This document shows positions 1-64,000 of a stretch of DNA of 64,000 nt, in pieces (the stretch's first letter is position 1; every line of letters begins with the position of its first letter). The stretch is from positions 1-64,000 of the forward strand of contig NIVC01001789.1 in NCBI GenBank assembly GCA_002269645.1, read 5' to 3'. The position numbers and the translations under genes were made by a program. The notes under the pieces are model-generated. The model had not been told where the DNA came from. It did not search any database and worked only from the letters and a program-made list of their open reading frames with translations. This DNA is from Macrostomum lignano (lineage: Eukaryota).

Positions 1-254
1 ACAAGAATCGCTAAAGAACCATTGCAAACCAATCACTATTGACTCTAGCGAATCTTGTAACCTTTTAACAACTTAAACGACTGTAATTCAATGCAAAAGC
101 AACGTGAATTATGTAACTGTAAAAAAATCGCGAAAAATTCGTCCAAGAGTCGTTGTGTCAGCGCTTAACTTTCTTCTAACTCAAGTAGACTAAATGGAGT
201 TGTTATAAATGCAAAGTGCGATTCTAATTCATCACGTGACGCAGCTACGCTTTA

Positions 255-860
255 GACGCAATGATGTGTTCCTTATTACTGAGACCTTTCTCGGTAATCA
301 AAGAACAATCACTTCTAGCTCTTAGCAAGGCAACCCAGTTATCAATGAAGGTTACTGCTTACCTTGATTCAGGTGAGATCTCGTCTGTAGTCTCCTGCGT
401 CAGTAGTTCTCTCAGTTGATCTGGTAGATCAGGAGCCTTGGTTCTTCAGTTGCTCTGGTCCTGGTTCCTCTTGTACTTCCGATGAAGTTACTTCCGACCG
501 GTATCTGCAGTCAGGACCAATCAGAGGCCTCGTATCAAACAATGGGATCCCTGCGCCGAACTGTGGTTTCACTTAAGCCTTCTCCTTCTAGCAGTGCAAC
601 TCAGTGATTCTACAGCGACTCTAGCACGCCTCAGATACGATTCTACGGCCTCAGAGTCATTACAGAAGCGTCCCAGTGCCTTTCAGAGTAGCACGCAATA
701 AAGCGTCTCAAATTGACTCTTAGGCAACTTTTTGACGACTTTTTGGCGACTTTTACTGTGACATCTCGTCGTTTTAGAGTCGTCTAGAGTTACTTATTTC
801 CTATTTTACCCCTGTTACCTGCAGCGACTCTGGGGCAACGCAAGTGACTCTGGGATGCTT
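255..860. repeat. Unclassified dispersed repeat, copy 1 (LTR-like/DIRS-like?)
   Basis: Blocks such as gatgtgttcctta, gaacaatcacttctagct, ggcaacccagt, gcttaccttga, ccggtatctg and aagccttctccttctagcagtg recur in the same order at ~14350-14600; no ORF; boundaries approximate. Confidence 0.6.
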
Positions 861-1031
861 CTTGGCTTAGGTACCGTTTTCACCGGGGACTGACTTGGTT
901 AGTTGTAAAATTGGGTTGGCGTTAGGGTTTAGGATGAAGGAACAATCGGAAAATTTTCAAACTGACAGTTAGGCCAGAAAAATAGGATAACAATATCGTC
1001 TCTGCTAGAAAATTTGAGTATTAATCTTCAG

Positions 1032-4000
1032 ATCCGCACCGGAGGCTCTCCGTCTGTGGCAGGACGCTCAGCTCTGCGTGGCAGCGGCAGACGGTCTGGT
1101 AAACGTTGCCAGACACGGACCTCTACGCCTGGAGACCGACTTGGAGCTGCTAAATTCCGAGGGTGCGAATGGTTGGCTTATTTTAATCTTTTTTCCTTTC
1201 AACTTGTCTCTGGGGCTATTCTCTTGCTTCAGTTGATACGTACAGCCACTGTGAAGTTATTAACCCTTCACTTTCCAGAGAATCGTTAGACTCCATGCTT
1301 AAATCCGTTATAGCAAGCATCGTAGCTTACCTATGTCGTGTCACCCGTTTCAGCCGAAGCCCCAATACAAGCTGGTTTGGGTCCGAGCTACAGGTTAGCT
1401 GCACCGTACGCTGGCTTCTCTGCTCACGAACTGATTGCTACCGTCACCAGCCTGTGGGACTTTAACGACCAGTCCAACGGAGCAAAAAGCGACGAGGACG
1501 AGGCTACTCTGTCCCGCTGGCGCTCCAGCCTCGGTGGTCTGCTCAACCACCTGCTGTTGGTGAGTTCGACTCGAAGTGGAGCAGCCGCGGCGGCGACAGC
1601 GTCGGCAGGTTCGTCGGCCAGTCAGCATCGCGGTAGACACCTGGCGGTGACCAGACTGTTGACGTTCAGCGAGACGGGGCAACTGTGCGCTCTGCACCTG
1701 CCTATCGGGGTGCCCATCTCACGGCTGTTGTCTAACTCGACAAGACTCACGGATGTTCAGGTGCGCTAAGACTTTGAGTATCAGAGTGTGATTGAGTTGT
1801 AATAAGTTAATTTGCACTGCAGACTATATTATACAAACTAAAGTAGTCGTCTTTGCGGGTCTACGAGAACTTGGGTCTGCAACTTGCCCGTCTGCCCTTA
1901 GTAGAGTGCCAGTTACAGCAACACAGGCGCAGTCTACATGTACAAGGGGCTGTGTGACCGATGCCAGCTGATTAGGCTGAAACAAGCTGCTTGTTTACCA
2001 ACAACTATAAAATTGCCTGTCGGTGAACTTCTCGTGATCCCGTCTTTGTTAACACAGACCAAATTTCAGAGTTTCTGGGTTTTTTAAAGCATCTTTACAG
2101 TTATTTGCGTGTGTAAAAAGCAAAGGCATTGAAAAACATGTTTAAACAGCCTCATAAAACTTCAATCAAATCGGAACCGCCCAGACCTGCGAACTCATCG
2201 ACGGCATGTGCGGCGCACTGGCCCAGCTATCGGACTCTCTCCCGGCGTTTGCGTGTCGTTTTGACTTTTACAAGCTGAAGGTGAGCTGATGTAGCTTGTC
2301 AGTGTTGGGTTTATTTTTCGTCATAATCAATACATGTAATACAGCGGTCCGAAGTACCAAAAAACTTTATTTACATTACCGTATCTTAATGTACAACTGA
2401 CACTTTTTATTGTAAAATTCGAACATCGACGCTTCAAGTTTGCAATGTTCTGAGAAGCTTGTGAAGAAGCCCAATTCGAAATACGACTAACAGTAAGAAT
2501 GACTGACTACACATGCCCTAATATGCAACTGACAACTCAGCCGCAGCTATCGCGTGGCGCATCTGAAGGCTGCGTACGCGTACGGACTGGGGGTCGCCAC
2601 ACACCTTCAATTACCCCAGCTAATTCTGGCAGTGCTAATTAGGCCTAAATCCCGGGATCACACTTGTCCGGGATTCGAAAATCCCGGGATCGACCATTGG
2701 GATCCCGATACCGTTTCGCAATAATTCAATCATTTATTCTCGAATAGTAGTATTTGCAGCTGAGATATTTGTCAGATGAAAATCATAACCCAGTTGTCCT
2801 ACTTTGATTTCTTTATCATTAAAGCATGTGAATAGAAGGCTAGGGCTATAGGGATACAAAACTGAAGCTGTTAGCAGGTTGTGAGGGTATTTAAGGGGTA
2901 ATAATGTAGGACTACTTTAAGCAGTCCTCCCTACCTTCAAAACTTCTTGGCCGTATGTAGTTGGGATTAGAACAGTGGGACCTTGCTATCAGACCACAAC
3001 CCAAGCTACCAATTCTCCATCTAGGGCAAGTGCCCCGAGGGTGAGGTCTGATCCCATTCTACCCTGGTATCAGCTCCTCGGGCCATAGCTCTGTAAGCTA
3101 TCATTCCCAGGTGACATCATATTTAAGTGTGATTTTCCTGAGCTGATACTGGCATGTAAAAAGCATGTCTATTACGCCAGTCCGTGCATCATAACTCCAA
3201 TTCAGAGCTCACGGTCAGTTTCTTGTTTGCAAAATATTTTATTCTGTTCCACTTTTATGATTGAAATCCCTTTTAAAATCAGGTTAGATGGCTACGTAAA
3301 CCAAAATTGGACCAACAAAAATTATAAAATTTTTCAATCCCGGCATCCCGGGATCCCGTCCCAATTCGTCGGGATCCGGGATTGGCCAAGTCCGGGATAT
3401 CCCGATCCCGAGAATCCCGGGATTGGCAAAACTCGGGATTTTGTATTCCCTAGCTGGCACCCCATTTTTACAGCTGGGTGAACTGCAGAGTTAAGTGTGT
3501 CTTGCTCAAGGACACAAATTGTTCCGAGTGGGTCCAGAATCAAACCCCGACCTTTTAGTCGTGAGTTCGGTGCCCTTAACCACAAGGCTACAACCCCTAC
3601 AACCCCTGGACGAGAATGCAATGTACACCGAAGAACACAGGAATGTACAATGGTACCATTTACAGACTGGTTAAAGTTGTCTTGTACAATCGAAGCACAT
3701 GTAGATTAGGTTTAATCTGTGTCCTTCTCTCCACATTCTCAGGTGTCAGTGCTGCCAGGCAATCGAGTGTCCGTAGTCTACAGCCTTCTAGACGACCCCA
3801 TCGATTTTGGCGGTACGCTGCCACCATCATCCACCACGTCGACGGCGACTCTGTTGATAAGAAACGGCAGTCACCATCAGCTACTGGACTGGGCCGTGGC
3901 GCTGCTATTGAAATCGACAGACTCGCTAGCAATTAGTACTAATCGGACTGCTCAGGAGGTGGCGACGCCGGAAGAGTTGCAGAGTCTGTTAACTGCCAAT

Positions 4001-7000
4001 ATAACAGCCTCGCCTTCAACGCGAGCAATTACGGAACGAAGAGAACGTCTCAAAGCCCTAGCCGCTGCTAGTGGGCGTACTCTGGCTATTAATGCCACTG
4101 CCTTGTACCAGAGAGCTCAGCAGGACGATCTCATTCAGGTGAAGCAGACGCTTTTTAACTTGATCGACTGACTTACGACTAAACTTTAATATAAAGTAGT
4201 TTTACCGACATTAGAGCTACGAAATTGATTGTGTTAGCGATGAGCGAACGATAAATTCTTAGGGATGAGCTTCCACCATACAATTCGACCTTACAGGAGC
4301 TGCGACTTCTCGTTCGTCGTGAGCTGTCCGCCATACGGACCGGCGTCTCCACTGAGCGAGCGGCCAAATCGGCGTCCACTTCGACAACGTCGGTCGCAAC
4401 CAGTTCAACAGCTGCAGCCAGGCAAAGCCCGCTTGGCCGATGGGTCCGATTCGACAGACGCATGCGCTCAGTCAGAGAGCGAGCTTTGGCCTGGGCCTGC
4501 CATCTGGACGACGCGTTGCCTGGTGTGGCCAGAGGCGATCAGAACCCGCTGCCGCCGCCTCCGCCGCCGCAGCAGCTGACGATGCAAAAGCCGGTAGGCA
4601 TCGACGCTTCTCTACTGACAGGATCGCTGACTGGCTCGAGCACTTTGGCTAGTGCAGCATTCACTGATTCAGATGTAAGCGTTGGAGCCTTTTGCTCAAT
4701 TCATGTTACCAGGTTTTTTCGTTAGAAATTTTGCTACCTGTTGTGGACAAGCTCTACTATTTGATTATGCTTTATACAAGTGCAAATGAACATGTGCTTA
4801 TGTAGCTAACGCTTGTATATGCAGCTGGGAAGCTGCCTATGGTGCTGACGGCCCTCTCTTGGGTACAGGCCCTCGGAAGGGATGTGAGGCATTGCTACCA
4901 TTTTATACCAAGTAAAAAATATTGAGCTAGCAACCGGAAATGATTGTCATAATTTCAAGACGAAATCCGAGGTTTATGCCTAGAGTTTCTCCTCGTTTTA
5001 GCGTAATATTATACATAATATTAAATATTACAAAATAATGTCCTGGAAAAGCTTTATATCTATGTTTTAATTTAATATGTGATAAGGGGGTTGTAGCCAA
5101 GAGGTTAGAGCGTCGGACTCACGACTTGAAGCTCGGGGGTTCGATTCCCGACCCACTGGAACAATTTGTGTCCTTGAGCAAGACAATTAACTCTGCATTG
5201 CTTCAGTTCACCCAGCTGTACAATGGATGCCAGCATTAGCTGGGGTAATTGAGGGTGTGTGGCGATCCCCCGTCCTTGGACTGAACAGCCGTACGCAGCC
5301 TTCGCAATAGCTGCGGCTGAGCTGTCGGTTCATTATTATTAATTATTATTATTATATCAAGACACTGACATAATGCATGTGCCAAAACATTGCATTTGTT
5401 TGAAACTCTGTTAAAACAGTAAGTGATTCGAGCACGAGTGTTCCTTAGTGGATCATTTTTTCTTAGGTCTGGGAGGCTTTGGTGAGCATTTTTATCCAAC
5501 AACGAGTCTGCTCTTTATTGCTTTGTCATTTCTTTCAGTCGGCAGGTGGAGCCCCGCCCGTACTCGCAGTCACTGGCTGCTCCCGTCGCCTGCAGTTCGG
5601 CGTCATCAATCGGCTGCTAAGACAGCGGACGCTGCCGCCAACCGACGAGGACGGCAGCAGCAGGCGTCTTGGCGCAATCAAACTGCGCCACTCCGAGAGT
5701 CAGCGCCTCGACCTGAACAGGCGAGACCGGCCCTACTACTTGCCGTTGAGAGCGGCGGCTGGGCCCGATGATAGCGACGAGGTCGACGTTGCCGAACAAG
5801 TCGATCGATTTGTCGACTCACTTCCCGAAGACACGGCCACCGCTTGGACCAGCCTGACCTCCGACTGGCTCAGCGTCCAGATCGACAATCCCGTGCTGCG
5901 ATCGGGCCTGACTCTGCTAGCGCCTCCGGAGCAGCTCGTCCGGCTGGGTCGCTACAAACTGTTGAAGTCGGCCGAACCGGTAGCGGTTCTCTGCGTGACT
6001 GAGGAGCCTCCGACTGTTAATGTGAGTGCAGGCTGTTTCGCTGTTCTGGGACCTAAAGTTCACCATGTCTTGTTAATTACTGATACAGAGCAGCATAGTA
6101 TTGCTTTCATAAAAATGTGTCACGCGGCGACTGTTAAAGTGTTAGTGTTAGAAACACCTTTAATATTTAAGTTTTTTTATTGCTGTAGTTAAGCTCTCGC
6201 ATAAATTTGCATAAAGACTGATTTCAAAGCTTTCAAGCTCGCGAGGTCTTTTGTGATGTTTCTAAGTATTCTAAGACACCACTAGCTACCAATAATCGAT
6301 TTATAAAAGTATATAATGATAGCTGGAAAATATCATGTCGTCTAGATATCCATGTTTGCATATAATATTTCCATCTGGGGGGTTGCAGCCTAGTGGTTAA
6401 AGCGTCGGACTCACGACTTGAAGGTCGGAGGTTCGATTCCTGATCTCACTCAGAAAAATTTATGTCCTTGAGCAAGACACTTAACTCTGTATTGCTTCAG
6501 TTCACTCAGCTGTAAAATGGGTGCCACCATTAGCTGGGATAATTGTGGGTGTGTGTGGCGACCCCCAGTCCTTGGACTGAACAGCCTTCAGATGCGCCGC
6601 ACAATAGCTGCGGCTGAGCTGTCAGTTGCACATCTGCCCATCAGGATAAGTGTAATTAATTTATTATTATTATTATTACAATCGATTTCAGCGAAAGAAT
6701 TCCAAAATAAAAATCCCCTTATCACAGGAGCTGCATCACCTGCTGTCTCTGCAAGTGAACTTGCCAAACGTACCCGTTCTGGCCGTCCACTGCAAACCGA
6801 CCGTCGATTCCATCAGCACAGAGCCTGGTACGGAGTCACCGCAACCGCTGCCCAGACCTCAACCGTCGGGTGCCGCATCGCCGGCGCCGAGGCTTCGACG
6901 AGCTCGGTACCGTCTGTCGCGCTTCTCAACCTCGGACGACTTCGATGAGGACACTGGCAGCAGCAGTTCGATTGTCAGCGAGACCCAGCTTCTACTGGAC

Positions 7001-10000
7001 AAGCGCTTAGATAGCCAGCAAATTCGCCGACTTGTCCTCCCGCTGTCCTGCGTTGTTGGCAGCGGCTTCTTCAACGGAGACGGCGGCGCTGCCACCGATG
7101 GCGTCGACCCGATCAGCGGTGGCAGCTACGACGAGACCGTCGCTAGCGATTCTAGCCGGGACACGAGACTGGACGAGGCCGTTGTCGAACTATTAGCCGA
7201 CGCTAATAGATTTGAGTCGGATCAGAGCCTGCAGCGATTGCAGTCGGTTTCTCTGCGCTTGCTAGACTGCTTGGTGAGTAAACACAGTACAGTGGTTGAT
7301 TATCTACAGAAATTCGCCATAGGCTCCGAAAGTTTACGACGATATAAAATTTCAACAGTATAGAGCTTATAAAAGTAACAGCCGTTTTGATTTTTGACAG
7401 TGTAAAATATACACGTAATAAAACTTCAAGCTTGTGGAAATGATTAGCAATATTTTTTGAACTTCCTAGAGTATGCAGCATTGCTAGAAAAAAGCTAGGA
7501 GGGACAAGGACTGGTTCTTCGATAAATTTCTCACTACGAGCGTACCATGGTAGTTTTCCTCGTAAGACTTCATACGCATACCGGGAAATGATTTTTTAAA
7601 TTACTTGCAAAATCCGTCATCCCCTCATTCAGGTGCAGTCGAAAAACACCGAGTCGTTGGAGCTGCTGGCCACCAATGCCGACCGACTAAAGACCCGCAT
7701 TGCTGACGAATTCACAGATGCCAAAGCACGATTGGACTCGGAGAGGACTGACCTGCAGCGCCAATTGTCAGCTGAATTGGCTACGATTCGGCCCCTGGTT
7801 CTGGACGATTGCGGCAGGGTACGACTAGACGATCATCATCATCATCAGCAGCAGCAGCAGCAGAACCAACAGCTGCACAAACGGCTGAATCAGGTAGGTT
7901 TTCTATAAGACCGATGTTGACGAAACTGAAGTAAAATCAGCCGCCTGGAAATTTAGCCTTGAGAAAAACTCCTAACGGTAACTTGTCAGACATTGAAACG
8001 TTGCGGACATTCTATCAAGGTACTAGGTCCTTTTCTTTTGCTCCCAAGGGTTTCTATCGTCAACTCTGCCGAGAAGTTAATTGATTGCAGTCGGTGTGGT
8101 CTGAAGCTTAGCTGTAGGCTTCGTGCTTCAGTTGACGCATCCCCATCAATTCCTTATACGCCCTCAAAATTCCAGACACTCAGCAATCCGATTCACGACG
8201 CGACTCTCCATCAGCGAGACACAGTTTGCAGAGCTCAAATCGAAGCCTGTGCTATCAGCACCTGCGCGGCCATCCTCAAACGAGCAGCCAGTGAGCTCGC
8301 TTCGTCGTACGAGAGTCGTCTAGCCGAGAGACTTTTGCCTGGCGACTTACCTGCAATGCTCTGCGGCCTGTCCAGTGAACGAGTGCAGCGAGTTTTGCAG
8401 CTTCACCTAGCTCGAGACGATTGGGATTCTACGCCGGTGCGATGGCAGGCTGCTAACCCGGGCGCAGACTCCTGCCTGCAGCTGAGCATTGGAAAGGTAA
8501 CTAGCGCAATCTGTACCTGTGATCTGTGAGCTCAAGAGACGAAATCTTTAAAAAATACATTTCGCAGGACTGGAAGACGCTCACCGCTGAGGAGACTCTC
8601 ATGTCAATCGACATGGCCGGCAGCTCAAAACAGATACTGAAGGATCTCACCAGCCGACTTGAGGCTGCAGAGACAGCCGTTCTCAGTCTAGTCAACGACC
8701 GACTCCAGCATAGCCGACAGTTACAGAAACTTTTGGCCAAGTCCTCACCCGATGCTGTCCGTCTCTGGCAGGACGCTCAGCTCTGCGCAGCTGCAGCCGA
8801 GGCACTGTCGAGCGTTGCAAAGTTCGGCCCGCTGCGTCTGGCTGCGGACGGCGAAGGACTCGGCGAAAGTCGGCTGGGTCGGCGGTACCGGGTTGACGGG
8901 CTGTACGCAGGTTTGGCCGAACAGGACCAGCCCGTAGTTGCCACCGTCACCTGTCTGTGGGACTGCGGTGACGTTGCTGGCGCTGGCGGCGGTTCTGACG
9001 TTGACGAAGCCGCAATCGCTCGCTGGCGCAGTGGTCTTGGCGGCCTACTGAACCACCTGTTGCTGACCGGCGATGTCAGCCGCGGAAACTTGGCCGTGAC
9101 GCGGCTTCTGACTTTCAACGACAAAGCTCAGCTGTGCGCGCTGCACGCTCCGCTAGGCAGACCGCTAGCCGACGTGCTCGGTGGCCCAGATCATTTGACG
9201 GACGTTAGCGCCTGCGAAATTGTCGACGGCCTCTGCGGAGCGTTCGCGCAGCTGAACGAGTCCCTGCCTTCCTCGACGTGGAGTCTCGATCGCTCGAAGC
9301 TCAGCGTGAGATTTTTTAGTCAATTAGTTAGGTCGTCTCTAGTCACATGTCAAGGCCCTGTGATGTGTATTGAAATCTAAATAAGGAAGCGCCATTCCAT
9401 ATCCTGGGCCATTGTAAACGCACACCCATACAGATACACACACAGGTACGCATTTACACACGGAGACTTTATCATTGTCAGGAATCTACACGTTCTGTGC
9501 TTTGGGATTGATCCTCCTTTTTAAATGATTTGGGCTGGCCTGATATGGAATTGAACCGACACTTTGACGTAACAGTCAGAGGTCCTTGGTCTAGTTAGCT
9601 ATGGGTAGCTAAGTCTTTCTTTTAAGACACACACCTTTCAGATATTAAAAAAAGATTTTGACTAACAATATAGGTCTGCGAATGCGGCAGTAAAGTTCCG
9701 ACCCGCAAGTTGCTACTATTTGACCTACTGCACGAGCCAGCAATCAACTTCAAAGCTATGATTGGCAAACCAAAGCGCTCCATGCTGAAGCATCAGGATG
9801 GAAGCGGTTCTCAATCTCAGCAGCATCACCTGATTCTACTGGACATCAGTTTGTTAGTGTTGCTGTCGCCTGGAAATCCAGCAGAGTGCCGTCAGCTGCT
9901 GAACCTTGACGATCTCAAACTAAGACGATCTCGGATCAACAATCTTGCCAAAGTCGACACCAGCAAGCAGGCTGTGGAGTCCAGCTTCTTATTGAAGCGT

Positions 10001-10117
10001 TTGATCAGTTTCTACCATGAGAAGCCGAACGAAGTCTGCGCTTCCATTGCCGCAGCCGTGAGGCGCGAGCTATCATATCGGCGTAACGGCGGCGGCGGCG
10101 GAACGTCAAAGGGCTGA
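1032..10117 (+). CDS. Large protein (>=~1400 aa, 5' end upstream of the window) with two degenerate protein-kinase-like domains and coiled-coil/helical segments; join(1032..1162,1354..1760,2185..2280,3743..4138,4297..4674,5539..6021,6728..7273,7633..7893,8176..8496,8568..9305,9674..10117)
   Basis: All listed junctions are GT-AG and phase-compatible, giving one open frame to TGA 10115-10117. Internal paralogy: LRLWQDAQLCVAAA/VRLWQDAQLCAAAA, RWRSSLGGLLNHLLL/RWRSGLGGLLNHLLL, LAVTRLLTFSETGQLCALH/LAVTRLLTFNDKAQLCALH, CELIDGMCGALAQL/CEIVDGLCGAFAQL, VRRELS/VRRELS. Kinase-like call is my pattern inference. Confidence 0.75.
2640..3452. mobile_element. Possible non-autonomous DNA transposon with ATCCCGGGAT-rich subterminal repeats (hAT-like TAGG termini)
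   Basis: Clusters of atcccggga/tcccgggat at 2648-2710 and 3337-3442; right end reads ...gggattttgtattcccta, left end taggcctaaatcccgggat; no clear 8-bp TSD. Confidence 0.45.
3453..3598 (-). mobile_element. tRNA-derived CORE-like SINE, 3'-truncated copy
   Basis: Reverse complement: ggggttgtagccttgtggttaag (A box) ... ggtttgattct (degenerate B box) ... tgtgtccttgagcaagacacacttaactct ... cacccagctgtaaaaatgggg; homologous to the copies at 5086 and 6377. Confidence 0.8.
5086..5355 (+). mobile_element. tRNA-derived CORE-like SINE, full length
   Basis: A box tagccaagagg, B box ggttcgattcc, central gtgtccttgagcaagacaattaactct...cagctgtacaatgg, (ATT)n tail; in an intron of the pseudokinase gene. Confidence 0.85.
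6377..6678 (+). mobile_element. tRNA-derived CORE-like SINE, full length
   Basis: A box cagcctagtgg, B box ggttcgattcc, gtccttgagcaagacacttaactct...cagctgtaaaatggg (resembles the MIR/CORE motif ccttgggcaag.cacttaacctct...ctgtaaaatggg), (ATT)n tail; colinear with the 5086 copy. Confidence 0.85.
9385..9606 (-). mobile_element. Second, older tRNA-headed SINE-like element
   Basis: Reverse complement begins catagctaactagaccaaggacctctgactgttacgtcaaagtgtcggttcaattccatatc (A/B-box-like), then an unrelated body; single copy in the window. Confidence 0.45.
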
Positions 10118-10199
10118 CTCGTGTTTTTTTATTACAGCCTCCAGCGTAAAACATACACTTAAGCTAGTATTGTTTTGCTCTTTTATTAATAACTGAAAA

Positions 10200-10541
10200 T
10201 GTAACTGGGAAGTTAAAAGGTAGTGCTGCGGTGTCGCGCAGGAAGATCTTCTAGTCGATCCGCAGCGCACCTTCCCGTAGAGTCCAGAAGGTGGATTTAG
10301 GATTTAGATAGTGGACGAACTGGAAGGAACGCTCTAGGATGAAAGCGTCGGAGTGGAATTCTGGTTAGGCCCGAGGTAGGTGAGCCTGTCCTAAATAAAG
10401 CCTGTGCAGTCACAGATGAAGATAGAGAGGCGTAATTGATTTCACCTGAGGGTAGCGATGCTTAGCAACGCACCCATGACCTGAGACGGCCATGGTTACC
10501 ACTCTGATGCCCCTGAGGTTGGGTCCAAGCAGAAAGTTACT
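10200..10541 (+). mobile_element. Solo-LTR-like element
   Basis: Starts tgtaac, ends gttac(t) (inverted termini), internal aataaa near 10394; TSD not evident. Confidence 0.4.
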
Positions 10542-11669
10542 ATTGTAGTTTACGAATAGAAAATGCCAAATTAGAGATCTCGGATCTGAGACAGATTCCT
10601 AACAATTAAGAAAAATATAAAATCTGTCAACTGCATTGGTTTATCGGTATGTATGTGTACGTGCGATATTGAGAGATTATAACAAGTTGTATTCTAGAGC
10701 CACGACTAGACGTGGAATCCCATTGTATTCCCTTTCAAAGGGAAATTCCCTTGAAAAAACCTCGATAGGATGTTTCAGTGGAACTTTTTTCAACCAATCC
10801 GGTAATTATCGATACTGCAGTCAGTTTGGCCCGAAGTTGAACATACCCTTTTAGTCACATTGAACATTATGTATTAAAATGCTCGCATAAAGTTATATTC
10901 AATTTTTGTTTAAAACTTTTTTTAAATTTTCACACCAATCACCTGCTAAAGGCAGAAATCTTATCCCAATCTGTTAATGGCTTACGCATACTGGGAATGC
11001 AATCTCTGAAGTTGAAGTCCAATATTGGATACACAATAATTAGGTATAGCTACGAGCGTTTTGATTTTACTTAACCATACCTGTGTGATTGCAATGCAAT
11101 ACATTTTTGTGTTGAGTTGAGCCATTTTTTCTCTTATGGACTTTGCTACTACAGAGTAACGCCTAAAAGCTGACTAAGACGGGTTGTTTCATAATACATT
11201 TTATTCGAGCTGACCCACACTTTATTATCCAGTAAGTGCTTCAACTGATACGCGAAATTTGATATATGAAAATGAAAAGTATACATTTCGTATAAGGTTG
11301 TGTTACATTATTTGTGTTGCGTGCATTACAACCCCTATTTCGAATGCTTTTTTGATGTTTTATACCTAGACAGATCAATTTTAATTCGCCTAAATATACC
11401 CTTGTCACCATGCAATTTGAAGCTTTCAACTGAGAATTAGTTCTGACTGACAGTTCAGCGACAAGTGTTCTCTGATCTGCAGGTCAACGCAATTATTCTG
11501 TCAATCCGAGAGAGTTAGCAATCATGTAGACTCGTTCTTGACTATAAATATAGAGCAAAGGAGAGTCCTCAAGCTGCTGACTGAATAGGTTTTATTACAA
11601 AATGCACCTCCAGTAGTTATTTCTAGCGCACTATAGTTCTATTTAAAAGCATCCGAATCCTACATTGTC

Positions 11670-14600
11670 ATGAAAGTTGCATCACTAGCTCACCTAGTCG
11701 CTATCAGTGAGGCAGCGAACAATCTGACAAGTAGTGTACGCAAGGAGCTCAACGCAGGCAAAGTGACGCCAGAAAGGTCGCGAACGGCTGCTGTGGTTGT
11801 CAGCCTGCCAGTCTCTAGATGGGGAGAAGTTTTTGAAGCTATCCAAGTTAGTTTTTGTTTATTTACAGTAGTAAGCGTCTTATATGCTTTATCATGTTAT
11901 ATACGACCCAAAACTTCATTCCAGACTGCCAATGCAGCCATTGAAAAGGTTGAGTTTCGTTCGAAGAAGGGCGAAAACGGCACTGCAACAGCGTTCGACC
12001 TGTTTGTGCAAATCTGTCTCCCAGAAGACACTGATACGTGCTCTTCGTCTGCGTTGCAGTTATTAAGTAGCTGCGGCAAGGAGGTGCGCTTTCTACATGA
12101 CAGTCGTGACGTAGAGGGAGATAAAATGACAGGTACTACACTTTAGTCTCTTGACATATATATAAGTAATTTGTTTCCCAGAAACCTTGCTCCAAAACTC
12201 GCTCACTTCAGTTGCCGACAATCCTTGGTTTCCGAAAAGCGTAGCCGATTTGGACATTGTGATTAACAGGGTTCTGCTTCTGGAGCAGATGAACGACGTT
12301 GATCATCCCGTGAGCTGATGCACCTTTGAGGCTTTTTGACTTTCATGACAATATTCTACCTTTAATTGCAATTCAGCAGGCACTTTCACGCTATATCCTG
12401 CTTAAACAGAGCATGCAAGACGAGCAGTACAAAACGCGAAGGAAAATGTTTGCCCAACTGGCCTTCGACTACAAGCACGACCAGCCCATTCCGCTGGTGG
12501 ACTACACTGAAGAGGAGAATCGAACCTGGTCCATCGTGTTCAACCGTCTGTGCGAACTCTACGATAAGCACGCTTGCAAAGAGTTCCTGGAGAACTTCAA
12601 GGAGCTGAGAGAAATCGGCCTGTACAGGTAGGAAGTTTGACCGGTTTCACAGATATCTGGCAGTGTTAGTTTGTTTGCTAATCAACGCGACAAGTGGGCG
12701 CAGCTAGCGAGAAGGCAAATAGTTATGCTTTTTCCGCCAAAGAATATCTAGACAGAATGTCCGATCACGCAACAAGCTTGATATAGTAATCAAACTATCA
12801 GACTACTTTTGTGGTGAAGCAGATGAGTTGTTTACAAACAAGACTTGATTGTATTACACATTATCTTCGTCAAACCGATGACTACGCTCGAAGTTTACAA
12901 ATGCGCCTTGAGTGCGATACATAATTTCGCTATCAGTCTACCACTTGTGTATTAGAGCCGATGGTTTGGAAACGTGTCTTGAGTGCATTTGGGGTCTTTG
13001 GGGTCTTTTGCGATGCTTATCGAAGGGTACAGCGTCAGGAACGGTACAATTTATCAGTATGAGATTGTCTTTTCGGTACCTTGCAGCAGGACAGTGGAGG
13101 GGAACAAGAGAACAAGAGAAGAGAGCGGGGAACCGTAGCTAAGGGCCCGCAGCCGCCGGGCGCAGCTCAAGTACAGTACACTTGGGGGTGTGTCACCCCC
13201 CACACACTACCCCCGACGGCAGCTCAGAGAGGGATTAGGTGCTTTCCGCTGACACTTGAGCACACGTCCACATAACAGAAACAAACTCAGCCAAATACTC
13301 ACACAGGTTTTACAGACAGAGGCACTGATTTTCTAGTTGTTGTTGAGCGATAGTCGGCCCTCATTAGCGAGAATCACGGAATCAAGACTGGACATTTAAC
13401 GTGAGAGTATGACGCGTTAATGGCTAAACTACTCTGGCCCAGTGATAATGCCTACTTTTTATCAATAAATCAATAGATCTATAAACCTTCCACCCCGCCG
13501 CAGGAGCGACCGCATTCCGCAGTTGCGCGACGTCTCCGACTTTGTGAGACGCCGCTCCGGCTTCACGCTCCGTCCTGTCGCTGGCTACCTGTCTGCTCGG
13601 GACTTTCTCTCAGCTCTGGCGCTGAGGGTCTTCTGCTGCACTCAGTACATCAGACACTGGGAGAAGCCGTTCTATACACCTGAGCCGTGAGTTGCACAGA
13701 TGAGCTGGACTTCTTCTCAATGGCTGCTCGCCTTGGATACTAACCTGCTTTTACCGTTGGTTACAGAGACTGCTGTCACGAACTACTTGGTCACGTGCCA
13801 ATGCTGGCAGATCCAACATTTGCGCACTTCTCTCAAGAGATCGGCTTGGCATCGCTCGGCGCGTCAGAGGAGGACGTCAAGAAGCTCGCTACGGTTAGTC
13901 AACTCAGCTATTTGATTGACCTCTTAGATGCACACTTGATTGTGCTGCAAGCAGATGATAAAACGCGTGGCCCATCGTTCTTTATTAACGAATTTGATTT
14001 TTCAGTGCTATTTCTTCACCGTCGAGTTCGGACTCTGCAAGGAGGCTGATCAACTGAAAGTATACGGCGCTGGTCTACTGTCGTGTGTTGATGAACTTGT
14101 GGTGAGCCAAGTGGCATGCTAAACCCTATGCTTCATCAAAATGAACAGAAAATGATTTTAAACCCATTTTAACGAGTACAGAGCAGTTTAGCGATAACCA
14201 TGTCTGACTCGCACCACGACAATCTGGTTTGATTCCGTGTGCGGTCCCATTATTAGACCTGGGGTTGTCGCGAGATTCACAGCCATGAGGGACAAACTCC
14301 AAAGCAGGCCTCCTGCAATTAGCTCGTATTCTCATTATTAACGAGTCATGCCATGGATGTGTTCCTTAATACCAAGACTTTCTTAGTAATCAAGGAACAA
14401 TCACTTCTAGCTACTGATAGGCAACCCAGTAATCAATCAATATTATCGCTTACCTTGAAGGTGTTGAATTCTCGTGAGTAGTTCTCCGGAACTTCTTATA
14501 TTCAGTTAGTGCAGGCGCCTGACTTCTGTAGTTCCTGTCCAAGTTCCTTTTATCTGTCTTGAATTGCCTTCGGCCGGTATCTGTAGTTCGGTCCAATAGG

Positions 14601-17600
14601 AAGCTTCGGTTCCAAATAAGCCTTCTCCTTCTAGCAGTGGCTTAATCCACTCTAGGTATAGCTTCGGTAATCACTGATAGTCTTCGGGAGGCTATCAGGG
14701 TAGTCCTTCTGGAGACTACTACCAATAGAGTCTCGAATAGACTCAGTCACAATATCACTCTTGAGTCGACTCAAACAACTAGGGCAAATGAGTAAGGCTT
14801 ACCGCAAATAACTCAGCCGAGTCTTGGTTGACTTGGTCTGAAGGAAGTTCCTCGCCGACTTCCTCTTCGGAGCTCGATCTTCTTCCCTCTGGAAGGTTCT
14901 CGTTGTTGCTCCGGTCCGCTTTGGACCACTTGTATTTATACACAATTTTTTATGAGACATAAATAGCAACATGATTCATCTTTTCGTTATAAATAGTAGT
15001 ATGATTCTTCTTTGCGTTGTGAATAGTAAGGTGATTCGTTGTTCTAAATAGTAACATGCTTCATAGTTTCCGCGCGTGTTTTGCTGCGCATGTTTGCAGT
15101 AGTCTACTTACAGTAGCATTTTATGAATAATTATACTCTACAACAACAACAACAAAATACGATGTCATGATGGTAAAAGTCAGCGTCACAGGGCGCGCTT
15201 CATGGCTTGGGCGCGAACAAAGGCCGCGCCACCGGCAGTGTCGGGGCGCCGGCGTCAGCCAGCAGACAGTCGACATAACGCCGAGTTCGCGCTTGACCTC
15301 GCCGGTAGGGTGCCTGCAGCGTGAGCAGCAGCACCTCCTGCACCGGCTGTGGGCAGTACGACTCGGCGCGGATGAGATGGCCTGCGAGCTGGAGTCGCCG
15401 ACGGCGCAGTAGATCACTTGGACGTGGCAGGCCAGCGCGGCGATAGAGTGCCGCGTTGGTGACTCGCTCGACGCCGATGTTGAAGGCGGCGCGCAGCAGA
15501 CCAGCGTGCGCCGCATCGACTTGCTGTTCGAGTGAGTCCGTCAGCGTCCAGGTCTCGGCGTTGTAGAACAGGACGGTCTCGATCACCGCCTGGAACAGCG
15601 CCGCCTTCTGGCGGTCCGGTAGGGCCTCGGACTGCAGGACTGCCCTCACAGAACGAAAGGCAGCCCAGGCAAGCCCGCGGCGGCGTCGCAGGTCCTCGCG
15701 AGCGTCTGGAACCAGACCGCCGAGGTAGACGAACTGCTGACATCGCGGGAGTTCGGTCGCCTGCCCGTCAGCGCCTCGGCAAAATATTGCAGCCTCGATG
15801 TCGTCCGGCACGCAGAGCACAACGGTCTTCTGCGTGTTGACCACCAGGCCGACACTCGCCGCAACGGCAACCAGCCTGTCCAGCTGCCGTTGGGCGCCCT
15901 CGACGGTCGAGGACAGCAGGGCGAGGTCGTCGGCGTAGCCAAGCACGCTGAGCCGCTTCTCCGGTTGACGTCGACCCACGCGTCGCTGCAGCAGAAAACC
16001 GTCGTCGTCGGTAGGAAGAGCAGTCCGCAGCACCCAGTCAAGCACCAGGACGAACAGGAAAGGCGCCAGCGTATCTCCCTGAAGCACTCCGGAGGATGTC
16101 TCAAAGGAGTCCGATAGGCCGTCCGGTGTTGTCACAGCAGCTGTCGTATCACGGTACATCGCCATGATGGCGGAGATCAGCTGCTCAGGCACGTTGTACG
16201 CGCGGAGCACCATTGGAAGCACGGCTCTGACAACCGAGTCGAATGCCTTCTTGAAATCAATAAAGATTAAAATCAGGATCGACTGACGAATCCGCGCCTC
16301 CTCGATGACTCGGCAAAGAGCCAGGATCTGCGCCACTGTGCCGCGATGGGGCCGGAACCCGTTCTGCTCTGGGCGCAGGTACGGATCCAGCACGGGCTGC
16401 AACCGCGAAAGCAGCATCCGGTTGAACAGCTTCGCTGCACAGGACTGAAGGCAGATGCCTCGATGGTCTTCAAGCCTAGTGGTGCCCGGCTTCTTTGGAA
16501 CAGCGACGATGTGCGCCGTGGTCCATTCGTTGGGCGCCGCCTCACCGAAGAGCACGCGGTTCATCACTCTGGCGACCTCAGCGGCCACACAGGGGATGCG
16601 CAGCGCCTCGATGGGCACCTCGTCCGGACCCAGCGCTTTCCCGCCCGGTGACTGCTGGCGAGCTTGACAACGTCGGCTGCGTTGACTGGGGCTACGCTGA
16701 AACTCTCCTCTGCCGGCAGCGGCGTCTCCGGCGGCAGCGTCAGACTGTCTGGCAGCGGGGTGGCGGCGCGTTGACGATGGCGGCGAAGAACTCGCGCAGC
16801 TCGTTCCTACGCTCGTCCGGCGTGTCACCAGCCAGGTTCAGCGGATTGCGCCGCTTTCGTCCCGTCAGAGCGTTGATGGCGGACCAGGCCACGCGCCCTC
16901 TGGCATCGGGCCCAGCGGCAGAGACAGCCTGAATGGCGTCATCGACAGCCGCTTGTTGGCGCTGCAGGTAGACAGCTGCCAGAGCTGCCTCTGCCTCGCG
17001 GGTTGGTCGCCTGCTCAAGCGGAGCTTCTCCAGATCTTCCCTCGCTGCCTGAATCGCAGGGTCGTCCTGCCAGACCGGCTGCCCACGTTGAGCCAGTTGC
17101 ATCATCGGGACTGCTTGCTCCGCGGCGGTTCTGACTGCAGCGCACACTATCGCATACTCGGCACTTCCACGCTTGTCGCCCAGCGCGGTGTTAAAGGCGC
17201 TAGCAAAGCGACGCTGCGTATCGGTGGCTCTGAGCGCGCGTAGTAGCGCCGCGGTGGCCGCTTCGGCGGACGGTAGAGCGGATCGCGAAGGTTGAGGTCG
17301 CAGATGAGGAGCCGGTGATCGGACCGCAGAGCCAGCGGCGTGATGGTTCGGCAGTTGACGGCGCGACGACGCTCACGGAAACGCACGAGCACGTGGTCGA
17401 GCTGTGCTTGTCTCCGGGTTGCGTTCCTGCCACGCGCGTTCCGTCGCCTCCGCTTGCAGCCCACGAAGGTTGCGAGACCGCTCAGTGGCTTGCGGAAGCG
17501 GGTGTTGGCCGACACCATGTCCTGCCTCTCCAGGAAGTCCTCCAGTGCCTCGGTGTTGTTGTTCCCGCGTGGCGTCACGAACAGCGACCTCTCGGACCTA

Positions 17601-18817
17601 CGCAGGACTGCGTTCAGGTCTCCGAGGGCGACCGCTGTGTCACGCTGCGCCGTCGCCTCTACCTGCACTGAGAGCTGCTCGAAAAACTCTTGAGCCTCGT
17701 CAGGGCGTGTGGCAGGGGGCGCGTACGCGCAGAACAGGCGAGCATTCCGACCGCGTAGCCGGACGTCGATCCGAAGCAACCGAGGGGACAGGGAGACGCA
17801 GCGACAGCTCTGCTGCAGCCTCGGCCCGATCAGCGCTCCAACTCCTCCACGGCCTCGCTGGTCCGCAGAAGTATAGTAGAGGGTCCACCCGGCGCCCAAG
17901 TCCTCACAATGAAGTCCCGGGTCGGCCTTGATAGACACCTCCTGCAGCGAGATGATGTCGCAGCTCAGGTCGTACGCCAGCTTCGCCAGCACCCCTCTAC
18001 GCCAAGCAGCCTTGAGAGTGCGGCAGTTCAGCGTCCCGACCCGAAGCATGCCCTGTGGTACGGCTGGGGCTCGATGCAGTTGAGCCTCGCGGTCCCCGGC
18101 GCCACCCGGAGGATCCGAGTGGACCCGCGCGGCAGCTCGACGGGCGGCGCCACGCAGCCGGCCTCGTCGGTTCCGCTCACGTCGGCGCTCAACACGCCGA
18201 CGGGCGCTCCGCTGCCCTCGCTTGGTCCTGCCGCATTTGGCCGCCGCAGCAGTTAAGCGCGGCTCTCCGCTCTGACCACGAGGAGGTAGCGGCATTTATC
18301 TGCACCGTGGTGCAAATAAATTAAGACATGCAATAAATTGAGTCTTCGCAGTAAGAGACCGTCTTTACGGTAGAGTAGAGTAATTAATTGTAGAGTAATT
18401 AACTGTAGAGTAATTATACTCTACACCATCTGAACATTTTAGCATTCGCTCAGCGAAAAGTCAAACGTATGCGAATTCGAGCCCGAACTTGTTGTGAAGC
18501 AGGAGTGTCGGATTACGACCTTCCAGGATGGCTACTTCTATACATCAAGCTTCACCGATGCCGTGACTAAGATAAGGTAAGACGTCATAAGAAGCGATTA
18601 TTCTATGAATAGCTAATGGAAATTATGCAGAAGTTCGTATTAAATAAATTTCAGGAAGTTTTTCCAATCAGTAGAGCGCCGCCACCAGCTGGTGTACAAT
18701 CCGTTCACCCAGTCTGTTGAGACAATCGCGAGCGTCGCTGATGTCTGTCGACTATTCGAACGCATCAGTTTCGACCTTGATGTTGGACAGCGAATGCTGA
18801 AGAGTCTGGAGCGCTGA
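11670..18817 (+). CDS. TPH: Biopterin-dependent aromatic amino acid hydroxylase, TPH-like paralog A (477 aa); join(11670..11846,11925..12132,12182..12309,12410..12627,13504..13686,13767..13893,14006..14101,18443..18576,18655..18817)
   Basis: Motifs [53 protein letters not shown] (two Fe His), CYFFTVEFG (Fe Glu), [30 protein letters not shown] and ITTFQ are TPH-type rather than PAH/TH-type. Exon total 1434 nt, in frame. Confidence 0.9.
14350..14930. repeat. Unclassified dispersed repeat, copy 2 (in TPH-A intron 7)
   Basis: Colinear, diverged homology to 255-860 over at least the first 250 bp; right boundary approximate. Confidence 0.55.
15143..18410 (-). mobile_element. RTE-type non-LTR retrotransposon (APE endonuclease + RT), near full length, frameshifted
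   Basis: EN motifs [29 protein letters not shown] (17147-18295); RT motifs [46 protein letters not shown] (15200-16828). (TTG)n 3' tail at 15143-15154; 15-bp TSD taattatactctaca at 15128-15142 and 18411-18425. The single ORF is split by at least three frameshifts. Confidence 0.95.
18229..18376 (-). ncRNA. Candidate HDV-like self-cleaving ribozyme at the 5' end of the RTE element
   Basis: Minus strand: P2 ugccgc/gcggca, P3 acc/ggu, L3 uccucgu, P1-3' cagagc, P1.1 gg, P4 gccgc/gcggc, J4/2 gccaa(au). The P1-5' strand survives only as cucu at the junction. Confidence 0.7.
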
Positions 18818-19312
18818 AGATTATGCTCGAGCCTGCTAATGCTCCATCAACTGGTTGCTGTTCTGTTCGATGAGGAAACTACTTTGGTGTCGGTATTGGT
18901 AACTCTATAGCTATACTTTTAATTATCATAGTAATTTTCAAAAATAGATATTTCTGGATAGCCATATTTTCTAATTATCGCTCAATGCCTAATTCATCTA
19001 GTATTATTCAAATCTGCAATTGGCAATTAATAAAATGTATGGTTATCAACCATTTTAAAGCAAATCAATCTTTGTGCCGATGCAAATTTTCAACTGAAAT
19101 ATACCACCATGTGCACTCAATGTAGTGTTAAGTTACGCGAGTCATTGAGCAATTCTTAGGCCTGTATAGTTCATTCTTTCGTAATTAAAGTTATTGAATT
19201 GAAGAGAACATGCTCAAAAGCCATGACGAATGAAACAAATTCTATGTATTTCATGACATATGCTGAGTACATAATATCCTACATGGTTTGTGATATTTAG
19301 TAGTCTATTCCT

Positions 19313-19695
19313 GTGATCGGCACTCCGTGTCATGCGATCGGCACTCCATGTTCCGCGATCAGCACTACATGTCATGCGATCGGCACTTTATGTTCTGGGA
19401 TCAGCACTCTATGTAATGCGATCGGCACTCCATGTCATGCGATCGGCACTCCATGTTACGCGATCAGCACTCCATGTTGCGCGATCAGCACTGCATCAAG
19501 GACGACTAAAGTAACGTATCTACTTAAGTAGTCCTTGCACTCCATATCATGCGATCAGCACTTCATGTTCCGCGATCAGCCCTCCATGTAATGGGATCAG
19601 CATTTCATGTCATGCGATCAGCACTCCACGTGATTCTATCAGCACTCCGTGTATAAATGGGATCAGCACTCCATGTCGTGCTTTTAGCACTCCAT
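19313..19695. repeat. 21-bp tandem minisatellite (gcgatcagcactccatgtcat) between the TPH paralogs
   Basis: About 15 degenerate units read directly; interrupted at ~19498-19537. Confidence 0.9.
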
Positions 19696-20200
19696 GAAAC
19701 TAACAATACAAGGTCTGTGTACAAGGATTGTACAAGGTTAAAGCCTACGTGTAGTTTATTCAATTTTTTTTATTCCTTTCTTCGTTGCCCCCCCCTCCCA
19801 AGGGAGGAGGGTGCAACAGAACGCAGTCGTTTCTAGAAATTCTATCAGGCAAGACCCAGTCAAGTTAACCTGTCAACTTGGTCTACTTTGTGTTTACATT
19901 TCACGCCTGTCTGACAGTCTGCAAGAGTTTCACGTGTGATACTCTAACAGTGAATAACTGCGGGCAATATAATTTGATTCGAATGCAGGGTAACTTAGCC
20001 TCTAAACAAATAACGCTGCTAGCCCTGTGTTTTGCATTCAGAATTGCACAAATTTTTGTGGTGACCTCTCGTGGTACGAGCTATATTGGCACCCGAGCAG
20101 CCGTCACGAGCCAGACAGCTGATTCGCAACTACAGCACCCTAAATAAATTTGGCCACTTGTAATTAATACTGACGACCTAGGAAGTCTCTACCAAAAGCG

Positions 20201-23200
20201 ATGAGCGATAGAAGAAGCACATCACCAACTGCTACTGGAGACCAGGTTAATGACGGTGCCTACCTAGAACTGACTGGCGGGGCCGCACTTCGAATGGCTG
20301 GATCGCTACGCGAACGACTGATGCTGCAATCGAACAGTCAACTCTCCGAGCAGACGAATAGCTTAAGAATTGTAGCTCACCTGCCGTCAGATCAATGGGG
20401 TGATATTCTGCAAGGCATTCAGGTAATACAATTTTTTGGGTACGTGTAAAGGTCACGTACTGTTAGTGTCCTATGAAGACGGTCCGGGGAGGTCACGGCC
20501 CTTCTCAGAGACAGGAGCGGGCACCCACATACTAATAGAGAGTGGCAACGCACCTAATAGACAGGGGCACCCATGCAACTAACAGTGAGAAACCACATCA
20601 AAGACACGGGCACTCATACAATAGACAGTAGACCAACAGACCAAGAGCATCATTAGCAAGTACAAATGAGGTTTAACTTACTCGTAAACACTTATAACTA
20701 CGCAATATACATATTGCTTATCAGCCAATCAAACCAATGACTAATGTTATTGCAGGATGCCGGTTTCTCACTGATCCACTTGGAATCGCATCGATCAGGT
20801 CAGCATAACGGCTGCCCAACCGACTTAGTGGTGGACGTGCGTCCCCCAAGTGATCATTTGGAAAAGGACAGAGCGATTCACCAGCTTTCCAACTTGGGAC
20901 TGAAGGTTTTGGTTTTTGAGGACACTAAAAATACGACATCTAAAGCTGTGAAGCTTGACTGCGATACTGGTAAGGTTTAAGGTCTTAGCAATGCTACGAG
21001 TATTTATTTTCGAATTTTTTTATTTATCTTGAAAACATTCTAACAAAACACGCTCAAAATCAATATAAAGACGAAGAAATTTGGTTTCCAAAACGACCTG
21101 CTGACCTGGATCAAGTGGTTGGCAGTGTCTTCCAAATTGAAGAGCAAAGCATCGACCATCCTGTAAGTTTTTGAAACAAACAATGTTCGACCATTTGATG
21201 TAATTACTCCATGCAAATAGCTACTCATTGAACTATTTCTGGTAGAGCATGCAAGACGAGCAGTACAAAACGCGAAGGAAAATGTTTGCTCAACTGGCCT
21301 TCGACTACAAGCACGACCAGCCCATTCCGCTGGTGGACTACACTGAAGAGGAGAATCGAACCTGGTCCATCGTGTTCAACCGTCTGTGCGAACTCTACGA
21401 TAAGCACGCTTGCAAAGAGTTCTTGGAGAACTTCAAGGAGCTGAGAGAGATCGGCCTGTACAGGTATGTTTCAAACATTCTGTTCTACTAAGTATGTGAC
21501 TAGCATTATGCATACGTTGTAGTCCTCAGGGCTTGAACGATATCAAGTGGTACACAAATATTAAGTTTTATATAGTTTATAGTCAAATAGTATGTTCGTG
21601 TTCTAGAAACAGGCTTTTAAAGTTCGTAGAGACCGTGAAATATTTGGACAAGAAAATAACGACTACTAACAAGTAGTGAAGAAGAAATATGAAGCTAATA
21701 TTTATCATTTGTGCGGCAAAAGCCCATTGACAAGCAACTCAAGCGATCATTAACTTCATAAACCTGCAAGCCCACTTTTCCTATCGTAAAGTTACCAAAA
21801 ACGATACAGCTCCTTTACCCCTCGAAGGAGCGACCGCATTCCGCAGCTGCGCGACGTCTCCGACTTTGTGAGACGCCGCTCCGGCTTCACGCTCCGTCCC
21901 GTCGCTGGCTACCTGTCTGCTCGGGACTTTCTCTCAGCTCTGGCGCTGAGGGTCTTCTGCTGCACTCAGTACATCAGACACTGGGAGAAGCCGTTCTATA
22001 CACCTGAGCCGTGAGTTGCACAGATGAGCTGGACTTCTTCTCAATGGCTGCTCGCCTTGGATACTAACCTGCTTTTACCGTTGGTTACAGAGACTGCTGT
22101 CACGAACTACTTGGTCACGTGCCAATGCTGGCAGATCCAACATTTGCGCACTTCTCTCAAGAGATCGGCTTGGCATCGCTCGGCGCGTCAGAGGAGGACG
22201 TCAAGAAGCTCGCTACGGTACGTTATAGCTTTTATTTGCTACAACTGCATGTTATGCGACCACGCAGTTTTAATTTACAGAATTGATACCTTTTTTAGTG
22301 CTACTTCTTCACCGTAGAGTTTGGTTTCTGCAAAGAGGCTGGCCAACTGAAAGCGTACGGAGCTGGTCTGTTAGCCTGTGTGGACGAATTTGAGGTACAG
22401 AACCATAGAATTTTCTAAGCCAATTTAGCCTAGGAGCAAGCATTTAAATCCTCAATGAAGAGTCAAGCTATTGAAGACTTGGTTTTCACTGTTAATGGCA
22501 CAGAAGGGGGCCTGTGGAGCAGTCATCCGAAAATTTGGGCACGCAGTCCGCCCTCCACAGTTTTTCTAGACTTGGGCCATTGACAATAACAGATTTTATT
22601 AGACAAAACGCGGATATGGCAGATGAAGAATTCCCTGAGCATTGATTGGGTTCGATTTCAATCTTTCCAGCACTACTAAATTTTAATTGAAAGTAAAACT
22701 CCAACATAACAAGCTCAACAGTCACCCCACTCGCAAAGCGTTACTTCAGAAAGGATTGATTGCAAGTCCAAATTCCCAGATCGATAACTGCAGCCAGCTT
22801 CTAAGCTTGATTGGCTTGGAAAATTCTGCACTAAATTTTTTTTTACTATATGAGTTCTAATAGAACTTAGTATATAACTACAATTAACAATTTTAGCACG
22901 CAGTCAGTGACCGGGCTAAAATATGCAAATTCGACCCAGCAATCGTTTTACAGCAGGAGTGCAAGGTGACCACTTTTCAGGACATGTACTTCTTTACAAA
23001 CAGCTTCGCAGAAGCTAAGGAAAAACTTAGGTGAGGCATTTAAAGAATTCCTCAAATATCTATATTATACATTTTACAGACTTTTCTATGCGGTTTTAGG
23101 CATTTCGCAAATACTTTAAGGCGAAGGCAGGTACTCTTGTACAATCCGTACACTCAGTCCGTGGATTCGGCCACCAGCGCTTCATCGGAGGCTGTGAAGC

Positions 23201-23268
23201 ACCTGCTGGACAGAATCTGCTGGGATTTGGAGAACGCAGTGCAAGTGGCTCAAGAATTGAACCACTGA
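20201..23268 (+). CDS. TPH: TPH-like paralog B (484 aa); join(20201..20422,20756..20969,21071..21162,21246..21463,21828..22010,22091..22217,22299..22394,22897..23030,23100..23268)
   Basis: Same 9-exon structure and phases as paralog A; motifs [42 protein letters not shown]; exon total 1455 nt, in frame. Confidence 0.9.
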
Positions 23269-25021
23269 TTGAATAGGAGCTTATTAATTGGATGAAACTC
23301 CACAATCAACGAAAATTATATACCCATTCAATACGACTTTTCATACAAGAGCAAATGCAGTAAAACGGATTAAAGCTAAACAATTCTATTCATGTTTCTT
23401 TGCTCTATACGAGCTGTCTAATACTATGCGACATGAAGAAACACGAAACAACACTTTGATTGCTAAATGCTCGCTAAATGCGACATGAAGGTTTCATTTT
23501 AATTGAATTTTATTCTCACTCTTCAACAATGAAGGATTGAAGGCTATGATTTATGATTCGCCATTCTATGATTCGCCATAGACAACTTCATATATGTACA
23601 GAGCTGATAGCTTCGGTTTTACGTCTTAAAATCATTTTTAACCTGCGTAGTGAATACTTACCTGCACCACCATGGCTGACTTAGTTGCACACGATCAGCG
23701 AGCCATAATCAAGTTTCATGTGTTCTGCATGGGTGCCAACCAACTGAGATCTTCGATATGATGCAGCAAACGCATCGTATCATTGGAGAGGACTCCAATT
23801 GAGGGATGGGGGCAATTCTTACAATGCAGCTCCTCATTGGAACATAGGAAGCAGATGGCTGTGAGAGCGCTGACAGCCATCGAATCATGGGGTGGGAAAT
23901 CAAGGACAAACTTAAGTAGAAGGACGCAACACTCGAAATCTATGGTAAATGTTTTGAAGGCAACTTTTCGCCGAAAAATACACTACAGAGATAGGAGGTT
24001 TTAATTTTTTCAGCACAAAAATTGTTATTGCTTTTGATAGGAGGCAGACCCAGTGTTTATCTTTTGATGTGTTGTGCCTTTCTTATTGCTCTATCGAATG
24101 TGTAAAGCTTTTCGTTCAGAAATAGTTTTAAAGGCAGGTTTCACCAGAAAAATACACTACGGAGATAGAAAATTTCACGATTTTCAACACTAAAACAGTG
24201 ATTGGGTCTCTTAACAGTGTCAGAGAAAGTTCTAATCACACTATTTTGTGCCTCACATGCTGCTCTAATGACGCATTAATCGATTTTTCATGTTTAATTG
24301 GTCTTGTCATTATTTTAAACGTTTTTGTTATATGTTACTTGAGTAGTCCTTGTGGGAAATTCCTCCGTATTCGCCAGATACTCCCCAGACCTCAGCCTCT
24401 TCTTCTTCATCCGCGCCATGAAGTTAATGCAGGGTCTGTTTATTGCTGTTTATTATTTGATTATAATTATCAGGTAATACACAGAACTTTTTGTACAGCC
24501 CTCGAATTAAATTGAAGTATGTAAAGTATCTCAGTGCCTATCAGTCAGGATAGTAGTGCAAAATAGAGACAGGATATAGAAAAAACTGCTAGCTATAGAA
24601 ATAGCGAGTCAAAAAAATAGATATGGAACTCTATCAACTGAAAAGCTTGGTCCTATCAATTAAAACTATATGAGCGCTAAAAACGACGAGAAGGGTTAAC
24701 CATATTATATGAGTTACTTTAAGCCACTTTAAATTTGCTGGGCTGCTCTGTCCCAAGTGCTTCAACCCCTCTCCCCACTTCAAGTCGTAACTGTCAGGCA
24801 GGTATTATCGTTCATAATTTTTCTCCCCACAATGCATTAGCAAAGCCGTCAATAACAGATCCAGCATTGGTCGCAACTTCCACATCCTCTAGGGCCTGAA
24901 TAATATATAAGAGCAATCAACAAGCTTTTATTTCAGTAGCTATAGTGCTCAGCCTCATCAAAACTGCCTGTCAGTGCTCATATTTTCAGAGAAACAACCA
25001 ACTCACCCCAGTCAATCGAGC

Positions 25022-26715
25022 ATGCAGCGGCTTCTAGCTCTGCTGACTCTGTGCTCAGTAGCTGTCGCTGCAGCTGTTGAGCTGCACGAAGTTGACAGCC
25101 CGAGTTGGTCAGGTGATAAGGTGCGCCAGTTCAGTCTATCGTTCGCCAACCAAGCAAACAGTTTGTTGCAGTGCACTGCTTTTGCAGCCAAGTACCTGCT
25201 TAGCAATCAGCTTCTTGTCTTCATCGGTGGAAGTCGAGTAGTAGAACCCCAATGCTTCTTTGGTGAGTCGGTTATACTATAATATCAGAAATAGCGCAAA
25301 AAAGAACTTAGCTCAAGGGTCGGCATAATCCACGGCCCGCCAAGCCTCTCTATCCGGCCCTCGGGGTCCTTTGGAACTTCACAATGGCAATCTGGCACGC
25401 TCGATTTTGTGTCTCCTATTCAGCTCTATTCTCTCTAATCTCCTCTCCCTTTAAGGACGCTTTCCTTTCATTCATTTTTGTTTGAAGCTTAATTGGTTCA
25501 ACTTTAATTCATCGAAAACCAACGCGCTTTTTTAGCCTATCGAGCTCGCTGCCTCAAACTGCCGAGAAACAGCCCCATGAAACTAGACAAGACACCATCG
25601 ATGAAAGTAAGTTGACTGATTTGGTGATTTACCACCTGTTTCTTTTCTTGAAACTCTATCTCAATGAGTTACATGTATTTATTACAGGTTTTTGTGACGT
25701 CACTGGAAACCTGCTGGACTACAATTCAGCACAAAGTGGACAATACGACTGACTTCTACCGGAACTGGACTGACTATGCTATCGGATTTGGTCAGGAGCC
25801 GAGCAGGAACTTCTGGATTGGTGCGTATGTTGAGAAACGTACTTTGTTTGTAGATGAATTTTCCAGTTATCTAGGAAATACTTCTCAATTTTAGTAGCGA
25901 AACCGTTTTCATCAAGTCGAAAATAAGCGCAAAATTCACATGAATCCATACAAAAAATACTTGATGTTGATATTATGATATCTAGAATAGCTCAGAAAGC
26001 AGCATATTATCCAGCTCGGGTTGATAGGCTAGAGTAGGTAAGCATAAGCAGCAACGTAAGCCAGTTAAGAAGAGCTGGCCGTGGTTAGTATGTAGTCAAA
26101 CAGACGGTTTGCGTCACCTTGTCCAGATCGACAGCAACCATGAGCAAGTGGATGTTGAGCTGCGAAAATGCACGACATTATTTACGGCCTTTTTCAACCC
26201 TTGACATTTCCGACAGATCTTTTTTATTGCGGTTCGATCATGCCAGTCGATCAAATCAAATAAAATGCGAAATCTCTGCAACTCCAGGCCTTCGAACTCT
26301 TCCCTGGCTCACTTCGCCAACTGCTCGAACTCTTCGCGTACGTATGAAGAAGTGGGACGACACTGAGCACTGGGCTGAGTACAGCAGCTTCTCTGTTGCC
26401 GACGAGACTGACAAATTTCGTCTAAGGGTGTTCGGGTTTTCGAGCTCATCAAACCAGGTTGGCGATTCGATGGCGACTCACAATGGTCTGCGTTTTAGTA
26501 CCTTCGACTCGGATAATGATCTGTTAGCAGGCAACTGCCCTCAAATCTACAAAGGAGCCTGGTGGCACCGTGCATGTCACCTCGTCAATGGGAATGGACT
26601 CTACTACAATCTGCCTGAGGCTGCCAGAGTTCCCACGTTTGGCACTGGCATCAGTTGGTACTATCGCTTCGGCTATGCCTACTCAATGAAAGAGTTCGAA
26701 ATGCTTATTCAGTAA
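25022..26715 (+). CDS. Secreted fibrinogen-related domain (FReD/ficolin-like) protein; join(25022..25262,25536..25606,25688..25820,26288..26715)
   Basis: Signal-peptide-like MQRLLALLTLCSVAVAAA; FReD motifs WTTIQHKVD...DFYRNWTDYAIGFG...NFWIG, AEYSSFSV, FSTFDSDND, NC...GAWWHRACH..N.NG; junctions are phase-compatible; TATA-like atatataag near 24903. Confidence 0.88.
25316..25400. mobile_element. hAT-type MITE terminal remnant
   Basis: caagggtcggca...ggcccgc resembles the CAGGGGTCGGCAA..GGCCCGC hAT termini and the copy at 62469. Confidence 0.4.
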
Positions 26716-27179
26716 GCAATTGAAGACCCAAAAAGCACTTATTGCTGTGTCTGAGAACCTGATATGAGATTTGTTTTTGTATAAACTGAGCGCACTCGTC
26801 ATTTAAATTTGATAAATATACTAGCTAGAGAAGCTCGATCTGCGATCTGCATCTGAATGGCGATGTTACAAACTCAGCGATGCATAACTAAACTAGAACT
26901 ATTAAGTATAGAGCCGTTCTTCTGATTGGACTCGATCTAAATCTGTCTGAGACTGAAAATGCAATAATTCATGTGCGATATATAGAACCTGCAGATATTT
27001 TCATATTGAACATTCAGCTTGCTTCTAAGTCTTCGGGCTTAAGCTTTGTTGCTGAAAGATTATTGGTCTGACAAGGCCTTGTACGAGCTAGCTCGTAGCA
27101 TATTAAGGCTTTGAGGAAGATGCCTCAATTAAATAGGAATGCTGAGTTGCAAAGGCTAAAAAGGGTCAATGTAAGAAGT

Positions 27180-27575
27180 ACAACAACAATAAAAAACAGA
27201 AACAAAATGCGCTGTCAGTTTCTTTAGAAAGCAGTGCCACAGGGTGGGCCAGGTCACGATCGAAAAGCCGAAACGCTGAGTGAGCGCCTGTCCCTGCAAG
27301 TAGGGTGCCTGTGGCTACGATAGGTACTACTACGACCGTACGAGCTAGATACGGTCGTAGATAAATACGTATATACGTAGATATACGTAGATACGTATAG
27401 ATACTTCGACCCTGCGCGGATGATGTGGCCTGCCAGCTGGAGTCGGTGACGGCGCAAACAGGTCGCTTGGACCGACAGGGCGTCGCGGTGATAAAGTGCC
27501 GTGTTGTTAACTCGCTCCTCGCAGCGTGTGCCGCGTCAACTTGTTGATCGAGCGAGTCCGTCAGTGTCAAAGTCT
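27180..27575 (-). mobile_element. Degenerate 3' fragment of an RTE-type LINE related to the 15-18 kb element
   Basis: Translates [15 protein letters not shown] and RRHRLQLAGHIIRA versus [15 protein letters not shown] and [14 protein letters not shown]; caacaacaa tail-like run at ~27181. Confidence 0.8.
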
Positions 27576-28512
27576 CAAGCGTTGAACTAAACTAATGTCC
27601 TAAGGAAGTTGCTGAGATTCTTAGGCTCGCGGGAAGGAAATTGCTGATCATGTGATGGGGTCAACGACTTTTTCTGCCACAATTCGACTGCCAATGACTT
27701 TTGGTTGCCAAGCCACTTGACTGTTGAGCATTTTGATGGGTTTCGACCTTTCGGCCCCCTTGTGGGGAAGCCTTCGGGCCTCAGGTCTCAGAAATAAATC
27801 AATTAGAGTCCTGGCCCCCCACTCCTGTCAGATGGTCAGCCCCATGGTAGCTTGATCGTGTGGCGAGCAGTCTAGGTCCTATAGCTAAGAGAGGGACAGC
27901 GGGAGACAAGCAAGGAGAATTTTGAAGGTAGAAATTTGTTAATCCGCAGATTAGCCAACTCGCTGCCACCAGCCCGTACGTCCTGGCTCACCACACCGAG
28001 ACTCTCGAAATCGGGCTTCCAACTAGAAGGGGCTTTGCACTTACCTGCCAACTAGTGTCTTTTTGCTGTCAATCTCGAAGTCATAGCCGATGTTAAGGGA
28101 CACTGCTGGGACTTGATCGCATTGGCCATGCAGGTACAGAGGGGACTTGTGCAGGGGATTCTTGCAGTGGCGAGTCTATGGGGTACCTACATGTACTATT
28201 ACATTGCTAAATACGAGGAATTGTACTTTTGGCCTTCAACGCGCCAACTAGCCTCTCATAGCGCTGATGATAGACTAACTCGAACTTCAGAGACCGCATG
28301 ATTCATCACCCGAGCCGCTTGGCTAACCTAGAGTGCACAGAGTACATCTCTGGAGCAGATTCTGCACTTTTGGCAAATTCGCTAACTGGTTTGATAGATT
28401 GATCGACTAAGAACTGCCTTGCCATTGGTCCACGTACTGTGACTGGCGCCTACTAGCTTAGCTATTCATCTGAGCCATCGGCGAACAAAGAAATAAAACC
28501 GATAAAAATAAC

Positions 28513-29194
28513 TGTTAGATTTAACCTTCTACTCAGATCATTTCACACTTCAGATTGAATTGGAGTTTTAGACTACTAGCAGTATTATTGAATGACTTCT
28601 GCCTCAGCAACAGCACTACTGAACAGAAAGAGCAAAATTGTGCGCCTAATCCAGCTACTGAAACAGGGGACATATAAGGAATCACCCAATCAAGCAAGTC
28701 TAGGCAGCCTCTCACCCAACCAATCAGAAACTCAACAGCCGGAGACCAGGTAATCCACAGTGACCGAATCGGCTTAGTGCTTCGCAGCTGTAGACCCGGG
28801 ATGTTGCTGATCAGCTGATGTCACGGTCTTCGCAGATAGCTAGCAGGTGATGCTCTTAACTCTGATGTTCGCTGCTGATGACCGGGGGACTCGTCCTTGA
28901 TGATGATGGGGGAGGTCGCAATCCGGGGATCAAGAAACGACGGTCGCGCTCCGGGACGTCTCAATCCAGGCTATGGTCCCAGGAGGAGTTGCAGGTCCGA
29001 GCGGGCCAAAAACACCGGTTTAAATAGCCACCAACTGGACCGCAGTTTGTTATAATGGAACACGTCGATTCTGATTGGCTGAGCCGTTTTGTTAAAATAA
29101 GCGCCGAATTTTCTGATTGGCTAGGCTGGTTGCTACCCAGAATAACGTGACCGGGAGATCCTATCAGTTCCCTCGGGGTCGTAAAAATATGACA
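28513..29194 (-). mobile_element. LTR-like element with CCAAT and TATA boxes
   Basis: Minus strand starts tgtca, contains agccaatcag and ctatttaaa, ends taaca; no matching TSD found. Confidence 0.3.
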
Positions 29195-29929
29195 GGTGCG
29201 GCCATAAATCAATCAAAATCGCAAAAAAATTATTTATGACTTTTCGCGTAGAATTGACAAAAATTAATGAAAAAAATATACATTAGAAAGCTCTTGTTAA
29301 ATAGAAAGTGAGGTGAGGTACAGGTGCAGGTCACCTCACTCACTGAGTGAGGTGCAGGTGGCTGTGTCAGACCAGCTTCGAAATCGATGATTTATGACCC
29401 AAAAAGCTGCGCCTATGTTATTATGACTACTAGTATGACCAAACATTATATCTAGTATAGATTCTATGACAATTCGCAGGAAAAGGATAAAAATGCCCAT
29501 TTTGCCCACTGTTACATGTAGTAGGCTAGTAAAGTTTAGAGCCCATGTGCTAGCGCGGGGTTTGGAAAAAAGTGCGTCCTCATCAATTTACTGCCATAAA
29601 GTGATTGCATGCCCCTCCCGTACAGCAGCAATCCGGCGTCGGCGACGTGGGTCGACGCGCGCTTATCCACTAGCTGATTCTCTCTTCTATAGGAGCCCTG
29701 GAAGAACTCCCAAAAATCGTATGGAGCGTATCGTATGAAGTTAAATTTTGTTTCTGTGTTGTTATTAGTCGCTAGAGTACAGTTGACCATGATTTCTTGT
29801 ATTCACCACTACAGGCCTTCACAATAGCACAAAGGCTATTGTGATAATTATAGGCATTAGGGGGGGGGGGGTTAGTTTCTTTGAGCAGTGCAAAAGCACT
29901 ATGGACTAGCCAAATGTACCCCTGGCCTA

Positions 29930-30190
29930 AATTCTTTTTATTCTTTTGTTCTTAATTTTGTTCTTAAGATGCGCACCCGGGTCCCCCGTTCCCCATGAAT
30001 GGGCGCGGATACGGGCCGCAACAGCGGAAACAATTATACTCCAGGGCATGGGTGCCAAAGGCGCCGAGAGTCTCCACAGTGACCGACTGAAGGTGGTAGT
30101 GGTCGCCCAGGTCGGTGTACTTGGCTAGTTTGTGGGCCTCGACCGAGGTCGCAGCTGCGCGGGGGGCGACGGCAGAGGCGTGCAGGTGGC
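29930..30190 (-). mobile_element. 3' fragment of a CRE-like (restriction-like endonuclease) non-LTR retrotransposon
   Basis: Translates APSHLHASAVAPRAAATSVEAHKLAKYTDLGDHYHLQSVTVETLGAFG, matching the A..AE..K..KY..L...Y.F.P.AVETLG.WG C-terminal pattern of RLE elements; A-rich tail follows on the minus strand (29930-29966). Confidence 0.7.
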
Positions 30191-32469
30191 TTGGGGCGCA
30201 AGGTGTGCGTGATAGTCTGGTCCGAAGCCCAAAAAGCAAATATAAGTAATTTAGCATGTGTACATATACGTATACTCTCATTGCACTCAGCCGAACCTCC
30301 AGGTCTCTTTGCCTGGTGTATGCTATTCTGTAACTTGTTTTTGTATCCGTTCCTTTCAGACAATCACACCAACTAACGCAAAACTTAATCAATTGAAACG
30401 CGTAATTTTTGTAGAATTTCTAAGAAACTTTCCCTAACTGATGGTGAAAAGAGCGTGTGCATGCAGCTTCAGTTGTGACATCTAACCTAGTCCTAGCTGA
30501 GCCCAACACAACCATCTGAACTGAAAAAAATAGGAAACAGCCAGGCGTGACTAGGGCATAGGCCTAGCCGTAGCCGTAGCATAGCTAAAAAGGCATGAAA
30601 TAAATAAAAGCCAAGATTCAATTCATTCCAGTACCCAGTTAGGTCCCAGTATGGCAGTAGGCCCCCCACTTGCTGCTACTTCCACTCGCACTCCCAATTA
30701 AATCTGTATAGCACAGGCCTACCAAAGCCATAGGCTATAATATATATTATCATTTGTTAATACTATTTTGTCAGTTTTTTTATAAATCTACCCTTAAAAT
30801 AGGCCTAATACTTGCCTAGGATCATAGGCAAGAAGGCCTATAAAATAGAACCATAGGCCTAGCAAGTTAGGCCTATGAGTTATAAAGTAGGGCCTACAAT
30901 ATACAAAGTATAGCCTACTAGGTAAATGGTATGTTGTTGCATTGCATATATTTATTTAATAAATAGACATTCTTTTTATAGCATGTTTTTTCTCTATTTT
31001 ATTGTCTTGGCCTAAAATCTAGATAAGCCTAATATAGTTGTATAATTATAGGTCTGAATATTAAATATACTGTCAAAAAAATAAGTGTTGTCTAATTTAT
31101 TTTTGTTATCACTTCCCATAGTCTTTTGGAGGCCCTTTTTGGTGAAAATTCCTGCAAGCATTGGCTTTTAAAAATCTGCTCCACATGCAGATTGGCATAT
31201 AGGCCCCTTAGTCATTCCCACTGATATGTAGCCACATGCTTGGTGTGCAAAGCAAATTGCAAGCTGTTAGGCCTAGTGTTGCACAGTATATAAGATAGTG
31301 CAGCTTATATTTTAGTTTATTAATATTTTGCAATGTAGGCCCCTAGTAGTAAGATGAATAATTTAATTTGATTAAAAAAGTTAGTGTTACAGGGTTAACT
31401 TCTGTTTGCATTCCTATCACAACGTTACTACCAAATTTGTTTTAGGGGTTGGGGGTTAGGCCTACTAGGGATTTTCTAAGTGTTTCCTAGGATTTGGGGA
31501 TGAAAAGGCAATTTATTCTACTAACAGGAGTAAGCCTTAGGTTGCTCCTGGTGGCATGGTGTGTCCGAGTGGCAAGACACAATTTTCTACTCAGTCTGGA
31601 GAAAAATAACTGGGAAAAGTAAGGGCTTCGCAATGGATCAGAGTTGCCTAGAGAATCAACACACTAATAGAGGGTCTTGCAACTAATAGGGAATAATTTC
31701 ATGGAGGGGATAGCGTCTAATAGGTGTGAAGGCAGTATGCCTAATGAAATGATCAAATTGGGAAAGGGCTGAGCAAATAAGCTACTGAGCTAGGAATTTG
31801 GCAGAGCGCCAGTCTAAATTAACGGGTTCTAGAATGTATGGCGGTAGGAAAGGCTGTACGCCTGTTTTGCTGGGGGGGGGGGAAAGAGAGAGACCAATTT
31901 ACTGGGGAGTAGAGGGAAGGGCTGTACGCCTGTTCTGCTGGGGGAAGGAGAGAGAGGGCGGAGACTGCATGTCTCTAAATGAACAAGGCTGACTCAGTGG
32001 CTATTTTTAGAACAAACTGTTCACTTGGCACTAGGCCTTAATAGTGAGTAGCGCAAGTTGGTCTTCAACTAAGTTTTCACGCTTATATTTATAGTAGCAT
32101 TACAAAAAAATGGCGGACAGATTCAAACAAAATACTTTTATTACAAAATTCTTACTAAAGATATGCACTAAAGTTATTAAATTTCTAGAAAATTAAACAT
32201 TTAATATATATATTATTACTAAAGATAGTAGCATCGCAATTTACTCGTAAAAAGGTGGTAAGTAAAGATTCTATTTTATGATCAAAACAATAAGGCAAGA
32301 GTTAAGAATTTCAAATAAGGCTAATTGGAGAACAAAAGATAAAAAGAAACTAAGTATTCATACAATATTAATAGCCTATTACAATTGGCTTTCCTGACAA
32401 AATTTCTTGAACAATGTTTACGAGTGAAAAAAATTTTAAAAGTAGATTAAGCAGGTTTTACTACTAGAG

Positions 32470-33240
32470 TCAAAGGTACTGGACCATTTCAGTTGGCAGG
32501 TTCCCAGGATAAGGCCAGCCATAGGCCTCACCAGTCCACTGCACTTTGATCCTCAATTGGGCTCTGTTGACCCAACCTTGGTTCAAATCGTGCAATGCAT
32601 AGGCTACAGCGCGTATCTAGGCGGTGATGGCCTGCTCAGGCTGCATGCGTTGTAAGGCCTGGATGGTGGGCTGCACACCCTCTTGCGAGGGGAAGGGCCG
32701 TGATCCATCCATCTTGAAGCGCCTGACTCGAACTAGATATGCCTTGACTTCAGATACTCGACGACGATACTTGCCATGGAGCGCTTCAGGCATGTTGGCC
32801 ATAATGGTGCTGAAATTACTGCCAATTTCATGCAGTGGCCCGACTTCTGGGGGTTCTTACATAAGTGGTGGGACTTTTACCTCTAGAGGCTCAAGAAGGG
32901 CGGCCACCCTGTTCATAACCTGTTGCTGGGGTCGTAACGGCGGCCTGTCCTGCAGCGGTCCTAGATCTCGGGGCAGTCTCATAGGTGATCTTGGGTGTGG
33001 TCTGGGGTCTCTTGGTGGCGAAACTGGATGTGGTCTGGGGTCTCTTGGCGGCAAAACTTGTGATCTTGCACGTGATCTTGGCGGCTGACGGTTTTCAAGC
33101 TGGCGGGCAATATGCGGCTTCGGCGCGGCACTCTGAGGCAGGGCTACGGCAGCCCAACTGCCTTGGGGTTGGCGTTTTGCCATCTCCAGGGAGACCTCGA
33201 CAGGAGCCTTAGCTTGCTGCTGCAATAACTGAGCTTGGTA
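32470..33240 (-). pseudogene. Decayed ORF of unknown family (Pro-rich N-part, helical/aromatic C-part)
   Basis: One frame runs from 33240 to TGA 32470-32472 with only two in-frame stops (32857-32859, 32617-32619); ends IRAVAYALHDLNQGWVNRAQLRIKVQWTGEAYGWPYPGNLPTEMVQYL. Confidence 0.5.
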
Positions 33241-33244
33241 CAAT

Positions 33245-33480
33245 AAAAAGATTCACGGTTTTCTTTCATTAAGTTGATGACTGCTTTTCGCTGTTCATCT
33301 GACAATTTAGGGCCAAGGCTCACTTCATTAATCCATGAACCTTCTGTACATTGGGTCTGGTTGACTTTCGCAGGGGGTTGGGGGTTGGTAGATTGGGGTT
33401 GCCAATAGGTCAAGTCTTTGGCTTTCATGGGTCTGGCTAGGCCAATTAGGGAAGTCTTAGTTAAATTCACATCTACTAGG
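33245..33480 (-). mobile_element. Ty3/Gypsy pol fragment (protease-RT linker)
   Basis: LGPKLSDEQRKAVINLMKENRESF matches the L..EQ+..+..LL.E..D.F linker preceding Gypsy RT. Confidence 0.5.
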
Positions 33481-33494
33481 TGGTGGTTAATAAT

Positions 33495-35465
33495 TGTTAT
33501 GTTTTGGATATTAATGTTATATTACGGCATAGCTGTCTGTGCTGCGCTTAGTTCGTATCTGCAGCTCTCGTATATTTAGCTTATAAAGACATAAAGCTAA
33601 GGTCATAGACAACTTAATTCGGTCTGTCTGCGACATCCCTTTTTTTTCCAAAAAGAAGTGTCATACGCATTAATGGATGAATGAATGAAAATGGCATTGT
33701 CAGTTAGTTCAGTTTAAGTGCATATAATTATGTAGCCTTGTAAAATGAGTTGGCTTCACTTCACGTCCATATCATGTAATGTATTTTGTTCCACCAGATT
33801 TTCCAGAATCCAGCTGTGAATTGTGTACTGTATCGGACGCATGAGCGTCTGAGCTGTAAGTCTGAATCGTTCCATTGTTAGAATCCTGATTAGGTAGTTG
33901 AATCCTTGAATACTCTGGTATGGTCTGCATTCTGCAGTCTGTATTGCGCTTTGCCAGAAATCTGCAATTTCGTCTGAATTCATGACCTGTAGCAGTTCGA
34001 ACTTTGTATGACCTGTCTGGGTCAGTGACATTGGGTTTCATGATTTCTGCAGGAATCCATTGTCTTCGATCTTCTTGCATCCACACCTGATCTCTATCTT
34101 TAAACGGTCGTAGGTCTCGTGCAGTGTGATTGTAGTAGAATGCCTGTTTACTGTTCTTTGCCAAAATCTCTAGTTCACGTTTTGTCTAGACTTGTCTTGG
34201 TTTCAGCTGTTCAATGGGCAGTGGCAGTTGATATCTGAGCTTTCGTCCCATCACTAGCTCAGCCGGTGTCGGTAGCCCTCTTTCAATTGGCATATTCCGA
34301 TAGTAGTAATGCACAATTTATATCTTCTGCTTTGTTTAGAAATCCTTTAACTGTCTGAACAGCTCTTTCTGATAGGCCATTTGATTGTGGATATTTTGGC
34401 GACGATGTCCTAATTCGTATACCTTTCTGTTCAGCAAACTCTTTAAACCTGTTGGATTCAAATGGAGGTCCGTTGTCACATCTTATCACTTCTGGAGTAC
34501 CATAGGTAGCAAAATATTGTGATAGCTGTTTTATGACGCATTCTGCTGATGTAGTTGTGATCTTATCAGTGCAGATCCATCGACTTAACCTGTCAACCAG
34601 GACAATGTGTGTTTCTCCTTTCCAATAGAAAATGTCAGTTCCACACTCTTGAAATAGATACTCAGGTATTTCAACCATTTTCATGGATTCTTTTTGATGA
34701 AAAGCTTGGTAACTTTGGCATTTTTCGCATGAAAAAATGTATTGCTCAATGTCATGGCGCATTTGAGGCCAAAATACAGATTCAGTAGCCTTCATCAACG
34801 TCTTTTCCATGCCTTGATGACTTTCATGGAGGATTTGAAGCATTTGTCTTCGCATTGCATCAGGAATGAATATTTTGCTGCTCTTGTATATGAGTCTGTC
34901 ATTCTCCATCAGTTCATGCCAAATATTCCAGAATGGCTTCAGTTCTTCAGCTATTTGGGATTTGGCATCTGGCCAACCCTCTCGAATCTGGTCCTTTAGC
35001 TTATGACATAAATTGTCAGCATTTGTGTGATGCTGGATGTCCTTTAGCAAGTTGTCTGGTAGGCATACACGAGCTACTCCAAGTATTTGGCAGTGAATGT
35101 CATCATCAATATCATTGGATGAATGTACGGATTTCAGATAAGCGCGGCTTAGTGTATCCGCAAGGTATAGTTCTTTTCCGGGTACATACGTCACATTGAG
35201 ATCGAATTCTTGAATTTTCAAAGCTAGTCGCTGCAGTCGAGCTGATAGTTCACTCAGTGGCTTTTTCATAATGAATTGCAGGGGCTTGTGATCTGATTCA
35301 ACCTGTACGTGCCGACCCCATAAGTATTGTCGAAATCTGCGACATCTAAAGACTATTGCCAAGAATTCTTTTTCGATTTGAGCATATTTCTTTTGAGCAG
35401 GAGTCATCGATGACGATGCGTATTCAATGATGTGTCCGTCTTGCATCAATGCGGCTCGGAGTCCA
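33495..35465 (-). mobile_element. 5'-truncated Ty3/Gypsy LTR retrotransposon (RNase H-like, integrase, short 3' LTR)
   Basis: YAQIEKEFLAIVF, ESDHKPL, RLQRLALKIQEFD, YVPGKELYLADTLSR, HESHQG, CEKC, DNGPPF, PQSNGLSERAVQTVK; PPT ggaaaaaaaaggga immediately before tgtcg at 33635; putative LTR 33495-33635 (TG...CA); frameshift near 34285; 5' end stops at an (ATT)n run. Confidence 0.92.
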
Positions 35466-36463
35466 TCTTTACTTTTATTGTTATTATTATTATTATTATT
35501 ATTTTCTTTACTATTTAAGAAGCTGCAATATAAGGACAAAAAAGTAACAATAAGATAAAGAGCTCAATTGAAAGCAAATACTATTTGTCTCAGCTGATCC
35601 ATTTCAAGTTGGTAGCAACTTGGATCCTAAACATGCAGGCAAACATCTAAGAGTGTTAAAACCTAAGCTCCCTATGGCATTGTTTTTGTACCACCCTTCT
35701 GTTATGGCCTTTATTATAAAATGACTAAATTGATAACAATTGCAATATGCTAAATTTCTAAGATCTGTGTGTTTGAAATTTGAAATTATTAATGACCATA
35801 CATGCTCAATACCACTGATTTATACCAGCCATGCAACTTACTTTTTGACCAAAAATGCAATTTGTCTATAATAAAAACCTAATAAAAATTAATGTAATTT
35901 TGGGTAAATGGTAGGAGTAAGTATAAATGTATTATTAAGGCTACATGCCTCATCATCTTATTAGTATGCTCTTACTACATCTATTTTTATAGGATAGACA
36001 TTTTTATGACTTACCTTGGCTTTGCCATTTGCTAGCCAGCCAGATTGGCCAGGTGTTTTGCATGTATTTTGGTACCTGATCTATTCAAAGAAAATGTCTA
36101 TAGAGAATATGTGGCCAAATATGAAAAGTACAAATAAGCAAGACACATATTATTAAAATTCTGCATAATGGTTAACATATTAGATAGTAGATAATAGATA
36201 TAATAGATTTTTAAAATTAGTTAGGCCTTATTAATAGATTAATTGTCTATTCAACAACTTCATGTTTTATATATCTATTCCTTTATGAATTTAAAAAACT
36301 CTAAATAGCAACCAAGATGCTGTTTCTACCCTTTATATAGTTAAGCTTCTCTAACCAATTGAAGTTGTAGAAGTCTAAGTTTATTGATTAATCAAGGCTT
36401 CTAAGTGAAGTTAATTACAAACAATGAGACTAGTATAAAAATGCATCTCTCTATTTGCTATTT

Positions 36464-37247
36464 GGGCCATTCCATATAATTATGGTTGTAACATGACAGA
36501 CTATTTTTACTTATAAAATGAAATCTAATAATAGAAAATACTAAAACAATATTTTGAATGAAATATTATTTTGTCAAGAATATGTTATAAAGTTTCATAT
36601 AGATATCATCATTAGTATAGATGCTATTAAACCTTGAATGGCACTTATGGTCGTAACAACAGGATTTTTGACATATAGAAACTAAAAGGTAAAAGTCTTA
36701 TAACATTTTTCATTTTTGACATTTTGCAATCCTTTTTTTTAATTTGACTAAGAACATCTTTAGAAGTCATACTCTTTTATTAGAATATATAACCTCAAAA
36801 AGGCAACAAAGATACAATAGAAAAGGCAGCCTTATGGTCGTAACATTATGGTCGTAACATATTTTTTCTGTCAATTCAGTAACTTTGAAGTACTAATATA
36901 TTAAAAATATAATAGATTATATGGTTGCTAATGTTTTTATCTGATGATGCAAGTACTATAATTTTATATATAGTTTGTTTTAACCTTCTAAAGCTTTCTA
37001 TTTGTTTTTAAAAGGTACAAAATCTTAATTATATCTTTTGCTTAGAAAATGTCCAATTTTTTACAAAAATAACTTTTTGCCAATTGATAACATACTAATC
37101 CAACATTTTATCATTTATTTATTCTTAGATTGTATACATTACATACAAAAAAGATTTGGTAAAAAAATTGGCTGATAAGGCAATGACAAGCAAAAATATT
37201 GACTTTTTTCTATTTTCCAAATATGTCCATCTTATATGGAATGGGCC
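36464..37247. mobile_element. Non-autonomous DNA transposon, Sola2-like
   Basis: 16-bp TIRs gggccattccatataa / ttatatggaatgggcc (one mismatch), 4-bp TSD ATTT (36460-36463, 37248-37251; AWWT-type), internal ttatggtcgtaaca repeats. Confidence 0.7.
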
Positions 37248-37465
37248 ATTTGATAATCTTGAGTTTGATAAATAAAAGATGAAATTAAATTCTCATCAAA
37301 GATGGAAAAATAAGAAAAGTCTTTTGATAAAAATCTGTTTTAGTGTTACAATAGCAAGATTCTATCAGTGAAAAAATCAATTCTATAGTGAACCTCTCTG
37401 TGGCACAAATAAAACTTTATACTTGATTGTTCAATTCCATTCAAATGAACTTGGTGCATGTCACC

Positions 37466-39891
37466 ATGGACACATTACTGGCTGCCAATCCAAAGAGTCG
37501 ACGCTACGAAAAAATTGATTACTTTGACGAGGGCCAGTACGCTCTGGTGTACAAGGCTCGCGACACGCACAATGGCCGCTTGGTTGCCATTAAGAAAGTG
37601 AAGTCCGGCACCCGAGAAGACATTGCCGATGGTGTGAACCGGACCGCGCTTAGAGAGATTAAACTGCTTCGCGAACTGTTGCACGACAATGTCATCAGAT
37701 TGCTTGACGCATTCGGCGATGATGGCAATGTTAATTTAGTATTCGAAATTATGCACACAGATTTGGAGAAGCTGGTGCACGATCAGAGTGTAGTGCTGTC
37801 CCCTAGTCACATTAAGAATATTGTGCTGCAGTGCCTGCGCGGCCTGGATTATATGCACGCTAATTTTGTGCTGCATCGGGACATTAAGAGTAACAATATC
37901 TTTGTTAGCGCTACTGGTCAGGTGTGTGTACCTCATACCTATTGCTTTATAATTAATGCCTTCTAGAGATATCCTTATCTTTACGCTCCTGAAGTCTTCC
38001 CTGTGTATTAATATCCGCTTCTAATTCCTCTAATCTATCTTTTTCGATTCTTTGACTGTCAGATTCTCCCCAATATCCCATTCCCGATAATTTCTCCCCA
38101 ATATCTAATTCTCGATCATCTCTCTTCAATATCCCATTCTTGATAATCTCTCTTCAATATCCCATTCTCGATAATCTCCCTCAAATATCCCATTCTGTAT
38201 AATCTCCCTCAAATATCCCATTCTCGATCATCTCTCTTTAATATCTTATTCTCGATAATCTCCCTCAAATATCCCATTCCCAACCAAATATTTCATTCTC
38301 GATAATCTCCCCCAAATATCCCCCTCTCGATAATCTCCCCCAAATATTCAATTCTCGATAATCTCTTCAATATCACATTCCCTATAACATCCCCAATATT
38401 CCAATAAAGTATCCCATTCTCGAGAAGCATTTCAATGTCCCGTCCCCATCATCTCTCCCCAATATCCCATTCTCAAAAACCTCCCCCAATATCCCGTTCT
38501 CGACATCTAAAATAGTTTCCTAATTCATATAATAAAACTAAAAATTGTGAAAGGTGAAGCTCGGCGACTTCGGTCTGGCCCGCATGTACGGCAGTCCCAA
38601 CCGGCCACTGACAAACCAAGTGGTGACCCGCTGGTACAGATGCCCCGAACTGTTGCTAGGCGCCAAAATTTATGGCCCAGGCGTTGACATGTGGGCCGCC
38701 GGTTGTGTCTTTGCCGAATTGTTGCGTCGAACTGCACTGTTCCCAGGCGAGTCGGATATCATGCAGCTGTCGAAAATCTATCACCTGTTGGGCACGCCTA
38801 ATTTAGAGGATTGGCCTGAGGTTGCTCAGCTGGAGAATTATCTGCAGTTTAAGGAGTGCCAACCAGTACCGCTGCACGATGTGTTCACGGCTGCTACAAA
38901 TGATCTGCTGGACCTGATGCAGGGCCTGTTGAGACTTAATCCGGCTAAGAGGTTGGTTAGTTCGTTATCTAGTCAGTTATTTAGTTAGTTATTTAGCTAG
39001 TCCTTTTTTAGTTAGCTTGTCAGTTAGTTAGTTAGTTAGTCAGTCAGTCAGTCAGTTTGCTAATTAGTTAGTTAGTTAGTCAGTTAGTTGGTTAGTTGGT
39101 CAGTTAGCCAGTTAGTTAGCCAGTTAGTCAGTTAGTTAGTTAGTAGTTAGCTAGTTAGTTAGTTAGTTAGTCATTTAGTTAGTTAGTCAGTGAGTTAGTC
39201 AGTCAGTCAGTTGGTCAGTTAGTCATTTAGCTAGTTAGTCATTTAGTTAGTTAGTCAGTTAGTTAGTCAGTCAGTTAGTTAGTTAGTTAGTTAGTTGGTC
39301 AGTTAGTCAGTCAGTCGGTTATTTAGTTAGTGAGTAAGTAAGTTAGCCAGTCAGCTAGTTAGTAAGAAAGTTAGTCAGTTAGTTAGATAGGAAGGTAGTT
39401 TGCTAGTCAGTCCAACTATCCAATTAATTACGGTAATTAATTATTTCATTGAACCCGGGCACATGGCTGCACCCATAATAGACACACGATTGAGTTGAAA
39501 TTTTATTGTATTTAACAATCAGCGGGCAAAGTTACCGCTATCATTCGGTGATGTCACACTGGCACGATATCATTTAGTAAGACAAAACTCAGCTCAAAAA
39601 GGCAGCCTCTGACTCAATAACTGCAGGCTGACCGCAGCTGAGGCCTTGACCATGCCCTACTTTGTGATGCCGCCGGCTCCTTGCACTAATCAGCAAATTC
39701 CTCTGGGCGGTGGCGGCGGTCGCGGATTCGACGGTGGCGTTATCGGCGGCGTTGCTAGTTACCATAGCAACCAATCAGCCACTACGAGGAATCACATTTT
39801 GCCCGGCTCGAACGGCGGTAGCGGGGGCGGTTTGTCTGTTCCGCCCGCTGCTAAGGTTGCCCGCCGATTGCAGTTTGACTCGGGTAGATGA
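37466..39891 (+). CDS. CDK7: Cyclin-dependent kinase 7 (CAK/TFIIH kinase); join(37466..37921,38554..38951,39627..39891)
   Basis: [31 protein letters not shown] (CDK7 NRTALRE helix), [39 protein letters not shown]; Kozak caccATGG. Confidence 0.95.
38040..38510. repeat. ~27-bp degenerate minisatellite (atatcccattctcgataatctccccaa), CDK7 intron 1
   Basis: Tandem units read directly. Confidence 0.85.
38955..39410. repeat. (GTTA/GTCA)n microsatellite, CDK7 intron 2
   Basis: Read directly. Confidence 0.95.
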
Positions 39892-40006
39892 TTGATTGAT
39901 TGATTACTCAATTAACTTGGCAGTTCCTGCTTTCATTTTTTGTAATAAGTGTATTGCATATAAAGCTGCAGTATTCCCTGTCATTTTGGTGCCACTTTTA
40001 CATTTA

Positions 40007-40705
40007 CGTAATAAATGGCGCCAGAGTTAGAGGGATTACTGTAGCTGTAAGTGTAATAAATGGCGCCAGAGTTTCAGGGATTACTGTAGCTTTAAGTGTA
40101 ATAAATGGCGCCAGAGTTACAAGGATTACTGTAGCTGTAAGTGTAATAAATGGCGCCAGAGTTTCAGGGATTACTGTAGCTTTAAGTGTAATAAATGGCG
40201 TCAGAGTTAGAGGGATTACTGTAGCTTTAAGTGTAATAAATGGCGCCAGAGTTACAGGGATTACTGTAGCTTTAAGTGTAATAAATGGCGCCAGAGTTAG
40301 AGGGATTACTGTAGCTGTAAGTGTAATAAATGGCGCCAGAGTTACAGGGATTACTGTAGCTGTAAGTGTAATAAATGGCGCCAGAGTTACAGGGATTACT
40401 GTAGCTGTAAGTGTAAAAATGGCGCCAGAGTTTCAGGGATTACTGTAGCTTTAAGTGTAATAAATGGCGCCAGAGTTAGAGGGATTACTGTAGCTGTAAG
40501 TGTAATAAATGGCGCCAGAGTTACAGGGATTACTGTAGCTGTAAGTGTAAAAATGGCGCCAGAGTTAGAGGGATTACTGTAGCTTTAAGTGTAATAAATG
40601 GCGCCAGAGTTTCAGGGATTACTGTAGCTGTAAGTGTAATAAATGGCGCCAGAGTTAGAGGGATTACTGTAGCTGTAAGTGTACTAAATGGCGCCAGAGT
40701 TACAA
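40007..40705. repeat. 45-bp tandem array downstream of CDK7 (gtaataaatggcgccagagttagagggattactgtagctgtaagt)
   Basis: About 15 near-identical units, no spacers. Confidence 0.95.
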
Positions 40706-41317
40706 GGATTACTGGTCTAGCATAGGAATAATCCTTTAAAATTAAAGTTCAGTATGTCTTTCCAGCTTATTTCGGTTTTAAAGTACGGCTTGTCCTTATT
40801 GATTTAGAACCCTTTCAGTTCCGTTGATTTGTTTGTGAATTGCATTTGAGTAATATAATTTGAGCAAGGTGTTGCCTACTACTGCCTGTCTATGGGTTCA
40901 TCATAAACTCGGTTATTTTGCATTTTCTCACTACGGTGTAACAGCGCGCTAAGCATGTTTGCAAAACATTCAACCAACGTATATACTACTGTACTAAATT
41001 TCATATCAGTAGTATCGGTAGCGTAGAACTTTCTAATATGTGCTGTTATCAAAGAGTTTTTGGAAAGTAAAAATACTTAACCCGCTTTTGCTTGCTTGAA
41101 GTGTAAGTTTTAAATGTGCTATCTAAATAAATACAAATACTATGTTTTATTTTCCTTACACCTGCTGTGTCATTCGATTTTGCATAACTGCGCGACTTCT
41201 TTTATTGCTCTTTTGTTACTACTTAGTTCTAGTAGCCTAGCTTGTTAAAGACTGACAGTGAGGTAATTTTGCTTTCAGATTCGCGACAAGTTTTAAAGAA
41301 TTTTGACGTCTGCCAAC

Positions 41318-44300
41318 ATGACGGCCGCTTGTAGGGCAACCGTGCTCCAACTGTTCAAAGAGAAACAGATTGAGAAGTTGTCAAAATTTGTGGCTGATTG
41401 CTCCCCGGATGAGGCACGTGACTTTGCTTATTGTGATTTTCCAGCCAATCCCTGCTCATCCACAATGTACACCAACTGGGTAGCCAATCCCTGCTCATCC
41501 ACAATGTACACCAACTGGGTAGCCAATCCCTGCTCATCCACAATGTACACCAACTGGGTAGCCAATCCCTGCTCATCCACATATGTACACAAACTGGGTA
41601 GCCAATCCCTACTCATCCACAATGTACACAAACTGGGTAGCCTATCCCTACTCATCCACAATGTACACAAACTGGGTAGCCAATCCCTACTCATCCACAA
41701 TGTACACAAACTGGGTAGCTAACCCCTACCCATCCAGAATGTACACACCCTCCCAGCCAATCTCAGCACACCCCACAATGTACACAGCCTCCCAGCTAAT
41801 CCCAGCACACCCCACAATATTCTAGCACACCCCACAATGTACACACCCTCCCAGCCAATCTCAGCACACCCCACAATGTACACACCCTCCCAGCCAATCC
41901 CAGCACACCCCACAATGTACACACCCCCAGCCAATTCCAGCACACCCCACAATGTACACACCCCCAGCCAATTCCAGCACACCCCACAATGTACACACCC
42001 TCCCAGCCAATCCCAGCACACCCCACAATGTACACACCCCCAGCCAATTCCAGCACACCCCACAATGTACACACCCCCAGCCAATTCCAGCACACCCCAC
42101 AATGTACACACCCCAGCCAATTCCAGCACACCCCACAATGTACACACCCCCAGCCAATCCCAGCACACCCCACAATGTACACACCCCCAGCCAATTCCAG
42201 CACACCCCACAATGTACACACCCCCAGCCAATCCCAGCACACCCCACAATGTACACACCCCCAGCCAATTCCAGCACACCCCACAATGTACACACCCCCA
42301 GCCAATCCCAGCACACCCCACAATGTACACACCCCCAGCCAATTCCAGCACACCCCACAATGTACACACCCCCAGCCAATCCCAGCACACCCCACAATGT
42401 ATACCCTGGTCAGTAAATCCCAAATTATCAATCCCATTCTCCAACCCGCCGTGCAGTTGCAGGCAACAATGCTAGAAGCTTGCGGTGCCCCAGACTTCGG
42501 CCACCTAGCCAAGGCCATGTTCAAAGGGCTTGAACTGGCTCACTGTGACGAGTCTGCAGCGGCCGAGCGTCGCTGTGGTTTGGTCCGAGCGGCAGTTCGC
42601 GTGATGGCCAGAACCGAAGTTAGCGGGCCGATCTGCTCTGAAGCGATGTCGCTGCTGTCTATTGAGGTTAGTTGCTGTACTAACCGCCATTAGCTTAGCT
42701 TAACTCTACACAGTTCAATAAATATGGATAGCCGACAAGGCAGCCATGTGTTTCTTGAAAATTCGAATAACTTAATGACTGAATACTCAAAGCTTATCAG
42801 TTAGAATTATTCATTTTTTACAGGTGTCTAATCTTTCTGATTCGGCTTTGGTCAGCGTGTTTGACACCTTGTTGGATGTCACCGCTTCAGGCAGAATTGC
42901 TTCACCAGCGTAAGGTTCAAAGATTATTTTATTGAATTGTTTATTTTTAAGAAGTTTTTTTAAACTAATCTAATAAATATAAAAACTGATCCTGAGGAAC
43001 AACCGCTAATCCATATCAAAAGGCATAAAAGTGATCGACGCCGAAGCAAACCATAAAAACCGACATAAGCTATTAAAATCGACAAAAGGCCTTGTAACTC
43101 GACAAAGACCATAGAAACCGACAAAGACCATGGAAACCGACAAAGACCATAGAAACCGACAAAGACCATGGAAACCAAGAAAGATCATGGAAACCGAGAA
43201 AGGGCCTTACAACTTGACAAAGACCATAGAAATCGACAAAGACTATATGACCGAGAAAGGGCCTTACAACTCGACAAAGACCATAGAAATCGACAAAGAC
43301 TATATGACCGAGAAAGGGCCTTACAACTCGACAAAGACCATAGAAATCGACAAAGACTATATGACCGAGAAAGGGCCTTACAACTCGACAAAGACCATAG
43401 AAATCGACAAAGACTATATGACCGAGAAAGGGCCTTACAACTTGACAAAGACCATAGAAACCGACAAAGACCGTAGAATCCGACAAAGCCATAGAATCCG
43501 ACAAAGCCATAGAATCCGACAAAGACCATAGAAACCGACAAAAACGGTAGAAACCGACAAAGACCGTAGGAACCGACAAAGACAGTAGGAACCGATAAAG
43601 ACCATAGAAACCGACAAAGACCATAGAACGATAGACCGACAAAGACCGAGGAAACCGACAAAGACCATAAAAACCGACAAAGACCATAGAAACTGATACA
43701 AACATAGAAACCGACAGACCATGAAAACCGATAAAAACCATAGAAAACGACAAGGCCATCAAAACCCACAAGGCCACAGAAACCGTCAAAGACCATAGAA
43801 ATCGACCGAAACTGACAAAGACTAAAACTGTGAATTCAACGTCAGGTTTATGCATCCCAGCCTAAAATTTGCGTAACACTTACTCATATTGCTACTTAAA
43901 GTATTATTAGTACGAATTAAAAAATGTGTCAATATTATATTGCAGTATACTAGACCTACTAGACAAACTGCTCACCCGTGACAAACTTGGCCTAGCTGAT
44001 CGCCTGTGCTCAGCCGATTGGCACAGAGACAATGCCCTGCCCATAGTTGCCTGTCTAGCCGAGCTGGGGGCTCCTCTATCGGCTAGGGAGCGCGATTCGC
44101 TAGTTCGAAAATCTATCTACTGCCTGCGACGAGTGGACATTTCTAATCTAGCTGGACTGCTCTATCATGCGTTTCTATTTGCTAGCAAGGCTGGCCTGTT
44201 GCGTCTGGTTATCTGCGAAGTTGTGGAATTCTTTGCCGAATTGGAAGGCTCAAATGAGAAGGAGAATTCTCAGGTAAGGATAAATAATTCAGTTTTTTTA

Positions 44301-47300
44301 GGTAAACGGGGAGGGTAACGTTAGTTGTCAATACGAGTATATATTGTAATGCCTCATTATCTAATTAGTTATTTCAACTTATTTGTAGATTTGAAATTAT
44401 CGTATCAGGGTAACCGGCGAGAGTAACTATAGCTGTTAAAGCATATATAAATGCCTCGTCAGCTAACAAATTATTACTAACATGCTACTTTCAGTAGCGT
44501 ACCTAGAAAATAACACTGAGTATTTTCCCGACACGCAGGGCGAACCAGACGGGATACACGCGGCGGACGCCAATGAAGAAGACATTGTTGAAGCTGAAGG
44601 CACAGTTCTAGTTCACTTATTGTACACTATTCGGTTGAGTCCAACTCTGTCTGCTGAGCTGCTTAAAGTGTTGCGATCGCTTCCACTGGCACAGCTGTTG
44701 CGTCCGTTCTCCTTGGCGCTTTATTTTGTGCTGGTATCCGCTAGGATGGATGACGATATGCACAGGCCTTTGAGGCTTATTGTTGCCAGGTAAATTAACT
44801 GTTGATGCTTTAATAGTACATAATTACATGTCTCTCTATCTTCCAAAATTGATAAAGCATCTAGAGTGGAAGCTGCACGGTCCAAGGTGGAGGGTGCAGA
44901 TTCTAAAAAGGATGGGTGCAGATTCCTAGGTGGAGGGTGCAGATTCTAAGGAGGAGGTTTGAGATTTTAAGTAGGAGGCTGCAGTTTCCAAGGTGGAAGG
45001 TGCAGATTCCAAGTATGAGGGTGCAGATTCCAAGTATGAGGGTGCAGATTCCAAGTATGAGGGTGCAGATTCCAAGTATGAGGGTGCAGATTCCAAGTAT
45101 GAGGGTGCAGATTCCAAGTTTGAGGGTGCAGATTCCAAGTATGAGGGTGCAGATTCCAAGTTTGAGGGTGCAGATTCCAAGTATGAGGGTGCAGATTCCA
45201 AGTATGAGGGTGCAGATTCCAAGTTTGAGGGTGCAGATTCCAAGTATGAGGGTGCAGATTCCAAGTATGAGGGTGCAGATTCCAAGTATGAGGGTGCAGA
45301 TTCCAAGTATGAGGGTGCAGATTCCAAGTATGAGGGTGCAGATTCCAAGTATGAGGGTGCAGATTCCAAGTATGAGGGTGCAGATTCCAAGTATGAGGGT
45401 GCAGATTCCAAGTTTGAGGGTGCAGATTCCAAGTATGAGGGTGCAGATTCCAAGTATGAGGGTGCAGATTCCAAGAGATAGGGTGAGGAGTTCAGGCAGA
45501 GGAGTGCAATATTCCAGGCTAGAGTGGAGACTATATAGACAGTGAATTCTCTCCAGGTACTATCAGGAGCGATGCCTACGCAGTGAGTCCGTCTTCCTTC
45601 GCTCGTTCCCCGACCCATTGAGCAATGCAGCGGCAGCTGGTGCTGCTGATGCTGACAGCGAGGGCAGCGGCAGTGGCAGCGGTGGCATCAGCGATCCAAT
45701 AGTGTCCGCCTTTGACATTGTGGCCACCCGAGCTGCCCGACAATGGGACAATATTGTACCTGGCCTGGTTGGTTTCGCATTCAGCTGTTTAGAGGTGCAG
45801 CAGCAGCAGCAACAGCAGCAACAGCAAAGCTATCAGACTAGCGCCGGAATCGCCGCGGCCCGAGCTGTCAATCGACTCGGTCGGGAGCTTCTAGTTCGAC
45901 TGTATCGTCGGGCCGAAGCAGCCCGGGAGACTATCCTGAGCGAGGCGGTTGCACTGTTGCTCACTACAGGCGGGAGTAGGCCGTTGGCTAATCTGCTTCG
46001 CACTCTCATTGCCAGGTATCTAATTTACACCATTGCCATATAGTTTCAAGCATTTAACTGTAGGAGTGGGCCTGTATACCTTTACGTAATTACCTGAGAT
46101 CTAGACTCTAAATGTATTTTAACAGACTGGCGTTTTAAAGACATTCTAGACATCCTATTGCCATTCTAGAGACCCCCGATATTTCCATTCTAGACCCCCG
46201 ATATTTCCATTCTAGAGGCCCGGTGCAATTCTAGAGGCCCGGTGCAATTCTAGAGGCCCGGTGCAATTCTAGAGGCCCGGTGCAATTCTAGAGGCCCGGT
46301 GCAATTCTAGAGACCCCGGTGCTATTCTAGAGGCCTGGTGCTATTCTAGAGACCCCGGTGCTATTCTAGAGACCCGGTGCAATTCTAGAGGCCCGGTGCA
46401 ATTCTAGAGGCCCGGTGCAATTCTAGAGGCCCGGTACAATTCTAGAGGCCCGGTGCAATTCTAGAGACCCCGGTGCAATTCTAGAGACCCGGTGCAATTC
46501 TAGAGACCCGGTGCAATTCTAGAGACCCCGGTGCTATTCTAGAGACCCGGTGCAATTCTAGAGGCCCGGTGCAATTGTAGAGACCCCGGTGCAATTCTAG
46601 AGACCCGGTGCAATTCTAGAGGCCCGGTGCAATTCTAGAGACCCCGGTGCTATTCTAGAGACCCGGTGCAATTCTAGAGACCCCGGTGCTATTCTAGAGG
46701 CCTGGTGCTATTCTAGAGACCCCGGTGCAATTCTAGAGACCCGGTGCAATTCTAGAGGCCCGGTGCAATTCTAGAGGCCCGGTGCAATTCTAGAGGCCCG
46801 GTACAATTCTAGAGGCCCGGTGCAATTCTAGAGACCCCGGTGCTATTCTAGAGACCCGGTGCAATTCTAGAGGCCCGGTGCAATTCTAGAGACCCCGGTG
46901 CTATTCTAGAGACCCGGTGCAATTCTAGAGGCCTGGTGCAATTCTAGAGACCCCGGTGCTATTCTAGAGACCCGGTGCAATTCTAGAGGCCCGGTGCAAT
47001 TCTAGAGACCCCGGTGCTATTCTAGAGACCCGGCGCAATTAGCCCATTCAAACCCCCATTATCATAACTGCACGTCATCCCATGCTCAGGTACCCAACTC
47101 TCGTTCTAAAGCAGCACGAGATGCTGCGAGCAAATCTAGATAGTCTATTAGCTACACTGCCTGAATCGGTTGCCGTGGCAACGGTTGCTAGCCTGGCGCC
47201 GCTGTTGCGTTGGTCCAGCCGTCTAAGAGACTCGCTGATCATGTGCCTGCGCAAGTGTCTGTACGCCCGTCAGGACGGCATCAGACGGATGGCGTTGCGC

Positions 47301-50300
47301 TCTTTGCTGCTGCTGTTGAAGCACTTCAAGCTGACGGCTGCGACGCCCGATGTTGAGTCTTCGGCGGCCTCGCAGGCGGTCAGGCCCAGAGCTGCGTTTC
47401 GCGTGGCCGCTTCGTTCGCTAGCCAGCAGAGTTCGTCGCAGAGCTCCTCGCAGAGCTCCTCCCAGGTGCAACAACAGCAGCGGAATGTAGTAGATGTACA
47501 CCTGCATGCAGTCAGCGGCAGTCAGTTAACCAACAATTCTACAGGTGTTAATGAGGCTCTCTGTCTGGAGATTGTCGGCATGGTGAATCGTATCGCTAGC
47601 CAGATGCCGCAGTTCCTGTCATTGATTTATCAGGTTTGATTATTTTTAATTAATCATATTTCTACTGCAGCTTTGCCACAATCGTATCTTGCACCAATTT
47701 GAGTACATTTGAGGATTCAAACTATTTTTTTTATTTTTTCCATTATTAGTATTCCAAATTGAGTCGTTAGCCAATCATATCCAATCATGCTCAAGCATAT
47801 CCAATCGCATTCAGTCATATCCAATCACACCCAATCACATTCAGTCATATCCAATCACATTCAGTCATATCCAATCACATTCAGTCATATCCAATCACAT
47901 TCAGTCATATCCAATCACATTCAGTCATATCCAATCACATTCAGTCATATCCAATCACATTCAGTCATATCCAATCACATTCAGTCATATCCAATCACTT
48001 CAGTCGTATTCAATCACACCCAATCACATCCAATCACATCCAATCACATCCAATCATCACATTCAATCACATTCAATCACATCCAATCAAATCCAATCAC
48101 ATCCAATCACATCCAATCACATCCAATCATCACATTCAATCACATTCAATCACATCCAATTACATTCAGTCATATTCAATCACATTCAGTCATATCCAAT
48201 CACATTCAGTCATATCCAATCACATTCAGTCATATTCAATCACATTCAGTCATATTCAATCACATCCAATCACATCCAATCACATCCAATCACATCCAAT
48301 CACATTCAGTCATATCCAATCACATCCAATCATCACATTCAATCACATTCAATCACATCCAATCACATTCAGTCATATCCAATCACATTCAGTCATGTCC
48401 AATCACATCCAATCACATCCAATCGCATCCAATCACATCTAGTCATATTCTAACCCCGAACTAATGAAAAGCAAAGATTAGAGAAGCGGTTTCAGCAGTT
48501 TTACTTACCCTTCATCATCAGGTTTAAAACCTGTAAGCAACATCACCGTTTTACACCAACATAATATTTATCCTCCTCCAGGAGCTCCCAGACGTGTGCG
48601 AAAGCAACCCGGGCCTACTCGAACCGTTTCTCGGTCACCTGCTGTCGCGCCTCGATCGCCTGATGCCGTCAGACAGGCTGGCGGATCCAGACCAGGCCCC
48701 TGTGGATTTTTCTCCCTGCTTTGGGCCGGCTATTGGCGGGGGTGTTGCTCTGCTGGAGCCGCTGGTTAGTTTGCAGTAGCGGTTTCAATTTTATGGCTTT
48801 TTGATAAACTGTCTGTTGTCTCAATACCATTCAGGTGCTTTTTATCGTTTCTCTCAATTTATATTGTCAGATTCTGCCTTATAATTGCATTCCATCAATA
48901 TGTCACATCCCATCACATCCCATCACATTCTGCAACATCCTGTCACATTCTGTCACATCCCGTCACATTCTGCAATATCCTGTCATACCCTGTCTCATTC
49001 TGCCACATTCTGTCACACCCTGTCTCATTCTGCGACATCCTATCATATTGTGCCGCATCCTGTCACATCCTGTCACACCCTGTCACATCCTGTCACAACC
49101 TGCCACATCCTGCCACATCCTGTCACATTCTGCTACATGTCACATTCTGCCACATCCTGTCACATCCTATCACACCCTGTCTCATTCTGCCCCATCCTGT
49201 CACACCCTGTCACATCCTGTCACATCCTGTCAAATTCTGCCACATCCTGTCACCTCCTATCACACCCTGTCTCATTCTGCCCCATCCTGTCACACCCTGT
49301 CAAATCCTGTCACATCCTGTCACCTATCACACCCTGTCTCATTCTGCCGCATCCTGTCACACCCTGTCACGTTGTTAGCACACTTATAGTCTATGGCCGT
49401 GCGCGAGTACATTAAAACGCGCCATTAATCCAATCCAGGACGAACTGCTCAGCGCTACTCAACGCTTAGTCTCTCTTGGCCGCGCAGAGCTCAAACAGCA
49501 AGAGCAACAAAGCCCAGCCCTGTCGGACCTAGTTAGCCGAGCCAACTCGCTTTTATCCAACGCCGCCGCTCGTTTTGCCTCCGCCGAATTGGAAGAACTC
49601 GAAGTCGACGCCACGTCAGAATATTGCGGCGCCGGCGACGAAGCTGTTAAAGTCTGTCGCCGGTCGGCGCTAATGCTCGGCTCGTTTGAGTCGCTAATGT
49701 TGCACGAGATGTCAACGGCCGCCAGCGCTACTGACCTGCCCGACCGGCTGGTGGCTCTCTACCGACAGCGCCGACTTCTGTGCGAAGTTATCGATAAGAA
49801 GCGAGCCAACGCCACCGCAACTGCGGGACCATCGGCTGGGAACGGCCGGAGGGCCAACAACGCTTCGGCGGCGGCCGGCACTTCTGCAATTAGTAGCAGC
49901 AATGGCGGTGCCGCGGGTCAGCTGGCCTGGCCAGTGCAGCCGGACTCTTGCGGCCAGTTGCGCCTTGACGAAACCTGTCAGATGCTCTGTCGAGCTCTCA
50001 CCGCGTCGCCGTCTTCTTCAACTTCCGCCGCCTCGCCGGTCAGTCCGGAGACGCGGGCCGACCTGTCCCAGTTTCTGCTAGACCGGGCTCGCCTCCTACT
50101 GCCGCCTGTCCAGCCGCCGCCGGTGACTTTCGTCGATGAACAACCCGACGCTAAGGCGGCGGAGTCTGAGGACTTTTACGATGACGACATAAGCGCTGAA
50201 ACTAAGGCAAAACAGTTTAAGGCGATGCGTCAGCTGTGCAAAGTCAGTTTGAGCTTCTACGGGCATTCGGTTAAACGAATAACAGCTGGTGTTGCTACTA

Positions 50301-51197
50301 ATAATAGTAGTACAGCTGCGGCTGATACTAGCGGCGTTGGCGCTGGCCCGGCGCCGATCTCGATGACTGTGCACCGGTGCGTTCATCGAGTGATGCAGGT
50401 AGGTTTTTATGTTAATGTCGATATTTCCTTTTTAGTGAATTAATCGATTTTTTCATCGTTTTTTATTAGATTATCGTTTTTTTTAATTGTCGATTTTTAT
50501 TTGATTATCGATTTTTTTCGATGGTAGATTTTTATTAGATTATTGATTTTTTCGATTATCGATTTTTTATATTATCGATTTCCATTTACATTATCGATTT
50601 TTACTAGATTTTCAGTTTTAATATCGATTATTTCGGTCGATTATCGATTTTTTTCGAGTTTTATTAGATTATCGATTTTAATTATTAGATTAGATTATCG
50701 ATTATTTCGATAGATTATCTTTTCTTTTGATTATTTATTTTTATTAGATTATCGTTTTTTCGATCATCGATTTTATTATATTATCGTTCTTCCACTATCG
50801 ATAATTTCTACTGACGCGCCTTAACACAGGCTGCCCTAAGCCTGGCCTCGGCTATCTCTGATCGCTGGACAGGGCGTCAGCTCAACTCCGTCTCAATCAA
50901 CAGCCAATCGCTGGCCGACAATCTGCGCCATTGGACCGCCGCCCTAGTTCGCACCGGGGAGCCCCGGCACGGCCGGGACCTGGCCCAGCTAGCCGGCTTT
51001 CTGCTCTGCCTGGATCCCGGCCAGGCCTACCTGCACTTTGCCGAGTCCCTGCTGCGCTCCGAGGCTGTTGCTAATAGCGCTCTCAAAGACGATGCCGCCT
51101 CTACTAGGGCTGTGGCGGCCCTGTTGGCTAGGAACTGCGTTCGGCATCACCCGCTGCCTGGGGACCACCTGATGGCGCTGGCTGGGTGAGGACAGTG

Positions 51198-51234
<37 letters not shown>

Positions 51235-51265
51235 GCCTGTCTGTCTGTCTGTCTGTGTGTCTTAG

Positions 51266-51302
<37 letters not shown>

Positions 51303-51305
51303 TAG

Positions 51306-51358
<53 letters not shown>

Positions 51359-51361
51359 TAG

Positions 51362-51454
<93 letters not shown>

Positions 51455-51457
51455 TAG

Positions 51458-51518
<61 letters not shown>

Positions 51519-54500
51519 TTCTGTCTGTCTGTCTGTCTTTCTGTCCGTCTGTCTGTCTGTCTGTCTGTCTGTCTGTGTGTCTGTGTGTCTGTCTGTCTGC
51601 ACTGTCTGTCTGTCTGTCTGTCTGTCTTAGTGTCTGTCTGTCTGTCTGTCTGTCTTAGTATCTGTCTGTCTGTCTGCACTGTCTGTCTGCACTGTCTGTC
51701 TGCACTGTCTGTCTGTCTGTCTGTCTGCACTGTCTGTCTGTCTGTCTGTCTGTCTCTGTCAGTCTTAGAATCTGTTAAACTGTCTCAAATCCCTGCTACC
51801 TGTATCACACAGCTGCCTTCGCCATCGACTCGGCGATGGAGAAAGCGAGGCTGGAGGCAGCGGCGCCGGAGGTCGTCGTCAGCAGCGTCGCGACGGCGCT
51901 GGCAGCAAAGGCGGAGCCGCCGCATTCGCCTGCATCAACCGTCGCACAGCGGACTCGGTGCTGCAGGCCCTGGTTGGCGAGCTGGGCTTTGCTCTCGACG
52001 AACTCGACTGGATTTTGTCAGCCTCCGGCGGTGCTTCATCATCGGCGCTGCAGTCTGTGGAATCGTTCCGCTTGGTGGCCTCCCGGTTCGGCCTGCTGTC
52101 CCGGCTGGTGCACTGCCTGGCCTCCATGGGCCTGAAGCCGGGCGCCCAGACTGGACTCGTGACCCGCTTGGCCACCAGGCACTTCCGGTTGCTGGCCTCG
52201 CTGGCCCGCTGCCTGGCCACCGCTGGACAGTCTGTGGCGGTACAGCAGGTGGGTGGCAGGGAGATTCGACTTTCTTAACGGTCGGGTTGCTTCATAAATG
52301 TTCTCAGTGACGCTATTTTGCTCCTAAATCACCTGTATAATCGCCCCTCAATCACCCGGTAGAATCGCCCCTCAATCACCCTGTAAAATATCCCCTCAAT
52401 CACCTGTAGAATCACCCCTGAATCACCCTGTAGAATCGCCCCTAAATCACCTGTAGAATCGCCCCTAAACCACCTGTAGAATCGCCACTAAACCACGTTT
52501 AGAATCGCCCCTCAATCACCCTGTAGAATCGCCCCTATTTCATTTGTAGAATCGCCCGCAAATCACATGTAGAATCGCCCCTTAATCACCCTGTAGAATC
52601 GCCCCTAAATCACCTGTAGAATCGCCCTAAACCACCCTGTAGAATCGCCCCTAAACCACCCTGTAGAATCGCCCCTCAATCACCTGTAGAATCGCCCCTA
52701 AATCACCTGTAGAATCGCCCCTAAATCACCTGTAGAATCGCCCCTAAATCACCTGTAGAATCGCCCCTCAATCACCCTTTAGAATCGCCCCTAAACCACC
52801 CTGTAGAATCGCCCCTCAATCACCCTGTAGAATCCCCCCCTAAACCACCCTGTAGAATCGCCCCCAAATCACATGTAGAATCGCCCCTAAATCACCTGTA
52901 GAATCGCCCCTCAATCACCCTGTAGAATCGCCCCTAAACTACCCTGTAGAATCGCCCCTCAATCACCTGTAGAATCGCCCCTAAATCACCTGTAGAATCG
53001 CCCCTAAATCACCTGTAGAATCGCCCCTCAATCACCCTGTAGAATCGCCCCTAAACCACCCTGTAGAATCGCCCATCAATTACCCTGTAGAATCGCCCCT
53101 AAATCACCTGTAGAATCGCCCCTAAATCACCTGTAGAATCGCCCGTAAATCACCCTGTAGAATCGCCCGTAAATCACCCTGTAGAATCGCCCCTGAATCA
53201 CCCTGTAGAATCGCCCCTATAAATCAGCCTGTTACAATAAATCATAAATCAGTCAGTCTCCAACACCCCACCCTTTGCAGATCCTGCAATCAGCCGAGGC
53301 CTACGCCGACCTGGAGCGCCTGGTGGAACTCTGCGGCGGCGAGCTCGCTCCGAAAATCTACGATCGAGTCCTGCAAAGCCAATTGGCTGCCTCCAGGGCC
53401 GCCAGGGAGGCGGCGGAAGAAGCGGCCAGGCGGAAAAAGGATAAAAAGCAGGGGAAGAAAAATGGCGGCGGCGGTAAAAAGCTTGCCGTAGAGGACGGTG
53501 GAAAACGACGCGGCGGTGTCAAGGTTGACAGGGACGCTACGGTGAGTAGTAGGAGTATCTATTAATTGGGTATTATATACAAAATTATCTGTCTTTGTCA
53601 CGAAACAAATCTTCACTCGGGCACCTGATCCACCCGGATACCCAAATCCACTCGGACACCTAACTCTACCCGGACACTCAACTCCTGCTCGGACACCCAA
53701 CTCGTACTCGGACACCCAACTCGTACTCGGACACCCGACTCGTACTCGGACGCCTAACTCGTACTCGGACACCCAACTCCCACTCGGACACCCAACTCCC
53801 ACTCGGACACCCAACTCCCACTCGGACACCCAACTCCCACTCGGACACCCAACTCCCACTCGGACACCTAATCCCACTCGAACACCAAATCCTACTTGAA
53901 CACCTAGCTCCTACTCGGACACTTAATCCCACTCGGACACCCAACTTCTACTCTGACACCCAACTCCTACTGGGACACCCAACTTCTACTCGGACACCCA
54001 ACTCCTACTGGGACACCCAACTTCTACTCGGACACCCAACTTCTACTCTGACACCCAACTCCTACTGGGACACCCAACTTCTACTCGGACACCCAACTCC
54101 TACTGGGACACCCAACTTCTACTCGGACACCCAACTTCTACTCTGACACCCAACTCCTACTGGGACACCCAACTTCTACTCGGACACCCAACTCCTACTG
54201 GGACACCCAACTTCTACTCGGACACCCAACTTCTACTCGGACACCTAACTCCTACTGGGACACCCAACTTCTACTCGGACACCCAACTCCTACTGGGGCA
54301 CCCAACTTCTACTCGGACACCCAACTCCTACTGGGACACCCAACTTCTACTCGGATACTTAATCACACTCGGACACCCAACTCGTACTGGGACACCCAAC
54401 TTCTACTCGGACACCCAACTCCTACTGGGACACCCAACTTCTGCTCGGACACCCAACTCCTACTGGGACACCCAACTTCTACTCGGACACCCAACTCCAA

Positions 54501-54985
54501 TCGGACACCCAACTCCCAATCGTACACCCAACTCACTACTCCCACCTCAACACTTGTTGCCTGGGACGGCATTCATGATTCCCCATGATAGTTAATAATC
54601 AGAACTCGCACTCTGGCCTCCCTCTCTGCTACAGGCGGTACCCCAGCTAGTGTACTCAATTGAGCAGTGGGAGAAGGCCCTGATGCAGCTATGCCGCAAG
54701 CGCAGCCTCGGCCTCATGCTTCGCGTGCGTCGTGCGGCTTCGCGCGATTTTCGAATTCGACTGGACGAAGTGCAACAGGCGCTGCGGCGCGGCGAGGCGC
54801 CGGAAGATGACGGAGAAGGTGACATTGGCGAGGATGATGAAGAAGCTGAGGAGGATGCCGCTGAGGAGGCTGAGGACGATGAAGAGGATAATGAGGATCA
54901 AGGTGACGAATCTGTTGAACCCGAAACAGTGGAGAGCACGGAACCGCCAAAGAAGCGGGCTCGAGTGCAGCAGAAGTCGCGTTGA
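41318..54985 (+). CDS. FANCI: Fanconi anemia group I protein; approx. join(41318..41413,42457..42666,42824..42909,43946..44273,44539..44789,45557..46015,47090..47633,48582..48764,49439..50398,50830..51185,51813..52248,53281..53541,54635..54985)
   Basis: Colinear with human FANCI as recalled: [47 protein letters not shown] (LRK = K523 ubiquitination-site equivalent retained), [11 protein letters not shown] cluster [51 protein letters not shown], acidic tail plus PKKR NLS. Confidence 0.92.
41441..42405. repeat. 39-bp to ~37-bp minisatellite, FANCI intron 1
   Basis: Units gccaatccctgctcatccacaatgtacaccaactgggta grading into cccagccaatcccagcacaccccacaatgtacacacc. Confidence 0.95.
43070..43815. 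repeat. 19-bp minisatellite with 57-bp higher-order unit, FANCI intron 3
   Basis: Monomer accgacaaagaccatagaa; 57-bp trimer repeated at ~43190-43460. Confidence 0.9.
44890..45478. repeat. 21-bp minisatellite (gagggtgcagattccaagtat), FANCI intron 5
   Basis: Highly homogeneous tandem units; source of the spurious EGADSKY/RVQIPSM ORFs. Confidence 0.97.
46150..47040. repeat. 20-22-bp minisatellite (tctagaggcccggtgcaat), FANCI intron 6
   Basis: Read directly; TCTAGA in almost every unit. Confidence 0.97.
47770..48445. repeat. CAATCA/ttcagtcatatccaatcaca low-complexity array, FANCI intron 7
   Basis: Read directly. Confidence 0.95.
48900..49370. repeat. ~10-bp catcctgtca-based array, FANCI intron 8
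   Basis: Read directly. Confidence 0.9.
50440..50805. repeat. Degenerate ttatcgattttt array, FANCI intron 9
   Basis: Repeated atcgat palindromes in a T-rich background. Confidence 0.8.
51193..51760. repeat. (TGTC)n microsatellite, FANCI intron 10
   Basis: Read directly; periodic cttagtg interruptions. Confidence 0.97.
52325..53220. repeat. 22-23-bp minisatellite (tgtagaatcgcccctaaatcacc), FANCI intron 11
   Basis: Read directly. Confidence 0.97.
53620..54540. repeat. 19-bp minisatellite (actcggacacccaactcct) with alternating 38-bp dimer, FANCI intron 12
   Basis: Read directly. Confidence 0.95.
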
Positions 54986-55029
54986 AATCTACCTGCAGAC
55001 CTGCAGACTAAATATAGAGTGCAATCTGG

Positions 55030-55385
55030 ATGGATTCGGGTAGATTTGGTGTCCAATCTGGGTAGATTTGATGTCCAATCTGAGTAGATTTGGTGTCAAA
55101 TCTGAGTAGATTTGGTGTCAAATCTGGGTAGATTTGGTGTCAAATCTGAGTAGATTTGGTGTCCAATCTGGGTAGATTTGGTGTCCAATCTGGGTAGATT
55201 TGGTGTCCAATCTGGGTAGATTTGATGTCCAATCTGAGTAGATTTGGTGTCAAATCTGGGTAGATTTGGTGTCCAATCTGGGTAGATTTGGTGTCCAATC
55301 TGGGTAGATTTGGTGTCCAATCTGGGTAGATTTGGTGTCCAATCTGGGTAGATTTGGTGTCCAATCTGGGTAGATTTGGTATCAA
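55030..55385. repeat. 22-bp minisatellite (tgggtagatttggtgtccaatc) just 3' of the FANCI stop
   Basis: Read directly; aataaa follows at ~55418. Confidence 0.95.
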
Positions 55386-55591
55386 CTGTGAATTTGTGAG
55401 ACAGACAAAGCAGTTTTTTAATAAATATTTTGTTCTCCCGAGTTATACTCGTATTCTAAGCGTTTGCATTTTGTACTACTGATACTTGTAGTAGTATTTT
55501 ATATCATTATTATTCAATACAACGGTACTTGTTTTACTATTTAAAAACTTAATTTTCTATTATTAATTTATATGGTTTGTTAAATTTACAG

Positions 55592-56994
55592 ATGGCTCAG
55601 CATTTTCCTATTGGTGCGTACATGAGTTTGCGCTCCCCGTGGCATTGTCTTTTTTAATAAACGTTACTCTGTCTATTTAATATAAATTCCTTTTGTTAAT
55701 AGTTATTTGTATAGTTTAGTTAATATTTAATAGCATTAATTAGTGCTGTCTCATCAAGGATATGGTAGACTCCATAGGTAGGTATCTTAGATAGGGTAGA
55801 CTCCGATAGTAGATATAGGGTAAACTCCGATAGTAGATAGGGTAGACTCCGATAGTAGATAGGGTAGACTCCGATAGTAGATATAGGGTAAACTCCGACA
55901 GTAGATAGGGTAGACTCCGATAGTAGATAGGGTAGACTCCGATAGTAGATAGGGTAGACTCTGATAGTAGATAGGGTAGACTGATAGTAGATAGGGTAGA
56001 CTCCGATAGTAGATAGGGTAGACTCCGATAGTAGATATAGGGTAGACTCCGTTAGTAGATAGGGTAGACTCCGATAGTAGATAGGGTAGACTCCGATAGT
56101 AGATAGGGTAGACTCTGATAGTAGATAAAGTAGACTCCGATAGTAGATAGGGTAGACTCTGATAGTAGATAAAGTAGATTCCGATAGTAGATAGGGTAGA
56201 CTCTGATAGTAGATAAAGTAGACTCCGATAGTAGATATTGTAGACTATGATAGGGTAGACTCTGATAGTAGATAAAGTAGACTCCGATAGTAGATATTGT
56301 AGACTATGATAGGGTAGACTCTGATAAGAGATTCGATAGACTCCACATGTAAGTTTTCTTAGAAAATATCAGATATGGTAGACTCCATAGGTAGACTATC
56401 CTTAAATAGGTAGCGGGGAATACAGTAGATAAGCGAATCGAAGTACGTGTGCAATGTGTGCACCCGCCCATTATTCGATCAAACACAATTCCGCAGGAAA
56501 TCTCCCCGCTAGCCAATGAGAACAGCCTGCTATCTGCTGGCATTCTCACCGCCTCCAGCGTATTCGCCATTGCCGCTGGCGGCTCTCGTTGGGGCCTGGG
56601 AATCTACGGCTTATTGCTGGGCCCACTGCTAGCCCTGCTGGAGTATCCCCGGGCCTTCAAGGTCGAGAGACGCTGGCAGAGCCGTCTGTACCCTCTGTTT
56701 CGGTGGCCACTAATCGGCAAGCTGTACACTCGATGCGTTCTCCATCTGGTTGTAGCTTTGCCCTGCCTGTTCTGCCTACCATTGACTGCGCCGTCATTGT
56801 CTTTGTTAATATCGGCCTGTCTTTATCTAGCTGCTACACTACGCGGAGAGAAGTTTTGCCTACCAGAATCTGATGCCAAGAATAGAGCCTATCTGCCGGC
56901 AGGTGGCCGAGGTATGAGTTTACCAACGCAGCCGCCGCCTATGCCGCAGTCGCAAACTGAACTGACTAATAGTGGCGGATTCTCTAATTATTGA
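55592..56994 (+). CDS. CYBA: p22phox / cytochrome b-245 light chain; likely join(55592..55613,56513..56994)
   Basis: ANENSLLSAGIL (ANEQALASGLIL), LLEYPR, RCVLHL (R90/H94 equivalents), LYLAATLRGE (IYLLAAVRGE), C-terminal Pro-rich LPTQPPPMP. The first mini-exon is tentative. Confidence 0.85.
55775..56400. repeat. 22-bp minisatellite (gggtagactccgatagtagata) in the putative CYBA intron
   Basis: Read directly. Confidence 0.95.
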
Positions 56995-57077
56995 TTTTGC
57001 AAAACTAAACTCTGTGTAATTAAATCTTTATCTACTAATACAGTCCAAATTCAATTCTGAGATACGAAAATAATTGA

Positions 57078-57915
57078 AGCCCCAGTCAGGCCAGCCAACT
57101 CACTCTCCAAGTGTACTTATTCCTGCCCAGTCAGGCCAGCCACCTCCTCCCCCAGTCTACTTATTCCTGCCCAGTCAGGCCAACCACCTCACTCCCCCAG
57201 TGTACTTAATTCCTGCCCAGTCAGGCCAACCACCTCACTCCCTCAGTGTACTTAATTCCTGCCCAGTCAGGCCAACCACCTCACTCCCTCAGTGTACTTA
57301 ATTCCTGCCCAGTCAGGCCAGCCAACTCACTCCACTAGTGTACTTAATTCCTGCCCAGTCAGGCCAGCCAACTCACTCCCCTAGTGTACTTAATTCCTGC
57401 CCAGTCAGGCCAACCACCTCACTCCCCCAGTGTACTTAATTCCTGCCCAGTCAGGCCAGCCACCTCCTCCCCCAGTGTACTTAATTCCTGCCCAGTCAGG
57501 CCAGCCAACTCACTCCCCTAGTGTACTTAATTCCTGCCCAGTCAGGCCAGCCACCTCCTTCCCAGTGTACTTAATTCCTGCCTAGTCAGGCCAGCCACCT
57601 CCTTCCCAGTGTACTTAATTCCTGCCTAGTCAGGCCAGCCACCTCCTTCCCAGTGTACTTAATTCCTGCCCAGTCAGGCCAGCCACCTCCTTCCCAGTGT
57701 ACTTAATTCCTGCCCAGTCAGGCCAGCCAACTCACTTCCCCAGTGTACTTAATTCCTGCCCAGTCAGGCCAGCCACCTCCTCCCCCAGTGTACTTAATTC
57801 CTGCCCAGTCAGGCCAGCCAACTCACTTCCCCAGTGTACTTAATTCCTGCCCAGTCAGGCCAGCCACCTCCTCCCCCAGTGTACTTAATTCCTGCCCAGT
57901 CAGGCCAACCACCAT
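57078..57915. repeat. ~43-bp minisatellite (cctgcccagtcaggccagccacctcctccccagtgtacttaatt) 3' of CYBA
   Basis: Read directly. Confidence 0.95.
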
Positions 57916-58274
57916 TCCAGTATAGTTAATAACTGTTAATCTATAATTTATTCCTAAAATTAAAATTAAATTTTGTATTTTAATGTTAGTACTTATATTA
58001 CCGAAGTTACTCCAACGCTGTGGAAGATATTGAGCATTGCTAACTGTAAACATGCTAATTTTAAGCTTTCTTGCTAATGATATTGACATTGATAGATGGC
58101 TGTGATTCTGATTTTTACTGTGATAATCCCTCAGATTTTTTATCAATTAAGTATTGCTATACAATAAATTTAGCAATATATTAATACTCTTACATTCCTG
58201 TAGCTGACAGTTAATGTGTTTTGTTATGTTTGATTTTTTATTTTAATTTCTGATATAGAATTGTTCTAGAAAAG

Positions 58275-59535
58275 TCACCATAGAACAATCCTCGCCTTCC
58301 ATGGGATTTCTAAGAAAGATCACTTCGAGAACAATCCTCGCCTTCCATAAGATTTCTAAGAAAGGTCACTTCAAGAACAATCCTCACCTTCCGTAGGATT
58401 TCTAAGAAAAGTCACTTCGAGAACAATCCTCACCTTCCATAGGATTTCTAAGAAAAGTCACTTCGAGAACAATCCTCACCTTCCATAGGATTTCTAAGAA
58501 AGGTCACTTCGAGAACAATCCTCGCCTTCCATAGGATTTCTAAGAAAGGTCACTTCGAGAACAATCCTCACCTTCCATAGGATTTCTAAGAAAGGTCACT
58601 TCGAGAACAATCCTCGCCTTCCATAGGATTTCTAAGAAAGGTCACTTCGAGAACAATCCTCGCCTTCCATAGGATTTCTAAGAAAGGTCACTTCGAGAAC
58701 AATCCTCGCCTTCCATAGGATTTCTAAGAAAGGTCACTTCGAGAACAATCCTCGCCTTCCGTAGGATTTCTAAGAAAGGTCACTTCGAGAACAATCCTCG
58801 CCTTCCATAGGATTTCTAAGAAAGACCTCTTTGAGAACAATCCTCATCTTCCATGAGATTTCTAGGAAAGGCCTCTTTGAGAACAATCCTCATCATCCAT
58901 GGGATTTCTAGGAAAGGCCTCTGAGAACAATCCTCATCATCATGGGATTTCTTGGAAAGGCCTCTTTGAGAACAATCCTCATCATCCATGGGATTTCTAG
59001 GAAAGGCCTCTTTGAGAACAATCCTCATCATCCATGGGCTTTCTAGGAAAGGCCTCTTTGAGAACATCCTCATCATCCATGGGATTTCTAGGAAAGGCCT
59101 CTTGGAGAACAATCCTCATCATCCATGGGCTTTCTAGGAAAGGCCTCTTTGAGAACAATCCTCATCATCCATGGGATTTCTAGGAAAGGCCTCTTTGAGA
59201 ACAATCCTCATCATCCATGGGATTTTTAGGAAAGGCCTCTTTGAGAACAATCCTCATCATCCATGGGATTTTTAGGAAAGGCCTCTTTGAGAACAATCCT
59301 CATCATCCATGGGCTTTCTAGGAAAGGCCTCTTTGAGAACAATCCTCATCATCCATGGGCTTTCTAGGAAAGGCCTCTTTGAGAACAATCCTCATCATCC
59401 ATGGGATTTCTAGGAAAGGCCTCTTTGAGAACAATCCTCATCATCCATGGGATTTTTAGGAAAGGCCTCTTTGAGAACAATCCTCATCATCCATGGGATT
59501 TTTAGGAAAGGCCTCTTTGAGAACATCCTCATCTT
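58275..59535. repeat. 46-bp minisatellite with two variant blocks, upstream of COG7
   Basis: Variant A gagaacaatcctcgccttccataggatttctaagaaaggtcacttc up to ~58820, variant B gagaacaatcctcatcatccatgggatttctaggaaaggcctcttt after it. Confidence 0.97.
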
Positions 59536-59645
59536 CCAGAAGCACAGTTTAATTATTTATGCTAAAATCTGAATTAAAGTTGGCAGCTAATTTCACAGCT
59601 TTTAACGCCATTGCACCCCACAGCACACAAAGATCAGACACACCG

Positions 59646-62342
59646 ATGGATTGTACACCAATTTTCGAGCCAGACTTCGACATGAAGGCTTGGCTTAACG
59701 CTGCATTCGCTGCTGGAGCCGCCGACGAGCCCGAAGGTCTTGACGATGCTGACACGGCTAACAGATTGTTGGCTAAACTGCAGTCCTATCAGCAAGAAGT
59801 TGGTGCCCTACTAGAAGAGAGCTGGACTTCGGCAATTGCCGCGGTGCCAAGGGCTGCTAGAGAGATGGCTTCGGTGAAGCAGGAGGCCCTGCTGTTGCAG
59901 GATCAGCTGAGGTCGGTCAAGTCGCAATTGGAGCGGGTAGAGCAGGTTGGTGATTTTATTATTTTTATCTTTGTTGCTTTTCAGCTACTTGTAGTAGATC
60001 AAAACGAAATCTCCCTTATTATTTATTAAAAAGTTAGAATTTCCGTTTTTTGTCTATATTTTCTGCTTGTAGTAGCTGATTGATAAATCGCTGTTTTTTG
60101 CTGTTTTATTCCGTAGTTTTTACATAAATTTGGCCTTATCTTTGAACCTTGAAAAATGAATTTCTTAGGAATGAAATTTTCTTCAGCAGAAATATCCGAT
60201 TTCCTTCGTCTACTTATAGTAGACTATTGATCAGCAAAAATTGAAATTGAAATTTTCCTTTAAAAAAATTAGACTATAAAAAATTAGTTAATTATTACCA
60301 ACGCAGGAGACCTCGGCCAGCATGGCCAAATTAGTTGAGGCTGACAGATTAAAAAGCCGCTTACAGCGAGCCAGCTCGGCACTGCGAGAGGCCGACAACT
60401 GGACCAGTCTGTCAGCCAATCTCGACGATCTGCTTGATAGCGACGATCTCGCTGGCATAGCCGATCGCCTGGCTCAGCTAGCTCAGTCTTTGAGCATGCT
60501 CGACTCTTCGCCAGATTACGCGTCCCGCCAGCAGCAGCTCGAATCCTGGCGCAATCAGTTCGAGGCCCAACTAGCTGTACACGTGTATCGAGCTTTCGCT
60601 GGCCGAGACACCGGCGAGTGCGCTCGGCTGGTGGGCCTGCTGGCTCGGATTGGGAGGCCGGCAGCGGCTAATACTCACTATCAGCGATGGCTCACTGGTC
60701 ACCTGGCCGACGTCTGGTCCGCTGCCGCCGCCGGTTCAGCCAAGCAAGACGACAGCCAGCAAGCTGCCGAGGTTGCTGAGGACTCTCAGACTGCCGCTTC
60801 GGAGGATGACACCGATTCGAAAGGTTCGAATTTACATTTCCGTTTTTTCGATACATATCGGCGATTTTTTGTTTTATTGTCGGTCTAAATAGTATCTCTA
60901 CTACTGGAATAGCAGCTTTCGATACATATCGGAATTTTTGTTTTATTGTCGGACTAAATAATGCCTCTACCGGAATAATAGGTTTTCTAAACATATCGGC
61001 GATTTTTTTATTTTATCGTCGGACTATCGTCGGGCTTTTTATTGGAATAATAGTTTTCGATACATATCGGTGAATTTATATTTTATCGTCGGATTGAATA
61101 TTAGCTCTTTATTGGAATAGTCGTTTTCGATACATATCGGCGATTGTTAATTTTATCGTCGGACTAAATAGTAGTTCCATACTGGGATAATAGTTTTCAA
61201 TGCATATCGGCGAAATTATCAAACATTTAACAAAAGCGAGACTGTCAGGCGATATGTGTATTTAAAAAATTGATTTAATTTTACTAATTTTTTCGATACA
61301 TGTCGGTACCTCACCCTGCTGCTCAACTTTCAGCAGCCAAAGCAGTGGAAACTGCCGAATCGTCGCTAGACGCTCTGCTTAGCGCCTGCCGTCGCGAACT
61401 GCAAGCCAGCCTGCTGTCCGACTGCCGCCGGCTCGTGCTGGACTGTCTGGCTCGCGCTTTGCCAGCGTTGCGACCCTCCATACCGGACGTTGTCCGACCC
61501 AATTCCACTGTCGCTGATGCCGCGCAGCCTGACCTTCACGTGTCCCTTCGACGTTTAAGCATCATGTGCCAATCCGCCGCCGATCTGGCCGATCTGTTCC
61601 CAGCCGCCGCTGCCCACGACGGCACCTCCTCGGCTATGGAAGAATCTCGGACAGCCGCGCTGTCCGGCTTGCTTCGTCCGGCTTGTCCGAATCTGCTAGC
61701 CGACATCGAGCAGGCAGCCGCCCAGCAACTGTCCAGCGATCTGGGCGCCATCCCCATGGATCAATCCGATGTTGACGACACTCTGGGCTTGTTAGAGAAC
61801 GCCACTCCCCTTGCCATGTCCTCCGCTAGCCGCCTGTCCTCAGCGTGCCTGACCGTCAGTCCGCCTGTCTGCTCGGCCCGCCTAGCCCGCCTTCTGCCGG
61901 CGCACCTGGCCAACTACCTGCGCGAGCTGTCCAGAGTGCTGGGCAATGTCCGGGCCAAGCTGCCCGACCCGTCGGACGATTGGTCAGCTGTTGGCGTCAT
62001 ACTTCGCGCCGGCTGCCTGCTGGGCCGTCTGGTGGATGCCGCCGCCCAGTTTGCCGTTGAATTCTCGGACAGCTGCCTGACAGCTGCGGCCAGCTCTGAA
62101 CAGCTGCGCCTGCCCGACTGGACTATGCTGGTTTATGCCGACAGCGCCGAGGACGACCGGCGCCTGCTGCGCGAGTTGATCAGCGCGCTGCAAGACGGCC
62201 GACAGCCTGGCTGGCTGCGCGAGATGCGCGCCTCCTGTCAGGCATTCTGCAGGGAGCAGCACCGCCTGCTGTTTGGCCTGTTGGCTAAGCCTGTTGACAG
62301 GCTGTTGAGCGCTCTGCCCGGCTTGCCTTGCTGGTCGCCAAG
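59646..62342 (+). CDS. COG7: Conserved oligomeric Golgi complex subunit 7 (3'-incomplete); join(59646..59945,60307..60823,61334..62342,...)
   Basis: DFDMKAWLNAAF (DFDVKEWINAAF), KLQSYQQEV, KQEALLL, ETSASM, LREADNWTSLSA, PDY; junctions are phase-compatible. Confidence 0.92.
60840..61300. repeat. Degenerate ~65-70-bp tandem repeat with cgatacatatcg palindrome, COG7 intron 2
   Basis: tcgatacatatcggcga...ttttat.gtcggact recurs about 6 times. Confidence 0.8.
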
Positions 62343-62468
62343 GTAACTTGTATGCGTGTATTGGAATTGCTTGGTGCAGTGCGTAGTTCATAGCGCATGT
62401 TTGCTAAGCTGCGAGTTTCTGTCAGTGAAGATTACGACTAATTACCTGGGAGACTACAGTGTGTAGTG

Positions 62469-62546
62469 CAGGGGTCGGCAAACTCTGGTCCGCTCAAGGT
62501 TTGTGTCTCTTTTCCTCTACTCTACTTTTTACTGTAGAAAAATAAC
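62469..62546. mobile_element. hAT-type MITE terminus interrupted by the BEL/Pao LTR
   Basis: caggggtcggcaaactctggtccgc at 62469. Confidence 0.45.
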
Positions 62547-64000
62547 TGAAGAAATAACACTGGCCAGTGAATACGTTGACAATAACAACTTGAAAACCAA
62601 AGTTAGGATGAAAAGGCTCCTCCAGCAGTATATTTATTTGCGTGGTTGAGAGGGGGGTAGAGAATAGATAAGAAGAAAATGGGTAAGAAGGGCGAGGGCT
62701 AAAATGCTCTAACGAGACCGAGGGGGGGGGGGCTGACTGAAAACTCACCGATCGATAATCGGAAAACAAGATAAGAATGTACAGTACGTAGAGCGCGGTA
62801 GATAGAAGATGGACTAGGCACACAGGGAATGGAAGAAAATGAAAAGGGAGCAAGTGAATTCTATTAGCGCAAGCTGAAATTTCGCGACACTCCCCCAAAA
62901 ATGATCACATTTTTCCCGATACCAAAAATTCCAAAAAAACGCAAAAAAAAACAAACACAGGAAATGACAATGACTTCATTATAAGAAAATTTAGACCATT
63001 GAAAAGGTTGAGGATTCCTTCACCAATCATCACTAAAGATTCGACAAACAATGAAAAAAAATTGTAATAAATGACATGAAACATACAAAAGGTTGGTGAC
63101 AAAACACTTAGTGATTTAGAGAAAATAACACGATGACGCTAAGGCCAATAAGTAACTGTCACTAGGAAACAAAAAAAAACTACCAAGGCTAAACGAGTCA
63201 CCTCTTGCAACAAAGAAACAGAAAGCAAAAGACGCGATCATTAAATAGAAATGATGAAAAATAAAGTTTAAATGGAACTCTCACACTTCAAAATTTACTC
63301 AGAGACTTCGAGTGGCACCAAGGCTCGCACCGGGCGCCTAATGCGCTCCCTCCTCCTAGCTCCCACACCGCTAACTACACGAACCAGAGCAGAGCGACTG
63401 ACACCATCACGACCAACAGAAACCGACTCAACAACACCGAGCTTCCACATCAGCCTCGGCTGGTGTGATTCACCGCACACCACCACAACGTCACCAGGTT
63501 TCGGAAAGGGACCACATCCTTGCCCATGCAATGGCTTCTCGCGGAGAGCGGTGACGTAGTCCTCTTGCCAAACCTTCCAGAAACGATTCAGAGCGTTGCG
63601 CAGAAGATCGAGTCGTCTAGGTAGTGACAGCAGCGTTGACGACTGAGTCGCACCTTGATCAGGTTCCCAAGTGAGTCGCACTCCAAGTAGAAAGTGTGAA
63701 GGAGTAATAACTTCACTCCGGTCATCGGCAGAGACGTACAACAATGGCCTACTGTTGATGATAGCTTCGATTTCGATGATTGTAGACGACAACTGATCAA
63801 AGTTTAACTGAGCACGGCCGATGCTTTTCTTCAAAGAGCCCTTAATGACTCCAACTAACCGCTCCCAGAATCCGCCCCACCATGGGGCCCTTTCCGGTAT
63901 GAACTGCCAGGTAATTCTCCTTTCAGCACAGAACGCCTGCACCTGATCGCTAGTGCTGGCACCGAGGATTCGAGCTGCTGAACGGAAGGTTTTTGCGTTG
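62547..64000 (-). mobile_element. BEL/Pao LTR retrotransposon 3' end (integrase C-part, DUF5641-like domain, 3' LTR) in a COG7 intron
   Basis: NAKTF, WQFIPERAPWWGGFWERLV, EIEAIINSRPL, TPSHFL, FWKVWQEDY, PKPGDVV, WKLGVV, GRDG, RRPV; PPT gggggag then tgtcg at 62889; putative LTR 62547-62889 with aataaa, ending ttca. Confidence 0.93.

Follow-up and report, generated by a model that had tools for sequence, protein, structure and literature searches.

A DSTYK-like flatworm protein with two head-to-tail dynamin-like units, one of them decayed

The gene at positions 1032 to 10,117 of the window (the 64,000 nucleotides that make up the first 64 kb of Macrostomum lignano contig NIVC01001789.1, here C1789) encodes much of a protein of ~2,150 aa that consists of two units, ~1,100 and 1,040 aa long, joined head to tail in one chain. 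Each unit is a dynamin-like G domain followed by a helical stalk and a kinase-like domain. By homology of the G domain and stalk in both units, the protein is a member of the DSTYK/Dusty-like family; the first-pass annotation had matched it to no family, although this one is already named in databases. What is new is the head-to-tail doubling with one decayed half. Two paralogous units of ~250 aa had been proposed: their paralogy holds (40% identity over 293 columns, E 2e-47), as does the phase-0 intron placed at the same site in both (2280 and 9305), while the repeat itself proved to be ~1,050–1,100 aa long. Two single-unit paralogs align with both units over their whole length: P0002 (on C440, C978, and C906) and P0003 (on C1285, C410, C4095, and C4168). 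Among the 161 proteins compared, none of the DSTYK-like matches is doubled; those with two G domains are other proteins, two of which are named Bacillales dynamin-family proteins of ~1,200 aa. We infer that the doubling arose by internal duplication in a flatworm lineage, independently of DynA.

As originally annotated, eleven exons on the forward strand, all bounded by GT-AG sites, join in phase to give 1,399 codons with one terminal stop. The start of the gene lies outside the window: positions 1 to 1031 are the end of a 5' intron, and six further coding exons, which the annotation had rightly presumed missing, lie beyond the contig start and were read on sister copies, the locus being present three times in the 764-Mb genome (C1789, C1938, and C51). 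On C1938 (L012 3677–8529) and C51 these six exons stand ahead of the exon at 1032, in phase and free of stops, and C2689 holds the first four of them. They supply the start codon, the N-terminal helix, and the G domain (with P-loop GAPTSGKST and INKID) and stalk of unit 1; joined to the window exons they give 2,149 aa, a protein model that mixes two gene copies. On C1938 (L012 4500–4990), C51, and C2689, the intron just ahead of the P-loop exon is taken up by a tandem repeat of 15 bp; the reading frame is open through it, and spliced contigs skip it. In the C51 copy, the exon corresponding to 8568–9305 has a one-base gap ~601 nt in that shifts the frame, either an assembly error or a broken copy. 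A short interspersed tRNA-like repeat, likely a SINE, occurs in several introns of the window (~2500–2640, 3450–3600, 5050–5330, and 6400–6650), with very high contig depth. The UniRef entry P0001 (Macrostomum lignano) is 96% identical and thus near-identical to this gene; P0001, P0156, and P0157 are fragments of it that start at exon 8176. All three are labelled "PI3K/PI4K domain-containing protein", a label for which Pfam gave no support on P0001.

Splicing was read from contigs of public runs that we presume to be RNA, six different runs being used of 24 (for the window, four runs from four studies; for the C51 copy, four runs from two studies). Spliced contigs join nine of the ten window introns at the predicted GT-AG sites, including the link between unit 1 and unit 2, so that the proposed junction check for a single transcript came out in its favor at the scale of short contigs. 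Three upstream introns are likewise joined at predicted sites, a fourth upstream joint is backed by loose ends, and the upstream exon is spliced to 1032 in three of four runs. Exon 4297–4674 is joined to the exon at 5539 in two of four runs, one of them extending 118 letters on the shorter side of the joint, and a third run has a matching 13-letter loose end at this joint. The intron 7893|8176 was not among the contig joints listed for the runs mapped to the window and C51; contigs of three runs carry 42 unaligned letters past 7893, adjoining a skipped CAG repeat. No single contig covers the whole gene. We conclude that, at the resolution of short contigs, this is one gene with one transcript.

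Within the window, the chain begins in the last stalk helix of unit 1, which shares an exon (1032–1162) with the start of the unit-1 kinase-like domain (from ~1114); one of four runs uses an alternative, in-frame donor 9 nt downstream (1162/1171). As judged by alignment, the next exon (1354–1760) holds an N-lobe-like part with the Gly-loop position at ~1371–1391, a beta-3 position lacking Lys at ~1434–1451, and the hinge. Exon 2185–2280 contributes an alpha-E-like helix and the catalytic-loop position RFDFYKLK, which has no HRD, and ends at the shared phase-0 intron; exon 3743–4138 provides the C-lobe-like part, with YSLL at the DFG position. The junction exon 4297–4674, spliced to both neighbors, runs in frame from the end of unit 1 (VRRELS, ~4312) into the N-terminal helix of unit 2 (~4432). 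The region that follows (5539–7273) had been taken for a linker. Alignment identifies it instead as the decayed dynamin-like G domain of unit 2, with the stalk next; a further G domain, its P-loop intact, lies upstream in unit 1. Its first half is exon 5539–6021 (P-loop position VTGCSRRLQFG at ~5569, G3 position LLAPPE at ~5914), which alone had no Pfam match; exon 6728–7273 carries the second half, in which the G4 position reads VHCKP in place of NKxD, and continues through a Pro/Ser-rich insertion into the stalk. Two exons (7633–7893 and 8176–8496) encode the unit-2 helical stalk (family profile 35.4 bits, unit-2 residues 421–760). Exon 8568–9305 contains the last stalk helices and then the kinase-like domain from ~8823 to the catalytic-loop position (SLDRSKLS, no HRD), where it meets the shared intron, and the last exon, 9674–10117, holds the C-lobe-like part with FDLL at the DFG position, an alpha-F-like helix at ~9830, and the stop codon.

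The two G domains differ in what they have kept. For unit 1, Pfam Dynamin_N matches an upstream exon (L012:5000–5188) at 31.1 bits against a cut-off of 27, and the domain retains G1 (GAPTSGKST) and G4 (NKID); at the G2 and G3 columns it reads DKG and EVPE, so that, as in both single-unit paralogs, the G2 Thr is lost and Glu replaces the G3 Asp. Of the 28 homologs, 25 retain this Thr and 26 this Asp. Unit 2, by alignment, lacks all four G motifs. Its G domain is seen only through the family profile (7.5 bits over 135–239) and its 26–29% identity to unit 1, and is the most diverged, at 23–26% identity to the others; the profile covers positions 52–590 in unit 1 and 326–660 in unit 2. Retention of G1 and G4 with altered G2 and G3 goes with nucleotide binding and weak hydrolysis, and loss of all G motifs with no binding. 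By this pattern, unit 1 is predicted to bind guanine nucleotide and to hydrolyze it poorly, while unit 2 would be a nucleotide-free structural partner. The stalk is of BDLP/mitofusin type, according to alignment of a paralog model with BDLP and mitofusin. Hydropathy over 19-residue stretches peaks at 1.2 and 1.4, with no evident transmembrane segment.

Both halves of the protein are under purifying selection, with pN/pS of about 0.3. The window and C1938 differ at 41 synonymous and 38 nonsynonymous sites (pN/pS 0.32, p 7e-7), and unit 2 alone at 19 and 19 (p 0.001). For the upstream exons, C1938 and C51 differ at 14 synonymous and 2 nonsynonymous sites, so that the unit-1 G domain and stalk have a pN/pS of 0.04 (against 0.32, p 0.011). 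The dead half is thus maintained, though under looser constraint than the G domain and stalk of unit 1. That the gene stays under selection despite two losses of kinase chemistry and one of the G motifs suggests that the dynamin-like body has a function of its own.

DSTYK-like proteins share with this protein the order N-terminal helix, Dynamin_N G domain, helical stalk, and C-terminal kinase-type domain, the last of these being probable here. Dynamin_N was found by Pfam in all 28 full-length invertebrate homologs scanned; 23 of these lack HRD/DFG, and HRD is kept in the other five (family examples: Nematostella XP_032222785.1, Lingula XP_013414054.1, Tubulanus XP_074648888.1, and Branchiostoma XP_019629833.1). 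The present protein departs from them in carrying the complete unit twice in a single chain, in kinase-like domains so diverged that sequence searches no longer detect them, and in a partial loss of the G motifs from unit 1 and a complete one from unit 2; the beta-3 Lys and HRD Asp that mark canonical, active DSTYK are present in neither unit. In the available text of PMC6981171, the long N-terminal part of DSTYK is called "non-catalytic regions", and the vertebrate protein is placed on late endosomes and lysosomes, which it enlarges when overexpressed; PMC11933320 gives the same location. Literature searches covering few subscription journals gave neither a title nor an abstract that mentions a dynamin-like domain in DSTYK or describes a doubled form. 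Among the proteins compared, P0125 (unnamed, 1,067 aa) has a protein kinase ahead of a bacterial-type dynamin-like protein, the reverse of the DSTYK order.

The reading we favor, at about even confidence, is that the protein works as a dynamin-like heterodimer whose two partners are covalently bound to each other, serving as a membrane scaffold or tether and having little or no catalytic activity. It draws on the anatomy above and on analogy with DynA, paired bacterial dynamin-like proteins, Mmc1, and the late endosomal and lysosomal location of DSTYK. In this scheme the two DSTYK-like units within ~2,150 aa would phosphorylate nothing, the two dead kinase folds would serve as docking sites, and the site of action would likely be late endosomes or lysosomes, as for vertebrate DSTYK. 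Since no transmembrane segment is evident, membrane binding is proposed by analogy only. Bacillus DynA is, in the text seen of 10.1101/363689, built of two different halves fused head to tail, each of which works poorly without the other, and paired bacterial dynamin-like proteins are described as tethering membranes (PMC6104087). The flatworm protein resembles DynA in that two unequal dynamin-like units are tied in one chain through the in-frame junction exon (4297–4674), with a BDLP-type unit fold in the paralog model. It differs in having one dead G domain and a kinase-like domain at the end of each unit, whereas DynA has two GTPase domains and the accessible parts of these two reports describe no kinase-like domain. 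It may therefore work like DynA without being a member of that group, the unit-2 G motifs being lost. Compared with Nostoc BDLP (PDB 2j68/2j69) and mitofusins (6jfk, 5gof), it has no transmembrane segment that we can see, an extra C-terminal domain, and altered G2 and G3. Precedent for a scaffolding dynamin-family protein without GTP-binding residues comes from fission yeast Mmc1, described as a dynamin-related pseudoenzyme that scaffolds membrane (10.1101/2023.10.03.560745). Mmc1 is of an unrelated lineage, a single unit at the mitochondrial inner membrane, with no kinase-like part mentioned in what we had of that source.

A bolder version, which we consider somewhat unlikely, makes the protein an independently evolved animal counterpart of DynA: a nucleotide-binding half and a dead half in a single chain, each capped by a pseudokinase, that tether or fuse endolysosomal membranes as a pre-formed heterodimer. 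If this were so, the DSTYK family would be at heart a membrane-remodelling dynamin family in which the kinase is dispensable. The gene is still a single lineage-specific elaboration, in one species, within a family named in databases. Because it naturally joins a live-looking half to a dead one, it is a handy construct for testing unit pairing.

The alternative that survives best, and that we nevertheless consider somewhat unlikely, is a signalling scaffold or decoy: by way of its stalks or dead kinase folds it would assemble with active DSTYK-like kinases and tune or block them, doing no membrane work of its own. Candidate partners exist, as the same genome has a separate canonical-looking DSTYK kinase gene (C2744, C180; L032) and further DSTYK-like genes on C677, C921, C1103, and C2636 (L031, L033, L034), which form head-to-head pairs with an intact P-loop and, on the first three of these contigs, have HRD and DFG intact where seen. 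Kinase-dead and kinase-active members also coexist across invertebrates (HRD in 5 of 28), no membrane anchor appears in the hydropathy profile, and vertebrate DSTYK is reported, in the portion available to us, to signal at late endosomes (PMC11933320). However, selection is tightest in the G domain and stalk of unit 1 (pN/pS 0.04), a pattern that suits a dynamin-type role no less well. Another G-domain gene lies on C390 (L035).

We think it improbable that unit 1 is a working mechanochemical membrane-remodelling GTPase with unit 2 passive or decaying and a unit-1-only isoform doing most of the work. The retained G1 and G4 and the strong divergence of the G domain in unit 2 would fit, as would a run X1 contig that passes from exon 5 into intron 5, where the frame meets a stop at ~4725. 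However, the same run covers a second intron (9339–9703), which suggests unspliced RNA; unit 1 lacks the G2 Thr and G3 Asp that most homologs keep; and unit 2 is itself under purifying selection.

Returning to the fixed heterodimer, its C-terminal domains are probably derived from a protein kinase, to judge from three observations: their place in the chain is that of the kinase in DSTYK-like proteins, an intron position is common to both units and to active DSTYK-like kinases of the same genome, and there is a weak profile match. The earlier claim of kinase-like domains without Lys and HRD thus probably stands: the beta-3 and catalytic-loop positions read VATVTC/IATVTS and SLDRSKLS/RFDFYKLK, with neither the beta-3 Lys nor the HRD Asp. 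The replacement of DFG in both units fared less evenly: unit 1 reads YSLL, and unit 2 may have kept the DFG Asp as the Asp of its FDLL, the register being uncertain. The Gly-loop GLGESRLGRRY is not conserved as proposed, only its third Gly being common to all four flatworm units. That these domains are no longer, or never were, kinase folds, a different or remodelled domain occupying the same place, is very doubtful. Pfam found no kinase in them, and a kinase-only HMM built from homologs matched neither unit (scores <0). The profile evidence is weak and alignment-dependent: hhalign probabilities were all <2%, the first local run (17.0) was not above column shuffles (maximum 18.0), and a comparison with an 8-member pseudokinase subgroup (17.2) fell within them (maximum 20.6). 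Full-length MAFFT alignment and hhalign both place the intron at the catalytic-loop register, and three of three MAFFT runs on C-terminal slices place it 16–25 columns away. Against a non-kinase fold stand the shared intron, a collinear 270-column alignment above shuffles (the slice that beat them includes the last stalk helix), the invariant third Gly, and the N-lobe, hinge, and alpha-E pattern of the paralog model; the FAK match is partly circular, since kinases were among the sequences aligned for the model that gave it, and pLDDT in this part was mostly <60.

The likeness to MLKL drawn in the first-pass annotation is not supported beyond the layout, in which helices precede a dead kinase-like domain. 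In MLKL a short four-helix bundle and brace stand immediately ahead of the pseudokinase; here the helices are a dynamin-like stalk of ~300 aa behind a G domain, DSTYK-like by homology and BDLP/mitofusin-like in type, and no MLKL chain was among the structure matches listed.

Directly downstream on the forward strand is an aromatic amino acid hydroxylase gene (~11460–14200; Pfam Biopterin_H), followed on the reverse strand by a LINE-like element (15200–18295) with endonuclease-like and reverse-transcriptase-like frames and a YADD motif. A putative LTR-type integrase-like frame lies at 34283–35563 on the reverse strand. Ordinary neighbors occupy 26089–62346, namely a fibrinogen C domain (26089), a CDK-like kinase (37427), cytochrome b558 alpha (56410), and COG7 (59553–62346), and a weak match marks a FANCI-like gene at ~45500–50400.
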